Below are positions 1 to 64,000 of a stretch of 64,000 bases of DNA, one piece after another. Every line of letters starts with the position of its first letter. Position 1 is the first letter of the stretch. Origin of the DNA: an uncultured Acidobacteriota bacterium (GTDB lineage Bacteria; Acidobacteriota; Vicinamibacteria; Vicinamibacterales; JAKQTR01). The notes under the pieces were generated by a model. It had not been told where the DNA came from, ran no database searches, and saw only the letters and a program-made list of their open reading frames with translations. The translations under genes were made by a program, and so were the position numbers. The stretch is from positions 471,722 through 535,721 of the forward strand of contig CAWEJS010000002.1 in NCBI GenBank assembly GCA_963809475.1, in the 5' to 3' direction.

Positions 1-233
1 CCATGGCCGAGCAGGCGTCGGTGCACTCAACCCCGTCGGCCCGCGCCCGCCTCGTCGCACGCCGGCTGTTCGAGCGCTGGGAACTGCAGGGCGCGGAAGT
101 GCTGCGCCAGTGGCGGGAGTGGGGCTGGAGTCCACCCGTGGTCGCCCTCGAGGGCCAACCTCTCGCCGGCTTCGATGTCAGTCTGTCTCACGACGGCCGT
201 TTCGTCGCCGCGAGCGTCGTCGGGCCGGCGTAG
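1..233 (+). CDS. 3' end of a 4'-phosphopantetheinyl transferase-like gene (start lies upstream of the window)
   Basis: The ORF is open from the window edge. The C-terminal ...FDVSLSHDGRFVAASVV resembles the S-x-SH-x-G-x-x-A motif of ACPS/Sfp-type PPTases. This is a short fragment only. Confidence 0.35.
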   Translation, partial: MAEQASVHSTPSARARLVARRLFERWELQGAEVLRQWREWGWSPPVVALEGQPLAGFDVSLSHDGRFVAASVVGPA

Positions 234-526
234 GCTGGTCATTCCATCACCGTTCGCTTGCCGCTCGCGGTCTTCCACGCGCGATCGTGCGTCGCCCAGT
301 AGGACAGGGCGGCGAGCGTGTCCTCGTCTGGCCGCACTGTCCGCGCCGACTGTCCTTCGCGCTGCCCTTCGCACCAGCCAAGTCGAGCCATTTTCCAGCA
401 GATCCGGCCTCGCGCCGGGTGGCCCGAGGCTTGCAGTGTCAGCCGGCAGAAGCCATGGGCTGGAAGTTGGGGCCGATGCGGAGACGCGGTCGCCGCGGTC
501 GCCGCGCGGGCTCGATGGAGGACATC

Positions 527-1030
527 ATGAAACCGACAACGCTCGTCGTCGCGGCCGGGGTCGTGCTGGCTGGCCTTGCGCTTGGCGCGCCGGTGAACGC
601 GCAGTCCGCGCGGATCGCCGTTGGCACCGTTTTCAGCACCGGCCCGCAGTACCCATCGCAGGGTCCGTATCAGGGGCGACCGGGCCCCGGCGGTTACGGC
701 AGCAATCGCGGATCCGGCGCGACCGAGTACGCGCTGAACCGCGGCTTCAACGACGGCTACGAACAGGGTCTCGACGCCGCGCGCGATCGCGATCGATTCG
801 ATCCGCGGCGCGAGCGGTGGTATCGAGACGCCGGGCGCGGGTATGACCGCGACTTTCGCATGTCGCGAAACGAGTATCGGGACATCTACCGGCGCGGGTT
901 CATGCAGGGATACGAATCGGGCTACCGCGACGCGCAGCGCGGCTGGCGCGGCGGGTACGGCGGATACAGCAGAGGCAATGGCGGCGGCTATCGCCAGCCG
1001 CAAGGCGGGCGGTGGCAGGACTGGCGGTAG
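527..1030 (+). CDS. secreted Gly/Arg/Tyr-rich repeat protein, function unknown
   Basis: An internal ATG at 527 of ORF 110..1030 gives MKPTTLVVAAGVVLAGLALGAPVNAQS, a signal-peptide-like N-terminus. It is followed by repeated RGF-x-x-GYE-x-G and GGY motifs. The upstream part of the ORF is Arg/Pro-rich and looks non-coding. Confidence 0.6.
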   Translation: MKPTTLVVAAGVVLAGLALGAPVNAQSARIAVGTVFSTGPQYPSQGPYQGRPGPGGYGSNRGSGATEYALNRGFNDGYEQGLDAARDRDRFDPRRERWYRDAGRGYDRDFRMSRNEYRDIYRRGFMQGYESGYRDAQRGWRGGYGGYSRGNGGGYRQPQGGRWQDWR

Positions 1031-1054
1031 CTGACCGCGCCGGGCCGGAACGTT

Positions 1055-1078
1055 GGGGTCAGACTCGCGTCTGACCCC
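1055..1078. terminator. hairpin between convergent genes (GGGGTCAGAC-tcgc-GTCTGACCCC)
   Basis: A perfect 10-bp inverted repeat with a 4-nt loop lies between the stop at 1030 (+) and the stop at 1085 (-). Confidence 0.55.
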
Positions 1079-1084
1079 AGCGTC

Positions 1085-2626
1085 TCAGCCCGGCTTTGAC
1101 ACCTCTCCGAGCACCTCCATCAGCACCGTGTTGTCGACCTCGACTCCGTAGCGCACGTCACCGATGCGCGCGGGGAGCGCGAATCTCAACGTGGCACCCG
1201 CCTTCTTCTTGTCGACGGCCATCGCCGCCCGGAGTTGAGCGGCGGTACTCTCGCCATACGTCGTGCGAAGGCCGACGCGGTCAAGGACCGTCGCAATCCG
1301 AGCGACGTCGCCGCCGTCGGCCATTCCCAGCCGTTCGGCGAGCCGTCCTTCCGCCACCAGCCCGATCGCGACCGCATCGCCATGCCGCATCGTGTAGCCC
1401 GAGACGGTTTCGACAGCGTGGCCGATCGTGTGCCCGAAGTTGAGCTTCGCCCGCTCGCCTCGCTCGAACGGGTCGGCTTCAACGACCCCGATCTTCACGC
1501 CAATCGTCTCGGCAATCTGGCGGAGGCTGCCGAAGGCCCGTGTCCCCTCGAGCGTGTCGAAGAGGCTCGGGCTCCCGATCACGGCATGCTTGACCACCTC
1601 GGCCATGCCGCTCACCCGTTCGACGGCCGGCAGCGTGGCAAGTGCCAGGGGGTCGGCCACGACCAGCGCGGGCGCGTGGAACGCCCCGACGAGGTTCTTC
1701 CCGGCCGGGAGATTCACGCCGGTCTTGCCGCCGACGCTGGCATCGACCATCGCCAGCAGCGTGGTGGGCACGTCGACCCACCGGACGCCTCGCATGAAGG
1801 TCGCAGCGGTGAAACCGGCGAGATCTCCAATCACGCCGCCGCCCAGGGCGATGACCGTGCCCGTCCGATCGAGACCGAGGCCAGCCAGACGTCCGCAGAG
1901 GCTGGCGCTCGACGCGGGAGTCTTCTGGGCCTCTCCGGCCGGAACGACGATGCGCGGGATGCCGTCCGGGAGTCGGGCCCCGAGACACCGAGCCACGTTC
2001 TCGTCCGTGACGAGCACGAACGGCCCGTCGAGACCTCGCGAAGCCAGCAGAGCCGGCAGTTCGTCGATCAACCCATAGCCCAGCGCGACGTCGTGCCGCA
2101 ACCCGGGCGCCTGCAGGGTGAGGGTGCGGAGCGCGATCGATTCCGCCACGTCGGCGACCGCCGCTGCGACGGTCCTGCCGGAGGTGTCGACGTGCTCGGG
2201 GAAGGACTCGTAGTGCGCCCGGCGGGATGCCAGCAGCCGGTCGAGCGTGCCGGCCGGATCGATGCCTGAGAGAAGCGGCCGCCCCTCGCCGTTCGCGAGT
2301 CTGGCCATCAGATCGGAGGAAGTCGCGTGCAGGCACACGATCGCGCCGGTTCGCTCCAGACGGCTCCGGCTGGCCGCATCGAGAAGCGCTCCGGCCCCGA
2401 GGGCAATGACCCGTCCGCCGCCTTCGGCGAGATCCGCGCAGCAGCCGGCTTCCAGTCGTCGAAACGCGGCTTCCCCGTCGCGCTCGAAGATCGCCGGGAT
2501 GGCAAGTCCGGCGCGCTGCGACACGAGCGCGTCCACATCGACGAACTCGCGGCCGAGTTGCGTCGCGAGCAGACGCCCGACGCTCGTCTTGCCGGCGGCC
2601 GGCGGCCCGTAGAGCATGATGTTCAC
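1085..2626 (-). CDS. aroKB: bifunctional shikimate kinase / 3-dehydroquinate synthase (AroK-AroB fusion)
   Basis: The N-terminus has a shikimate-kinase P-loop (LYGPPAAGKTSVGRLLA). The C-terminal 350 aa carry DHQ-synthase motifs (GGGVIGDLAGFTAATFMRGV, DASVGGKTGVN, FGHTIGHA). The likely start is GTG 2626, which overlaps the aroC stop as GTGA; ATG 2617 is the alternative. The ORF-track 5' extension is Arg/Pro-rich. Confidence 0.9.
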   Translation of the reverse strand: MNIMLYGPPAAGKTSVGRLLATQLGREFVDVDALVSQRAGLAIPAIFERDGEAAFRRLEAGCCADLAEGGGRVIALGAGALLDAASRSRLERTGAIVCLHATSSDLMARLANGEGRPLLSGIDPAGTLDRLLASRRAHYESFPEHVDTSGRTVAAAVADVAESIALRTLTLQAPGLRHDVALGYGLIDELPALLASRGLDGPFVLVTDENVARCLGARLPDGIPRIVVPAGEAQKTPASSASLCGRLAGLGLDRTGTVIALGGGVIGDLAGFTAATFMRGVRWVDVPTTLLAMVDASVGGKTGVNLPAGKNLVGAFHAPALVVADPLALATLPAVERVSGMAEVVKHAVIGSPSLFDTLEGTRAFGSLRQIAETIGVKIGVVEADPFERGERAKLNFGHTIGHAVETVSGYTMRHGDAVAIGLVAEGRLAERLGMADGGDVARIATVLDRVGLRTTYGESTAAQLRAAMAVDKKKAGATLRFALPARIGDVRYGVEVDNTVLMEVLGEVSKPG

Positions 2627-3825
2627 GGCCACAGGATCGACCCTTCCCGCCGCATCGGCAGGTCCTCCAGCCGCAGCCGGCGCAGGGCCTCGTAGCGAGG
2701 CTTCATCTCGGCCAGGGAGTCGCCGCCAAGCTTCTCGAGGAGCGCGTCCGCAATCACGACGCACACCATCGCCTCGCCGACGACGGCAGCGCGAGGCACG
2801 GCGCAGATGTCCGATCGCACGTGGCGGGCGGCGGACACGGCGCCGGTCGCCAGATCGACCGATCGAAGAGAGGCCGTCATCGTGGCGATCGGCTTCATCG
2901 CCGCGCGCACGACGAGCGGCTGGCCGTTCGTGATGCCGCCTTCCAGGCCGCCTGCGCGGTTGCTCCCGCGGACCAGACGCGATCCGTCGTCCGCGAGACC
3001 GAGTTCGTCGTGGACAGCCGTGCCGGGCAACCGCGCGTTCGTGAAGGCCTCGCCGATCTCGACCCCCTTGATCGCAGGGATGCTCATCAGCGCGGCCGCG
3101 AGCCTGGCTGTCAGGCGGCGATCCCAGTGCACGTGGCTGCCAAGCCCCGGAGGCACGCCGCAGGCGACCACGTCGAACACGCCCCCGACCGTATCACCCT
3201 CCCTGGCAGCCTCGCTGATGCGTTGGGCCATCGCGGCCGTACCCGACGCGGTCGGGCACGCCAGGTCGGAGAGCGCTGCCTGCTCCAGCCTGGCTTCGAG
3301 GGACATCGCAGACAGATCCGCCGCCACGCCGCCGATTTCGGCGACGTAGCTGCCCACCGAGACGCCGAATTCCACGAGGAGCTTCCGGCAGATCGCGCCG
3401 ACGGCGACACGCGCCGCGGTCTCGCGCGCTGATGACCGTTCGAGACCGAATTGCAGGTCCGTGTAGCCGTACTTCAAGGCGGCGGCGAGATCGGCGTGTC
3501 CCGGGCGGGGCACCGTCATCGGCTCGACGGCGCGTCCTTTCCAGTTCGCGTGATCACGGTTGCCGACCTGGACGGCAATCGGGGCGCCGGTCGTGACGCC
3601 ATCCAGCACGCCGCCGAGTATCTCGAGGGAGTCGTGCTCGAGGCTCATTCGCGGACTTGCGCCTCGATACGGACGGCCAGCCGGGCCGAGACCCCGGCGC
3701 CGCGCCAGATCCGGATCAATGTCGGCGGCGCTCATCGCGAGCCCCGCAGGCATCCCCTCCAGGATTGCGACGACTGAGGGTCCGTGCGATTCGCCGGCGG
3801 TCAGGAACCGGAGCCTCGAGTTCAT
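2623..3825 (-). CDS. aroC: chorismate synthase
   Basis: MNSRLRFLTAGESHGPSVVAILEGMPAG is a typical AroC N-terminus, and the length fits. ATG 3825 overlaps the aroA stop (ATGA). Confidence 0.95.
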   Translation of the reverse strand: MNSRLRFLTAGESHGPSVVAILEGMPAGLAMSAADIDPDLARRRGLGPAGRPYRGASPRMSLEHDSLEILGGVLDGVTTGAPIAVQVGNRDHANWKGRAVEPMTVPRPGHADLAAALKYGYTDLQFGLERSSARETAARVAVGAICRKLLVEFGVSVGSYVAEIGGVAADLSAMSLEARLEQAALSDLACPTASGTAAMAQRISEAAREGDTVGGVFDVVACGVPPGLGSHVHWDRRLTARLAAALMSIPAIKGVEIGEAFTNARLPGTAVHDELGLADDGSRLVRGSNRAGGLEGGITNGQPLVVRAAMKPIATMTASLRSVDLATGAVSAARHVRSDICAVPRAAVVGEAMVCVVIADALLEKLGGDSLAEMKPRYEALRRLRLEDLPMRREGSILWP

Positions 3826-5138
3826 CCTGCCTCCAACCTCTCTGCGGCCGACAAGGACTGCTGCACGCGCAACCCGTCGAGCACCTCGAAGTACCTCGGG
3901 AACGTCTTGGACACACACGAGGGATTCTCGATGGACACACCGGGGACACGAAGGCCCACGAGCGCAAACGCCATCGCCATGCGATGGTCGCCGTACGTGC
4001 GGATGGTGGCCGCGCGCATCTCGCGGCAGGGCTGAATCACGAATCCGTCCGCCCGCTCTTGAACCGCGACGCCGAGTCTCGAGAGTTCCCTGCAGGTCGC
4101 CGACACCCTGTCACATTCCTTGAGACGGGCCGAAGCAATGCCGCGCACCGTGGTCGGCGAGCCGGCGAACGGCGCGACAGCCGCGAGCGTCTGGGCCGTG
4201 TCGGGAATGTCGCCCAGGTCCACATCGACGCCTCGCAACTCCCGCGATCCGGTCACCTGAACCCAGCCGCCGCCTTCCTCGACCCGGCATCCCATGGCCG
4301 ACAGGACGTCCAGAAACTGGATGTCTCCCTGCCGCGAGCCGCGCGAGATCTTCTCGACTCTCACCGTGCCGCCTGCGATGGCGGCCGCGCCGAAGAAATA
4401 GGAGGCGGCCGAAGCGTCGCTCTCGACGTCGAAGACGGGCCGGCCGCGATACCGGCCGCAGGGGACGGCGAAACGCCGATACCCGTCGCGCGCGACTTCG
4501 ATGCCGAAGTCGGCCATGACGGCCAGTGTCATGTCGACGTAGGGCTTCGAGGACAGCGGCCGGCCAACCACCACCTCCACCGGTGACCGCGCGTACGGCG
4601 CAACGAGCAGGAGAGCGCTCACGAACTGGCTGCTCGTGTCCCCGTCAATGGCCGCCCGCCCGCCGGCCAGGCCATTCGCCTGGACCCGGACGGGCGGGCA
4701 GCCCGTCGGACACTCGATGGCGGCGCCGAGTTGTCTCAGGCCGTCGAGGAGATCCCCGATCGGCCGCTCACGCATCCGCGGACTTCCGTCGACCACGAAG
4801 TCGCCAGACCCGAGCGTCGTGAGCGCCACGAGAAAGCGAGCCGCCGTTCCGGCGTTCCCAACGTCAAGCCTGGCGCCGCAAACGGGAATGCGTCCCCCAA
4901 ACCCGTCCACGCCCGTGGTTCCGGCACCGCCTGCGCCGACATTCACGGAGAAACCCAACTGCTCGAGCGACTCGACCATGCGGACCGTGTCGTCGGCCAC
5001 CAACACATTCGTCAGCACCGTCGAACCCTCGGCGAGCGCGGCGACCACCAACGCGCGGTTCGTCAGACTCTTCGAGCCAGGCACGCTGACGGAGGCGCGA
5101 AGGAGATGGCCGACGGGAGCGATCGCGGCGGTGTCCAC
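3822..5138 (-). CDS. aroA: 3-phosphoshikimate 1-carboxyvinyltransferase (EPSP synthase)
   Basis: The LPGSKSLTNRAL-type motif (VPGSKSLTNRALVVAALAEG) is present, and the 438-aa length fits. Confidence 0.95.
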   Translation of the reverse strand: MDTAAIAPVGHLLRASVSVPGSKSLTNRALVVAALAEGSTVLTNVLVADDTVRMVESLEQLGFSVNVGAGGAGTTGVDGFGGRIPVCGARLDVGNAGTAARFLVALTTLGSGDFVVDGSPRMRERPIGDLLDGLRQLGAAIECPTGCPPVRVQANGLAGGRAAIDGDTSSQFVSALLLVAPYARSPVEVVVGRPLSSKPYVDMTLAVMADFGIEVARDGYRRFAVPCGRYRGRPVFDVESDASAASYFFGAAAIAGGTVRVEKISRGSRQGDIQFLDVLSAMGCRVEEGGGWVQVTGSRELRGVDVDLGDIPDTAQTLAAVAPFAGSPTTVRGIASARLKECDRVSATCRELSRLGVAVQERADGFVIQPCREMRAATIRTYGDHRMAMAFALVGLRVPGVSIENPSCVSKTFPRYFEVLDGLRVQQSLSAAERLEAG

Positions 5139-5144
5139 GGCTGA

Positions 5145-6062
5145 TCACGGGCTCCGGCGCATCGAGTTCGAATCGGTGACGCGACGGCGGGCAGCCGCGC
5201 ACATCCGTTCACGCCACATCTGTGCCTCGTCGAAGACCCGCTCGAGCGGAAGCGCGGTGGCGGCGTGCGTCTTCATGTGGTCGAGCGCCCCGATCAACTC
5301 GTCCAGCGCGACGCGGATGTTGTCCGCGTTTGTCAGGCAGATGTCGCGCCAGATCTCGAACGAGCTGTCCGCAAGCCGGGTCGTGTCCACGAGTCCGGGG
5401 CCGGCAAGCTCGAGACCCGCGTCCCCCGCCCCTTCGCCAGCCACGCGCATCAGGGCCGACGCCGCCAGTTGCGGAAGGTGGCTGATGAAGGCCAGGACGC
5501 GGTCGTGCTCGGCTGCACTCATCACGTGCGGCTCGGCGCCGAGCGTCCTCACGAACGCGCACAGCCGCGCCAGGACCTCGGGCGGCGTGCCTCCCTCAGG
5601 CGTGAGCACCCAGGGCCGCGCCGAGAAGAGGTCGGCCGTCGCCGCGTCGATCCCGCGCGAAGCCGCGCCGGCAATCGGATGCCCACCGACGAACGTGAGC
5701 GATCCGCCCGTGCCGCGCGCCGCGTCGACCATGACCCGCTTCGTGCTGCCGACATCGGTCACGATGGTGGCCGGGGAGACGTGACGGGCCACCTGCCTGA
5801 CGAGCTCGACGTTCTGCCGAACGGGCGCCGCCAGGATCACCAGGTCGGCCCTGGCGACGCTGTCGAGTTGCTCCGACGCGACGTCAACGACGCCGCGATC
5901 CAGGGCCGTGCGAAGCACGTCAGCCCGGTCGATCCCGGCAATGGCGGTGGCAGGCCGTGCTCTGCGGATGCCCAGCGCGATCGATCCGCCGACGAGCCCG
6001 AGGCCGACGATGGCAATGCGTTCAAATTCGGCGCCAGCCACGCCCGAGTCGGCTTCACTCAT
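5145..6062 (-). CDS. tyrA: prephenate dehydrogenase
   Basis: An N-terminal Rossmann motif (IAIVGLGLVGGS) and GGHPIAG are present. Operon context supports the call. Confidence 0.85.
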   Translation of the reverse strand: MSEADSGVAGAEFERIAIVGLGLVGGSIALGIRRARPATAIAGIDRADVLRTALDRGVVDVASEQLDSVARADLVILAAPVRQNVELVRQVARHVSPATIVTDVGSTKRVMVDAARGTGGSLTFVGGHPIAGAASRGIDAATADLFSARPWVLTPEGGTPPEVLARLCAFVRTLGAEPHVMSAAEHDRVLAFISHLPQLAASALMRVAGEGAGDAGLELAGPGLVDTTRLADSSFEIWRDICLTNADNIRVALDELIGALDHMKTHAATALPLERVFDEAQMWRERMCAAARRRVTDSNSMRRSP

Positions 6063-7218
6063 GCGGTGTCCCCTGCTCGTCGCCGGTTGACCGGCCGGAC
6101 CAGCCTGATCGTGCGTCCGCAGCCTGCTGCCGGCCGGCCGTCCAGCCCCGCCTCGCGGTCGGCTCGACGCAGATGCGCCGGCCGATGGCCGGCGCGATGA
6201 TCCGGAGTTCGGCCATCAGCCGATCGAACTGATCCGGGTAGAGCGACTGCGCGCCGTCGCTCAGCGCGTGGTCCGCGTCGCAGTGCACCTCGACGAGCAG
6301 GCCGTCAGCGCCGGCCGCGACAGCCGCGCGCGCCATTGGCACGACCTTGTCGCGCCGGCCGGTTCCATGGCTCGGATCCACGATAATCGGCAGGTGGCTC
6401 AGCTTCTTGACGACAGGAATCGCCGAGAGGTCGAGCGTGTTGCGTGTGGCGCTCTCGAAGGTGCGGATCCCCCGTTCGCACAAGACGACCGCTTCGTTCC
6501 CGCCGCTCAGCAGGTATTCGGCCGAGAGCAGCCATTCCTCGATCGTCGCTGAGATGCCGCGCTTGAGCAGGACCGGCTTGCGCGCATGGCCCAGCTCGCG
6601 GAGCAGGGTGTAGTTCTGCATGTTCCTCGCGCCGACCTGGAGCATGTCCGCGTAGCGGTCGACGATCTCGATCTGGGTGATGTCCATGACCTCGGACACC
6701 AGTTTCAGATCGTGCTGGTTCGCCGCCGCCCGGAGCATGCGCAGCCCGTCCTCGCCGAGGCCCTGGAAGCTGTACGGCGAACTGCGCGGCTTGAACGCGC
6801 CGCCTCGCATGATCTTCGCCCCCGCCCGCTTCACCGCCGCGGCCGTGGCCTCCACCTGCTCGTCGGTTTCCGCCGAGCAGGGACCCGCCATCACGATCAC
6901 CTCGCTGCCGCCGATCCGCACGTCCCCCACGGCAACGACGGTCCCGTCGGGCTTGAACGTGCGGCTCGCGAGCTTGTACGGCTCGGTGATCCGCAGCACC
7001 TCGAACACGCCGCTCAGGATTTCGATGCGTTCCGGCTCGACCGATCTCGTGCCTCCCACCGCTCCGAGCACGGTCCGCGAGGTGCCTGTCGAGCGGTGCA
7101 CCGCGAGACCCATCTCGACCAGCCGGGCGATCACCTGTTCGATCTGATCCTCGCTCGCTCGTTCTTCCATGACGACCACCACGGCAAGCTCCTTTCCCTG
7201 TGTCCACGCCACGCTCAC
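6055..7218 (-). CDS. 3-deoxy-7-phosphoheptulonate (DAHP) synthase, type I-beta with N-terminal ferredoxin-like/ACT-like regulatory domain
   Basis: The core matches the KDO8PS-like DAHPS family (GAFKPRSSPYSFQGLG, LLKRG, DPSH). An extra N-terminal domain of about 70 aa (VVVMEERASEDQIEQVIARLVEMG) resembles Thermotoga-type enzymes. An unusual C-terminal tail of about 35 aa overlaps the tyrA start by 8 nt. Confidence 0.9.
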   Translation of the reverse strand: MSVAWTQGKELAVVVVMEERASEDQIEQVIARLVEMGLAVHRSTGTSRTVLGAVGGTRSVEPERIEILSGVFEVLRITEPYKLASRTFKPDGTVVAVGDVRIGGSEVIVMAGPCSAETDEQVEATAAAVKRAGAKIMRGGAFKPRSSPYSFQGLGEDGLRMLRAAANQHDLKLVSEVMDITQIEIVDRYADMLQVGARNMQNYTLLRELGHARKPVLLKRGISATIEEWLLSAEYLLSGGNEAVVLCERGIRTFESATRNTLDLSAIPVVKKLSHLPIIVDPSHGTGRRDKVVPMARAAVAAGADGLLVEVHCDADHALSDGAQSLYPDQFDRLMAELRIIAPAIGRRICVEPTARRGWTAGRQQAADARSGWSGRSTGDEQGTPHE

Positions 7219-7538
7219 CTGTCCGGGCCGCTGACTGGCGCCGGACCGGCGCGCCCGCCCTCGCGAGCGGTGCCGCCGGCCATCTCGAGCTGGCGCGCCT
7301 CGTCGATGATCCGCTCGAAGAGCCGGCCGATGGCCTCTTCCGTCAGCGGCCCGCCCAGGTTCGCCGTGATCGCGCGCGCGCGGCGCACGACCGCCGCCTC
7401 CCGGTCGGGTTCGTAGATCGGCGAACCGCGCTCCCGTTTCAGCCGGCCAATTTCGATGGCGCAGGCGGCGCGAGTGTTCAGCAGCGCCACGAGCTGCTCG
7501 TCAATCACGTCGATTCGCTCCCGCAGTTCGTCGATCAT
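7215..7538 (-). CDS. chorismate mutase (AroQ class)
   Basis: MIDELRERIDVIDEQLVALLNTRAACAIEIGRLK... is a typical CM type II helix. ATG 7538 overlaps the trpA stop (ATGA), and the stop overlaps the DAHPS GTG start (GTGA). Confidence 0.85.
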   Translation of the reverse strand: MIDELRERIDVIDEQLVALLNTRAACAIEIGRLKRERGSPIYEPDREAAVVRRARAITANLGGPLTEEAIGRLFERIIDEARQLEMAGGTAREGGRAGPAPVSGPDR

Positions 7539-8368
7539 GATTCCTCGCCCGCTGTCGCGCCTCGATCGGTCCCTTCGCCGAGCAGCCACCGCACGTGGCC
7601 CCGCACCCGTTCCTCCAGGTCCGGTTCATTTCCGGCCTCCGCGATGACGCTCACGATGCTGCTGCCGACAACCGCGGCGTCGGCCGAGCGGCAGACTTCG
7701 CGGACCTGATCCGGATGCGAGATGCCAAAGCCGAGCGCAACAGGCAGCTGGCTCTCCGCCCGGATCCGGCCGACCAGATCTCGCGAGCCGGGGGGCAGCG
7801 ACGCTCGCGCGCCAGTGACGCCGAGCCGGGAGATGGCGTACAGGAACCCGCTCCCGAGCGCTGCCGCCTCTTGGATCCGCTCGGTGCTGGTGGTCGGGCT
7901 GATCAGGAAGATCACGTCGATTCCGGCGCGCGCCAGGGCCGCGCGAGCCTCTCCCGCTTCTTCGATCGGGAGGTCCAGCACGAGTACGCCGTCGACGCCT
8001 GCCTTTGCCGCGATCTCGGCAAACCGTTCGATGCCGAGCCGGAAGATCGGGTTTGCATAGCTGAACAGCACCAGCGGCGCGCTGAGTCTCGGCCTGACTT
8101 GCGCGACGAGATCGATCACCGCTCCGAGCGTCGTGCCGGCCGCCAGCGACCGCTCCGCCGCACGCTGGATGACCGGGCCGTCGGCGACAGGATCGGAGAA
8201 CGGCACGCCGATCTCGATCACGCTCGCCCCGGCGGTCTCGAGCGCCACGAGAATCTCGCCCGAGCGATCGAGATCCGGGTCACCGGCGGTGACGTAGGTC
8301 ACAAGCTTCGGGCGTATTTGCAGGCGCAGACGATCGAAGGTGGAGGACAGGCGTGACATCATCAGCAC
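7535..8368 (-). CDS. trpA: tryptophan synthase alpha chain
   Basis: The TrpA family sequence reads through (VTAGDPD, IEIGVPFSDPVADGPVIQ). The start is GTG 8368, or ATG 8362/8359. Confidence 0.93.
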   Translation of the reverse strand: MLMMSRLSSTFDRLRLQIRPKLVTYVTAGDPDLDRSGEILVALETAGASVIEIGVPFSDPVADGPVIQRAAERSLAAGTTLGAVIDLVAQVRPRLSAPLVLFSYANPIFRLGIERFAEIAAKAGVDGVLVLDLPIEEAGEARAALARAGIDVIFLISPTTSTERIQEAAALGSGFLYAISRLGVTGARASLPPGSRDLVGRIRAESQLPVALGFGISHPDQVREVCRSADAAVVGSSIVSVIAEAGNEPDLEERVRGHVRWLLGEGTDRGATAGEES

Positions 8369-9625
8369 TCAGGGATGAGGCGTCGGGGATTCCGAGTCCG
8401 GCGTGGCGTGCGCGGCGGCGACTGATCGAGTGACGGTGTCAGCGTCCTTGTCGCCGCGTCCGGACAGATTGACGAGCACGATCCGATCGGGCCCGAGCTC
8501 CCGCGCGAGAGCGCACGCAAACGCGACGGCGTGTGCCGATTCGAGCGCCGGCAGAACCCCCTCGAGCCTGGACAGAGTGACGAACGCCTCGAGGGCCTGG
8601 TCGTCGGTGACCCACGTATACTCCGTTCGTTTCAGGTCCCTCAGCCAGGCGTGTTCCGGACCGACGGCCGCGTAGTCGAGGCCGGCCGAGATGGAATGGG
8701 TCGGCTCGATGTTGCCCGCCTCGTCCTGCAGCACGAACGAGCGGGTCCCCTGCAGCACGCCCGCGCTTCCCGACGCGAAACGGGCGGCGTGCCGCCGGGG
8801 ACGAAGCGCGTCGCCGCCCGCCTCGACGCCGATCAGGCGGACGCGTTCGTCCGGCACGAAGGCGTCGAAGATGCCGAGCGAGTTGCTGCCGCCGCCGACG
8901 CAGGCGACGACCGCGTCCGGCAGACGGCCAGCCGCAGCCAGTATCTGCGCGCGCGCCTCGCGTCCGATCACCGACTGGAACTCGCGGACCATCAGCGGAT
9001 ACGGGTGCGGCCCGAGCACCGAACCCAGCAGGTAGTGCGTGTCGTCGACGTGTGCGACCCAGTCCCGCATGGCTTCGTTGATCGCATCCTTCAGCGTGCG
9101 GCTGCCTGCGTCGACGCGCGTGACCGACGCGCCGAGCAGGCGCATCCTGGCGACGTTCGGCGCCTGGCGGTCCATGTCCTCCGCGCCCATGTAGATGTCG
9201 CATCGAAGGCCCAGCAGGGCACAGGCGGCCGCCGTGGCCACACCGTGCTGCCCCGCGCCGGTCTCGGCCACGACGCGCGTCTTCCCCATCCGCGCGGCGA
9301 CGAGCGCCTGGCCCAGGGCGTTGTTGATCTTGTGGGCGCCCGTGTGCGCAAGATCCTCCCGTTTGAGGAAGATGCGAGCGCCGCCGGCCTCCCGGGCGAG
9401 ACGCTTCGCCTCGAAGAGCGCCGTCGGCCGGCCGACGTAGTCGCGAAGCAGTTGCGCCAGCTCCCGGGTGAACGCGGGGTCGTCGCGGGCCCGCAGGTAC
9501 TCGGCTGTCAGCGCCTCGACCGGGGCCACGAGCGTCTCGGGCACGAAGCGCCCGCCGTACGCGCCGAAATACCCGCGCGCGTCAGGATCCCGCCGGCCCC
9601 AGACAATCTCAGTCTGCTGGTTCAT
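8369..9625 (-). CDS. trpB: tryptophan synthase beta chain
   Basis: [24 protein letters not shown] and GGGSNS motifs are present. ATG 9625 overlaps the trpF stop (ATGA). A short, unusual Pro/Ser-rich C-terminal tail follows. Confidence 0.95.
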
Positions 9626-10251
9626 CTTCTTGCCCCGCCCGCGGTGGATCGAATCGCGTCGAACAACTGCTGGAGACGGCCATGGTCCTTGACTCCCGGA
9701 TCGCATTCGACTCCGGACGACACATCGACGCCATCGGGTTCAACGGCGCGGATCGCGGCGACCACGTTCTCAGGGCTGAGACCGCCGGCCAGAATGGTCC
9801 GCCGGCCGCGCGCCACCTCCCGTGCCGCCACCCAGTCGATGGTCCGGCCCGTTCCACCGCGAGCTACGGGATCATCGACGTCGAGGAGCACTGTCGCATT
9901 GGCAGGCACACTGGCAATTGCCGCCATGCGGAACCCCCTGCCGACCGGCACGGCCTTGATGACGGGCGCTGCGATTCGTGCGCAGTAGTCCGCTGTCTCG
10001 GCGCCGTGAAGCTGAACAGCCCCGAGGCGCAGTGACTGTGCAACCTCGTTGACGTGTTCCGCTGACTGATTCACAAACACTCCCACCCGTGCAACCGACG
10101 CCGGCAGACCGCGCGCGACGTCGCCGGCGTCCCTCGGCTGGATGAACCGGCGGCTTCCCGGCCAGAAGACGAAGCCCACCGCGGCGGCTCCGAGGTCCGC
10201 CGCGAGCCACGCATCCTCCCGTCGCGTGATGCCGCAGACTTTCACCCACAT
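9622..10251 (-). CDS. trpF: phosphoribosylanthranilate isomerase
   Basis: [14 protein letters not shown] is a typical TrpF N-terminus, and the 209-aa length fits. Confidence 0.92.
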
Positions 10252-11063
10252 CTCGGGTCACCTCCGGCTCGCCCGGCGGCCGACTCGGCGGCCCGCAGCA
10301 ATTCGGCCAGGGCCGCCCCTGGCTCCGGACTGCTCATCAGGTGCCCGCCAATCAGGAAGGCGTGATATCCGAGCCCCCGCAGTCGCGCCAGGTCCTCGGG
10401 CGAAGAGATACCACTCTCCGCAACGGCCACGGCACCCTCCGGCAGACACCCGGCGAGCGCCGCGCTCCCGGCCAGGTCCACTTCGAGCGTCTGCAGGCTT
10501 CGACTGTTCACGCCGATGAGCGTGGCGCCCCTGTCGATCGCGCGATGCAGATCGGGCTCATCATGCACTTCGACCAGCACGGAGAGATCGAGGCGGCGTG
10601 CTTCCGTGAGCAGGTCGCTGAAGCTCCGATCGTCGAGGGCGGCCGCAATCAGGAGCACCGCGTCGGCTCCGGCAGCACGCGCTTCGAGCAGCTGATACGC
10701 GTCGACGATGAAGTCTTTGCGCAGCACCGGAAGATCGACCACCTCGCGCACCTCGCTCAGGTGATCGAGCGCGCCCTCGAAGAACCTCGGCTCCGTCAGG
10801 ACCGACACCGCAACGGCGCCGGCGCGCTGATAGGCTTGCGCGATGCGGCCGGGCCGATACGGGGATCGAAGTACGCCCGCGGATGGCGATCGCCGTTTGC
10901 ACTCGGCGATCACGTTGATACGCCCGGGCCTCGACAGCGCGGCGACGAACGATCCCGCGCGCGGCGTGCGATCGCGAGCCAGCCTCTCCAGCGCCGGCTG
11001 CGGCACCCTGGCCTTGGCTGCGGCAAGGCCTCTTCGGACAGACGCCATGATCTCGTCCAGCAC
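10242..11063 (-). CDS. trpC: indole-3-glycerol phosphate synthase
   Basis: The TrpC body is present (VIAECKRRSPSAG, LRKDFI, IGVNSRSL). The start is uncertain: GTG 11063 (VLDEIMAS...) or ATG 11048. The ORF-track 5' extension overlaps trpD and is Arg-rich. Confidence 0.9.
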   Translation of the reverse strand: MLDEIMASVRRGLAAAKARVPQPALERLARDRTPRAGSFVAALSRPGRINVIAECKRRSPSAGVLRSPYRPGRIAQAYQRAGAVAVSVLTEPRFFEGALDHLSEVREVVDLPVLRKDFIVDAYQLLEARAAGADAVLLIAAALDDRSFSDLLTEARRLDLSVLVEVHDEPDLHRAIDRGATLIGVNSRSLQTLEVDLAGSAALAGCLPEGAVAVAESGISSPEDLARLRGLGYHAFLIGGHLMSSPEPGAALAELLRAAESAAGRAGGDPRCG

Positions 11064-11143
11064 GTTCGGCGCGCGGCCCTTTCGCTGCGGCGGACCGCTC
11101 GCGCGCTGACCGGACGCTGCGCCGTGTGGCCGTGGCCCGTCCG

Positions 11144-12172
11144 TCACGACACGGCTCCATCGTCTGTCTGCGACAGGGCCGCCAGCCTGGCGAGTGTCTG
11201 CAGGGCATCGCCTCGATCGATCGCTGCGGCGGCCATCGCCGCGCCGTCCCCGATGCTCGTCGCATGGCCGGCGATGAAGAGCGCCGCACCGGCGTTGAGG
11301 AGCACGACGTCGCGGGCGGGCCCACGCGTCCCCTTCAGAACGTCGAGCGCAATCGCCGCGTTCGCGGCGGTCGTGCCGCCGGCGAGCGCGGCCAGGCTCG
11401 ACGTCGGCAGGCCGGCGTCTGACGGGTGGACGTAGAACGTGCTCACCGTTCCACTCCGGCATTCAGACACCTTCGAGTACCCCGTCGTCGATAGCTCGTC
11501 GAGGCCGTCGGCGCCGTAGACGACCCAGGCGCGTTCGGACCCCAGCGACAGCAGCGCCCGCGCGAGGAGCTCGGTCAGCCCGGGGCTCGGGACGCCGACG
11601 AGCTGGCGTGCGGGGCCGGCCGGATTCGTGATGGGGCCGAGCAGGTTGAACGCCGTGCGGATGCCCAGTTCGCGCCGGACCGGCGCCGCGTGCCGCATCG
11701 AGGGATGAAACACGGGCGCGAACAGGAACGCGATGCCCGCTCCGTCGAGGTAGCCTGCCACCGTCGCCGGCGGCGCCGAGATGCGGACGCCGAGCGCCTC
11801 GAACACGTCGGCACTGCCGCAGGAGCTGGAGACGGCACGATTGCCGTGCTTGGCGACGCGGACGCCCGCACTCGCGGTCACGACGGCGGCCACCGACGAG
11901 ATGTTGAACGTGCCCGTGCGGTCGCCGCCTGTGCCACAGAGATCGAACACCGGCTCGGCGCGTCGCGGGAGCGGCAGCGCCTGCTTCCGCATCGTGCGGG
12001 CGAGCCCGACGATTTCGCCCGGCTGCTCGCCCTTCATGGCCAGGCCCACGAGCAGCCCGGAGATCTGCGTCGCGCTGGCGCGCCCCTCCATGATTTCCTG
12101 CATCGCCGCCGCGGCTTCGTCTGCCGTGAGGTCCTGCCTGCGACGCAGTTTCTCGAACACCTGTCTGAACAT
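11144..12172 (-). CDS. trpD: anthranilate phosphoribosyltransferase
   Basis: CGTGGDRTGTFNIS and VAKHGNRA motifs are present. Confidence 0.95.
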   Translation of the reverse strand: MFRQVFEKLRRRQDLTADEAAAAMQEIMEGRASATQISGLLVGLAMKGEQPGEIVGLARTMRKQALPLPRRAEPVFDLCGTGGDRTGTFNISSVAAVVTASAGVRVAKHGNRAVSSSCGSADVFEALGVRISAPPATVAGYLDGAGIAFLFAPVFHPSMRHAAPVRRELGIRTAFNLLGPITNPAGPARQLVGVPSPGLTELLARALLSLGSERAWVVYGADGLDELSTTGYSKVSECRSGTVSTFYVHPSDAGLPTSSLAALAGGTTAANAAIALDVLKGTRGPARDVVLLNAGAALFIAGHATSIGDGAAMAAAAIDRGDALQTLARLAALSQTDDGAVS

Positions 12173-12188
12173 CGGCTGTCCTCGGCCC

Positions 12189-12758
<570 letters not shown>

Positions 12759-12782
12759 CGCGCGCTCCAGGTTCCGACGGGT

Positions 12783-14261
12783 CTACCACTGAGCGGACGC
12801 GGCCAATTCGAGCGCCTCGACGAGCGCCTTGGCTTTTGCGCATGTCTCGTCGAACTCGGCGGCCGGCACCGAGTCGGCCACGATGCCCGCGCCCGCCTGG
12901 ATCCGGGCGATCCCGCGCTCGATCACGATTGTCCGGATGGCGATGCAGAAATCGAGGTTCCCGGCGAAGTCGACGTACCCGACGGCGCCGGCATAGATGC
13001 CCCGGCTTGCCGGCTCCAGTTCAGCGATGATCTGCATCGCCCGCACCTTGGGGGCACCCGAGACCGTGCCGGCCGGGAAACAGGAGGCCAGCGCGTCCAG
13101 GCGGTCGCAGCCCGCAGCGAGCCTCCCTTCGACGATCGACACCAGGTGCATGACGTGCGAATATCGCTCGACGGCCATGAACCTGGGCACGCGCACGGAG
13201 CCAATCTCGCTCACGCGCCCGATGTCGTTGCGGCCGAGGTCGACGAGCATGACGTGTTCAGCGCGCTCCTTCTCGTTCGCTTCGAGCTCGTCGGCCAGCT
13301 TCAGGTCCTCCTCGTCGGTCCGCCCGCGCGGGCGCGTGCCGGCGATCGGGTGCGTTTCGATCCGGGTTCCCTCGGCCCGGACCAGCATCTCGGGCGAGGC
13401 GCCCGCAATCGCCGTCGATCCCATGCGGAGGAAGAACATGTACGGCGACGGGTTGACGTGGCGCAATGCGCGATAGACGCGGAACGGATCCGCGTCGATC
13501 TCCGCCTCGAAGCACTGCGACAGCACGACCTGGCAGATGTCGCCGGCCGCGATGTACTCCAGCGCGCGGCGGACGCCCGCTTCGAACCGTTCACGCGTCA
13601 CGTTGGATCGGATCTCCAGTCGTCGATGGTGAGAAGGCTCCTGATGTGACAGCTCGCGCCTGAGCTCCTGCTCGAGGAACTCGATTCGGGCGCACCCGAA
13701 CCGGTAGAGCGCCTCGAGGTCGGCGCCCGGAGTCACCTGCGCGTTGGCGATGATCAGGATCCGATGCTGCGCGTGATCGAACGCCAGGATCGTGTCGAAG
13801 ATCATGAGCGCTGCCGGGATGTCGGGCGCGTGGCCGTCAGAGCGGGCCATGCTCTCAACGAGCGTCGGCTCGAACCACGCTGCCGCTTCGTACCCGACGT
13901 AACCGACGGCCCCCCCGGTGAAGCGGGGAAGGCCCGGCACTGCCGGCGCGCGATACTCGGCCATCAACCGGCGCAGCACGGCCATGAGCGGTTCGTCGAC
14001 ATCGGTGGTGGATCCCGAGCGGTCGATGGTGGTCCTGGCGCCGCTCGCCCGCACGACGAGCAACGGGTCCTTCCCGAGGAACGAATACCGCGCCACGTGT
14101 TCGCCTCCCTCGACGCTCTCGAGCAGGAAGGCGTAGTCGGTGTGCTCCGCAATCCGGAGGAACGCTGACACTGGCGTCAGCAGATCCGCCATGATCTCCT
14201 TCCAGATCGGCACGAATGTGCCGCGCCGTGCCAGCTCCACGAACTCATCGAACGACGTCAT
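12783..14261 (-). CDS. trpE: anthranilate synthase component I
   Basis: ATG 14261 is preceded by AGGAGA. The protein starts MTSFDEFVELARRG and has a chorismate-binding domain (GTVSGAPK, GIYAGAVGY). The ORF-track upstream extension of 184 codons overlaps aroDE and looks non-coding. Confidence 0.95.
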   Translation of the reverse strand: MTSFDEFVELARRGTFVPIWKEIMADLLTPVSAFLRIAEHTDYAFLLESVEGGEHVARYSFLGKDPLLVVRASGARTTIDRSGSTTDVDEPLMAVLRRLMAEYRAPAVPGLPRFTGGAVGYVGYEAAAWFEPTLVESMARSDGHAPDIPAALMIFDTILAFDHAQHRILIIANAQVTPGADLEALYRFGCARIEFLEQELRRELSHQEPSHHRRLEIRSNVTRERFEAGVRRALEYIAAGDICQVVLSQCFEAEIDADPFRVYRALRHVNPSPYMFFLRMGSTAIAGASPEMLVRAEGTRIETHPIAGTRPRGRTDEEDLKLADELEANEKERAEHVMLVDLGRNDIGRVSEIGSVRVPRFMAVERYSHVMHLVSIVEGRLAAGCDRLDALASCFPAGTVSGAPKVRAMQIIAELEPASRGIYAGAVGYVDFAGNLDFCIAIRTIVIERGIARIQAGAGIVADSVPAAEFDETCAKAKALVEALELAASAQW

Positions 14262-14268
14262 CTTCACG

Positions 14269-15753
14269 TCACTCTCCTGAAACTGAAGAGGTCCGATCGC
14301 GGCTGGCCACGGCGGTTCCGGCCGCGAGACGGCGCCCGGCGGCGGCGCGCATGGCCGCCACGGGCGCCGCGCGCCCGTTCCACCACTCGGCCTGCAGCGC
14401 GGCCTGTGCGACCAGCATGGGAAACCCGCCAATCGTCCTGCACCCGGCTGCCCTCGCCTCGCGGAGCAGCCGCGTTTCGGCTGGGTTGTACACGAGGTCG
14501 TAGACCAGGCCGCCGTCGAGGTGGCTCGCGGGGATCGGGGTCTCGTCGTCGCGGGGGACCGTCCCGACCGGCGTCGCATTGACCAGCAGATCCCACGTGC
14601 CGCATCCGGGGAGCCCGGTGCGGGCGTGGCCACCCACCGCGCGGGCCACCGCCGCCGCGCGCTCGAGTGTCCGGCCATAGACGGTGACGTGCGCGCCGGC
14701 CGAGGCGAGGGCCGCGGCGACCGACCGGGCGGCGCCGCCGCAGCCCAGGATCGCGGCACGCGCGTTCGCCAGATCCTCGCGACCGGCAAGCGGCTCGAGG
14801 AAACCGGCCACATCCGTGTTGCGGCCGATCCACTCGCCTCCCCGGCGGGCGATCGTGTTCACGGCGCCGACTCGCGTGGCCACGTCGTCCAGCCTGTCCA
14901 TCCTGCCTGCGAGGTCGACCTTGAGCGGCGCGGTCACGGCCATGCCTCTCACATCCATCGCTTCGGCAAACGCCAGCACGTCGTCTGCCGAGTCGGAGTG
15001 GAGCGGCACGAAGGCGGCGTCGATGCCAAGTGCGGCGAAACAGGCGTTGTGCAACGCGGGTGAAAGGGAATGGTCGAGCGGCGCGCCGGCGACTCCGTAG
15101 ATCCGCGTTCCGCTCGTGATGGAGCGGAAGCCGTACTCGTCGAGGAGACGGGCCACCGGCAGCTGGCCCGGCGCCGCGTCCCCGGCGTAGGTCCAGCACG
15201 AACCGAACCGCGCGGCGAGCACGCGCGTGGGCAATCCGGCGGCCCCCATGCCCACAACCACCGTCTTCGCCAGCGCGCCCCGTGTCAGATCGAGCAGACG
15301 CAGGCAGTCGCTGAGCCGCCGGACATGGACAGCGAGCTTGATGACTTCCGCCCCTGTGGCTCTCATGGCGGTGCAGATGAGGGCGAGATCGGGCGGCACG
15401 CCGCTGTAATCGTGCACCGACAGCACGAGACCCCTGCCGCCGCGGCACCGGACCAGATCGAGGAATCCGGCCCGCCACTCGACGTCCACGTACGCGGCGC
15501 CCAGCGCGATCGCCTCGGCGAGGATGGCGTGACGTTCCTCTTCGCTTCCGTGGAACTGCCCTCCCTCCCACGCCGGGCGGCAGGTGATGACGAGCGGAGT
15601 GGCGCAGCCGGCGAGCGCGGCCGGAACGTTGACGTCCTGCACACCGTCGAGCCGGAGCTCGATCAGGTCGGCGCCGCGGACGGCGTCGCGGCGACGGCGA
15701 AGTTCTTCCGTCGTGGCGGCCGTGACCGTGGCGCACAGAAGCGGTTCCGTCAT
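14269..15753 (-). CDS. aroDE: bifunctional 3-dehydroquinate dehydratase (type I) / shikimate 5-dehydrogenase (AroD-AroE fusion)
   Basis: The N-terminal 230 aa look like type I DHQase (LIELRLD, ITCR). The C-terminal half is AroE-like (IYGVAGAPLDHSLSPALHN, AILGCGGAARS). ATG 15753 is preceded by GAAGG. Confidence 0.88.
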   Translation of the reverse strand: MTEPLLCATVTAATTEELRRRRDAVRGADLIELRLDGVQDVNVPAALAGCATPLVITCRPAWEGGQFHGSEEERHAILAEAIALGAAYVDVEWRAGFLDLVRCRGGRGLVLSVHDYSGVPPDLALICTAMRATGAEVIKLAVHVRRLSDCLRLLDLTRGALAKTVVVGMGAAGLPTRVLAARFGSCWTYAGDAAPGQLPVARLLDEYGFRSITSGTRIYGVAGAPLDHSLSPALHNACFAALGIDAAFVPLHSDSADDVLAFAEAMDVRGMAVTAPLKVDLAGRMDRLDDVATRVGAVNTIARRGGEWIGRNTDVAGFLEPLAGREDLANARAAILGCGGAARSVAAALASAGAHVTVYGRTLERAAAVARAVGGHARTGLPGCGTWDLLVNATPVGTVPRDDETPIPASHLDGGLVYDLVYNPAETRLLREARAAGCRTIGGFPMLVAQAALQAEWWNGRAAPVAAMRAAAGRRLAAGTAVASRDRTSSVSGE

Positions 15754-15772
15754 TCGGAGCCTTCGGATGAAG

Positions 15773-15808
15773 CAAAAAGCCTCTTCAACCGGTCTGGCTG
15801 AAGAGGCT
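15773..15808 (-). terminator. intrinsic terminator in the 5' leader of the aromatic operon (attenuator terminator)
   Basis: The minus-strand RNA reads AGCCUCUUCA-GCCAGACCGGU-UGAAGAGGCU followed by UUUUGCUU. The stem is a perfect 10 bp, extendable into the loop. It ends 20 nt upstream of the aroDE ATG. Confidence 0.8.
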
Positions 15809-15848
15809 CTGAAGAACTGCCGGTGAAGTTCCAGTCTGGCAGACCCCC

Positions 15849-15989
15849 TCAGTGGTCGATGTCCCTCCACCAATAGGAGCAGGCAACGCCGGAGATCGTC
15901 GACAGACCGCCGCCCGCGCACGGGACGCCGCTCGGAGGCGGCATCCACGGAATCAGCGACGCACGGCGGAGATGTATGTTCACGATCAT
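15849..15989 (-). CDS. candidate leader peptide (46 aa) with Tyr-Trp-Trp near its C-terminus
   Basis: ATG 15989 gives MIVNIHLRRASLIPWMPPPSGVPCAGGGLSTISGVACSYWWRDIDH-stop. Tandem TGG codons lie at 15872-15867, and the stop is at 15851-15849. The ORF sits between a promoter-like element and the terminator. The SD (GGGA) is weak and close to the ATG, so the start is uncertain. Confidence 0.55.
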   Translation of the reverse strand: MIVNIHLRRASLIPWMPPPSGVPCAGGGLSTISGVACSYWWRDIDH

Positions 15990-16005
15990 TCGTCCCAAGC
16001 TCGCG

Positions 16006-16034
16006 ACAGTATCAGAGCTCGCGAGAGGTGTCAA
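16006..16034 (-). promoter_or_regulatory. sigma-70-like promoter of the aromatic operon leader
   Basis: The minus strand reads TTGACA (16034-16029), a 17-nt spacer, then TGa-TACTGT (extended -10, 16011-16006). The predicted TSS is about 10 nt before the leader ATG. Confidence 0.55.
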
Positions 16035-16195
16035 AGACGCTCCCGCCGCGATTGGCGAATCGTGTACCGTGATCTACAATGTCGGCGCGTTCATCATCGA
16101 GCCGGTGCGGGTGAGACTCTCCCGGGAAGGCCGCGCAGCGGCGATGGAGCGACGACCTTGCGCCATGCACCACCGGCGCTGAGAAGGGATACGGG

Positions 16196-16810
16196 ATGGT
16201 GCAGGGAACAGGTGACACGGGTGAGACGAGAGCCTCGGGCCTCCGGCCCGCTTCCGAGGCGGAACGAGAGGAACTGACGGCCCTTGGGATCTTGTCCGGC
16301 GGCGGCGAGCTGCTGGCGCCACCGCCGAAACCCGGCGCCACGTCAACCCGGCCGATGGTCCCGAGGCGCGCCATCACCGCGCATCAGGTCCTCAACGAAG
16401 CCTATGCCTACCCGCGCCCCTCGTCGTTTGCGCGCGGGATTCGCTTCGATCCCGGCGAGACCTCGTTGTTGCTCATCTCGGGAACGGCCAGCGTGGACGA
16501 GGCGGGCCTGACCGCACACGTGGGAAATTTCCGGGCGCAACTCTGGCGCACCTATCGCAACATCACGGCCCTTCTCGCCGCCGAGGGCGCCTCCTGGCAC
16601 GACATCGTCCGCACGACCTGCTATCTGCGCGACATCGAGCGCGACTACAGGGATTTCAACGACATCCGCACGGCGTTCTTCGGGTGGCTCGGGCTCGATC
16701 CGCTTCCGGCCAGCACCGGCATCCAGGCGAGGCTGTGCCGCGAGGATCTGCTGGTCGAGATCGAAGCGATTGCCGTCGTGGCCGCCGGGAAGCCGGCTGC
16801 GCGGGTGTGA
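16196..16810 (+). CDS. RidA/YjgF (endoribonuclease L-PSP) fold protein
   Basis: LLISGTASVDEAGL...VGNFRAQLWRTYRNITALLAAEGASWHDIVRTTCYL...PASTGIQA...LLVEIEAIAV fits the YjgF/RidA-fold pattern. The start is uncertain: 16196 or the internal ATG 16355. Confidence 0.7.
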   Translation: MVQGTGDTGETRASGLRPASEAEREELTALGILSGGGELLAPPPKPGATSTRPMVPRRAITAHQVLNEAYAYPRPSSFARGIRFDPGETSLLLISGTASVDEAGLTAHVGNFRAQLWRTYRNITALLAAEGASWHDIVRTTCYLRDIERDYRDFNDIRTAFFGWLGLDPLPASTGIQARLCREDLLVEIEAIAVVAAGKPAARV

Positions 16811-16850
16811 GCCTGGCACACGACCCGACCCTGGAGTTAGGATCCCTCTC

Positions 16851-19235
16851 ATGTCGACGCTCCCGAGCCGCACCCGGATCATCTTCGCCGTCATCGCCGT
16901 GATCGTGATCGCCATCGGTGGCGCCGCCGCCGTGACGCGGCTCTGGCCCGGGCAGCCACGCAGCCAGATCACGGTGGACTACCCCCTGGAGGGCGCCCTG
17001 TTCCCGCCCGACTTCGCGCCGCCGACTCTCGAGTGGCGTGATGCGAGTCAGGACGCCAAGGTCTGGACGATCGAGGTCGGCGCCCGCGGAGGGAACGCCC
17101 CGTCTGTGCACGTCACCTCGCGCGGCGAGCCGCCGCAGATCGGGGAAATCGATCAGGGCGCGATCGGCCCGACGAACGAGCTTCCCACGCTCACGCCGAC
17201 GCGCGCCGCGGCGCACACCTGGAAACCGGACGCCGCGACGTGGGAGGCGATCAAGCGGATCGCGACCGGCAGCCCTGCCACCGTCACGATTACCGGCTAC
17301 AGCGGCACGTGGCTGCGGCGCGCCGTGTCTCGCGGACAGGCCACGATTCAGGTGTCGACGGACCCGGTCGGCGCGCCCATCCTCTATCGAGACGTTCCGC
17401 TGCGGCCCACGGCAGGCGAGCGTGGCGTGATCCAGCCGCTCAGCAAGCAGTTGATGCCCCTCATCGCCTGGCGCCTGCGTGACCTGGCCGAGCCGGGCAG
17501 TCGTGTGCTGATGACGGGCCTCCACTCCTGTACAAACTGCCACTCGGTCTCCCGTGACGGCAAGACGATGGGGCTGGACCTCGACGGACCGCGGAACAAC
17601 AAAGGCGTCTACGCGTTGTTCCCGATCCAGCCCGAAGCCGCGATCCGCAAGGAGAACGTCATCGAATGGAGCACGTTCCGCGGCAAGCTGGGCGGCAAGC
17701 TGCGCGTGGCCTTCATGTCGCAGGTCTCGCCGGACGGCCGCTACGTGGTGACGACGATCAGCGATCCCGGCCGCGGCCAGACCGACTTCCAGCGCTGGCA
17801 GAGGCCCGACGACCTGCGCCAGAACTACTACGTCGCGAACTTCACGGACTACCGGTTCCTGCAGGTGTTCTACCCGACGCGCGGGGTCCTGGCTTGGTAC
17901 AGCAAGGCCACCGGCATGCTGAAGCCGCTGCCCGGCGCCGACGACCCCGGCGATGTCCACACGAATGCCACCTGGAGCCCGGACGGGAAGTACCTGGTCT
18001 TCGCTCGCGCCAAGGCGCGGGATTCGTATCCGCCGGGGGTCACGACCGCCACCTACGCCAACGATCCGAACGAGACGCAGATCCAGTACGACCTCTACCG
18101 CATCCCGTTCAACGACGGCCAGGGCGGCACGCCCACGCCGATCGCGGGTGCCTCGGCCAATGGCATGAGCAACAGCTTCCCGAAGATCTCGCCCGACGGA
18201 CGCTGGATCGTCTTCGTGCAGGCGCGCAATGGACAGCTGATGCGTCCTGACGGCAAGCTCTACATCGTTCCGGCCGAGGGCGGCGACGCGCGCCAGATGC
18301 GCGCGAACACCCCGCTGATGAACTCCTGGCACAGCTTCTCCCCCAACGGGCGCTGGATGGTGTTCTCCTCCAAGAGCCGCTCGCCGTACACCCAGATGTT
18401 TCTGACGCACATCGACGCCGAAGGCCACGACACTCCGGCGATCGTGGTCGAGAACAGCACGGCGGCCAACCGCGCGGTGAACATCCCGGAGTTCGTGAAC
18501 ATCCCGAGGGGCGGCCTGCTCAAGATCGACACGCCGGTCGCCGAGTACTTCCGCCTCATCGATCTCGCGTCAGATGCGATGGACGCCGGCCGGAGCGACG
18601 AGGCGCTGCCGCTCCTGAGGCAGGCCGTGGAGTTGAACCCGGGCGACGCGCAGGTCCACAACGAGTACGGATGCGCGCTCGCCGCAGGGGGGCACATCGC
18701 GGATGCGATCGCGCAGTTCCGCGTCGCGATCGGCTTGAGCCCGGACTTCCCCGATGCCCACAACAACCTGGCGTCGTCCCTGGCCCAGAGCGGCCAGACG
18801 GGTGACGCCTTCACCGAGTTCAAGAAGGCCATGGCCCTGCGCCCCGACTACCCCGAGGCGCAAGCGGGACTCGGCGGCCTGCTGACCCTCAGTGGCAGAA
18901 TCAGTGAGGCCATCCCGCTCCTGCTCGAGGCGGTCAAGGGCCGCCCGCAGAATTTCACGGCCCGAATGGGTCTGGCCCTGGCCCTGTCCAAGGCAGGCCG
19001 ACCACAAGAGGCCCTTCCGCATGCCAGGGAGGCCGTCGCTCTCTCGAATGGACAGGACCCGGAGCTCCTCGGCCTGCTCGGCCGGCTCTACGCTCAGACG
19101 GGCAGCACCGCGAACGCGATCGAATCGACACAAAGGGCGTTGGACGTGGCCGTGCACACCGGCGATCTGCGGCTGGTCGACGATCTCCGGGCGCGGCTCG
19201 CCTCGTACCGGGCCGCGACCACCAGTAATCGCTAG
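16851..19235 (+). CDS. membrane-anchored PD40 (TolB-like) beta-propeller / TPR protein with a single CXXCH motif
   Basis: ATG 16851 gives an N-terminal TM helix (IIFAVIAVIVIAIGGAAAV). A CTNCH motif lies at 17529-17543. Four SP(D/N)G(R/K)(Y/W)(V/L/I/M)V(F/T) PD40-type repeats follow. The C-terminal 230 aa are TPR-like repeats. Confidence 0.8.
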   Translation: MSTLPSRTRIIFAVIAVIVIAIGGAAAVTRLWPGQPRSQITVDYPLEGALFPPDFAPPTLEWRDASQDAKVWTIEVGARGGNAPSVHVTSRGEPPQIGEIDQGAIGPTNELPTLTPTRAAAHTWKPDAATWEAIKRIATGSPATVTITGYSGTWLRRAVSRGQATIQVSTDPVGAPILYRDVPLRPTAGERGVIQPLSKQLMPLIAWRLRDLAEPGSRVLMTGLHSCTNCHSVSRDGKTMGLDLDGPRNNKGVYALFPIQPEAAIRKENVIEWSTFRGKLGGKLRVAFMSQVSPDGRYVVTTISDPGRGQTDFQRWQRPDDLRQNYYVANFTDYRFLQVFYPTRGVLAWYSKATGMLKPLPGADDPGDVHTNATWSPDGKYLVFARAKARDSYPPGVTTATYANDPNETQIQYDLYRIPFNDGQGGTPTPIAGASANGMSNSFPKISPDGRWIVFVQARNGQLMRPDGKLYIVPAEGGDARQMRANTPLMNSWHSFSPNGRWMVFSSKSRSPYTQMFLTHIDAEGHDTPAIVVENSTAANRAVNIPEFVNIPRGGLLKIDTPVAEYFRLIDLASDAMDAGRSDEALPLLRQAVELNPGDAQVHNEYGCALAAGGHIADAIAQFRVAIGLSPDFPDAHNNLASSLAQSGQTGDAFTEFKKAMALRPDYPEAQAGLGGLLTLSGRISEAIPLLLEAVKGRPQNFTARMGLALALSKAGRPQEALPHAREAVALSNGQDPELLGLLGRLYAQTGSTANAIESTQRALDVAVHTGDLRLVDDLRARLASYRAATTSNR

Positions 19236-19237
19236 CC

Positions 19238-21457
19238 CTACTTCACCTTGACGATCTGATACCCGGTATCCGGCACGGTGCCGATGTAGTGCTCCGACTG
19301 CTTCGTTGTGCCATCCATCAGCCAGATCCAGACTTCGCCGTCCGACACGTTCCACCACAGGATGTCGGCCTTGGTGTTCCCGTCATAGTCGCCCGCGCCG
19401 GCGATACGGTAGTCCGTGTCGGGTACCGTGGCCACGTACGTCTCGCTGAGGCGCGCTGCACCGTTCATCGGCCAGATCCACACGTCCCCGTGCACGGTGT
19501 TCCACCACAGGATGCCGGCCTTCCCGCTGCCGTCGAAGTCCGCCACTGCCTGGATCTGGTACGTCGTGTCGGGCACCGTCCCGACGCAGGTCCGCGAGAG
19601 GCGCGACGTGCCGTTCATCAGCCACACCCACACGTCGCCCGCCGCGCCGTGCCAGACGATGTCGGCCTTGCCGTTGGCATCCAGGTCGCCCACGCCCTTG
19701 ATGACGTAGCCCGGGTCCACCGTGTCCACGTAGCCCTCGCTCGTCCGCGTCGCCCCGTTCATCAGCCAGATCCACACGTCGCCCACGGTCGCGTTCCGCC
19801 ACAGGATGTCGGACTTGCCATCGCCGTTGAAGTCGCCCGTCCCGGCGATGTCGTAGGCGGTGTCCACGGTCGCGACGTAGGTCTCCGCAAGAGGGGCGCC
19901 CGCGCTCATCGGCCAGTAGTAGATCATCCCGGTGGTCTTGTTCCGCCAGAGGAGGTCGGCCGTCCCGTCGCCGTTCTGGTCGCCGAGGCCGCGGATCTCC
20001 CAGTTCGTGTCAGCCACCGTCTGCACGTAGGCCGCCGGATCCATCGCCGCGCCATTCATCGGCCACAGCCACACGCCGCCGCCGGTGGCGTGTCGCCAGA
20101 GGATGTCGCTCTTCAGATCCCCCGTGAAGTCGCCGGGGGCCTGCGGCGGGTTCGTGGTATGCGTGACGTTCACCGTGATGGCGTCCGACACCGTTGTCGT
20201 GCCGATGGCCCTGACCTCGACGGCATGGTCGCCCGGGGCCAGCAACGAGGCGTCCCACGCGGCTTCCCAGAGCGCGGGATTCGCCGCAACCCGCGTCATC
20301 GGGTGCCACGTCGCGCCGCTGTCGATCCGGTAGGTCACCCCGCTGATCGTGCCCGAGTCGAAGACGAGCGCGCGAATCGGATTCGTCGTCGCATCCGGGA
20401 CGTCGTAGGCGTAGGGGTTGACCACGCCGGCGATGTACCGGTCAACGGGCGCCGTGATGAGCACGACCGGCCACGCGTTGGTGGACGGCGTGACCGACGA
20501 CAGGCCGTTGCAGTCAATCGCGACGAGACTGTAGTACGAGTTGCTCGATTTCCCGAGCGACGCGACGCTGTCGTAGCGGATGCCGTCACCGCTCATCAGG
20601 CCGGTGTAGCTGTCGCCATGGAACAGCGCCTGAGAGTACCGGTGCGTGTGGCCGTAGTCGTAGGTGGACGCCGAGTACGAGTCCAGCGCCTGGATGAAAC
20701 CCTGCTGACCGTAGAAGAGCCACGTGTCGCTCGACACGCCGGTGTCGGTCACCGGGTGATGCCCGAAGACCAGCGTCAGGGACGCGTCGCTGTTCGCCTG
20801 GAGTTCCTGGTTGATGAACGCCAGCTCGGTCGCGTCGAGCCCCGCGTTGTCGCCCCAGGGTCGTGTCAGGCTGAAGGCGGCGCCGTCGTTGCCGGCGGTA
20901 TTGACGCCGAGAAAGTGGTACTTCCCGAACGGGAACTGCCGTGTCCACGACTGCTGCGTCTGGCCGGTGGCCCGCCCCTGTACCGAGTTTGCGAGGTAGT
21001 ACGTGAAGTACCGATCGTTGTAGGCGTCGTGATTCCCCGGAAGGTCGTAGAAGAAGTCCGCCCCGGCGCCCGCGTTGGCCAGGATCGACTTGTACTCGTT
21101 CCATTCCTCCTGGTGCGGGCCGTTCGGCCAGCCGAGCCAGTTCCCATTCGTCGAGTCGGTCAGATCGCCCGTCGCGACGACGAACGCCGGGTTGATCACC
21201 GATCGGGCCGTCGTGACGAGCCACTGAAGCCGCGAAGAATCGTCCGTGCCCGACATCCCGATGTGCGGGTCCGACACCTGCAGGAACCAGAAGACCCGGG
21301 TGTTGTCGGCACTATAGAACGCGCCGTGAGGATTCCCCGCCTTGACAACGGCGCGAGAGGGGAACAGCACACACACGGCCAGGAGGAGTCTGATCACCGG
21401 GACTCTGAGCCGCCTCGCACAGGTCTCCATCTCGGGCCTCTCCTGTCGGTGGGTCAC
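19238..21457 (-). CDS. secreted calcineurin-like metallophosphoesterase fused to six FG-GAP/VCBS-like repeats
   Basis: A signal-like N-terminus is followed by QVSDPHIG, GDLTD and GNHD metallophosphoesterase motifs. The C-terminal 298 aa are six repeats of about 48 aa (GD-x-(N/D)GDGK-x-DILW-x-N...G-x-VW-x-W-x-MNG). Confidence 0.8.
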   Translation of the reverse strand: MTHRQERPEMETCARRLRVPVIRLLLAVCVLFPSRAVVKAGNPHGAFYSADNTRVFWFLQVSDPHIGMSGTDDSSRLQWLVTTARSVINPAFVVATGDLTDSTNGNWLGWPNGPHQEEWNEYKSILANAGAGADFFYDLPGNHDAYNDRYFTYYLANSVQGRATGQTQQSWTRQFPFGKYHFLGVNTAGNDGAAFSLTRPWGDNAGLDATELAFINQELQANSDASLTLVFGHHPVTDTGVSSDTWLFYGQQGFIQALDSYSASTYDYGHTHRYSQALFHGDSYTGLMSGDGIRYDSVASLGKSSNSYYSLVAIDCNGLSSVTPSTNAWPVVLITAPVDRYIAGVVNPYAYDVPDATTNPIRALVFDSGTISGVTYRIDSGATWHPMTRVAANPALWEAAWDASLLAPGDHAVEVRAIGTTTVSDAITVNVTHTTNPPQAPGDFTGDLKSDILWRHATGGGVWLWPMNGAAMDPAAYVQTVADTNWEIRGLGDQNGDGTADLLWRNKTTGMIYYWPMSAGAPLAETYVATVDTAYDIAGTGDFNGDGKSDILWRNATVGDVWIWLMNGATRTSEGYVDTVDPGYVIKGVGDLDANGKADIVWHGAAGDVWVWLMNGTSRLSRTCVGTVPDTTYQIQAVADFDGSGKAGILWWNTVHGDVWIWPMNGAARLSETYVATVPDTDYRIAGAGDYDGNTKADILWWNVSDGEVWIWLMDGTTKQSEHYIGTVPDTGYQIVKVK
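19241..20134 (-). repeat. coding tandem repeat (about 144-bp unit, 6 copies) encoding the FG-GAP-like blades
   Basis: Periodicity is visible in the translated sequence, and the recurring GACATCCTGTGG-type segments appear in the DNA. Confidence 0.7.
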
Positions 21458-21462
21458 CCGTC

Positions 21463-21972
21463 TCAGCGATTCAGCCTGGCCAGTCTCGCCCTGTACTCCG
21501 CAAGGCGCGCGAGCACATCCGGATCCGACGTGCGCTGCCTCGCCGCCTCGAGACGCGCGCTCGCGTGCGCCGCGTCTCCCAGTTCGCCGTACGCCAGCGC
21601 GGCGAGCACGCAGGCGTCAACGTTGCGCGGTTCGATCTCGCTCAGCCTGTCGTAGTGCGCGGCGGATCGCCGGAAGTCCTTGCGGAGGGAGTAGATTCGG
21701 CCGAGGTAGGCATGTGCCACCGCCGACGATGGCTGACGCGAGACCTCGAGTTCGAACGCGGCGATGGCCTGCTCGAACTCCACGGACGCCTCGCGATCGC
21801 GCTTCTGCGGCGTCAGTTCGTAGAAGGCCCGTTCGAAGTGGCTCACCCCCTGGCGGACACGCGCCGACGGTTCGGCGGGGTTCTGCTGAACCGGGGGAGG
21901 CGCACCGGATCGGGCCGCGGCGGGGACCAGCAGGACGGTGAGGAGGACGAGGGGCAGCAGCTTCCTGACCAT
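21463..21972 (-). CDS. secreted TPR-repeat protein
   Basis: The signal peptide is MVRKLLPLVLLTVLLVPAAA, followed by TPR-like AxxYLGRIY / ALAYGELGD helices. The gene ends 5 nt before the start of the downstream phosphoesterase gene. Confidence 0.7.
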   Translation of the reverse strand: MVRKLLPLVLLTVLLVPAAARSGAPPPVQQNPAEPSARVRQGVSHFERAFYELTPQKRDREASVEFEQAIAAFELEVSRQPSSAVAHAYLGRIYSLRKDFRRSAAHYDRLSEIEPRNVDACVLAALAYGELGDAAHASARLEAARQRTSDPDVLARLAEYRARLARLNR

Positions 21973-22128
21973 CGATCACCTCGGTCGCCCGTAAGGCTAA
22001 CACATCCGCCGAGCGGGCGCTGGAGGCGGTGGGCGGCCAGAACAGCTTGTGTCAGCCGTCCAAGGTGGTGACAATGCGCACAATGGCTCTGACCGGGCCA
22101 TGACTCGTGAGTCCGGGAGGTACTGCCT

Positions 22129-23103
22129 ATGAAAGCCGCCATCTACACGCGATACGGACCTCCGGATGTCGTCCGGATCGTGGACGTTGAAGTGCCCGTC
22201 CCCAGGGACAAGGAAGTCCTGGTCAAGGTTCGCGCGGCCTCGGTCAATCCGCTGGACTGGCATTTCCTGCGGGGCACGCCGCGCCTGGCTCGCATCGTCT
22301 TTGGGCTCGGTAAGCCGAAGAACCCCCGGCTTGGCGTCGATGTGGCGGGCCAGGTGGAAGCAGTGGGCAAGAGCGTCACGCGGCTCAAGCCGGGCGACGC
22401 CGTGTTCGGCGTGTGCAAGGGGGCCTTTGCCGAGTATACGTGCGCGTCCGAATCGGAACTGGTCACCAAGCCGGACCGCATCTCGTTCGAGCAGGCGGCC
22501 GGCGTCCCGATCGCGGCGCTCACGGCACTGCAGGGGCTTCGCGACCATGGACGCCTCCAGCCAGGACAGAAGGTCCTCATCAACGGCGCCGCGGGAGGCG
22601 TGGGCACGTTCGCCGTGCAAATCGGCAAGGCGCTCGGCGCGGACGTGACGGGCGTCTGCAGCACGAGTAACGTGGACCTGGTGCGATCCATCGGCGCGGA
22701 CCACGTCATCGACTACACGCGAGAGGATTTCACTGGAAGCGGGCAGCACGTCGATCTGCTCTTCGACTGTGTCGGGAACCGCGCGTTGTCGGCATGCAGG
22801 CGCGTCCTGACCCCGAACGGGATCTACGTCGGGATCGGAGGAGGAGGACCGGATACCAGCTCGTTCAGGCTGGTCTTCGATACCATCACGCAGATGGTGC
22901 TGTCCTGGTTCGTGAGCCAGAAGCTGCGCGGATTCATCGCGAAGACCCGCCAGGAGGACCTGGCCACCCTAAGTGAACTCATGACGAGCGGAAGGATCAC
23001 ACCCGTCATCGATAGACGCTTTCCACTGAGCGACGTCTCCGAGGCCATCCGCTACCTGGAAGCCGGGCACGCACGTGGAAAGGTGATCATCACGGTTGGA
23101 TGA
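22129..23103 (+). CDS. zinc-type/MDR-family NAD(P)-dependent oxidoreductase (quinone oxidoreductase-like)
   Basis: EVLVKVRAASVNPLDW and INGAAGGVGTFAVQIGKALGA motifs are present, and the 324-aa length fits. Confidence 0.85.
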   Translation: MKAAIYTRYGPPDVVRIVDVEVPVPRDKEVLVKVRAASVNPLDWHFLRGTPRLARIVFGLGKPKNPRLGVDVAGQVEAVGKSVTRLKPGDAVFGVCKGAFAEYTCASESELVTKPDRISFEQAAGVPIAALTALQGLRDHGRLQPGQKVLINGAAGGVGTFAVQIGKALGADVTGVCSTSNVDLVRSIGADHVIDYTREDFTGSGQHVDLLFDCVGNRALSACRRVLTPNGIYVGIGGGGPDTSSFRLVFDTITQMVLSWFVSQKLRGFIAKTRQEDLATLSELMTSGRITPVIDRRFPLSDVSEAIRYLEAGHARGKVIITVG

Positions 23104-23175
23104 CTCCGAGCGCGCGCACCGTCGCGCTGCCACCGGAGAACCTGTTGCCAGAGGACCGGCTGGAAGCTGTGGTAT

Positions 23176-23388
23176 CTACCGCCTGGCCTTCTTCTTCGTT
23201 GCACGCGGGCTGGCGCTGTTCGAGAGCCCGGCTTCCGAAAGCGCGATGGCGATGGCCTGTTTTCGATCCGTGACCTTTGGCCCCTTCCTGGAACCGGAGT
23301 GCAGCGTGCCTTCCTTGAACTTCAGCAACTCACCCTCTACCCGTCTCTGTTGTGCCTTCTTCGGTGCGCTCGGTTTCAGTTTTGGCAT
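23176..23388 (-). CDS. small basic protein (DUF6496-like)
   Basis: The internal ATG 23388 gives MPKLKPSAPKKAQQRRVEGELLKFKEGTLHSGSRKGPKVTDRKQAIAIALSEAG. The ...RKQAIAIALSEAG ending is what I recall for that small-protein family. Confidence 0.55.
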   Translation of the reverse strand: MPKLKPSAPKKAQQRRVEGELLKFKEGTLHSGSRKGPKVTDRKQAIAIALSEAGLSNSASPRATKKKARR

Positions 23389-23489
23389 GACTTCCTCACA
23401 GGGCTGTAACCTCGGCAGGCCGCGCGAGCGGCCGGAGGTCGAGCAACGCACTCCACGTGAGACACGGTCGACATTCAGAACTCGGCCGT

Positions 23490-23849
23490 CTAGCCGCGTA
23501 CGACGGAGCGGTGGCGATTCAGATACGCCGCAATGACCAGGGTGATGACCAGAGCGATCGCCGCGACCAGCAGCGCGTGCAGGTAAGCGACGATGCCGAG
23601 GATGAACGCTTCAAAGAGCCACGTGCCCGCGACGCTCAGGCCGAGAAGGACCAGTGCGCCGGTGGCCCACCGCCGACCGCGCCACACGCCGAACGCGGCC
23701 GCGAGCGCGCACACGGCCTGGAGAACGAAACCGACCAGCAGAGCCGGCACGGCCGGTCCCACCAGCATCGCGGGCACATAGCTGGCGACATAGACGCCAT
23801 ATCCCGCCAGCGCGACGATAATCAGGAGCAACGGGGTGGAGCGGTTCAT
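23490..23849 (-). CDS. small integral membrane protein (about 4 TM helices)
   Basis: MNRSTPLLLIIVALAGYGVYV... has four hydrophobic segments. I recognise no family. Confidence 0.55.
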   Translation of the reverse strand: MNRSTPLLLIIVALAGYGVYVASYVPAMLVGPAVPALLVGFVLQAVCALAAAFGVWRGRRWATGALVLLGLSVAGTWLFEAFILGIVAYLHALLVAAIALVITLVIAAYLNRHRSVVRG

Positions 23850-23933
23850 TCGGGCATCCTCACGTGTCAATCACGATTCCATTCCCGTGGTGATGATCGA
23901 ATCGGCAGACTCTTGACGCCATCTGCGGCAGGA

Positions 23934-24764
23934 TCACCCTTTCTCGCGTTCGGGTCTCGATGTGCCTCGATCTTGTGAACCGAGGGCCGCTCGGTTCAGC
24001 CACCCCTCCAGAGTGCGATTGAACTGGTCGGGCTGCTCGAAGGCGACGAGATGACCTGCGTGAGCGATCACTTCCAGCTGCGCGCCTCGGATGGCCTCGG
24101 CCAGCTTCTTCGACTCCGCCGGCGGGACCAGCATGTCGTCCGCGCCGGTGATCACCAGCGTCGGGACGACAATCTGCGCCAGGAAGGCGGTCGAATCGGG
24201 TCGCCCGGCCATCCCCAGCAAGGCCCCGACGACGCCCATGGGTTTCGACGAAGCCATGAATGCCCGCACGTGTTCCATCATCCGGGCATCCTGATTGCCC
24301 CCGGCGAGCATCTTGGGGGCCATCGCCTGGATCACGACCTCCACGCCTTCCGCCTTCACCTTCTCGGCCATTGCACGCCGCCCCGCCGCGGCGTCCGGCG
24401 CGTCCGGGCCGGCCTTGGTCCCGACCAGGACGAGGCCGCGCAGCATCTCGGGATACTGACGCGCGAAGGCGAGCGCCACGTATCCTCCCATGGAGTGTCC
24501 GACCAGCGCCACTGGTCCGGTCGCGAGTTGGAGGAGCAGCGCCCGCACGTCGGCGGCGTATTGGGCCATCGTCGTTGAGCCAGGCCGCGCGTCGCTCTCC
24601 CCGAAACCGGGGAGATCGGGCGCGATGACGCGATGCGAGGGCCGGAACGCGTCAATCTGCTTCTGCCAGACGCCGCGACTGAGCGGGAACCCATGCACGA
24701 AGACCAGCGGTATCCCGCGTCCCTCGTCGACCGTACTGAGACTGGTGATATTCGTCGTCTGCAT
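23934..24764 (-). CDS. alpha/beta-fold hydrolase
   Basis: The HG oxyanion motif (LVFVHGFPLS), the nucleophile elbow GHSMGG, and a C-terminal H are present. ATG 24764 is the start. Confidence 0.85.
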   Translation of the reverse strand: MQTTNITSLSTVDEGRGIPLVFVHGFPLSRGVWQKQIDAFRPSHRVIAPDLPGFGESDARPGSTTMAQYAADVRALLLQLATGPVALVGHSMGGYVALAFARQYPEMLRGLVLVGTKAGPDAPDAAAGRRAMAEKVKAEGVEVVIQAMAPKMLAGGNQDARMMEHVRAFMASSKPMGVVGALLGMAGRPDSTAFLAQIVVPTLVITGADDMLVPPAESKKLAEAIRGAQLEVIAHAGHLVAFEQPDQFNRTLEGWLNRAALGSQDRGTSRPEREKG

Positions 24765-25201
24765 GAGGGCTCCTTGCCCTTCAACCGGAGCGCGCGCGAT
24801 ACGCCACGTAGGCCAGGATGATGGCGAAGGCCACAAGTGCCAACCGTGCCATTCCCATCAGTGCGTGTGTGACCGACAGGCCGCGTTCCCTTGGGTTGAA
24901 TGGCGGTGACAGCGGCCACGCCGGCAATGATGACGGCCAGAGCGAGCCATGCGAGCCAGTTCATGGCTCAACTATGTGTGATCGGAGGCGGCGCCCGCTG
25001 TTCAATTGTGGACCTTCGACCCGCCTCAGCGTAGCACCACCGTGACGCGCCCCTGCTCTCCCTAGTTGTCCGGGTGGCCACGCACCGTGGAATCTGTTCA
25101 ATTCGGGACAGCCCGCCTGGTCGTCTTCTCCCTAGACTTGTGCCGGGAGTGTCTCGGGCAAGTCCTGCCGGAGCTGTAAACCTGACCCAAGCGGGGTGAA
25201 C

Positions 25202-26164
25202 ATGAATTCGATTCTGCGCGATAACGACCCGGTTTCGTTGCTCGAAGCGATGATGTTGATTCGGGCGTACGAGGAGAGGAACGTGGCCGAGCTGGCGGCG
25301 GGCCGATCCGCGGGCACCTGTACTTCTGTCGGACAAGAAGCCTCCTCGGTGGGAGTCGTGCGGTCTCTCGGCGTCAAGGATCTGATCCTGACCAATCACC
25401 GTAGCGCCGGGCATCTGCTGGCGCGCGGGGCCGATCCGGGCCGGATGATGGCGGAGGTGAAGGGTCGAACGACCGGCTACTGCCAGGGCAAGAGCGGAAC
25501 GCTGCACATCTCGGTGAAAGAGCTGGGAGTCATCTTGACCTCGACCATCGTCGGGGGCGAGCTGTCGCTGGCGACGGGCGTCGGGCTGTCGCAATCCATG
25601 CTGGGAACGGACGCGATTGTCGCCTGTTTCTTCGGCGACGGCGCATCGTGCGAGGGGATCTTCCACGAGTCGTTGAACCTGGCGGCTGTGTGGAACCTGC
25701 CGATCCTGTACGTCTGCGAGAACAACCAGTGGCAAGCATACGTGCGCCGTCAGGAGACGATGCTCATCGACAAGATCTCGACCCGCGGGGCTGCCTACGG
25801 CATCGAAGCCAAGACCGTGGACGGCAACGATGTCGAGGCCGTTCTGCAAGCGGCCACCGAGGCCGTCGCCACCATCCGCAAGACCGGCAAACCCTACCTC
25901 CTCGAGACCTACACCTACCGGACGCGTGGCCATTTCGAGCCGGACGATCAGTCGTACGTCGATGCGGGCGAGCTGGCGCGCTGGAAGGCCAGGGATCCGA
26001 TTGCATTGCTCAAGCAGCGCCTGCTGGAACGACAGGTCGTGACCCAGACCGAGCTCGACACGATGGGCGCGCGCGTGCTGGAAAGGATCGAGCAGGCCGC
26101 GGCGTTCGCGAACAGTTCGGCTTTTCCGGCGGCAAGCGAAGTCGCCACCGACGTCTACGCATAG
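25202..26164 (+). CDS. TPP-dependent 2-oxoacid/acetoin dehydrogenase E1 component, alpha subunit
   Basis: The E1-alpha pattern is present (FFGDGASCEG...NLPILYVCENNQW, YRTRGH). ATG 25202 follows GGGG; the ORF track starts at GTG 25196. Confidence 0.85.
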   Translation: MNSILRDNDPVSLLEAMMLIRAYEERNVAELAAGRSAGTCTSVGQEASSVGVVRSLGVKDLILTNHRSAGHLLARGADPGRMMAEVKGRTTGYCQGKSGTLHISVKELGVILTSTIVGGELSLATGVGLSQSMLGTDAIVACFFGDGASCEGIFHESLNLAAVWNLPILYVCENNQWQAYVRRQETMLIDKISTRGAAYGIEAKTVDGNDVEAVLQAATEAVATIRKTGKPYLLETYTYRTRGHFEPDDQSYVDAGELARWKARDPIALLKQRLLERQVVTQTELDTMGARVLERIEQAAAFANSSAFPAASEVATDVYA

Positions 26165-26176
26165 AGGCCCACGACC

Positions 26177-27145
26177 ATGACCACGACAAGAATAGGCACA
26201 CTTCAGGCGATCGCCCAGGGACTTGCCGAGGAGATGCGACGCGATCCGCGCGTCGTCATGTTCGGCGAAGGGGTCGCGACCAAGCGCAGGGACCTGGTAC
26301 AGGAGTTCGGGGACAGGCGGGTTCGCAACACACCGATGGCGGAAGGCATTATCGCGGGCACGGCAGCGGGTGCCGCCGCCACGGGATTGCGGCCGATCAT
26401 TGATCTTCTGTTCACTCCGTTCATCTGTCTTTCGATGGACGAGATCGTGAACAGCGCCGGAAAACTGCGGTACATCTCCGGCGGTCAGTTCTCGTTCCCG
26501 ATGGTCGTGATGGCGCTGACCGGATGTGGCTGGACCGTCGGGGCCCAGCACAACCACAACATCGAAGCATGGTTCGCCCACACCCCGGGGATCAAGGTCG
26601 TCATGCCGTCTACCCCTGCCGATTTCAAGGGCCTATTGAAAGCCGCGGTGCGCGACGACAACCCGGTCATGTTCTTCATGGACATAGGGCTCATGAACGC
26701 CGAAGGCGAGGTCCCAGACGGCGACCACATCGTACCGATCGGACAGGCCGCCACTCGGCGCCAGGGGCAGGACGTCACCGTCATCTCGTACGGGAAGCTG
26801 GTCGACACATCGCTGACGGCGGCCGAAGCCCTCGCGGCCGCGGGCGTGTCCGCTGAGGTGATCGACCTGCGCTCCCTCAAGCCCTATGACGAAGCGGCGG
26901 TCCTGACGTCCGTCAGGAAGACGGGCCGGGCCGTCGTCGTGCATGAAGCCAGCCGCACGTGCGGCGTTGGCGCGGAGATCGCGGCGACGATCGCCGAAAA
27001 GGCCTTCGGTGCGTTGAAGGGTCCGGTCGTCCGCATCGCCGGCCCGGATGCGCCGGCGCCGTCGAGCTACGCCCTGGAGATGGCGTTCGTGCCCCAGGCC
27101 GAGCAGATCGTGGCCGCGGCCAAGACGCTGACCGGAAAGGCCTGA
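26177..27145 (+). CDS. E1 component beta subunit (transketolase-like pyrimidine-binding plus C-terminal domain)
   Basis: GEGVA...FGDRRVRNTPMAEGIIAGTAAGAA and PxxPxD(E) motifs are present, and the 322-aa length fits. Confidence 0.85.
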   Translation: MTTTRIGTLQAIAQGLAEEMRRDPRVVMFGEGVATKRRDLVQEFGDRRVRNTPMAEGIIAGTAAGAAATGLRPIIDLLFTPFICLSMDEIVNSAGKLRYISGGQFSFPMVVMALTGCGWTVGAQHNHNIEAWFAHTPGIKVVMPSTPADFKGLLKAAVRDDNPVMFFMDIGLMNAEGEVPDGDHIVPIGQAATRRQGQDVTVISYGKLVDTSLTAAEALAAAGVSAEVIDLRSLKPYDEAAVLTSVRKTGRAVVVHEASRTCGVGAEIAATIAEKAFGALKGPVVRIAGPDAPAPSSYALEMAFVPQAEQIVAAAKTLTGKA

Positions 27146-27167
27146 CGCATACATGCGGCGGTCGTCA

Positions 27168-28793
27168 TCACTTTCCCGCTTTCGCCGTCTGCGCGTGGTA
27201 CTCCGCGGGATCGATCGGCACGTCGATCACGGTCGGCCCGGCGCCACCGAACGCCTCGCCAACGGCCGCGCTCAACTCGTCGAGCGTGCGCACCCTCACG
27301 CCACGCGCGCCGAGCGCCACACCGGCGGTGGCGAAGTCCACGTGACCATAGCTCACGCCGTAGTCCTCTTCGAGGCCGCGCTTCGCCCGCACCACGCGAA
27401 TCAGGCTCAACCCGTCGTCGTTGAAGACCACGATCGCGATCGGGAGCCGCAGGCGGACGCAGGTCTCGATGTCCGCCAGCCGCATGCCGAGCCCGCCGTC
27501 GCCGACGGTGCACAGCACCGGACGGTGCGGCTGGTGCAGTGCCGCGGCGATCGCGGCCGGCAGGCCGTATCCCATCGCTGACAAGCCGTTCGAAGCGAGA
27601 AACGTGAGCGGCTCGTGGCTCCGCCACGCCTGCGAGACGATGAACTTGACCGAGCCAACGTCGGTCGTGGCGATGGTGTCGCGCGGGCAGGCGTCCTGAA
27701 GACAGCGGGTCACCTCCCACGGCGAGAGGCCCCGGCCCGGCCGGACCGAGGGGCGAAGCCGTCCCTCGAGCTCGCGTCTAAAGTCCCCGAACTCGGCCTC
27801 CGCCCACCCGAATGGGCCCGGGCGCGCGGCGATGACGGCGTCCACCGTCTCGCGCAGGCTGCCTGTCACTTCGAGAGCGGGCCGGTACGCCCCGGACGCA
27901 ATCGACAGGGGCCCGAGCGAGACAATCGGATGCGTGCAGTGCCACAGTTTATCGGATTCGACCGGGTCGTAGCCGACGCCCACCAGCACGTCCGCGCGGT
28001 CGAAGAAGTCGAGCACCGCGCCGTCTCCCGCGACGCCGCCGCAGATGCCGAGGAACCGGGGGTGATCTTCCGGCAGCAGCCCCTTCACCTTCGGCGTCGC
28101 GAACACCGGCACGTCGAGGTGGTCCACGAGCGCACGGACCACGTCGCGGTGCGTGCGCGGATCGAGGTCGAGCCCAAGCAGCAGCACGGGCCGGCGTGCC
28201 GCGCGGATGGCGGCAATCACGTCGCGCAGCCGGGCGGGATCGGGCGGCTCCGGCGGCGGGGGCGCGAGCGACCACGCTGCGCTGTCGGGCTGCAGGTCGT
28301 CCATCCTGGCGACGTCGCTCGGCAGCGCGATGTGCACCGGCCCCATCCTCGGCGCGACCGCCAGGCGGCAGGCAGCGCGCATCGCCGCCAGCGTGCCGCG
28401 GCCGTCGAGCGCCACTGCCGCCTTGGTGAACGGGCGGTAGACGGCATTGAGGTCGATCTGCTGGTGCGTGGCGTACGGCGCGCTGGCGGTGGCCATCGAC
28501 GCCGTGATGGCGAGCACGGGCGACCGGTCGAGCCAGGCATTGGCGACACCCAGGGTCATGTTGATCGCGCCCGGGCCCAGCGTCGACACGCACACGGCGG
28601 GTCGCGCCGTCAGGAACCCCTCGGCGTCGGCGATGAACGCGGCCGTGGTTTCGTCGCGCGTGAGGATGAACTTGATGCCCGCACGGCGCGCGGCGTCGAT
28701 GAAATCGAGGATCTCTCCACCGGGCACGCCGTACATCCGGCTGACGCCGCACTCCGCCAGCGTGGCCGCCATGAGTTCAGCAACGGTTGCCAT
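27168..28793 (-). CDS. TPP-binding enzyme of the acetolactate synthase large-subunit family
   Basis: ATG 28793 gives MATVAELMAATLAECGVSRMYGVPGGEILDF. The C-terminal TPP motif is GDGGLGM...NDDGLS. Substrate specificity cannot be inferred. Confidence 0.8.
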   Translation of the reverse strand: MATVAELMAATLAECGVSRMYGVPGGEILDFIDAARRAGIKFILTRDETTAAFIADAEGFLTARPAVCVSTLGPGAINMTLGVANAWLDRSPVLAITASMATASAPYATHQQIDLNAVYRPFTKAAVALDGRGTLAAMRAACRLAVAPRMGPVHIALPSDVARMDDLQPDSAAWSLAPPPPEPPDPARLRDVIAAIRAARRPVLLLGLDLDPRTHRDVVRALVDHLDVPVFATPKVKGLLPEDHPRFLGICGGVAGDGAVLDFFDRADVLVGVGYDPVESDKLWHCTHPIVSLGPLSIASGAYRPALEVTGSLRETVDAVIAARPGPFGWAEAEFGDFRRELEGRLRPSVRPGRGLSPWEVTRCLQDACPRDTIATTDVGSVKFIVSQAWRSHEPLTFLASNGLSAMGYGLPAAIAAALHQPHRPVLCTVGDGGLGMRLADIETCVRLRLPIAIVVFNDDGLSLIRVVRAKRGLEEDYGVSYGHVDFATAGVALGARGVRVRTLDELSAAVGEAFGGAGPTVIDVPIDPAEYHAQTAKAGK

Positions 28794-29039
28794 CAGGGTC
28801 TCCCAGATTGGCAGCCCCGATGCTCGGCCGATTCTCGGGCTGGCTGTGAGGCGGGCCGACCACGGGCAACGGCCTCCACCAGAGCGCACGTTTCAGTTGG
28901 GCTGAACACCTCTCCGTGAGCTTCCCCGTCAAGTAGACAGTGCACAAGTAGACTCCCCGGCGGATTGACGTTGGTCCCTTGACGAGACAGCTCCAAGCTA
29001 GAGGCGGCGACCTCTTCCGGGTCCGGATGCACCTGACGG

Positions 29040-29218
29040 CGATGGTAGAACTCATCTGGGGTCAGGTGGCCCAGTGAGCTGTGCGGGCGGTGCCGATTGT
29101 AATCGATCCGCCACGCTTCGATCTTCGCCTTCGCATCCTCGATCGACGTGAACTGGTGCACGTTCAGACACTCGTCCCGGAGTCGCCCGTTGAATGCCTC
29201 AATGAAGGCGTCTTCCAC
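29040..29218 (-). mobile_element. IS3-family transposase remnant (C-terminal end of the rve/integrase core only)
   Basis: ...DAFIEAFNGRLRDECLNVHQFTSIEDAKAKIEAWRIDYNRHRPHSSLGHLTPDEF is the highly conserved IS3 OrfB C-terminus. There is no N-terminal part, no start and no recognisable inverted repeats. The frame then runs on through non-transposase sequence to 28793. Confidence 0.8.
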
Positions 29219-29406
29219 GGGTTTCCCTCAGGGCGACGATCTGTGCCCACCAGAACTGGCGAGAAATCGACGAGAGTATTTCAGTTGGTACGTCGCGACC
29301 GGTCGGGGCAGTGTGCCTTCGGCGACCCCGGGCCTGAAGACCCGGGGCTACAACCGCTTCGGAATTGCGGCGAATCCTCAGATTGCGGCGTGATTCCGGA
29401 AAAGCG

Positions 29407-29483
29407 TGGCGCGCCCGCCGCGACTCGAACGCGGGACCCCCGGCTTAGAAGGCCGGTGCTCTATCCGGCTGAGCTACGGGCGC
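29407..29483 (-). tRNA. tRNA-Arg (anticodon TCT), CCA encoded
   Basis: The manual cloverleaf is GCGCCCG-TA-GCTC-AGCCGGATA-GAGC-A-CCGGC-CTTCTAA-GCCGG-GGGTC-CCGCG-TTCGAGT-CGCGG-CGGGCGC-G-CCA. Confidence 0.9.
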
Positions 29484-29539
29484 CGATGGCGGACAATGGG
29501 GCCATTGTACGACGGATCGCCGGCTTCCCCGCCCGGGCG

Positions 29540-29926
29540 TCACATCTTGAAGGGCACCGAAGCCTTGAAGACCTTCCCGTCGATGTCCTTGGCCGTGACC
29601 GTGATGCGAGTCGCCTTGGTGTTCCGCGCGCTGAAGGGCACGTGGTCGCGATCGGTGAAGCTGGTGTGGGCCAGGCTCTGCTTCTCGCGGTTCTCCACCC
29701 TCGCGAGGCGCGCCGTGAAGTGGCTGGACGGGCCGGCCGGCTCGATCTCCACGACGACGTCCATCAACGCGCGCCCGGAGGTGTTCATCACCGAAACCTC
29801 GAATTGCGTTTGCGTGATCTGAATCTTGTCGAGATCCCCCGTGCCCGCGGCTCCGCCGCAGCTGAGGGCCAGCCCGGCGATCGCAGCGGCAACGAGGAGT
29901 CGTGTGCGGAGAAACCGGTGCGGCAT
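29540..29926 (-). CDS. small lipoprotein, function unknown
   Basis: ATG 29926 gives MPHRFLRTRLLVAAAIAGLALSCGG (lipobox LALSC), followed by a beta-rich domain of about 100 aa. Confidence 0.6.
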   Translation of the reverse strand: MPHRFLRTRLLVAAAIAGLALSCGGAAGTGDLDKIQITQTQFEVSVMNTSGRALMDVVVEIEPAGPSSHFTARLARVENREKQSLAHTSFTDRDHVPFSARNTKATRITVTAKDIDGKVFKASVPFKM

Positions 29927-30132
29927 GGACGCTGCTCCTTTCGGCGGACCGGGAACGATCCGCAGGCGCACGTAACCCCAGCCGGAACCGCCCCGCGCCG
30001 CCGGCGCACCCGCGGCGCTGACGCAGCCCGGCCCTCGCACGACGAAGCGAGTGAAATGTAGGCCCTGCCGCTCGCGGAGTCAAGCGCCCCGGCCCGCCCG
30101 GGGCCGTATGGTAAACTGATGCGTCGGGCCGT

Positions 30133-30208
30133 GGTGGGTATAGCTCAGCGGTAGAGCGCCGGACTGTGGCTCCGGAAGTCGCGGGTTCGAACCCCGTTAC
30201 CCACCCCA
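30133..30208 (+). tRNA. tRNA-His (anticodon GTG) with encoded G-1 and CCA
   Basis: The cloverleaf is G-GTGGGTA-TA-GCTC-AGCGGTA-GAGC-G-CCGGA-CTGTGGC-TCCGG-AAGTC-GCGGG-TTCGAAC-CCCGT-TACCCAC-C-CCA. Confidence 0.9.
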
Positions 30209-30309
30209 CTTTCCTTGTTCAGTTCCTCCAATAACTTGGCCTCGTGTCTGATGAAGGCAGGAGTGTCGGCGGATGGGACGTCGGAAAAAGCGGTCTGACA
30301 GGTTCCTTC

Positions 30310-31719
30310 TCACCACGCTCCGGCTCCGCGAATCGCGTCGCGAAGCTTGTCGGGCTCGGCACCCACCACGTAGAACAACACCATGCCGTCGCGGCCGATC
30401 AACACGGTGGTCGGCCACGCTCCTACCCGAAAGGCACGCGTCGCTTCACCCTTGGCATCCACCAGGGACGGCAGGGTATAGCCCCCCTTCTCCAGGAACT
30501 CCCGGGCGATAGCGGCAGGCTCGTCATCCACCCCATACACGACGAGACCACTGCCCTGAAGGCCACGATGGAACAACTCAATCACTGGCAAGGCTTGCCG
30601 GCACGGTCCGCACCACGTCGCCCAGAAATCGAGCAGGACAACCTTGCCCCGCAGGTCGCGTAGTCGGACCTCGCGGCCGGCGAGATCGCGAAGCGCGATG
30701 TCCGGAGCCATCTTGCCAACCATCGTTTCAGGCGCACGCCGGGCAGCCTGTTCCCGGTTCACCGCGTTCGTTGCGTCTGGCGAGAACGTGAATCTGTCAG
30801 GGACCGACTCTTCCCCCACACCCGCGACAGAAAACAGCGATTCGCGTCTGGTCTCCGAATCGGTGGTGACCGCCTTCTTGACGAGGTAGGTCGCGTCGTT
30901 CACCCACACGTCCTCCGTCGTCCCCCGTCCCAGGTCGATTCGCACGATCGTGCAGTCCTCACCATCCAGTCGCTCCTGGCCGACGATCTTCGGCGTGCTG
31001 CGGCCCTTGTCGAGAAGCCCGTAGTCGAAAGGTCGAGATGCCGGGTCCTGGCCGGTCTTTCTGTACTCGTTGGCTTGCGGATACACCTCCCACCGGGTCT
31101 TGCCGTCGGCGATCTCGATCTCGTCCTCTCTACCGCCCGTGGACTCTCTTCGCCACCTGTTTGGCGGCGAGAAGTGGACGATGGACCGCACCACGGAACG
31201 AGTTTCGCCCTTTCCAGCCTTCCGCTGAACGGTCTGCGTCAACTCAAGTCGTGAAGACGGCAGGTTGCGGTAGTTGTCAGCCACGCGGCGTAGAATCTCT
31301 CGGGCCTTTGCGGCTTCCGGCCCCTCCATCCTGGCGTTTTCGCGAACGAAGAACTCAGTCGCTCCTGAATCGGTGCGGCCTGACCCGTCCCGGTACTTTG
31401 TCCTGGTGACCAACAGCAGGCGGCCGTCCATTTGTGGAATAAGCTGCAGTTGCACCGTCGCGTACCCCTGGTCCCAGTCCACGGCGGCAATGCCGTTCCA
31501 CTGTTCAGTCGCCCTCTCACCCCAGTCGCAGTCCGACGGAGAGCAACTCCCCCAGATGTGCACGAGCATGCGGCCACTGTCATGTCGGACAACCACCTGC
31601 GTGATTCGTGACGTGTTGTTGTTCTCGTTGACCCAGCTTCCGGTGAGCAGGTCAGGTGGAGGAGTCTGACTGTTCAGAACCGCCGCCAGGGCGCCGACAG
31701 CAAGCAGGCCCGATCGCAT
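30310..31719 (-). CDS. secreted multidomain protein with C-terminal TlpA/ResA-like thioredoxin domain
   Basis: ATG 31719 precedes a signal-like MRSGLLAVGALAAVL. The C-terminal LLDFWATWCGPCRQALP carries the thioredoxin-fold CxxC. The middle part resembles LolA-like lipoprotein-sorting folds, though weakly. Confidence 0.75.
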   Translation of the reverse strand: MRSGLLAVGALAAVLNSQTPPPDLLTGSWVNENNNTSRITQVVVRHDSGRMLVHIWGSCSPSDCDWGERATEQWNGIAAVDWDQGYATVQLQLIPQMDGRLLLVTRTKYRDGSGRTDSGATEFFVRENARMEGPEAAKAREILRRVADNYRNLPSSRLELTQTVQRKAGKGETRSVVRSIVHFSPPNRWRRESTGGREDEIEIADGKTRWEVYPQANEYRKTGQDPASRPFDYGLLDKGRSTPKIVGQERLDGEDCTIVRIDLGRGTTEDVWVNDATYLVKKAVTTDSETRRESLFSVAGVGEESVPDRFTFSPDATNAVNREQAARRAPETMVGKMAPDIALRDLAGREVRLRDLRGKVVLLDFWATWCGPCRQALPVIELFHRGLQGSGLVVYGVDDEPAAIAREFLEKGGYTLPSLVDAKGEATRAFRVGAWPTTVLIGRDGMVLFYVVGAEPDKLRDAIRGAGAW

Positions 31720-31908
31720 CGTCACCCCCTGCACACGGTTGCTTCCAGCGAACCGCAGGTTGTTCCTGGCCAGCCCGCATGGATGTGGAGAATTCAATCC
31801 TCGTGGCCGAACGGGATTATCCTGCAAAACCGTCTCAGCCGCGACCATGACGAGTAACGGCCAGGGACCGTGAGCCCCCGACACCCCTGCGACTCACGCA
31901 GGGGTCTT

Positions 31909-32653
31909 CTATCTCAGCGTAAAGGTCATCTCGAGCGCGACCAGGACCGGCACCGGTTTCCCGTCCTTGGTCCCTGGCTCGAAGCGCCACTGCCTGACGG
32001 CCTTGATCGCTTCCTGATCGAGCCCGGCATCGAGCGACCTGATCACCTTGACGTCGCCGATGGTTCCGTCGATGTTCACCACGCACTCGAGGGTGACGAC
32101 GCCCTGGATCCTGGCTTCCTTCGCGTCGGGCGTGTACTGGGGTCTGACCTCCTTGACCACGACGGGCGCCGACACGCCGGCGCCGGGCTTGAAGGCACGG
32201 GTTGCCTCCGGCTGGCCCGTGCCGGGCGCGTCGCCGGGCGCGAGTGGCGGGACAGGAAACAGCGGCGGCGCGGGCGCGTCGCGAAGCGTGAAGGTCATCT
32301 CGAGCGTGACCCGGACCGGAACCGGCTTCCCGTCCTTGCGGCCTGGCTTGAAACGCCACTGCCTGACAGCCTTGATCGCTTCCTGATCGAGGCCCGGACT
32401 GAGGGCTTTCGTCACGCGGACCCCGCCAATCGTGCCATCCGGTTGCACGACGCACTCGAGGCTGACGACGCCCTGGACCCTGGCTCTCATTGCGCCGGCG
32501 GTGTACCTGTGGCTTGACCTCCTTGACGGCGACGGGCGCCGACACGCCGCTGCCGGGCTTGTAGACGGGGCCCTCCGCGCCCTGCGGCGGATTTGCGGCA
32601 ACCGAGCCTGCAACGAGGCACAAGACGATGGCGATCGCTGAAATGGCTCTCAT
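31909..32653 (-). pseudogene. secreted protein with two tandem TonB C-terminal-type domains, interrupted by an apparent +1 frameshift near 32516
   Basis: The signal peptide plus ...GSGVSAPVAVKEVKPQ is in one frame (ORF 31835..32653). The continuation YTAGAMRARVQGVVSLECVV... is in another frame (ORF 31909..32613). The second repeat reads GAGVSAPVVVKEVRPQYTPDAKEARIQGVVTLECVV uninterrupted. One extra G in CCACAG(G)TACACC explains the shift. Confidence 0.7.
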
Positions 32654-32816
32654 CGCTGCTTCTCCAAGGGGCGTCGCTCAATAGGACGCCGGGGCGGGCA
32701 GCCTGGCCTTCCCGTTGTGGCGTTTCGGGAGCAAGAGGGCCACCGGCGTAGCGCCTGACGAGTGTCCCGGGCCCATGCTACGATGGCCCGGATTCTTACC
32801 GGGAGGAACAGCTATC

Positions 32817-33872
32817 GTGGCCACATCGCGGAAATGGCGCATCGGCGTGATCGGGGCCGGCGCGTGGGGACCGAACCACGTCAGGAACTTCGCGGCGCTG
32901 CCGAACGTCGAGGTCGTCGCCGTCGCGGACCTGCGCGACGACCGCCTCGCACGCATCAAGGCGCTGGCGCCTGACGTCGCCCTGTTCCAGGACGCCGGCG
33001 AGATGATGGCTGCGGCGCAGCCGGATGCCATCGTGGTCGCGACGCCGACCAGGACGCACTACGACGTGGTGCGGCAGGCGCTCCTCGCCGGGAAGCACGT
33101 CCTGTGCGAAAAGCCGCTCACCGTCGCCAGCGACGACGCCGAGGACCTCGTGCGGCTGGCCGCCGAGCGCGACCTGCGCCTGATGGTCGGCCACGTCTTC
33201 ATGTTCAACGCCGGCATCCTCCGGCTCAAGGAACTCATCACGGCCGGTGAGCTGGGCAGCCGGCTCTACTACCTGTTCGCCAGGCGCACGAACCTCGGGC
33301 CGATCCGCAGCGACGTGAACGCGGTCCTCGATCTCGCCTCGCACGACGTGTCGATCTACAACTACCTGCTCGACGCCACGCCGGTCGAGGTGTCGGCCGT
33401 CGGCAAGTCGTTCCTGCAGCCGGGCATCCAGGACGTGAGCGTGATCACGCTCCAGTACCCGGGCGACGTCATCGGATCGATCCACGTGAGCTGGCTCGAC
33501 CCCAAGAAGGTCCGCGAGATCACGGTCGTCGGGGACCGGCGCATGGCGATCTGGGACGACCTCGCCACGCTCGGCCCGCTCATGGTGTTCGACAAGGGCG
33601 TGACGAAGAAGCCGCGCGAGTACGCGGACTTCGGCGAGTTCCAGCTGCTGGCCCGCGAGGGCGACGTGACGGTGCCTCGCGTGCCGCCGCAGGAGCCGCT
33701 CCGCGCGCAGGCGAAGGCGTTCATCGAGGCCCTGGACGCGCCGGAGACCATCCGCAGCGACGGGCGCGTGGGCGCCAACGTCGTGCGGGTCCTCGCCGCC
33801 ATCAACCAGTCCATTCTGAACAACGGGACGCCGGTCAGGGTGCCGGAACCGAGAGGCGGACGCCGTGGCTGA
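32817..33872 (+). CDS. Gfo/Idh/MocA-family NAD-dependent sugar-nucleotide oxidoreductase (WbpB/GnnA-like)
   Basis: GTG 32817 lies 7 nt after GGGAGG. The Rossmann motif is WRIGVIGAGAWGPNH. Confidence 0.8.
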   Translation: MATSRKWRIGVIGAGAWGPNHVRNFAALPNVEVVAVADLRDDRLARIKALAPDVALFQDAGEMMAAAQPDAIVVATPTRTHYDVVRQALLAGKHVLCEKPLTVASDDAEDLVRLAAERDLRLMVGHVFMFNAGILRLKELITAGELGSRLYYLFARRTNLGPIRSDVNAVLDLASHDVSIYNYLLDATPVEVSAVGKSFLQPGIQDVSVITLQYPGDVIGSIHVSWLDPKKVREITVVGDRRMAIWDDLATLGPLMVFDKGVTKKPREYADFGEFQLLAREGDVTVPRVPPQEPLRAQAKAFIEALDAPETIRSDGRVGANVVRVLAAINQSILNNGTPVRVPEPRGGRRG

Positions 33873-34506
33873 GAAGTTCTTCAAGCATCCGACGGCGCTC
33901 GTCGAGACCGACCGGATCGGCGAGCGGACGAACGTGTGGGCCTACGCCCACGTGATGAAGGGCGCGGTCGTGGGCAGCCACTGCAACATCGGCGACCACG
34001 CGTTCATCGAGAGCGGCGCGATCGTCGGCGACGAGGTGACGATCAAGAACGGCGTGGCGGTGTGGCAGTACGTCACGGTCGAGAACCGCGCGTTCCTGGG
34101 CCCGAACTGCTCCCTCACCAACGACAACCGGCCGCGCAGCAAGCGCGACTGGACGCCGGTGGCGACGACCATCCGCGAGGGCGCGACCATCGGCGCCAAC
34201 GCCACCATCGTGTGCGGCTGCCACATCGGCCGCTACGCCTTCGTCGGCGCGGGGGCGGTCGTGACGCGGCCGGTCCCCGACTACGCGATGGTCGTCGGCA
34301 ACCCGGGCCGCGTGCGAGGCTACGTCTGCGAGTGCTGCCAGCCCCTCGCCGGCCCCGGCGCCGTGCTGACCTGCACGGCGTGCGGCCTGCGGTACGTCAG
34401 GACGGCCGACGGCGTGGCGCCGTTCAAGGTCGGCCCGGAGCCGGCCCGGCGCGCGCGGGCGGCGAAGCCGAAGGTGAAGGCGGCCGGGAGTTCGACGAAG
34501 CCGTGA
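33865..34506 (+). CDS. left-handed beta-helix (hexapeptide) N-acetyltransferase (WbpD-like) with C-terminal CxxC...CxxC zinc-ribbon-like tail
   Basis: Hexapeptide repeats are present (IGDHAFIESGAIVGDEVTIKNGVAV...). The tail YVCECCQPLAGPGAVLTCTACGLRY is followed by a Lys/Ala-rich end. GTG 33865 lies 8 nt after GAGAGG. Confidence 0.8.
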   Translation: MAEKFFKHPTALVETDRIGERTNVWAYAHVMKGAVVGSHCNIGDHAFIESGAIVGDEVTIKNGVAVWQYVTVENRAFLGPNCSLTNDNRPRSKRDWTPVATTIREGATIGANATIVCGCHIGRYAFVGAGAVVTRPVPDYAMVVGNPGRVRGYVCECCQPLAGPGAVLTCTACGLRYVRTADGVAPFKVGPEPARRARAAKPKVKAAGSSTKP

Positions 34507-35234
34507 CGGCCGCCGTCCCCGCCCTCCGCGTGATGGCGGCCTCGATCGCCTTCAACGAGGCGGCGAAGATCGGGCGCGTCGTCGACCGCTTCACGCCCGG
34601 CCTCGTCGATCGCCTCGTGGTCGTGGACGACGCGTCGACGGACGCGACGCCGGCGATCGCCGCCCAAGAGGGCGCCGTGGTCCTGGCCCACGCGGTCCGG
34701 TCCGGGGCGGGAGCGGCCATTCGCACCGCGATCACGTACGCCAGGGCCGAAGGGTTCGACGTGCTGGTCGTGCTCGCCGGGAACGACAAGGACCGGCCGG
34801 CCGAGATCGAGCGTCTGCTCGCGCCGATCGTCCGCGACGGGTTCGATTTCGTGCAGGGATCGCGGTACCTGCGGGGCGGCGACTTCGGCAACATGCCGTT
34901 CTACCGCCAGCTGGCGACGCGCTACGTGCACCCGCTGCTCTTCTCGCTGCTCGTGGGCCGCCGCTTCACCGACACGACGAACGGGTTCCGCGCCATCCGC
35001 TTGTCGGCGCTGCGCGACCCGCGCATCGACCTCGACCAGCCCTGGCTGGACCACTACGAACTGGAGCCGTACCTCTTCTTCAAGATGGTCCGCCTCGGCT
35101 ACAAGGTGATGGAAGTGCCCGTCACGAAGATCTACCCGCCGCACGAGATCGGCTACACGAAGATGAAGCCCATCACGGGGTGGTGGAGCATCCTGCGGCC
35201 GCTGTTCCTGCTCGGACTTGGCATCAAGAGGTGA
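34503..35234 (+). CDS. family 2 glycosyltransferase
   Basis: The GTG 34503 start overlaps the upstream stop (GTGA). ...ASIAFNEAAKIG...VVVDDASTDAT... is a GT2 (DxD-type) pattern. A C-terminal hydrophobic helix is present. Confidence 0.75.
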   Translation: MTAAVPALRVMAASIAFNEAAKIGRVVDRFTPGLVDRLVVVDDASTDATPAIAAQEGAVVLAHAVRSGAGAAIRTAITYARAEGFDVLVVLAGNDKDRPAEIERLLAPIVRDGFDFVQGSRYLRGGDFGNMPFYRQLATRYVHPLLFSLLVGRRFTDTTNGFRAIRLSALRDPRIDLDQPWLDHYELEPYLFFKMVRLGYKVMEVPVTKIYPPHEIGYTKMKPITGWWSILRPLFLLGLGIKR

Positions 35235-35237
35235 TTC

Positions 35238-36350
35238 GTGGACATCGTACCGTTCGTTGATCTCGCCGCTCATCATGCGCCCGTGCGCGCGGAGATTCAG
35301 GCCGCCGTCGAGAAGGTGCTGCAGCACGGCAAGTACATCCTCGGCCCGGAAGTCGAGTCCTTCGAGCAGGGCTTTGCGAAGATGGTCGGCGCGAAGCACG
35401 CTGTCGGGGTCGGCACGGGCCTCGACGCGCTCCGGCTGTCCTTCGAAGCGGCCGGCGTCAAGGCGGGCGACGAAGTCATTGTCCCCGGCAACACGTTCAT
35501 CGCGACGGCACTGGCGGTGTCGGCCCTCGGCGCGGTGCCCGTGCTCGTGGACTGCGACCCGGTGACGTACAACATCGACGTCAATCTGATCCGGCCAATC
35601 ATCACGACGAAGACGAAGGCGATCTGCCCGGTCCATCTGTACGGCCAGGCCGCCGACCTCGACGCCGTGATGGCCATCGCGGCCGAGTACGGCCTGAAGG
35701 TGATCGAGGACGCCTGCCAGGCCCACGGCGCACAGTACAAGCGCCGGGGCTGCGGGTCGATCGGCGACCTCGGGTGCTTCAGCTTCTACCCCGGCAAGAA
35801 CCTCGGGGGCATGGGCGACGGCGGCATGGTCACGACCAACGACGACGGGCTCGCGATGGCGGTGCGGCGGCGGCGCAGCTACGGGGAGGCGAAGAAGTAC
35901 CATCACGTCGAGAAGGGCCTCAACGCGCGCCTGGACACGATGCAGGCGGCAATCCTGAACGTGAAGCTGCCCCGCCTCGGCTGGTCGAACGACAACCGCC
36001 GGCGCGCCGCACGCGTCTACGAGCAGGGGCTGGCGGGAATCGCTCCGGTCGTCGTCCCACAGGGGCCGGCGGACGCACTGGCGCACATCTACCATCTGTT
36101 CGTCATCCGCACGCCGCGCCGCGACGAACTCCAGGCGTTCCTGAACACGAAGGGGATCCAGACCGGCATCCACTACCCGATCCCGATCCACAAGCAGCCG
36201 GCGTACGCGGAGCTGGCGTCGTCGGGTGGCCGCCTGCCGGTCACAACGACGATCGCGGACGAGATCCTGTCGCTGCCGATGTTCCCGGAGTTGACGGACG
36301 AGCAGATCGGCCGCGTCTGCGCGGCCATCGCGGAGTTCCACCGGGCCTGA
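35238..36350 (+). CDS. DegT/DnrJ/EryC1/StrS-family PLP-dependent sugar aminotransferase (WbpE/GnnB-like)
   Basis: The family pattern is present (ILGPEVESFEQGFA, CFSFYPGKNLG, with the PLP lysine in the YPGKNLG context). Confidence 0.88.
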   Translation: MDIVPFVDLAAHHAPVRAEIQAAVEKVLQHGKYILGPEVESFEQGFAKMVGAKHAVGVGTGLDALRLSFEAAGVKAGDEVIVPGNTFIATALAVSALGAVPVLVDCDPVTYNIDVNLIRPIITTKTKAICPVHLYGQAADLDAVMAIAAEYGLKVIEDACQAHGAQYKRRGCGSIGDLGCFSFYPGKNLGGMGDGGMVTTNDDGLAMAVRRRRSYGEAKKYHHVEKGLNARLDTMQAAILNVKLPRLGWSNDNRRRAARVYEQGLAGIAPVVVPQGPADALAHIYHLFVIRTPRRDELQAFLNTKGIQTGIHYPIPIHKQPAYAELASSGGRLPVTTTIADEILSLPMFPELTDEQIGRVCAAIAEFHRA

Positions 36351-36359
36351 TCGGAACTC

Positions 36360-36387
36360 GGGGCTCGGGACTCGGGGCTCGGGATTC
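36360..36387 (+). repeat. heptamer array GGGGCTC-GGGACTC-GGGGCTC-GGGATTC
   Basis: Four tandem 7-nt units (GGGRYTC) lie directly after the stop of the aminotransferase gene. Together they form four G3+ tracts separated by 3-4 nt. Confidence 0.8.
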
Positions 36388-36389
36388 GG

Positions 36390-36412
36390 AAATAGGGGCC
36401 TGGCCCCTATTT
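36390..36412. terminator. hairpin AAATAGGGG-CCTGG-CCCCTATTT between convergent genes
   Basis: A perfect 9-bp stem with a 5-nt loop overlaps the stop codon (36407-36409) of the minus-strand membrane-protein gene. It contains the recurring GGGGCCTGGCCCC core. Confidence 0.6.
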
Positions 36413-37591
36413 CGACAGGAGGGCGGAGAGCCACGGCACGCCGATCGTCGGAATGCCGTGCCAGACGGAGAGGTTGCCGAGGATCACCAGCGGCCAGAAC
36501 CAGCGGCTCTTCACGACCTGCGCGTTGAACGCGAACGCCAACGGCAGCAGCACGCGGGGCGCGGCGCCCGGGTATCCGCCCCACACCGGGAAGCTGAGCA
36601 GCGGCAGGAGGGCGCAGTAGGCCGCGCCGACGCGCCACCACGGGCTCCGCCAATCCCACCGAAGCGCCAGGTAGCCCGCCTGCACGGTGATCGCGATCAT
36701 CAGGGCGACGTTGTAGCGGCCAAAGGTATGCCAGCCGAACCGCCGCACGTCGCTGGCCACCTCGGCCCACTTCCCCACGTAGCCGGAGAACGGGACGGCG
36801 AAGCTGTCCGGGTTCGAGTAACTGAACGCGGGGTAGATCGACTTGACGTATGCCGCCCACAGGAGGAACGGCGCCGCCACCAGGCACGCCTGCCCGGCGA
36901 GCGCCAGGACGTCGCGCCGGGTGCGCGGGATCGCGCGAACCAGCAGCCCGCTCGCGAGGACGTTCGTCTCACGCGCGAGGCCCGCCAGCCCCATCAGCGC
37001 GGCCGCCAGCCAGGACCGGTTCCGCTCGGCGGCCCACACCGCGAGCACGATGATGACCATGCTCGGCCCCTCGAGCAGGGCGAACCGGAACGAACCCGCG
37101 AGACCGACGCCAAAGAGGCACCCGAACCATGGGACGAAGTTGCGGGCCCGCGTTGGCGGAAACCAGCGCAGGAGCAGCCACGCCAGCAGCAGCCACGCGA
37201 TGATGTTCTGCACCGCGTACGCCTTCAGGATCGACGCCGGCCGCCCGAGGCCGAGCAGGTAGGCGGTCCAGGCGAAGAGGATCCGCCGCGCCCGGTACGG
37301 CGGGTTGTCGAGGGCATGGTCGAGGCGCCGATCGCGGAGCAGCGGCACGACCGCCAGTTGCGCGTAGAACTGCCCGTCGTACCCCGAGGACTGGTAGTGA
37401 ATGACGTGGGGCGCGTCATAGACGGCCCGAAGCGCGGTCGAATCGAACTGGTCACCGAAGCAGATGAGCGTCGTGAATCCGGTGGTCCGCTGGTAGTACT
37501 GCGGCAGCGACGCGAGGAACGCGACCACGGCCGCCGCGTACATGAGCGCGACCGGCGCCTTCCACCCCGCCGGCCAGAGTCGCACCATCAC
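36407..37591 (-). CDS. polytopic integral membrane protein, function unknown
   Basis: The 394-aa protein has many hydrophobic segments. I recognise no catalytic motif. It lies immediately downstream (1-nt gap) of the ABC ATPase gene and convergent to the sugar cluster. Confidence 0.6.
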   Translation of the reverse strand: MMVRLWPAGWKAPVALMYAAAVVAFLASLPQYYQRTTGFTTLICFGDQFDSTALRAVYDAPHVIHYQSSGYDGQFYAQLAVVPLLRDRRLDHALDNPPYRARRILFAWTAYLLGLGRPASILKAYAVQNIIAWLLLAWLLLRWFPPTRARNFVPWFGCLFGVGLAGSFRFALLEGPSMVIIVLAVWAAERNRSWLAAALMGLAGLARETNVLASGLLVRAIPRTRRDVLALAGQACLVAAPFLLWAAYVKSIYPAFSYSNPDSFAVPFSGYVGKWAEVASDVRRFGWHTFGRYNVALMIAITVQAGYLALRWDWRSPWWRVGAAYCALLPLLSFPVWGGYPGAAPRVLLPLAFAFNAQVVKSRWFWPLVILGNLSVWHGIPTIGVPWLSALLSK

Positions 37592-37592
37592 C

Positions 37593-38366
37593 TCACGCCT
37601 CCATCGCCGCGCCGCTCTTCGGCTTCCTCTGGCTGAGCAACTGCCTCGTCGCGGGGTGCTGCGGCGACTCCAGCACGCGCGCGGGCGGGCCCGTCTCGAC
37701 GACGCGCCCCTCGGCCATCACGATGACACGATCCGCGAAGTCGCGCACGAAGTCGTCGTCATGGGTCGCCGCGAGCAGCGAGCGCCCGGCCTGCGTGAGC
37801 CGCGCGAGGGTGTCCCCGAGATCGTCCCGCCGGGCGGGGTCGAGCGACGCGGTCGGCTCGTCCATCAGGAGCAGCGGGGGGTCGACGGCGAGGGCCCTGG
37901 CGATGGCGACACGTTGCGCTTCCCCGCCGGACAGCTCGCGCGGCAGCGCGTGCGCGCGCGCGGCGACGCCCATCTGCTCCAGGAGCGCGAGCGCCCGCCG
38001 CTCCGCCTCGTGCCTGGGCATCCCGTGCACGTGGACGGGGGCCAGCCACACGTTGCGGAGCGCGGTCATGTGCTCGAACAGGTAGTGGAACTGAAAAACC
38101 ATGCCGACCTTGCGGCGCAGGGCGCGCAGCACGTCCGGCGAGGGCTCGCGTCCCGGGTGCAGCACCACGCCGTCCACGGTCAGCGAGCCGGCGTCGAAGG
38201 GCTCGAGCCCGGCCACTGCGCGCAGGAACGTCGTCTTGCCGCCGCCCGACAGGCCCATCAGCGCGACGAACTCGCCGCGGCCGACCTGCAGATCGACGCC
38301 GCGCAGCACGTCGAGTGAACCCCGCCGCGTGGTGACGCCGCGCGCCTCGAGGACGGGGGCGCTCAT
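37593..38366 (-). CDS. polar amino-acid ABC transporter ATP-binding protein
   Basis: Walker A is GLSGGGKTT, the signature is LSGGEAQRVAIARAL, and Walker B is LLLMDEPT. ATG 38366 overlaps the upstream stop (ATGA). Confidence 0.9.
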   Translation of the reverse strand: MSAPVLEARGVTTRRGSLDVLRGVDLQVGRGEFVALMGLSGGGKTTFLRAVAGLEPFDAGSLTVDGVVLHPGREPSPDVLRALRRKVGMVFQFHYLFEHMTALRNVWLAPVHVHGMPRHEAERRALALLEQMGVAARAHALPRELSGGEAQRVAIARALAVDPPLLLMDEPTASLDPARRDDLGDTLARLTQAGRSLLAATHDDDFVRDFADRVIVMAEGRVVETGPPARVLESPQHPATRQLLSQRKPKSGAAMEA

Positions 38367-39916
38367 GGGGTGGGCGCCTTCCATTTCGCCTCCAGGCGCC
38401 GCGCGGCCCGGGAGAGCGGCAGCGACATCGCCAGGTACAGCAGCGCGCACACCGCGCCCGGCAGGACCCAGCTGCCGATGTTGGCCGCGAAGATCTGCGT
38501 CTGCTTGGTCAGCTCGACGACCGTCAGCACCGACACGAGCGACGAGTCCTTGAGCAGGGCGACGAAGTCGTTGGTCATGGGCGCCAGGGCGAGGCGCAGC
38601 GCCTGGGGCCCCCGGACCAGCGTGAACACCTGGCGCTCGCCGAGCCCGAGGACGCGGGCCGCCTCGAGCTGCCCGCGCGGCACCGCCTCGAGGGCGCCGC
38701 GGTAGATCTCGCTCTCGTACGCCGCGTAGTTCAGCCCGAGGCCGAGGAGCGCGGCCACGAACGCCGGGAGGCGGACGACTTCCGCGAGCCCGTAGTAGAG
38801 CACGAACAGCTGGAGCAGGACAGGCGTCCCGCGGGTCACCTCCACGTACGCCGTCAGGGCGCCCCGCAGGATCCGGCCGCCGTACACCCGCCCGCTCGCC
38901 ACGAGCACGCCCACCGCGACCGCGAGCGCCATCGCCAGGCAGGACAACACGATCGTGATGAGGGCGGCCTTGAAGAGCGCGGGAAGGTATCGGATCGCCG
39001 CCGCGGTCCGGTCGAGTTGGCCGTAAGCCGGCGCGGCCGCCGAAGGACCGGGGGACGCCGCAGAGCCGGGGGATGGCGCGGCGCCGGCCGCCGCCGCATC
39101 GGCGAGCACACGGGCGTAGTGCGTTGGCTGGTCGTCGTTCCAGATGCCGTAGTGGCGGAAGATCCGCTCGAGCGTGCCGTCGCGCATGGCCTGCAGGAGG
39201 ATGGCGTCGATCCGGTCGCGCAACGCCGCATTCCGCCGGTCGAGGACGCCCACGTAGTAGCCGACGGCGACGGTGTCCGGCAGCGTCGCAATGCCGCGCA
39301 GTCGCCGCATGGCCTTCTCGGCGAGGACGTGGTCCAGCAGCACGCCGTCCAACCGGCCCAGCACCACGTCGTCGTACGGATGCACGTCATCGTCGTACGA
39401 CACGGCGACCAGCCCGGAATCCGCCTGGGCCTTCAGGAGAATCTCGTACGCGATCGTGCCGCCGAGCGTGCCGACGCGCTTGCCTGTGAAGTCACTGAGG
39501 GACTTGAGGCGCGTGGCATCGGCCGCCCGCACGGTCAGCACTTCGCGGAACTCGTAGTAGGGCACCGTGACGGCGAGGGTGGCCCGGCGCGCGGGCGTGT
39601 CCTCGATCCCGCTCAGGCCGATGGTGAAATCGCCGCGCTTGACCGAGGCGTCGATCGACGTGAACTGCACCGAGACGAACCGGGGCCGCAGGCCGAGCTT
39701 CGACGCGATGAGCGTGGCCACGTCCACGTCGAAGCCCACGACGCGCGCAGGATCGGCCGGATCGGCCTCGACGTACGGATAGCCGCCTTCGGGATCGCCG
39801 CCCCAGCGGAGGTCTCCCGATGGCGCCGGCGATTGCGCGGCCGCGCGTGCCGCCAGCAGCAGCACGCCCAGCCACGCGGCCGCGAGGCGCAATCGTCTCC
39901 GTGAAACGTGGTTCAT
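38363..39916 (-). CDS. fused periplasmic substrate-binding domain plus permease of a polar amino-acid ABC transporter
   Basis: ATG 39916 precedes a signal peptide, then an SBP type 3-like domain (VGFDVDVATLIASKLG). An Ala/Pro/Ser linker follows, then a HisM/GlnP-type permease (EAARVLGLGERQ-type EAA loop). Confidence 0.8.
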   Translation of the reverse strand: MNHVSRRRLRLAAAWLGVLLLAARAAAQSPAPSGDLRWGGDPEGGYPYVEADPADPARVVGFDVDVATLIASKLGLRPRFVSVQFTSIDASVKRGDFTIGLSGIEDTPARRATLAVTVPYYEFREVLTVRAADATRLKSLSDFTGKRVGTLGGTIAYEILLKAQADSGLVAVSYDDDVHPYDDVVLGRLDGVLLDHVLAEKAMRRLRGIATLPDTVAVGYYVGVLDRRNAALRDRIDAILLQAMRDGTLERIFRHYGIWNDDQPTHYARVLADAAAAGAAPSPGSAASPGPSAAAPAYGQLDRTAAAIRYLPALFKAALITIVLSCLAMALAVAVGVLVASGRVYGGRILRGALTAYVEVTRGTPVLLQLFVLYYGLAEVVRLPAFVAALLGLGLNYAAYESEIYRGALEAVPRGQLEAARVLGLGERQVFTLVRGPQALRLALAPMTNDFVALLKDSSLVSVLTVVELTKQTQIFAANIGSWVLPGAVCALLYLAMSLPLSRAARRLEAKWKAPTP

Positions 39917-40034
39917 GCTCGTCTCGATGGCTGAGAGCCTCGGAGAGCGATTATACGGTGCGCCAGGGCCGGACCGGTGGACATGCGATACGATGAGCCG
40001 CGTTGGGACGGACTCTGGATTCGGGGGAGAGACG

Positions 40035-42167
40035 ATGTCACGCAGCATTGGAGTGTCCGCTATTCTCATGACGGCTGCGCTGGCGACGGCGCTGGCGCAG
40101 GGGCCCGCGAAGGCGGCGCCGAAGCACAACCTGATGCCGGTACCGAAGTCGGTGACGTTCCAGGCCGGGCGGCTGCCGATTCAGGCGGCGATGACCGTCG
40201 CCGTCAGCCAGCACTCGGACGCGCGCCTGCTGGCGGGGCTCGACCGCGCGCTCAGGCGCCTCGAGCGCCGGACGGGCCTCGAGTTCCCGCGCGGCCTCGC
40301 AGCGGACGCGTCGGGCGCGACCCTCGTGGTGAAGGTGGACGGCCCCGGCAGCCGCGTGCCGTCGCTCGACGAGAACGAGTCCTACTCGCTCGCCGTCGAT
40401 GCGAAGCAGGCGCGCCTCGAAGCGCCCACCGTGGTCGGCGCCCTGCGGGGCCTCGAAACCGTGCTACAGCTCCTCGCGGGCGACCGGGACGGCTACTACC
40501 TGCCCGCCGTCACCATCACCGACGAGCCGCGGTTCCCCTGGCGGGGGCTGATGATCGACGTCGGCCGCCACTTCCAGCCCATCGAGGTCATCAAGCGCAA
40601 CCTCGACGGCATGGCGGCGGTGAAGCTGAACGTGCTGCACCTGCACCTGACCGAGGACCAGGGATTCCGGATCGAGAGCAAGAAGTTCCCGACGCTCCAC
40701 CAGAAGGGCTCCGACGGGCTGTACTTCACGCAGGATCAGATCCGCGAGATCATCGCCTACGCCGCCGGGCGCGGCATCCGGGTCGTGCCCGAATTCGACA
40801 TGCCCGGCCACATCACGTCGTGGCTCGTCGGGCACCCGGAGCTCGCCGCGGCGCCCGGGCCGTACGAGATCGTCCGGAGGTGGGGCGTCTTCGACGCCGG
40901 CTTCGATCCGACCAGAGAGGAGACCTACAAGTTCCTCGACGTCTTCCTCGGCGAGATGGCCGCGCTGTTCCCAGACGCGTACCTGCACATCGGCGGCGAC
41001 GAGCACGAAGGCAAGCAGTGGAAGGCCAACCCGGCCATCCAGGCGTTCATGACGAAGAACAAGCTGGCCGACGCCCACGCGCTCCAAGCGTACTTCAACC
41101 GGCGTCTGCTGAAGATCGTCACGAAGCACGGCAAACGCATGGTGGGCTGGGACGAGATCTTCCACCCGGATCTGCCGAAGGACATCGTCGTCCAGTCGTG
41201 GCGCGGGCCGAGGTCGCTGGCCGAGGGCGCGCGCCAGGGCTACACGGGCATTCTCTCGAACGGCTACTACATCGACCTGATGCAACCGGCGTCGCAGCAC
41301 TACCTGGTGGACCCGATCCCGGACTCGCTCGGCCTAACGCCGGCTGAGGCCGCGCGCATCGTCGGCGGCGAGGCGACGATGTGGTCGGAGTGGGTGTCGC
41401 CGGAGACCATCGACTCGCGCATCTGGCCCCGGACCGCGGCCATCGCCGAACGGTTCTGGTCGGCGGCGTCCGTGCGCGACGTGCCCGACATGTACCGCCG
41501 GCTCGTGGCGGTGTCGCTGCAGCTCGAGGATCTCGGCCTGCAGCACGAGAGCCAGGCGGCCGTGATGCTGCGGCGCATGACGGGGACCCACGCCATCGGC
41601 CCTGTCGCGACGCTCGCGGCGGTGGTCGAACCCGTCCAGGGCTACCGGCGCGGCCGCGAACGGCCCGGCGGGCAGTTCCAGCCGCTGACCGGGCTCATCG
41701 ATGTCGCGAGGGCCGACAGCCGGGCCGCGCTCCGGTTCAGCGCGGCGGCGGACGACATGCTCTCGGACGCGCCGCGGTTCCGCGAGCGCCGCGAGGACAT
41801 CGTGGCCGCGCTCCAGTCGTGGCGCGACGTCAGGCCGGGCATCGACCGGATCATCGACGGCGCGCCGATGCTGCGCGAGGCCGCGCCGCTCGCGGTCGAC
41901 CTCTCGGCGCTGGGCACGCTCGGGCTCGAGGCCGTGTCCTACCTGGAGGCGGGCGAGGCGCCGCCGGCGGGCTGGCGCGAGGCGGCGATGGCGCAGCTCG
42001 ACGCGGCCGCGAAGCCGCGCGCGGGACTGGAACTCGCCGTCGTGCCATCCATGCGCAGGCTCGTCGTGGCCTGCGCGGAGATCGCGCAGCTCTCCGCCAT
42101 GACGCGCGAGGCATGGAAGGCGCGGGTCGAGTCGCTCGCGGCACCCCCGCCGCCGCGGAAGAGGTAG
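40035..42167 (+). CDS. secreted GH20 beta-N-acetylhexosaminidase with long C-terminal extension
   Basis: ATG 40035 precedes the signal MSRSIGVSAILMTAALATALA. RFPWRGLMIDVGRHF and LHIGGDE(H) are GH20 catalytic-region motifs. Confidence 0.85.
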   Translation: MSRSIGVSAILMTAALATALAQGPAKAAPKHNLMPVPKSVTFQAGRLPIQAAMTVAVSQHSDARLLAGLDRALRRLERRTGLEFPRGLAADASGATLVVKVDGPGSRVPSLDENESYSLAVDAKQARLEAPTVVGALRGLETVLQLLAGDRDGYYLPAVTITDEPRFPWRGLMIDVGRHFQPIEVIKRNLDGMAAVKLNVLHLHLTEDQGFRIESKKFPTLHQKGSDGLYFTQDQIREIIAYAAGRGIRVVPEFDMPGHITSWLVGHPELAAAPGPYEIVRRWGVFDAGFDPTREETYKFLDVFLGEMAALFPDAYLHIGGDEHEGKQWKANPAIQAFMTKNKLADAHALQAYFNRRLLKIVTKHGKRMVGWDEIFHPDLPKDIVVQSWRGPRSLAEGARQGYTGILSNGYYIDLMQPASQHYLVDPIPDSLGLTPAEAARIVGGEATMWSEWVSPETIDSRIWPRTAAIAERFWSAASVRDVPDMYRRLVAVSLQLEDLGLQHESQAAVMLRRMTGTHAIGPVATLAAVVEPVQGYRRGRERPGGQFQPLTGLIDVARADSRAALRFSAAADDMLSDAPRFRERREDIVAALQSWRDVRPGIDRIIDGAPMLREAAPLAVDLSALGTLGLEAVSYLEAGEAPPAGWREAAMAQLDAAAKPRAGLELAVVPSMRRLVVACAEIAQLSAMTREAWKARVESLAAPPPPRKR

Positions 42168-42179
42168 CGGGGCCGCCGG

Positions 42180-43124
42180 ATGAGCACGCTCGTCACTCGC
42201 AGCGCGGAGGACCGGCGGCTGAACCAGCGCGCGATGCGCCTGTCGCTGGCCGTCGGCGTCGCGATGCTCGTCGGCAAGGTCGCCGCGTACGTGCTGACCG
42301 GCTCGTCGGCCATTCTCTCCGATGCTCTCGAGTCGGTGATCCACGTGCTGGCGGTCGCGTTCGCGTCCTTCAGCCTGCACCTCAGCGTGAAGCCGGCCGA
42401 CTCGCGGTTCCCGTACGGCTACGAGCGGATCGCGTTCTTCTCGGCCGGCTTCGAGGGCGCCCTGATCATCCTGGCGGCCGCCGCCATCATCTGGACCGCC
42501 GCCTACAAGTGGTCGCACGGCCTCCACATCGAGCGGCTCGGCACCGGCACGCTCCTCGTCCTGGCGGCATCCATCATCAACGGCGCGCTCGGGTGGTACC
42601 TCGTCCGCACCGGCCGCCGCTCGAAGTCGATCATCCTCGAAGCGAACGGCCGGCATGTGCTGACCGACTCCTGGACCAGCCTCGGTGTCGTCGGCGGGCT
42701 CTGCCTGGTGATGCTCACGGGCTGGCTCCCCTTCGACCCGATCCTGGCGATCGCGGTCGCCGTGAACATCCTGTGGTCGGGCGCCCACCTCGTCTGGCGG
42801 TCGGTCAGCGGGCTCATGGACTACACCGATCCCAGCCGGACGACCCGGGTGGAATCGACCATCGAGCCGCTCTCCCGCGACCTGGGATTCAAGCACCACG
42901 GGCTGCGCGTCCGGCATACCGGCCAACGGGTGCTGGTCGAGCTCCATCTGCTCTTCCCGTTTGCCGTGACGCTCGGCGACGCCCACCGGCGGGCGACCGT
43001 CCTCGAACACCACCTGGCTGAGGCGCTCGGGGAGGAGGCCGAGGTGGTCACGCACCTCGAGTCGCTCGAAGACCACGCCGTCGTGCACGACCAGGCACAC
43101 TGGGGTCAGGACGGCTCGGCCTGA
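42180..43124 (+). CDS. cation diffusion facilitator (CDF) family metal efflux transporter
   Basis: The typical CDF layout is present: six TM segments (SAILSDALESVIHV) plus a C-terminal cytoplasmic domain. Confidence 0.85.
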   Translation: MSTLVTRSAEDRRLNQRAMRLSLAVGVAMLVGKVAAYVLTGSSAILSDALESVIHVLAVAFASFSLHLSVKPADSRFPYGYERIAFFSAGFEGALIILAAAAIIWTAAYKWSHGLHIERLGTGTLLVLAASIINGALGWYLVRTGRRSKSIILEANGRHVLTDSWTSLGVVGGLCLVMLTGWLPFDPILAIAVAVNILWSGAHLVWRSVSGLMDYTDPSRTTRVESTIEPLSRDLGFKHHGLRVRHTGQRVLVELHLLFPFAVTLGDAHRRATVLEHHLAEALGEEAEVVTHLESLEDHAVVHDQAHWGQDGSA

Positions 43125-43128
43125 CCCC
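43102..43128 (+). terminator. hairpin GGGGTCAGG-acggctcgg-CCTGACCCC overlapping the CDF stop
   Basis: A 9-bp perfect stem has arms resembling the 1055..1078 hairpin (GGGGTCAG/CTGACCCC). There is no U-run. Confidence 0.4.
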
Positions 43129-43261
43129 GACTCCAAATTCGTCACCGGGTTGACGGAACGGGATGCCGGCCGTCAAACGCCCGCCGGCCGGCTCCGTGGT
43201 GCGCGCTGGCAAGTGGCTTCTGACCATGCACTTGCGCGTGCAAGGCACGCGTCTGGCGAGC

Positions 43262-43277
43262 TGGCAGCCGGCTTGCT
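43262..43277 (+). promoter_or_regulatory. sigma-54-like -24/-12 element TGGCAG-ccggc-TTGCT
   Basis: This is a close match to TGGCAC-N5-TTGCW inside an ORF-free gap. The palindrome TGCAC-N6-GTGCA lies at 43227-43242, and TTGACGG-N13-CCGTCAA lies at 43150-43176 upstream. A chance match is not excluded. Confidence 0.3.
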
Positions 43278-43667
43278 CCTCTACGTGGTGCGAGGAATGC
43301 GCAAGCACTCCAGACCGACGCCCGTGACGTGGTGGCCTCCACGTCGACGGCCCCGGGAGAGGCGGGTCTGACCCGCTCGCCTCTCCCACTCCACATCTCG
43401 TCTCATCCTAGCGAGGTAGCCGGGGGGCACGTGCTCCCCGGCTGCGCCTCTCGAGCGGCAACACCATCGGAGTCATGGTCCATGAGCGAGCGACTCCGCG
43501 TTGCCGAGCCTCGCGGGGCACGGGTCCTGTCCGCGCCGTTCCCATCTGTGCTCGGCTGACCAATCGAATCGTCCGGCGATTTGCCTGCGCGCAGATGGGA
43601 GCCGCCGCGGCCACCCGCTGAGGGGCCATGTGTCCTCGGCGGAGTCGTTGCCGGTAAGGGGTCGCGT

Positions 43668-44924
43668 CTATTCGTATCGCAGCGATTCGATCGGATCGAG
43701 GCGGGAGGCGCGCAGCGCGGGCCAGAGGCCGCTGAGGATCCCGGTCAGCATCAGGATCACGGTCGTCGAGATCAGCACGTCGGGCGTGAGGATGAGGTTG
43801 ATGTCGGTGTCTCCGGTCGGGTCGCCGATGAGGTGCGCGAGGAACGGCCTCCTGCCGGCGGCGTGCACCAGGACCCACGTGAGCGCCATCCCGGCGACGC
43901 CGCCGAACCCCGTGATGACGAGCGCCTCGAGCAGGAACTGCAGCAGGATGTGGCGGCGCCGTGCGCCGAGCGCCTTCCGCACGCCGATCTCCCGCGTGCG
44001 CTCCGTCACCGACACCAGCATGATGTTCATCACGCCGACGCCGCCAATCATGAGCGTCAGCGTCCCGACGAACACGAGCACGAGCTTCAGGCCCATGGTC
44101 ATCCCGCCGAAGATCCGCCGGATCTCGGCACTGTCGTTGATGGACAGGGCGCGATCGTCCCGCGGGTCGAACCGGTGCCGTTCTGCCAGGACGCCCCGCA
44201 CCTGCGTCATGCCCCGCTCGTGGAACGCCGGGGCGATGGTCTGCACGACGATGGTGTCGAGGTAGTCCTGGTGGAAGAGCTGCTCCGTCACCGAGTACGG
44301 GATGAAGACGCTCATCTTGTCGGGCCAGAAGTAGTTCGACAGCTGCGCCTTGTCCGTCAGGACCCCCACCACCTCGAAGGACAGCCCCCGGATCCGGATC
44401 GTCTGCCCGACGGCCGGGCTGTTGCCGAACAGCTTGAGCGCAACCTCGGTGCCCAGGAACGCCACGCGCCGCCGCCGTTCGACGTCCTCGGCGTTGATGA
44501 ACCGCCCGTCCGACGGCGTCTCGGTGCGCATGACGCCGTACTCCGGGGCCACCCCCCGCACGCCGGCCGACGTCGCCCGGCTGCCGTAGCTGAGGGGCAG
44601 CGTCTCGAAGATCTCGGGGCTGACGGACTTCACGAGGCCGAGTTGTTTCAGCGGCTCGATGTCGGCGTACTTGAGGTACACGCGCCGGCCCGCCCGCTCC
44701 CCGCCCGCCTGCATGCTGGTCTGGCCGCCGTAGATCACGGCGACGCCGTCGGAGAACGCGTTGCCGAAGCCGACGAACATCGCCCGGTGGAACCCGTTGC
44801 CGTACGCCATCATCGACGTGACGGTCACGATCCCCCACGCGATGCCGAGCATCGTCAGGCCCGCCCGGAACCGGTGGGCGACGATGGAGTTCCAGGCTTG
44901 GGAAACCGTCTCTCTGAAAAGCAC
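43668..44924 (-). CDS. MacB/FtsX-type ABC transporter permease (paralog 2)
   Basis: The GTG 44924 start gives (M)[30 protein letters not shown], parallel to the paralog 1 N-terminus. A periplasmic domain and a C-terminal FtsX 3-TM bundle follow ([14 protein letters not shown]). Confidence 0.88.
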
Positions 44925-45012
44925 GTGTCCCTCGTCGCGAGTCAGAACCGTCAGAAGCCAGGAGACAGGAGTCCGAATTCAGAATGATGGCCGCGTGGGG
45001 ACATCCATGATG

Positions 45013-45043
<31 letters not shown>

Positions 45044-45044
45044 T

Positions 45045-46367
45045 CTACGCTTCATAGCGTAACGCTTCGATCGGCGTCAGGCCCGCGGCCCGCCGCGCCG
45101 GGTACGTCGCCGCCGACACGCCGATCAGCGCGAGCGCCGCCACGGCGAACAGCCCGGTCCGCCACGTGACGATCAGCCCGGTGAACCGCTCGGGCATCGG
45201 GGCGAGGTTGACCAGGTCGCACAGCCCCATCCCGATCGCGAAGCCGATGAGCCCGCTCAGGCCCGTGAGCAGCAACCCCTCGGCGAAGAACTGCCACTGG
45301 ATGCGCGCGGCCGTGGCCCCGATGGCCTTCCGCACGCCGATCTCAATCGTGCGCTCCCGCACGGCCACGAGCATGATGTTCATCACGCCGATGCCGCCGA
45401 GGAGCAGCGTGACGATCGCCACCGCCAGGAAGAAATCGTCCATGCCCTCGATCATCTTGTCGAACATGACCGACTCGACGGCGGTGTTCCAGAAGCTGAG
45501 CGCCTCCGCGTCGGCCGGATCGAAGTCGTGGCGCTTCGCCAGGATCTGGCGCACCTCGGATTCGACGGGCCCCCTGGCCTCGAGACCGGCGAAGCTGATG
45601 AGGCCCTTCTCCCGGTCGATCATCTCGCGGATCTGAACCGTCACGTGCGGATACGGCGCGGCGATGATCGTCGAGACGCTGTCCTGGCTGTTCAGCAGCC
45701 CGGGCATCGGAAAGTCCTTGCGCGCCGTCTCGTACGGGATGAACAGCCGCCCGTCGTCCTGGCCGGTGTAGTTCGAGTCCTGCTGCTTCTTGCGGACGCG
45801 TCCGATCACGGTGTACGGCAGCCCGTTCACCGTGACGGCCATGCCCACGGGATCGCGGTCGGCGAACAACTGCTTCGACGCGTCGAACCCGAGCACGGCG
45901 ACGCGCCGGACTTCCTGGCAGTCCTTCTCGTTGATCGGACGTCCCCGGTCGACTTCGATCGTCCGCATGTACTGGTAGATGGGCCACACACCGCTCATCG
46001 ACGTGGCGCTCGAGTTGTAGGCGCTCTTCACCCGCAACCCGCCGCGGAGGATCTCGGGGCTGAAGTACTGCAGCAGCTTCGACTCGGCTTGCAGCGCCCG
46101 CACGTCGTCGAAGGTGAGCCGGATGGCCCGCCCCGCGCGCAGGCCGCCGGCCTGCAGCGATGTGCGGCCGTTCCGGATGATGACGATGTTCTTGCCCAGC
46201 TCCGCGAGGACCTTCTGGTTGCCTCTCGAGAAGCCCTCTCCCAGCGCCGACAGGAGGATGAACGAGATCACGCCCCAGGCGATGCCGAACATCGTGAGGA
46301 ACGAGCGGAGCTTGTTGGCCCGCAGGTTCGCCCACGTCTGCCAGAAGAGGTCCCTGATGAACAGCAT
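45045..46367 (-). CDS. MacB/FtsX-type ABC transporter permease (paralog 1)
   Basis: MLFIRDLFWQTWANLRANKLRSFLTMFGIAWG... shows the MacB-like periplasmic domain, and the FtsX domain carries GVRKAIGATAARI. Confidence 0.88.
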   Translation of the reverse strand: MLFIRDLFWQTWANLRANKLRSFLTMFGIAWGVISFILLSALGEGFSRGNQKVLAELGKNIVIIRNGRTSLQAGGLRAGRAIRLTFDDVRALQAESKLLQYFSPEILRGGLRVKSAYNSSATSMSGVWPIYQYMRTIEVDRGRPINEKDCQEVRRVAVLGFDASKQLFADRDPVGMAVTVNGLPYTVIGRVRKKQQDSNYTGQDDGRLFIPYETARKDFPMPGLLNSQDSVSTIIAAPYPHVTVQIREMIDREKGLISFAGLEARGPVESEVRQILAKRHDFDPADAEALSFWNTAVESVMFDKMIEGMDDFFLAVAIVTLLLGGIGVMNIMLVAVRERTIEIGVRKAIGATAARIQWQFFAEGLLLTGLSGLIGFAIGMGLCDLVNLAPMPERFTGLIVTWRTGLFAVAALALIGVSAATYPARRAAGLTPIEALRYEA

Positions 46368-46375
46368 GATGTGTT

Positions 46376-46403
46376 GAGTCCCGAGTCCCGAGTCCCGAGT
46401 CCC
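46376..46403 (-). repeat. heptamer array (GGGACTC)x4 on the mRNA-sense strand
   Basis: The plus strand reads GAGTCCC x4, perfect copies. The array fills most of the 44-nt spacer between the MFP stop (46412) and the permease 1 ATG (46367). The last unit ends 8 nt before the ATG. Confidence 0.9.
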
Positions 46404-46411
46404 GTCTGGAT

Positions 46412-47605
46412 CTACTGCAGCACGACCCGCTGCCCCTCGCTCAGCCCGCTGAGCACCTGCGTCTTCGTGCCGTTGCTCACGCCGACCTTGATGGGCCGCC
46501 GCTCGCGGTGGTTCTTCGCGCCCGGCACGTAGAGGTCCACCGAGGCATTGCGCTTCGTGTCGTACACGATGGCCGCCTCCGGGACGACGAGGGTCCGCTT
46601 GTGCTCCTCGAGGATGATCTCGGCGTTGGTCGTCATGTTGGCGAGGAGCTCGCCCGAGGCGTTGTCAATCGACACCTTGACCTCGAACGAGATCACGTTG
46701 TCCTTGTCGGTGCCCATCGGCGAGATCTGCGTGACCTTGCCGTCGAACTGCTTGTCACGGAAGGTCTCCACCTTGATGCGCGCCGGCTGGTTCAGCCGGA
46801 CCATGCCGATGTCGGCCTCGTCCACGTTGCCCTTCACGTAGACGCGGCTGATGTCGCCGAGCACCATCACGAGCGTCGCGTTCGCCCCGAGGTTCTGGAT
46901 GGACGAAACCGGGCTGCCGAGTTCGACGGGCCGCGAGAGCACCATCCCGTCGATAGGCGATCGGATGGTCGCGTTCGTGAGCTCCTCCTCTGCCCGCTCG
47001 ACGGACGCCTGGGCCGCCGCCACCGACGCCCGCGCCTGCGCCGTCTTCGCCTGGGCGATCCCGAGCTGCGTCTTGGCGGCCTGCTGCCGGTTCGCCGCCA
47101 TCTCGAGGGCGCTGCGGGCGTCGTCCAGGCCCTGCTGCGGCAGCAGCCGGTCGCCGAACAGCTTCTCGGCGCGCTCGAGGTTCCGGCGCGCGAAGGGCAC
47201 GTCGGGCCCCTCGGCTTCGACCTTGTTCTTCTCGAACTCCGCCTCCGCGGCCGTCACCGCCGCCTGCGCGCCGACGAGCGCCGCCCTCGCCTCGCGCAGC
47301 CGCGCCGCCAGGTTGTCCTTGTCCAGTTCGACGAGCACCTGCCCCACGGTCACCCGGTCGCCGACGTCGACCTTCAGTTCTTTGACGATGCCGTTCGCTT
47401 TCGACTTGATCTCGACCTTGGAGATCGGCTCGATGCGGCCCGTGGCTACGACCGATTTGGCCACGTCGCCGCGCTCGATCGCCGCAAGGCGTGCCGGGTC
47501 GATATCGCCACTGGACCCTCGGAGAGCCACCCACGCGGAACTGCTGACGATCAGCAGCGCAACCAGTACCCCCGCCCAGAAAAACCGCTTCTTCGTGATC
47601 TGCAT
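46412..47605 (-). CDS. HlyD/MacA-type membrane fusion (periplasmic adaptor) protein
   Basis: An N-terminal TM segment is followed by biotinyl-lipoyl-like, coiled-coil hairpin (ARLREARAALVGAQAAV...) and beta-barrel segments. Confidence 0.88.
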   Translation of the reverse strand: MQITKKRFFWAGVLVALLIVSSSAWVALRGSSGDIDPARLAAIERGDVAKSVVATGRIEPISKVEIKSKANGIVKELKVDVGDRVTVGQVLVELDKDNLAARLREARAALVGAQAAVTAAEAEFEKNKVEAEGPDVPFARRNLERAEKLFGDRLLPQQGLDDARSALEMAANRQQAAKTQLGIAQAKTAQARASVAAAQASVERAEEELTNATIRSPIDGMVLSRPVELGSPVSSIQNLGANATLVMVLGDISRVYVKGNVDEADIGMVRLNQPARIKVETFRDKQFDGKVTQISPMGTDKDNVISFEVKVSIDNASGELLANMTTNAEIILEEHKRTLVVPEAAIVYDTKRNASVDLYVPGAKNHRERRPIKVGVSNGTKTQVLSGLSEGQRVVLQ

Positions 47606-47813
47606 GTGTCAGGCCCCCACCCGCTTACGCTTTCATACGCACCCGGCCGGAACGCAGTTCCCAGTGTCAACTCATTGACGCTCATGGACCGGCTAGCGGA
47701 CAGACTCGGCGCGGCCGCGTGTTATGATGGGAAATCCTTGGAGTTCAGCCCGCCGGCCGGCGCGAAACGCGCGCCCGGAGCGGGCGTGTAGGGAAAGGAC
47801 GACACGAAGGCAC

Positions 47814-48155
47814 ATGGCAAAGATGACGAAGAAGACCGAGACGACAACCGGTGCGGCCAAGCCGGCCGCGCGACGCAAGACGACCGCCGCCCCGGCGCCC
47901 GAGGCGGAGAAGGCGACGACCCGGCGGCGCACGAAGTCCCAGTTGGAGCCGTCGCAGCCGGTGGCGGCCGCTGACAGCCGGCCCGTGAAGGCTGAACGGC
48001 CCGTGCGCACGGCCTTGCGTCACGAGCCCACCCACGAGGAGATCGCGCTGCGCGCGTATCACCTCTTCCTGCGCCGCCGCGGCTGGCCGGGAAGCCCGGA
48101 ACACGACTGGCTGCAGGCGGTCCACGAACTGCGGAGGGAGCGCGGGCTTCTCTGA
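47814..48155 (+). CDS. DUF2934-type small protein
   Basis: ATG 47814 precedes a low-complexity Lys/Thr/Ala/Pro N-terminus. The C-terminal PTHEEIALRAYHLFLRRRGWPGSPEHDWLQAVHEL matches the DUF2934 pattern I recall. Confidence 0.65.
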   Translation: MAKMTKKTETTTGAAKPAARRKTTAAPAPEAEKATTRRRTKSQLEPSQPVAAADSRPVKAERPVRTALRHEPTHEEIALRAYHLFLRRRGWPGSPEHDWLQAVHELRRERGLL

Positions 48156-48179
48156 TTCCGGATTTGCGTGGTTCGAGCC

Positions 48180-48239
48180 GGGGCCAAGCCCTTTATGGGG
48201 CCTGGCCCTTTTTCACTTTCTGCATAGGGGCCTGGCCCC
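48180..48239. repeat. three tandem copies of a GGGGCC(A/T)(A/G)GCCC(C) hairpin core
   Basis: The copies are GGGGCCAAGCCC (48180-48191), GGGGCCTGGCCC followed by TTTTT (48197-48213), and GGGGCCTGGCCCC (48227-48239). They lie between convergent genes, and the same core occurs at 36395-36407. Confidence 0.7.
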
Positions 48240-48249
48240 ATTTCCGTTT

Positions 48250-50638
48250 TCAGAAGGCGAGGGAGAGCCCGGCGTAGACGTTCCGGCCGGCGGCCGGGAT
48301 GAAGAGCGCCACTCCGCTGTCCACGTAGCCGAACGACGTGTAGCGCCGGTTCAGCAGGTTGTTCATCCGCAGGTCGAGGGCCCAGCGCCCCTTTCCCAGC
48401 ATCCCTGTCACGCGGACCGGCAGCGGCACCTTCGCCGCGGCGTCGACGGTCGTGTAGGAGGGATTCACCCGATCGGCGCGCGCCGTGTTGTCGAGGAAGA
48501 ACCGCCCGGCGTGCCGGAGTGCCATGGAGACCCGGCTCGCGCCGATGTCGGCGTGGGCGGACGCCGACGCCATCACGTCGGGGAACCCGGCCACGCGGTT
48601 CCCGTCGTAGACGGCCGTGCCGCCCTCGAAGTCGTGCTCCCGGTAGCGGACGAAGGTGTTCCGCGCGACGGACAGCGCCGCGTCCAGGCCGATCCGGGCC
48701 GGGAGGCTGACGCTGCCGTCGAACTCCAGGCCGCGGCGCCGGGACCGCGCGCCGTTGCCGTACACCGGCACGCCGTTGTCGTCGAGCGCGCCGGCGTAGA
48801 CGATCTCGTTGCGGAAGTCCATCCAGAACGCATTGGCGCGCAGGCGCCATCTCTTGCGCCGCCACGAGGTCCCCGCCTCGAGGTTCCACACGTCTTCGGG
48901 ATCGAGGATGGCCGGGGCCGTCGCATAGTAGTCCTGCGGATCGTAGAGGTTCCGGAAGAACGGCTCGCGCATGCCGCGGGCCGCGGTGGCGTAGGCGTCG
49001 CCGCCCGCGCCGAGCTTCACCACGACGCCGGCGCGCGGCAGCACGAAGCCGTAGGACCTCGTGAAGGCGACGCCCCTCAACCGGTCCTCGGACATCTCGT
49101 AGGTATGTCGCGAGAGCTGCAGCCCGGCGCTCAGCGTCACGCGTGGCGAAGCCGCCACCCGCGCCGACACGGCCCCGGTGGCGGTGTGCTTGGCCACCCG
49201 GTAGTCGTAGTAGCGGTGGTCCGGTTCGACGCCCGCCGGGTAGTACTGGGCCCAGGTGACCTCGCCGACGTGGTGCGCCCGGTGGAGGCGCCACTCCCCC
49301 GTCACGTCGAGGCCCACGCGCCCGAACTGCCGCGTCCACGACGGCACCCAGCCGGCGTCCCACTCGTCGACGTTCCGGCGCCGCACGAGGTCGCTGCGCG
49401 CAATCGCCGCGCCGTCGGAGCCCCGTGCATCGGGCAGGTCGTACTCGAAGAGCCAGCGCTGCCCGCGGAACTGGTCGTAGTACCCCGACCCCTGGAACGC
49501 GTAGATCGTCTGGCTGAACGTCGACTGATCGGAGAGCCTGACGTCGTGGACGAGCTGGTAGTGCGGCTGGAAGAAGTGGTCGGTCTCGCCGGGCCAGGAG
49601 ATCGGGTTCGTGCGCCGATCGCGACTGGCGTCGCCGGTGAGGCCCCCGTTCAGGGTCTCGCGATCGATGCCGCTGTACGCAAGGTGCGTCCGCTCGGGCC
49701 CGCCGAAGAACACCGCCCGCACGCGCGACCGCTCTCCGAACCGCGCCAGTGACACGTAGTAGTTCCACATGTCGGCCCACGACTGGTCGCGGTAGCCGTC
49801 GGTCGTCAGCCGCGAGTAGCGGGCCGAAAGGGCCCACGCGCCGTGCAGGAGACCGGACTCCCAGACGAGCGACAGCCGGCGCGTGCCGAACGACCCCGCG
49901 CCCGTCTGCATCGAGAACGCCGGCTGCACGGACGGCTGCGCGGTCGTGAAGTCGAGGGCGCCGCCGAGGCCCGAGAGCCCCGTCACGCCGCGTTGCACCT
50001 GCACGTCGCCCGTGGTGGCCAGGAAGTCGGCGAGGTCGATGAAGAACAGCTCGCCCGACTCGGCGTCGTTGAGCGGCGCGGCGTTCAGCATCACGCGGGT
50101 GCGGGCCTGGCCGAACCCCCGAATCGAGAAGTACGAGTAGCCGATGCCGTTGCCGCTGTCGTTCGTCGCGAACACGCCGGGCACGAGCTGCGCCAGCAGC
50201 ATTGCGGGATCCTGGCCCCAGTGCGCGTCGCTGATGGCCTGCCGCGGCACGTTCGAGAACGTCGCGGCGTCCGCCCCCTCGCGGGCGCGGCCGGCCGTCA
50301 CTTCGATGCGGTCGGACACGGTGACGATTGGCGCCAGGCGCACGTCGAGCTGGGTGCCCGGCCGATCGACCACGGCCCGCTGAACGTAGTAGCCGGGGCT
50401 ACGAGACGACCAGCGTCACGCTCCCCGCGGGGCCGGCATCGACGGCAAAGCGTCCGTCGCCGTCCGCGACGACCGACGTTCCGCGATCGGGAATCTCGAC
50501 ACGCGCGGCAACGGGCGCGCCGGTTTCGGCATCGACGATCCGCCCGGTGATGGTCAGGGTCTGCGCCGCGCCCGGGACGACCAGGGCGGGCATGGCAGCG
50601 AGGAAGGCCGCGACGAACAGGAGGCGCGCGAGTTTCAT
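48250..50638 (-). pseudogene. TonB-dependent outer-membrane receptor with N-terminal CarboxypepD_reg-like domain, apparent frameshift near 50399
   Basis: ORF 50399..50638 encodes a signal peptide plus TITGRIVDAETGAPV...SVTLVVS-stop. After a 1-nt shift the text continues SPGYYVQRAVVDRPGTQLDV... into the 707-aa plug plus barrel ORF, which ends ...YAGLSLAF. The large ORF has no signal peptide of its own. Confidence 0.75.
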
Positions 50639-50756
50639 CGTTCCCTACGCCGGTGTGACCCGGATCAGGTTCAAAGGGTGTGATCTCAGCCCCGCGTTGT
50701 GCGGGACACCCCTACGACTGTGGCTGGATGTACTGTGACCCAGGCGCGCGCCGCGG

Positions 50757-51185
50757 TCAAGAGCGGTGCGACTGGAGCAGCAGGACCGGCACCTTCAGCA
50801 GGTGCCGCACCTTGTCCGCGGTGGCCCCGAGGATGATGTCCTTCACGAGGCGGTGGCCGTGGGTGGCCATCGCCACGAGGTCGGCGTGCTCGGAGTCGGC
50901 CGCGCGGACGATCTCGGTGGCCGGGTCGCCCTTGGCGAGGCGCGCCTCCACGGCGTAGCCGTCCGCGGCGAGGCCCGCGCGCAACCCGTCGAGATACTCC
51001 CGATCCTCCTGGATCTCCTTCGACTCGCGCAGCGCGAGTTCGTCATAGGCCCGGGCCGCCCACCCGTCCGCGACGTGCAGCAGCACCAGCGTCGCGCCGC
51101 ACATCTTCGCCAGGGGCTTCACGTGCTCGATGATCGTGCCGTCGGCGTCCGAGTGTTCCACCGCCACCAGGATCCGCTTGTACAT
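50757..51185 (-). CDS. universal stress protein (UspA family)
   Basis: The internal ATG 51185 gives MYKRILVAVEHSD...LVAMATHGH...GATADKVRHLLKVPVLLL. It lies 5 nt downstream of the mntH stop. Confidence 0.85.
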   Translation of the reverse strand: MYKRILVAVEHSDADGTIIEHVKPLAKMCGATLVLLHVADGWAARAYDELALRESKEIQEDREYLDGLRAGLAADGYAVEARLAKGDPATEIVRAADSEHADLVAMATHGHRLVKDIILGATADKVRHLLKVPVLLLQSHRS

Positions 51186-51190
51186 CGTCG

Positions 51191-52501
51191 TCAGCCCCCC
51201 CAGATCGTCTGCGCGAGCAGCCACACGTTCAAACCCGCGATCAGAATCGCCACGGGCCACGCGAGCCCGCGCAGCCAGAGCGGCGCCACCGCGCGCCCCA
51301 TCTTCTTCCTGTCGCCCGTGAACATCACGAGCGGGAACACGGCGAACGGCAGCTGCAGACTCAGGATCACCTGGCTCAGGATGAGCAGCTTGCCGATCCC
51401 CCCGTCGCCGTAGATGACGATCGTGACGAGCGCCGGCACGATGGCGACGGACCGGGTGATGAGCCGGCGCAGCCACGGCCGCAGCCGGAGGTTCAGGAAT
51501 CCCTCCATCACGATCTGGCCGGCCAGCGTCCCGGTCAGCGTCGAGTTCTGGCCGGAGAAGAGCAGCGTCACCGCGAACAGCGTGCTCGCGAGCGTCGTGC
51601 CGAGGAGCGGGGCCAGCAGCTTGTGGGCGTCCGTGATGTCCGCCACCCATTCGTACTGCGTGCCGTGGAACGCGGCGGCCGACACAACGAGGATGGCGCC
51701 GTTGATGAAGAGCGCCGACATCAGCGCCACCGTCGAGTCGATGGTCGCGAAGCGGATCGCCTCGCCCCGCCCTTCGTCCGTGTCCGCGTACATGCGCGTC
51801 TGCACGACCGAGGAGTGGAGGTACAGGTTGTGCGGCATCACCGTCGCGCCGAGGATCCCCACGGCGATGTACAGCATGTCCGGGTTGCGCAGGATCTCGG
51901 CGGTCGGCACGAAGCCGTGCAGGACGCCCGCGAGGCTCGGCTTCGCCAGGACGAGCTCGATCGCGAACCCGCCGGCGATCCCGAGGATCAGCGTGAGCAC
52001 GATCCCCTCGAGGATCCGGAACCGGTGCTGCTGCACGAACAGGACGATGAGCACGTCGAGCGAGGTGAGGAGCACGCCGAAGACCAGCGGCACGCCGAAG
52101 AGCAGGCGGAGCGCGACGGCCGAGCCGATCACCTCCGCGAGGTCGCAGGCGGCGATGGCGATCTCCGCGAGCACCCAGAGCGCGATGGCCACCGGCTTCC
52201 GGTAGTACGCCCGGCAGGCCTGGGCGAGGTCGTAGCTCGTGCCGACGCCCAGCCGCACCGCGAGGGCCTGCAGCAGGATCGCCATCAGGTTCGACAGCAT
52301 GATCACGCTGAGCAGCGCGTAGCCGAAGCGGGCGCCGCCGGCGAGGTCCGTCGCCCAGTTGCCCGGGTCCATATAGCCGACCGCGATGAGGTAGCCGGGC
52401 CCCGAGAACGCGAGCAGCTTGCGCCAGAACCCTGCGCCCGCCGGGATCGGCACCGTCCCGTGCGACTCGGGCAGGCTCTTCCGGGATGGTTCCATGCCCA
52501 C
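51191..52501 (-). CDS. mntH: Nramp-family divalent metal (Mn2+/Fe2+) transporter
   Basis: The GYMDPGNWATDL motif, 11-12 TM segments and the 436-aa length fit. Confidence 0.92.
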   Translation of the reverse strand: MGMEPSRKSLPESHGTVPIPAGAGFWRKLLAFSGPGYLIAVGYMDPGNWATDLAGGARFGYALLSVIMLSNLMAILLQALAVRLGVGTSYDLAQACRAYYRKPVAIALWVLAEIAIAACDLAEVIGSAVALRLLFGVPLVFGVLLTSLDVLIVLFVQQHRFRILEGIVLTLILGIAGGFAIELVLAKPSLAGVLHGFVPTAEILRNPDMLYIAVGILGATVMPHNLYLHSSVVQTRMYADTDEGRGEAIRFATIDSTVALMSALFINGAILVVSAAAFHGTQYEWVADITDAHKLLAPLLGTTLASTLFAVTLLFSGQNSTLTGTLAGQIVMEGFLNLRLRPWLRRLITRSVAIVPALVTIVIYGDGGIGKLLILSQVILSLQLPFAVFPLVMFTGDRKKMGRAVAPLWLRGLAWPVAILIAGLNVWLLAQTIWGG

Positions 52502-52531
52502 GGCGGTACTTTACAACAGAGGCCGGAAGAA

Positions 52532-52556
52532 CCCCGAGTCCCGAATCCCGAGTCCC
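52532..52556 (-). repeat. heptamer array GGGACTC-GGGATTC-GGGACTC-GGGG (minus-strand reading)
   Basis: The plus strand reads CCCCGAGTCCCGAATCCCGAGTCCC. The array lies 31 nt upstream of the mntH ATG and about 30 nt upstream of the divergent tRNA-Arg gene. It holds three GANTC sites at 7-bp spacing. Confidence 0.8.
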
Positions 52557-52586
52557 GAACGTCGCTGTGGTATCATCGACTTCCGT

Positions 52587-52660
<74 letters not shown>

Positions 52661-52671
52661 CTCTCGTAATT

Positions 52672-52748
<77 letters not shown>

Positions 52749-52806
52749 CTCTTCGCAGCAGTCCGGATCCCGGCCGCCCACCCTGCCGCCGTGCTATCGT
52801 GGCGCC

Positions 52807-54378
52807 ATGCGCGCAGAACTTCGCTGGATGCTCATCCTGAGCGTGGTGACGGTCGGCGGTTGCGGAGGCGGCAACGGCAGCTCGGGGGGCACGGGGGGCA
52901 CGACCGGCTCCTGGACCAAGGGCGTATTCGAGCCGTCGGTCACCTTCCAGAACCAGTGCGCCAGCCCGCGCACGGGCATCGATCCCGGGACCGGCACGCG
53001 CTATCCCGATGTCCAGGGCTCGACCCTGACCGAGAACCGCTTCCTGCGTTCGTGGACCAACGAACTGTATCTCTGGTACAGCGAAGTCCCGGACCTCAAT
53101 CCCGCGTCGTACTCGACCCCGGGCTACTTCAACGTGCTGAAGACGACCTCCGTTACGCCGTCCGGCAACTTGAAGGACCGGTTTCATTTCACGTATTCGA
53201 CGGCCGAGTGGGACGCGCTGTCGCAGTCCGGCGTGGAAGCGGGATACGGCGCGCAGTTCCTCGTGATTGCGTCGAGGCCGCCCCGCCTCGTCCGGGTCGC
53301 GTACACGGAACCGGGCTCTCCCGCGACGACGGCGCCCGCGAACCTGGTTCGGGGGGCGACGGTGCTGACCGTCGACGGGGTGGACGTCGTCAACGCAGCC
53401 GACAGCGCGAGCGTCGCCACGCTGAATGAAGGCATGTTCCCATCCAAGGCCGGAGCGTCCCACACGTTTTCCATCCTCGACGTCGGGGCGAGCACGCCTC
53501 GCACCATCACGATGGTCTCCGCCAACGTGACGTCGACGCCGGTGCAGAACGCCGGAACCATCAGCACCGCGGCCGGCAAGGTGGGCTACATGCTGTTCAA
53601 CGATCACCTCGCGACGGCAGAGCAGGCGCTGGTGAACGCCTTCCGCCAGCTTGCGGCGGCGAACGTCGCCGACCTGGTGCTCGACATCCGCTACAACGGC
53701 GGCGGCTACCTCGACATCGCCAGCGAGGTGGCCTACATGGTCGCGGGCTCCGGGCAAACCGCCGGGCGGACGTTCGAGAAGACCGTGTTCAATGACAAGC
53801 ACCCGACGCGGGATCCCGTCACCGGACAGCCGATCGTGCCGGTCCCGTTCTATACGACCTCCCAGGGATTCTCCGTGCCGAGCGGCCAGACTCTGCCGAC
53901 CCTCAACCTCTCGCGGGTGGTCGTGCTGACCGGAGCGAATACCTGCTCGGCCAGCGAGTCCATCATCAACGGCCTCAACGGCGCGGGCGTTCAGGTCCTG
54001 CAGATCGGATCGACGACCTGCGGAAAGCCCTACGGCTTCTATCCTCAGGACAACTGCGGCACGACGTACTTCTCGATCGAATTCAAGGGCATCAACGACA
54101 AGGGGTTCGGGGACTACCCGGACGGGTTCTCCCCGGCCAACGCCACGGGCCCGGCCGGCGTTCTGACGCCCGGCTGTGCGGTGGCCGACGATTTTGATCA
54201 CGGCCTCGGCGATCCGAACGAAGGCAGATTGGCGGCGGCCCTGGGCTACCTGGCCGACGGGACCTGCCCAGCCGCGTCTGCCGTTTCCCCGGCTGCGGGC
54301 GAAACTCAGGCGCCGGTCCCGGGCGAAGGGTCGCTTTCCAGATCTCCGTGGCGTGAGAACCGCATCCTGCGGCGGTGA
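52807..54378 (+). CDS. lipoprotein, S41-family (tail-specific/C-terminal processing type) peptidase-like
   Basis: ATG 52807 gives MRAELRWMLILSVVTVGGCGG (lipobox). LVLDIRYNGGGYLDIASEVAYM resembles the S41 DLRxNxGG region. The assignment is moderate. Confidence 0.65.
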   Translation: MRAELRWMLILSVVTVGGCGGGNGSSGGTGGTTGSWTKGVFEPSVTFQNQCASPRTGIDPGTGTRYPDVQGSTLTENRFLRSWTNELYLWYSEVPDLNPASYSTPGYFNVLKTTSVTPSGNLKDRFHFTYSTAEWDALSQSGVEAGYGAQFLVIASRPPRLVRVAYTEPGSPATTAPANLVRGATVLTVDGVDVVNAADSASVATLNEGMFPSKAGASHTFSILDVGASTPRTITMVSANVTSTPVQNAGTISTAAGKVGYMLFNDHLATAEQALVNAFRQLAAANVADLVLDIRYNGGGYLDIASEVAYMVAGSGQTAGRTFEKTVFNDKHPTRDPVTGQPIVPVPFYTTSQGFSVPSGQTLPTLNLSRVVVLTGANTCSASESIINGLNGAGVQVLQIGSTTCGKPYGFYPQDNCGTTYFSIEFKGINDKGFGDYPDGFSPANATGPAGVLTPGCAVADDFDHGLGDPNEGRLAAALGYLADGTCPAASAVSPAAGETQAPVPGEGSLSRSPWRENRILRR

Positions 54379-54761
54379 CTGACGTGCGGCGCTTGACGTG
54401 CATGGTGAGCGTGGCGGGAACGCTGCTCGTGGCCGGTTGCCACCAGCGGTGGGTACCGCCCGAGGTGCCCGCCGTGCTCACGAGCCCGACCGCGCCGAGT
54501 CACGCGGAGCTGGTGCGCGTCGTGAGTGCGGCGATGGACGGGGCGCCGGTGACCCTCGCCGACAACGCCCTGACGGCCGACGGCATGCTGATCGTCGAGC
54601 GGGCTCAACATCGCGGCGCAAAGGACATGAACCTCAGCGGGCGCGAGACCGGCCGGCCTGCGCACTTCAGGCTGGTGAAGAGCGGTTCGCGGTGTGTGCT
54701 GGTGCACCAGGAGACTGCCCGGCGTTGGACGCTGACGTCCGCGACCTGCTCGCCGCGCTGA
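54375..54761 (+). CDS. small lipoprotein, function unknown
   Basis: The GTG 54375 start overlaps the upstream stop (GTGA). The lipobox is SVAGTLLVAGC. Confidence 0.55.
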   Translation: MTDVRRLTCMVSVAGTLLVAGCHQRWVPPEVPAVLTSPTAPSHAELVRVVSAAMDGAPVTLADNALTADGMLIVERAQHRGAKDMNLSGRETGRPAHFRLVKSGSRCVLVHQETARRWTLTSATCSPR

Positions 54762-54787
54762 GCGCGATCAGAGTAGCTGGGCAAGCC

Positions 54788-55687
54788 TCACACGAGCGTC
54801 TTGAGATAGGCGACGCTCTGCTGGGTCAACTCCCAGTTCTGTTCGACGTAGTAGCTCTGGATCCCCGCCGCCTTCGCCGCCTTGAAGGTCGTCACCCAGT
54901 CGATGCTCCCCTTCCCGACCGCCACCTGCGGGCGCCGCCCCCCGCGTCCGCTGGCGTCCGGAGGCGGCACCGGGGCGTTCATGTCGATGTCCTGCAGGTG
55001 CATCGAGTTGAACCGGCCGGGGTACTTCGCGAAGTACTCGGCGCCGACCAGACCGGCGGTGATCGTGGACATCTGGAACTGGAACTTCACCAGCTTCGGA
55101 TCGAGCAGTTCCAGCAACAGGTCGTACACCCGCCTGCCCTCGACCATCGCGATCTCGAATCCCTCGTTGTGCAGGCCCTGTTGCATCCCGGCCTTTGCCG
55201 CCACGGCGGCGATCGCGTTGTACTCATCCGCCGCGTGCTTCACCTGGTCGAGGGTCGGCGAGTTCCCGCCGTTCCCGTCGCCGAGCGTCGCGGTGACCAT
55301 CTGGGTGATGCCCACGTCTTTCGCCCACGCGATGCTCTGCTGCTGGGTGGCCCTCAGCTCCTTCATGCTGAAGTGGCTGCTCTCGGCCTTCATGCCGTGA
55401 TCCGCGAGGATCGTCCGGACAGCCTTGCCGTCGGCCAGCGAAGCGAAGTCGGCGCCGTAGCCGATCGGCGAGCACAGCTCGAGCCGGGTCACGCCGATGC
55501 CGGCCATCATCTTGACGAAGGCCGGGAAGTCCTTCAGCATCGAGCGCACGGGATAGACCTGGCTCCCGATGGGCAGGCCCAGCGGGTTCGCACGAAGGCG
55601 CGGCGCGCGCGCGGCCATGAATCCGGTTGCTCCCGCGGCGGCTGCCCTCTCCATGAATTCACGTCTCGAAAGTCGAGTCATTGCCAT
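54788..55687 (-). CDS. Tat-exported sugar phosphate isomerase/epimerase (xylose isomerase-like TIM barrel)
   Basis: The twin-arginine leader is MAMTRLSRREFMERAAAAGATGF. The AP endonuclease 2/TIM-barrel-like body fits at 299 aa. Confidence 0.75.
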   Translation of the reverse strand: MAMTRLSRREFMERAAAAGATGFMAARAPRLRANPLGLPIGSQVYPVRSMLKDFPAFVKMMAGIGVTRLELCSPIGYGADFASLADGKAVRTILADHGMKAESSHFSMKELRATQQQSIAWAKDVGITQMVTATLGDGNGGNSPTLDQVKHAADEYNAIAAVAAKAGMQQGLHNEGFEIAMVEGRRVYDLLLELLDPKLVKFQFQMSTITAGLVGAEYFAKYPGRFNSMHLQDIDMNAPVPPPDASGRGGRRPQVAVGKGSIDWVTTFKAAKAAGIQSYYVEQNWELTQQSVAYLKTLV

Positions 55688-55709
55688 CTCTCCTGTCTAC
55701 TGTCTACAC

Positions 55710-57257
55710 CTACCAGCCTGCGCGGTACTCGCGCGTGAGGAACGCGTTCGCCTCGGGCACGTTCGTGATCTTCGCGGCGGCGGAGTCCCAGAGCAGCCGC
55801 CGCCCGCCGAGGCGCAGCGAAATGGCTGCCAGGTTGACCGCGTCGCAAATCGGTCCCGCCAGCTGGAAATCGCCGTAGCTCCGCGGCCCGCCCTTGAAGG
55901 CCGCAATCCACGCCGCGTCGCGCTCGGAGACGCGCGGGCGGCCGTCCCGTTCACCGCGGGCCCGGGGCTGGGGCGGCTCAGGTTCCGGCAGGTTGTTCGC
56001 CGCCCGGTAGGCGCGCATCTTTGCATCGGGGATCACCAGCGGGTTCTCGGCGCGGAAGCCTCCCAGAATCCTGCCCGCGTCGCCGACGAACAGCATCCCC
56101 TCCTCGGAGAGTTCCTTGTTCTCGGCCATCAGCTCCTCCGGCACGGGCGGCTTGATGCCGCCGTCGTACCAGAAGATGTCGAGCGCCGGACGGGAGCCTT
56201 TAGGAGCAAACCTCATCCGGATCGTGCACGCGGCCGGGAAGGAATAGTCGTTCCTGATCTGGATGCACACGTCGCCGTCCACCCCGCACACGTGGCTGGG
56301 CGTCGACTCGACGCTCATCGGCGCGTCCAGCTCGAGCAGCTGGAAGATCGGCCACAGGCTGTAGTGCCCCATGTCGGCGATGGACCCTCCACCGAACTCG
56401 AACCAGCCGCGGAAGTTCGTGTGCGTGTAGGCGGGGTGGTACGGGCGGTCGAGCGACGGGCCGAGCCAGAGCGTCCAGTCGAAACCCGCGGGAACCGGCG
56501 GCGTGTCCGTCGGCACGGTCGGGAACTGGGGCCACATCGGGCGCATGGACCAGTTGTGGATCTCGCGCAGGCTCCCGATGGCGCCGTTCTTGACCATGTC
56601 CAGCGCCTGCTTCTGGGCGGCGCCCTCGCTCGCGGGGAGGAAGTGGGTGGCCAGCTTCGCCGCGCGGGCGGCGTCGATGACGGCCCGCGCCTCCAGCAGG
56701 CGATTGGCCAGGGGCTTGTGCACGATCACGTTCATGCCCTTCCGCAGGGCCGCGATCGAAATGGCCGCGTGGGTGTGGTCCGGCGTCATGACCTTCACCG
56801 CCGTGACGTCCTTCTCCTTCTCCAGCAGTTCGCGGAAGTCCACGTAGGTCGCACACCCCGTCGACGGCTGTGTGCCCCGCTCCTTCGCGTAGTAGGCGTC
56901 CACGATCTCCTTGCCGACGTCGCGTCCGCCGGGCACGTGGTTGAAGCCCTCCCGCCACGTCGGGTTCTCGATGAGCCTCCTGATGCCGTCCCTGATCTGG
57001 TTCTTGCCCCATTCCAGGTAGTTGACGCCGTCCTTCTCGACGTCGCACACGGCGACCACCTCGACGTCCGGGCTGGCGAGGATGCCGCCGATCTCCCGGA
57101 TCGCCTGGGTGCCGAATCCGACGCATGCGAGCGTGATCTTGTCGCTCGGCGCCACGAACCCGGCGCCCCCCAGCACGCGTCGCGGCACGATCGTGAACGT
57201 GGCGGCGGCCGCCGCCGCGCCGGAGAGGAACTCGCGTCGATTCATTTCAGATGGCAT
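55710..57257 (-). CDS. Tat-exported Gfo/Idh/MocA-family oxidoreductase
   Basis: ATG 57257 gives MPSEMNRREFLSGAAAAAATFTIV (twin-arginine), then the Rossmann motif ITLACVGFGTQA. Confidence 0.8.
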   Translation of the reverse strand: MPSEMNRREFLSGAAAAAATFTIVPRRVLGGAGFVAPSDKITLACVGFGTQAIREIGGILASPDVEVVAVCDVEKDGVNYLEWGKNQIRDGIRRLIENPTWREGFNHVPGGRDVGKEIVDAYYAKERGTQPSTGCATYVDFRELLEKEKDVTAVKVMTPDHTHAAISIAALRKGMNVIVHKPLANRLLEARAVIDAARAAKLATHFLPASEGAAQKQALDMVKNGAIGSLREIHNWSMRPMWPQFPTVPTDTPPVPAGFDWTLWLGPSLDRPYHPAYTHTNFRGWFEFGGGSIADMGHYSLWPIFQLLELDAPMSVESTPSHVCGVDGDVCIQIRNDYSFPAACTIRMRFAPKGSRPALDIFWYDGGIKPPVPEELMAENKELSEEGMLFVGDAGRILGGFRAENPLVIPDAKMRAYRAANNLPEPEPPQPRARGERDGRPRVSERDAAWIAAFKGGPRSYGDFQLAGPICDAVNLAAISLRLGGRRLLWDSAAAKITNVPEANAFLTREYRAGW

Positions 57258-57392
57258 GTCGTCGGCCTCCACGAAAGCTGGAATCCTGGCCGGGAGGAGC
57301 CCCGCGCGACGCGGGCGCGCCCCTGCCTGCACGGAGGTTCATAGCACGATCGCCGTCTGATTGCACGGGCCGCTCGCGGAACCGGCCGGGCG

Positions 57393-58973
57393 TCACGTCC
57401 CTGGCCCGCCCGGGGTTCGTCTCCACTGCCGTCCGTCCCGGGCCATCAGCGCGTCGGCCTCGGCCGGCCCCCAGGTGAACGCCGGATACTCGTGGAGCAG
57501 CGCCGAAGGCGACGCGTCAATGAGGTCTAGAATGGGCGCGACGACCTTCCACCCGGCTTCGACCATGTCGGCCCGATGGAACAGCGTCGCGTCGCCGTTC
57601 ATGCAGTCGTAGAGCAGGGTCTCGTACCCGGTGCTGGGCGCGCCGGGGAAGTAGTCCGCGTAGCTGAAGGCCATGTTGACCGTGCCCAGGCGCACCTGGT
57701 TGCCGGGCACCTTGGCCTGGAATGTGAGCGAGATCCCCTCGTCTGGCTGGATCCGGATCGCCAGCTCGTTCGGCTCGAGACACTCGATCGGCGTGTCACG
57801 AAAGAGCCTCAGCGGCGGGCGGCGGAACTGGATGGCGATTTCGGACGCGCGCACGGGCAGCCGCTTCCCGGTGCGCAGGTAGAACGGCACGTCCGCCCAC
57901 CGCCAATTGTCGACGAGCAGCTTGAGCGCCACGTACGTCTCGGTCGTAGAGCCCGGCGCCACGTGCGGTTCGGCGCGGTAGCCGGGGACGCCGCGGCCGC
58001 CGTCTTCCCCCGCCGTGTACTGGCCGCGCACCACGCTCGCCCGCACCTCCTCGGGGGAACAGAGGTGGATGGCGTGCAGCACCTTCACCCGCTCGTCGCG
58101 CACGGCGTCCGCGTCGAACGAGATGGGAGGCTCCATCGCCGTCAGCGCGAGCAACTGGAACAGGTGGTTCTGCACCATGTCCCGGAGCGCGCCGGCGCCG
58201 TCGTAGTAGAGCCCGCGGTCCTCGACGCCGACCGTCTCCGCGACGGTGATCTGCACGTGGTCCACGTAACGCCGGTTCCAGATCGGCTCGAAGATCCCGT
58301 TCGCGAACCGGAACGCCATCAGGTTCTGGACGGTCTCTTTCCCGAGGTAGTGATCGATGCGGTAGATCTGGTGCTCGCCCAGCGTGGCCTTCAGCTGCTG
58401 GTTGAGACGGACTGCGGACGCGAGGTCGTACCCGAAGGGCTTCTCGACGATCACGCGCCGCCACCGGTCCGGCTCCTCGTGCAGCAGGCCGGCGGCGCCG
58501 AGCCGGAGGATGATCTCGGGCATCGCGTTCGGCGGCGTCGCGAGATAGAACAGGCGGCCGGCCGGCGGATGGCCCGGCCCGTCGAGGGAGTCCAGCCTCC
58601 GGGAGAGCGCGTCGTAGCTCGCGGTGCTGTCGAGCGCCTCGAACGCGTAGAACAGGCGCGGCGCCAGCCACGTCCACAGGCCGGGGTCGGGCGCCGCCGC
58701 GCCGAAGTCGCGAAGATCCTGCTGCACCTTCGCGCGGTAGGCCTCGTCGTCCATCGGTTGCCGGCCGACCGCCAGCACGCGGAACCGATCGGGGAGCGCC
58801 TGCCGGCTGGCGAGGTTGTAGATCGCCGGCAGGAGCTTGCGCTTGGCCAGGTCGCCGGTGGCGCCGAAGATGACCACCGTGCACGGGTCAGCCACACGCA
58901 CCAGGAGCGGGTTCGTGGCGTCGCCGCAGCCGCCGGGGTGCCCGGTCTGCATGTGTGGAGGGTCGGTGCTCAT
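57393..58973 (-). CDS. zwf: glucose-6-phosphate 1-dehydrogenase
   Basis: ATG 58973 shares one nt with the pgl stop (TGATG). FGATGDLAKRKL and RIDHYLGKE motifs are present. Confidence 0.95.
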   Translation of the reverse strand: MSTDPPHMQTGHPGGCGDATNPLLVRVADPCTVVIFGATGDLAKRKLLPAIYNLASRQALPDRFRVLAVGRQPMDDEAYRAKVQQDLRDFGAAAPDPGLWTWLAPRLFYAFEALDSTASYDALSRRLDSLDGPGHPPAGRLFYLATPPNAMPEIILRLGAAGLLHEEPDRWRRVIVEKPFGYDLASAVRLNQQLKATLGEHQIYRIDHYLGKETVQNLMAFRFANGIFEPIWNRRYVDHVQITVAETVGVEDRGLYYDGAGALRDMVQNHLFQLLALTAMEPPISFDADAVRDERVKVLHAIHLCSPEEVRASVVRGQYTAGEDGGRGVPGYRAEPHVAPGSTTETYVALKLLVDNWRWADVPFYLRTGKRLPVRASEIAIQFRRPPLRLFRDTPIECLEPNELAIRIQPDEGISLTFQAKVPGNQVRLGTVNMAFSYADYFPGAPSTGYETLLYDCMNGDATLFHRADMVEAGWKVVAPILDLIDASPSALLHEYPAFTWGPAEADALMARDGRQWRRTPGGPGT

Positions 58974-59755
58974 CACGGTTTCTCCTGCGCCGGCGACGCA
59001 TGCCGCCGCGACGCCGTCAATGCCGACGCCGCGGCCCGGTCGGCCAGCCACATCACGATGCCTCGCGCATCGCGCAGACCCTGGATCGGGAGCCGCTCGG
59101 GCAGGTGCGGTCCCTCGAACACGTCCCGGAGAGCCGCGGCCTTCTCCTGGCCGGCCACGAGCACGAGCGTGCACGCCGCACTCGTCAGCACCGGCATCGA
59201 CAGCGTGATCCGGAACGCGTCGAGCGTCTCCACCCACGGCGCAACGACCAGGCGCGTCCGCTCGCGCAGGGCGGGGGATCCCGGGAAGAGCGACGCCGTG
59301 TGGCCGTCGGCGCCCATGCCCAGCAGCAGCAGGTCGAACGACGGGCGCTCGCCCTCCCCCAGGTCGAACACGCCGCGCAGCGTCACCTCGTACGCGGAGG
59401 CGGCCGACTCCGGATCCGCGCACTCGGAGGCGATGCGGTGGATCTGGGCGGCGGGGATTGGCACGTGGTCCAGCAGCGCTTCCCGGGCCATCCGATAGTT
59501 GCTGTCACGGTGCGCGGGCGGGACGTGGCGTTCGTCGCCCCAACAGACGTGCACGCCGGACCACGGCACGGCATCCCGGAACTTCGGCTCTCCGGCGAGC
59601 ATGCGGTAGAGCCGTTCCGGGGTCGAGCCGCCGGAGAGGGCGATGACGAAGCGGCCGCGCCGCTCCACCGACTCCCGCGCGAGACGGACCACCGTTTCCG
59701 CCGCGGACCGTGCGAGGTCCTCAGCCGTGTCGAGAACGGTCAGGTCCTGTTGCAT
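58973..59755 (-). CDS. pgl: 6-phosphogluconolactonase
   Basis: ALSGGSTP and LLLGMGADGHTASLFPG motifs are present. Confidence 0.92.
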   Translation of the reverse strand: MQQDLTVLDTAEDLARSAAETVVRLARESVERRGRFVIALSGGSTPERLYRMLAGEPKFRDAVPWSGVHVCWGDERHVPPAHRDSNYRMAREALLDHVPIPAAQIHRIASECADPESAASAYEVTLRGVFDLGEGERPSFDLLLLGMGADGHTASLFPGSPALRERTRLVVAPWVETLDAFRITLSMPVLTSAACTLVLVAGQEKAAALRDVFEGPHLPERLPIQGLRDARGIVMWLADRAAASALTASRRHASPAQEKP

Positions 59756-59921
59756 GGCCTCCAGGTCGTTGTCGCACGGCCCGGCGCCGCACCGTGAGGG
59801 AAGGTCGCCGCTTCATCATCGCACACGCCTGCCTCTCCCGAGCCTCCAGCCCCGCTTGCCTCGCCGAAGCCCCGCCGAGGGGGTGTGCGGACCGAGCCGA
59901 GGGCGGAGGCGGGAGCCCCGA

Positions 59922-61088
59922 ATGTATAGTTCCCCCATGACCTACGACTTCGACCTCCCCGTCGACCGCCTCCATTCCGACAGCACCAAGTGGCGCGTCT
60001 ACGGCCCGGACGTGCTGCCGCTCTGGACCGCCGACATGGACTTCCGCGTGCCGGAACCGGTCATCGCCGCCATGCGCGCGCGGGTCGATCACGGCATCTT
60101 CGGCTACTGCGTCGAGCCGCCCGAACTGCGCGAGGTCCTTGTCGAGCGCCTCGACCGCCTCTATCAATGGCGCGTCGCACCCGAAGCCATCATCTTTGAG
60201 ACCGGCGTGCTGACGGGGTTCCAGCACGTCTGTCGAGTGGCTGCGGGCGCGGCGGACGGCATCATCGTGCAGCCGCCCGTCTATCCGCCCATCTTCGGCG
60301 CGCCGCGGCACAACGGCTCGATCCACCAGGAGGCGCCGCTCGTGACGCGGCCGGACGGCCGCTGGGAGATCGACGTCGACGCGTTCGAGTCCGCCATCAC
60401 CGGCCAGACGCGGGTGTTCATCCTGTGCAACCCGCACAACCCCGTCGGCCGCGTGTTCCGCCGCGACGAACTCGAGCGCCTTGCCGCGATCTGCCTCCGC
60501 CGGAACGTCCTCGTCTGCTCCGACGAGATCCACTGCGATCTTGTGTTTCCCGGCTATCGGCACACGCCCATCGCGTCGCTCGATGCGGAGGTCGCGCAGC
60601 ACAGCGTGACGCTGATGGCGCCGAGCAAGACGTTCAACGTGCCGGGCCTGCGCTGCTCGTTCGCCATCGTGCCGGACCCTGCGCTCCGCAAGCGGCTGGC
60701 TGGAGACGAGTCGCACCAGTTCTCAGAGGTCAACAACATGGGCCTGGTCGCCGCGCTCGCGGCGTATCGCGACGGCCAGGAGTGGCTCGACCAGGTGCTC
60801 GCCTACCTGCTCGCGAACCGCGACTTCGTCGCCGAGTTCGTGCGACGGGAGATGCCGGGCGTCGAGATGGCCGTGCCCGAAGCGACCTACCTGGCGTGGC
60901 TGGACTGCCGGCGCAGCGGAATCCAAGGCAGCCCGCAGCAGTTCTTCCTTGAACGCGCCCGGGTGGCGCTCCACGACGGCGCCTGGTTCGGGACGCGCGG
61001 CGACGGGTTCGTACGCCTCAACTTCGGCTGCACCCGCGCGACGCTCGCCGCCGCGCTCTCACGCATGAGCGCGGCGCTGCGAGGCTAG
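59922..61088 (+). CDS. class I/II PLP aminotransferase of the MalY/PatB (cystathionine beta-lyase-like) type
   Basis: ATG 59922 follows GGAGGCGGGAG. ...DRLHSDSTKW...PLWTADMDF... and the SKTFNVPGL PLP-lysine region are present. Confidence 0.85.
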   Translation: MYSSPMTYDFDLPVDRLHSDSTKWRVYGPDVLPLWTADMDFRVPEPVIAAMRARVDHGIFGYCVEPPELREVLVERLDRLYQWRVAPEAIIFETGVLTGFQHVCRVAAGAADGIIVQPPVYPPIFGAPRHNGSIHQEAPLVTRPDGRWEIDVDAFESAITGQTRVFILCNPHNPVGRVFRRDELERLAAICLRRNVLVCSDEIHCDLVFPGYRHTPIASLDAEVAQHSVTLMAPSKTFNVPGLRCSFAIVPDPALRKRLAGDESHQFSEVNNMGLVAALAAYRDGQEWLDQVLAYLLANRDFVAEFVRREMPGVEMAVPEATYLAWLDCRRSGIQGSPQQFFLERARVALHDGAWFGTRGDGFVRLNFGCTRATLAAALSRMSAALRG

Positions 61089-61221
61089 CGGGCAGGACCC
61101 GCGTACCGGCGCGCGCCCACGCGGGTGACGGCGGCGCTTTCCATCTGGCCGCAGGCATATCAGCGTCAGTTCAGCCGAGCACAGATGGAAACGTCGCCGG
61201 CAGGACCCGCGCACCGGCGCG

Positions 61222-62010
61222 CTACAGATGCCGCCACCAGGCGCGGTGCTTATCGTGGAGCTCTTCCATCGTCGGCATGCGGTAGAAGAGGAAGCGCTCG
61301 CCGTCCGAGAAGTAGAACCCCGGCTGGATGTTCTTGAAGCTCGTCAGGTCCAGGTTGCCGTTGAGGCTGAGCGTCTTCGTCCGCTTGGCCGGGATGTCGG
61401 CCAGCTCTTTGAGCGTGCTCGAGAGGTTCGCCGGGTTCACGTTGGGGAGCAGGCCGCTGTGCGACAGCACGTCGCGCCGGTTCACGATCGCTTCGGCGTC
61501 GATGTCCCACTGGGCGAAGAAGATCTTCGGGGCGCCCTTCGACCACGTGCCTGCCGTGATGTAGGCCCCGAACGACCTTGGCTCCAGGCTGGAGGCCACC
61601 ACCAGCCGCAGCGGGCAGATCTCCTGGTAGACGCGGACGCGGCCCTTCCGGCCCTGATCCACCGGCTCGTCGCTCGCGTCGAGCCCGAGGACGGCGCCGT
61701 CGGTGGTCACGAGGTAGAGCTTCCGCAACGCGGAGAGGTCGATGTGCTCGAGCACGCGGTACGACCTCACGAACTTGGTGCGTTTCGGCTTGCCGGGCTC
61801 GCCCGACTCCGTCTGGCCGAGGTACTCGTCGATGCGCAGGTACTCGTTCCGGTACGCGAGGTCCACCTCGGCGAAGATCACCTTGCCCGTGAAGTGCCTC
61901 GGGCTGCCGATCGAATAGTGGGCGCCGAATGCCTCCGGGGACAGCTGCGACGCCACGAGCGCCTCGTTCGGATGGAGGATCAGGTACAGGTGCTTCTGGA
62001 ACTCGGACAT
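61222..62010 (-). CDS. conserved-looking hypothetical protein (262 aa), no family recognised
   Basis: ATG 62010 gives MSEFQKHLYLILHPNEALVASQL.... The composition is balanced and protein-like. There is no signal peptide or TM segment, and no motif I can name. Confidence 0.6.
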   Translation of the reverse strand: MSEFQKHLYLILHPNEALVASQLSPEAFGAHYSIGSPRHFTGKVIFAEVDLAYRNEYLRIDEYLGQTESGEPGKPKRTKFVRSYRVLEHIDLSALRKLYLVTTDGAVLGLDASDEPVDQGRKGRVRVYQEICPLRLVVASSLEPRSFGAYITAGTWSKGAPKIFFAQWDIDAEAIVNRRDVLSHSGLLPNVNPANLSSTLKELADIPAKRTKTLSLNGNLDLTSFKNIQPGFYFSDGERFLFYRMPTMEELHDKHRAWWRHL

Positions 62011-62116
62011 CAGCCACTCCTGCGCGAAAGGCCGGCGGAGGGCCGGCACGAGGGAATCCTGTGAAGTTTATATCGGAACTGGCGGTCCTGCAGGCCCGCG
62101 GTATCATCGGGGTTCC

Positions 62117-63394
62117 ATGACCGAACGCCCCGGTTCGCCCCCTCCCGGAGGAGCCGGCGCGGTGCCGCGCCAGGCGTGGGCCGTGCTCTGGCTGATGACC
62201 GGCTTCAACGTCCTCAACTTCGTGGACCGGCAGCTCATCGCCAGCCTCGCGCCGCTCCTCATGGCCGATCTGCACCTGTCGCGCTCGCAGATCGGCCTGC
62301 TCGCCGGCTTCGCCTTCGTCGTGTTCTACACGCTCGTCGGCATGGTGCTGGGCGTCGCGGCCGACCGCTGGTCGCGGCGGGCCATCATCGCGTGGGGCGT
62401 GTCGCTCTGGAGCGTCATGACCGCCGTGTCCGGCGCGGCGCGCGGCTTCCTCCACCTCGCCGTCCCGCGCGTGCTGGTCGGCGTCGGCGAGGCGACCCTC
62501 ACCCCGGCCGCCCTGTCCATGCTGGCCGACGCCTTCCCGAGCCGGCGGCTCGGCCTTGCCACCGGCATCTACTACACCGGACTGCCCGTCGGGACCGCGC
62601 TGAGCCTTGTCGTGGCGGGTCTGGTGGCGCCCCGCTTCGGCTGGCGCGCCTGTTTCTACGTGCTCGGCGCGACCGGACTGCTGGCCGTCGGGCTGCTCTA
62701 TGCCGTGCGCGAGCCGCTGCGGCGCGCGAGAACGACATCGGCGGCGGCGGCCGGAGCCAGCGGCACGCCTTCGCTCGGCGCCATCGCCGGCGACCTGCGC
62801 AGAGCGCTCACGGGGCAGCCGTCGCTCGGCCTCGTCATGCTCGGCGGCGCGGGCCTCGCATATGGGTCGGCCGCCGCGATACACGGCATCACCTGGCTCG
62901 TCCAGGAGCGCGGGTTCACCTTCGCCGGCGCCGTCTACACGGCGGGTCTGATGACCGTCACGTCCGGGCTCCTCGGCAACATCGCCGGCGGATGGGCGGC
63001 GGATTGGTGCGCCCGCCGCTGGCGCGGCGGCCGGAGCTGGAGCCTCGTGCTCCTCACCCTGTTCTTCGCCCCGTTCAGCGCCGGCTTCTACCTGCTGCCC
63101 GCGTCCTCGCCGCTCTTCTACCTGTGCTGGTTCGTCTCGGCCGCGTCCACCGTGGCGTACTTCGGCCCCGTCTTCTCGGCCGTACAGGAGCTTTCGCCGC
63201 CGCACGTCGGCTCCAGCGCCGTGGCCTTCGGCCTGCTCGTGCTGAACATCGTCGGCGTCGGGCCGGGCTCGTGGCTGACCGGCCTCATTGGCGATCGCGC
63301 CAGCCTGACGGCCGGCTTGTTGACGAGCGTCGCGATCAGCACCGCGTCCGTGCTGGCGTTCACCGCCGCCGCGCGCCGATCGCCTCGTCGATGA
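62117..63394 (+). CDS. MFS transporter
   Basis: There are twelve hydrophobic segments, and the DRWSRR-type loop 2-3 motif is GVAADRWSRRA. Confidence 0.88.
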   Translation: MTERPGSPPPGGAGAVPRQAWAVLWLMTGFNVLNFVDRQLIASLAPLLMADLHLSRSQIGLLAGFAFVVFYTLVGMVLGVAADRWSRRAIIAWGVSLWSVMTAVSGAARGFLHLAVPRVLVGVGEATLTPAALSMLADAFPSRRLGLATGIYYTGLPVGTALSLVVAGLVAPRFGWRACFYVLGATGLLAVGLLYAVREPLRRARTTSAAAAGASGTPSLGAIAGDLRRALTGQPSLGLVMLGGAGLAYGSAAAIHGITWLVQERGFTFAGAVYTAGLMTVTSGLLGNIAGGWAADWCARRWRGGRSWSLVLLTLFFAPFSAGFYLLPASSPLFYLCWFVSAASTVAYFGPVFSAVQELSPPHVGSSAVAFGLLVLNIVGVGPGSWLTGLIGDRASLTAGLLTSVAISTASVLAFTAAARRSPRR

Positions 63395-63466
63395 CACGTG
63401 ACGTGACCGCTCGTGTTTGACAACTGATCTGTCCGCTTCCGCGGGGGTGGCGCTGCCGCGGTGTTC

Positions 63467-63475
63467 TGATATAAT
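63467..63475 (+). promoter_or_regulatory. extended -10 element TGaTATAAT upstream of tRNA-Lys
   Basis: A perfect TATAAT at 63470-63475 is preceded by TGa, 66 nt before the tRNA 5' end. There is no convincing -35. Confidence 0.4.
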
Positions 63476-63541
63476 CGCTGTTCCCGGTAGCCACTGCCGG
63501 GCTCGCTGACGGCGCAGGCCGCCAGCGGGGCGCACCAGAGT

Positions 63542-63617
63542 GGGCCGCTAGCTCAATTGGCAGAGCAGCAGACTCTTAATCTGCGGGTTCACGGTTCGAC
63601 TCCGTGGCGGCTCACCA
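63542..63617 (+). tRNA. tRNA-Lys (anticodon CTT), CCA encoded
   Basis: The cloverleaf is GGGCCGC-TA-GCTC-AATTGGCA-GAGC-A-GCAGA-CTCTTAA-TCTGC-GGGTT-CACGG-TTCGACT-CCGTG-GCGGCTC-A-CCA. Confidence 0.9.
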
Positions 63618-63761
63618 GCCTTCGCTCCCCTCCAGATTGCCGCCTCCTTCGGGGAGCTACGGGTAAGCCAAGAACTGGATCGCGACCGTGGCGAGAAACG
63701 CCGCCTGGCCGGGCGTGTTACGGGCTGTTCGGCCTTGCGGAGGCGATGAGGGGTGCCCGGG

Positions 63762-64000
63762 TCAACTCGGGCGGGCCAGCCGCCTGAGCGCTGCAGTCAA
63801 TCGCTCCGTCGCGCGCTCGAGGCGTGCCAGGCCTCCGGTGGCGCCGTCCAAATCAGCGGCCTCGCCCATCATCTCCAAGTGTGCTGCCGCTTCCACAACG
63901 GGCGCCGCGCCAAAGATTCCAGCCGCCCCTTTGAGCGTGTGCGCTGCCAACCGGATCTTCGCGGCATCGCCTCGTTCAACGGCCTCACGAACATCACGCA
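63762..64000 (-). CDS. HPt (histidine phosphotransfer) domain protein, 3' part (start lies beyond the window end)
   Basis: ...AAHTLKGAAGIFGA... is the HxxKG phosphotransfer motif. The frame stays open to the window edge. Confidence 0.7.
   Translation of the reverse strand, partial: RDVREAVERGDAAKIRLAAHTLKGAAGIFGAAPVVEAAAHLEMMGEAADLDGATGGLARLERATERLTAALRRLARPS

Follow-up and report, generated by a model that had tools for sequence, protein, structure and literature searches.

Between the genes for a membrane-fusion/periplasmic adaptor protein (MFP) and a permease in an uncultured Acidobacteriota bacterium of the order Vicinamibacterales, the heptamer GGGACTC is repeated four times without a single error. 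What is a perfect array of this kind doing in the spacer of an operon, and how did it come to be there? It lies on the minus strand at 46377..46404 of the 64,000-nucleotide stretch of DNA that we analysed (hereafter the window), and it is solitary and G-rich on the mRNA sense strand. An earlier note, made from the letters alone, read it as a quadruplex motif in the mRNA, and offered translational tuning, a protein or methyltransferase target cluster and a slippage-prone contingency tract as possible roles. The reading at which we arrive, and to which we assign a probability of roughly 0.7, is that (GGGACTC)x4 is one locus of a genome-wide, phylum-spanning class of slippage-generated, stop-anchored repeats, here expanding a formerly tight junction between two genes.

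The MFP–permease junction

The MFP gene (46412..47605, minus strand; 397 aa) ends in a TAG stop at 46414-46412, and its orthologues match the Pfam families BSH_RND/Beta-barrel_RND. Permease 1 (45045..46367, minus strand; 440 aa), assigned as MacB_PCD + FtsX through Pfam matches of its orthologues, starts at ATG 46367 and is followed by its paralogue permease 2 (43668..44924, minus strand; 418 aa; also MacB_PCD+FtsX). An ABC ATPase gene is absent beside this MFP–permease–permease operon (43668-47605, minus strand), as it is in the 21-kb orthologous locus L005. The DNA of the minus strand at the junction runs TAG (46414-46412) ATCCAGAC (GGGACTC)x4 (46404-46377) AACACATC ATG (46367), and this direct reading bears out the mRNA order UAG-AUCCAGAC-(GGGACUC)x4-AACACAUC-AUG that the earlier note had given. 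TRF reports the repeat at 46376-46404 with a period of 7, 4.1 copies and 100% matches, in agreement with a perfect array in the MFP/permease-1 spacer. The array takes up 28 of the 44 spacer bases, with the MFP stop 8 nt upstream of it and the permease-1 ATG 8 nt downstream.

The claim that no normal Shine-Dalgarno (SD) sequence is left before permease 1 is broadly correct. The site is weak, with an anti-SD duplex of −4.5 kcal/mol compared with a window median of −5.9 kcal/mol and −3.1 kcal/mol for a random control, but it is not exceptional, ranking 35th among 53 genes, and the SD is no better in orthologues without arrays. Watson-Crick structure in the RNA of the focal spacer is below that of shuffled sequences (z = +2.56). 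Simple scans of the operon spacers returned neither a sigma-70-like promoter nor a terminator. Readthrough of the UAG into permease 1 was rejected because UAG and AUG are 47 nt apart and out of frame. An origin as a mobile element or MITE was also ruled out: the spacer consists of 8 + 28 + 8 nt, and loci L126 and L140 have orthologous flanks (tagACCAGAC...).

A repeat class of period seven anchored to stop codons

The focal array has company. Three related arrays named in the earlier note are present at 45013-45043, 52529-52560 and 36351-36389, and every array in the window falls outside coding sequence, in DNA that is 88% coding, as the proposed dispersed intergenic repeat family would have it. 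The pattern GGGRYTCx3, allowing at most 2 mismatches, has 8 matches in the window compared with 0.04 expected from shuffles. The window's perfect repeats of three or more units, for periods of 5-12, all have period 7. The 64-kb window holds 3 G-rich heptamer arrays and 1-2 others.

The same period dominates 367 kb of Acidobacteriota loci, where we counted 126 period-7 arrays against 0, 6, 8, 9, 0 and 1 for periods 5, 6, 8, 9, 10 and 11, an excess that is at least eightfold over any other period within 5-11. In these loci, 71 arrays were picked up independently of the search pattern; 58 of them lie between genes though 76% of the DNA is coding, and 49 contain at most two G or C tracts. Heptamers that lack G tracts (GATTTTC, AATGCTG, AGCTTCC and CAATTCT are examples) are at least as common in the Acidobacteriota loci as G-rich ones and have a similar length distribution, with 2, 3, 4 and 5 full units in 11, 14, 18 and 3 arrays, respectively, a peak at four-and-a-fraction units and a sharp drop beyond. 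Because heptamers without G tracts are at least as common and of similar length, a quadruplex does not define the family; the feature common to its members is the 7-nt period. One locus from a Terriglobia MAG (L108) carries ~20 arrays of many unit families within 4 kb of mostly non-coding DNA (3830-7650).

A scan for GGGRYTCx3 across one genome per species gave at least 120 loci (L006-L125). Among the matches listed, 39 loci belong to Acidobacteriota and 24 to Lysobacterales, with further hosts in other Gammaproteobacteria, Planctomycetota, Actinomycetota (Streptomyces), Gemmatimonadota and others. Genes in these loci were called with our own GC3-based caller, which reproduced the three operon genes exactly, and distances to start codons are therefore approximate. 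Read along the G-rich strand, the 83 intergenic arrays with two neighbours among the matches listed lie a median of 15 nt from the gene on their 5' side and 125 nt from the gene on their 3' side. Of the 51 arrays among these matches that have the G-rich strand as sense, 31 are at most 10 nt past a stop codon, compared with 5.7 expected from uniform placement in the same spacer (0 of 20,000 simulations reached 31), whereas with the C-rich strand as sense the figure, again for the matches listed, is 2 of 35 compared with 3.8 expected. The tie to start codons that the earlier note proposed to score does not appear: among the matches listed, 3 of 48 G-rich arrays are near the following start codon compared with 4.7 expected, and the anchoring is instead to the preceding stop. 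The stop offset of the listed G-rich arrays has a median of 8 nt, and its commonest value among them is 3 nt (TGA-ctc-GGGACTC), which places the stop codon inside a degenerate first unit.

Among the matches listed, 43 of the 61 solitary G-rich arrays have the G-rich strand as sense (p = 0.002). Across the 153 G-rich arrays of the listed loci L006-L125 and the window, a complementary partner array was found 3' of the G-rich arm 35 times and 5' of it 0 times, and on both strands the resulting hairpins therefore open with their purine arm. As a solitary array whose G-rich strand is sense and which starts 8 nt past a stop, the focal one is a typical member of the family, and its closeness to the permease ATG would follow from the shortness of the ancestral spacer.

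Turnover at orthologous junctions and possible functions

The best permease homologues, up to 95% identical, were found in metagenomes of soil and sediment and in Vicinamibacterales/Acidobacteriota MAGs, and more than 40 contigs yielded the three-gene operon. Both intercistronic spacers are hypervariable among these orthologues, with the heptamer unit and its copy number differing at the same junction. Orthologous spacers range in length from 3-4 nt (taaGCCCatg in L143; also tagCCCgtg) to more than 200 nt of heptamer arrays, and the 3-4 nt spacers of some relatives suggest that the MFP–permease junction was ancestrally tight and translationally coupled. GGGRYTC occurs at orthologous junctions in 2-6 copies, and in most carriers its distance to the permease ATG downstream is conserved at 7-8 nt; GGGCAAG, which begins immediately past the MFP stop, reaches up to ~15 units; and (CAGTAGY)n, (TGAGTGA)n and (AAGAATC)n are each followed by a complementary array. 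The window and L001 share 92.6% DNA identity, yet their arrays differ completely in unit and number. Loci L134, L136 and L161, which are 98-99.4% identical, show whole-unit differences in both arrays, and the comparison of copy number between strains that the earlier note had called for thus supports a slippage-prone tract. Locus L126 has the 5' flank of the window (tagACCAGAC and tagATCCAGAC, respectively) and an array of five heterogeneous units, and beside it the perfect array of the window looks like a recently homogenised version of the orthologous tract.

In several orthologous spacers (L128, L129, L137, L150, L151, L154 and L149), heptamers that include a stop triplet (CAGTAGY, TGAGTGA and GCAGTAA) begin at or right after the gene stop and are followed by complementary arrays. 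With a stop-containing heptamer and a period of 7, three units give stops in all three frames.

Much of this behaviour has a precedent. Rehm et al. 2015 (PLoS One 10:e0144275, PMC4692102) described G-rich heptameric SSRs, GGGAATC in Xanthomonas and GGGGA(C/T)T in Nostoc, that are intergenic, have a mode of four units, form convergent inverted pairs and vary at the same site in close relatives; (GGGAATC)3GGG DNA formed a K+-dependent quadruplex in vitro (T1/2 50.4 °C), and no function was identified. Our arrays resemble these SSRs as tandem 7-nt units with a G3 tract that fit the heterogeneous pattern GGGANTN, in their dispersed and intergenic distribution, in their convergent inverted pairs and in the variation of length and sequence at the same intergenic site. 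Four units are common too in the listed arrays of all phyla taken together, which may reflect a similar preference. The focal (GGGACTC)x4 falls under the definition of head-to-tail heptamers of at least 14 bp with a G3 tract (GGGANTN), the window arrays are dispersed, multi-copy and over-represented in non-coding DNA, and relatives differ in length and sequence at the MFP–permease junction. The definition used for Xanthomonas calls for at least one GGGAATC unit, of which the focal array has none; its unit is GGGACTC, not GGGAATC, and is therefore a variant. GGGAATC accounts for 3 of the 924 units in the listed GGGRYTC-ascertained arrays, in which the search pattern excludes GGGAATC from seed units. 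Unlike the SSRs of Rehm et al., the arrays described here have the unit GGGACTC/GGGRYTC, the G-rich type is one of many heptamer families, there is no four-unit mode in Acidobacteriota, and the host, a member of the Vicinamibacterales (Acidobacteriota), is apparently new for the class. The in vitro quadruplex is a feature of GGGAATC; for GGGACTC a quadruplex is predicted. Our literature searches, which covered Mrazek et al. 2007 via summaries, found no description of such repeats in Acidobacteriota.

According to the summaries in PMC4679880 and PMC4692102, Mrazek, Guo & Shah 2007 (PNAS 104:8472) reported a preponderance of heptanucleotides among long SSRs, for which they suggested polymerase slippage; as summarised there, those SSRs share with ours the dominance of period 7, the intergenic position, the proposed slippage origin and the enrichment in large GC-rich genomes, and the anchoring to stops and the polarity of paired arrays are not described in these summaries. 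The cyanobacterial STRR and the TAACTGA heptamers found near start codons of Beggiatoaceae (MacGregor 2015, PMC4679880) are likewise tandem heptamers of intergenic or 5' regions, in two to several copies, for which post-transcriptional action has been proposed and function is unproven (PMC4679880). Unlike the stop-anchored G-rich arrays described here, they are AT-richer and lie mostly just upstream of starts.

Copy-number differences between near-identical strains, and the GACTC within each focal unit, would be expected if the array were a GANTC methylation cluster or an on/off switch of permease expression set by copy number, and we regard both as most improbable. The methyltransferase target of the earlier note finds little echo in the units themselves: among the matches listed, only 457 of 924 contain GANTC, orthologous arrays use GGGGYTC or GGGCAAG and many of them lack it, and the 208 GANTC sites of the window are close to the ~186 expected by our own estimate from base composition alone. 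The variation in copy number at the strain level is that of a contingency tract, but the layout does not fit one. The array lies outside ORFs and not between recognisable promoter elements, the operon spacers lacking a sigma-70-like promoter in our scans; a 7-nt step there alters no reading frame; and Rehm et al. (PMC4692102) saw no link of their repeats to surface or virulence genes.

A protein target could take another form, in which phased GGA/GGGA at 7-nt spacing serves as a platform to which an RNA-binding regulator of the CsrA, S1 or cold-shock type attaches at several sites, or as a 30S standby site after termination. GGA does recur at a fixed phase in the units, the sister (AGGAGTC)x4 amounts to four perfect SD cores, the arrays are stop-anchored on the sense strand, and MacGregor 2015 (PMC4679880) proposed such binders for the TAACTGA heptamers. 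The complete turnover of units at the same junction (GGGCAAG, CAGTAGY, CTTCTGR), however, leaves no single motif conserved, AT-rich or pyrimidine-rich arrays are frequent in the Acidobacteriota genomes studied, and no candidate binding protein was identified, which together make a platform of this kind very unlikely in our judgement.

The quadruplex with which the question began could act as a selected RNA switch. Four G3 tracts would fold over the landing site of the 30S subunit and repress independent initiation at permease 1, while a ribosome terminating at the MFP UAG, 8 nt upstream, would hold the first tract unfolded, with the outcome that permease translation would be coupled to MFP translation and kept below its level. 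The G3N1-7 x4 rule is formally satisfied by the focal array on the mRNA sense strand, as the earlier note stated, and such motifs are scarce, with 7 in the whole 64-kb window, of which heptamer arrays account for 3. The scarcity of Watson-Crick structure in the focal spacer and the weak SD of permease 1 suit a switch of this design, as do the K+-dependent folding of (GGGAATC)3GGG and, among the matches listed, the sense-strand bias, the median stop offset of 8 nt and a tract count that is most commonly four across all phyla (27, 56 and 21 arrays with 3, 4 and 5 G3 tracts). Predicted stability argues the other way, with G4Hunter scores of just 1.0 for the 28-mer and 1.25 for its minimal form and a quadruplex fold favoured by only 1.3 kcal/mol in ViennaRNA with G4 energies. 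Acidobacteriota alone show no four-tract mode among the matches listed (12, 10, 9 and 18 arrays with 3, 4, 5 and more than 5 tracts), and heptamers unable to form a quadruplex share a similar length distribution, so that the four-unit mode is weakened as a sign of selection for quadruplexes both by this subset and by the arrays without G tracts. Moreover, positions 6-7 of the unit (TC), which a quadruplex does not need, are conserved as strongly as the G tract among the matches listed. Orthologous MFP–permease junctions carry anything from no G3 tract to many, and four is not conserved. We therefore consider a selected switch unlikely; quadruplex tuning of permease translation is, on these models, possible at the focal junction, without support from conservation.

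We favour slippage at a stop-anchored site, a reading that sets out from the observed repeat class, its hypervariability, its bias to period 7 and its anchoring to stops. Heptamer arrays would arise, and be remodelled in place, by slipped-strand replication that favours a period of 7 nt, and would survive nowhere but in non-coding spacers, since a reading frame could not maintain a period of 7 nt. Starting 8 nt past the MFP stop, the focal array would have lengthened a probably very short, coupled MFP–permease junction to 44 nt. The resulting spacer RNA would combine little Watson-Crick structure and a weak SD with a moderately stable three-tetrad quadruplex over −36 to −9 relative to the permease start, and the likely consequence, if anything, would be looser coupling and lower permease translation relative to MFP. 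In our reading this lowered translation is a by-product; we do not put it forward as a function established to be under selection.

A purely mutational origin leaves unexplained that G-rich arrays abut stops with their G-rich strand as sense but not with their C-rich strand as sense (2 of 35 compared with 3.8 expected for the latter, among the matches listed), and simple slippage accounts neither for the 35:0 polarity of the arms among the matches listed nor for a peak in length near 30 nt whatever the G content. Since four is the commonest number of G tracts among the matches listed across all phyla, and all three G-rich arrays of the window have exactly four, there is room for selection based on structure. 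It is conceivable, if quite improbable, that the heptamer arrays are selected post-stop elements, or traces left by a mutational process linked to the stop boundary, and not neutral products of slippage. An RNA structure (quadruplex or hairpin) acting as a gate to re-initiation or shielding the 3' ends of mRNA would fit the former, and expansion driven by R-loops where the ribosome cover of the transcript ends would fit the latter.

Taken singly, the focal array adds an unremarkable case to a repeat class already described, and its value is that of a data point. Acidobacteriota, a major soil phylum, have a rich form of the heptanucleotide repeat, in which unit families are many, inverted pairs occur and arrays turn over even among near-identical strains. 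The anchoring to stops, the sense bias, the arm polarity and the G-independent lengths offer handles on why 7-nt repeats accumulate, a question since 2007. The arrays provide variable markers for strain typing and are likely trouble spots in short-read assembly.

The inverted pair and other arrays in the window

Just after the permease-1 stop lies the (AGGAGTC)x4.4 array (45013..45043, minus strand), which is rich in purines and serves as the 5' arm in an inverted pair of heptamer arrays. Its 3' arm, 40 nt downstream (44975-44940), is the degenerate complementary array GGACTCC TGTCTCC TGGCTTC TGACGGT TCTGACTC (44940..44975, minus strand), and the two are predicted to form a long RNA hairpin, the region 44900-45070 folding at −76 kcal/mol (z = −4.85). 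The purine-arm-first layout seen at 44940-45043 is common in the heptamer family, and L001 keeps the 3' arm alone at the permease-1/permease-2 junction, as (CTTCTGR)x5. The array itself is real, but the ATG just past it was rejected as the start of permease 2, as it opens a 9-codon ORF only; the paralogous N-terminus begins at GTG 44924, after GAGGGA, and the array therefore stands at the 5' end of a ~120-nt spacer. The mini-ORF (MDVPTRPSF*, 44978-45007, minus strand) lies in the loop of the heptamer hairpin with its ATG 8 nt past the last AGGAG, and is probably fortuitous since the orthologues L001 and L005 lack it.

The REP/BIME of enterobacteria are structured 3' UTR or intercistronic elements that can set the relative expression of neighbouring cistrons, and the inverted heptamer pair at 44940-45043 resembles them. 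REPs, however, are built of conserved palindromes in place of tandem repeats, and the focal array lacks a complementary partner.

On the plus strand at 36351..36389, the array TCGGAAC TCGGGGC TCGGGAC TCGGGGC TCGGGAT has four G3 tracts, directly follows the TGA of the gene at 35283-36350 (plus strand) and has a terminator-like hairpin on its 3' side. A GGGGCCTGGCCC(C/T) hairpin with a T-rich tail is repeated at 36395-36417 (as AAATAGGGGCCTGGCCCCTATTT at 36395), 48197-48209 and 48227-48239, and may be a repeated terminator or a REP-like element. The array GGGACTC GGGATTC GGGACTC GGGGTTC (52529..52560, minus strand) lies between the minus-strand gene 51191-52501, with its start codon near 52495-52501, and a tRNA-Arg at 52587 (plus strand). 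This tRNA belongs to a tandem tRNA-Arg pair (52587-52748, plus strand; anticodons TCG and CCG) whose members are 11 nt apart, and the units GGGATTC and GGGGTTC of the adjoining array are similar to the tRNA T-arm sequence GGTTCGAATCC, probably by coincidence. A weak heptamer array, (GTAGACA)x2 GGAGAGA (55687..55707, minus strand), directly follows the stop of the gene at 55710-57332.

Rfam has no family at any of the window's arrays. Elsewhere in the window it places a TPP riboswitch (RF00059, 72.3 bits) at 50625-50723 on the minus strand, upstream of the minus-strand ORFs 50399-50638 and 48250-50373. TRF also marks tandem repeats of 147-150 nt at 19316-19880, ~75% identical and in about two copies each, which probably encode repeated protein domains.
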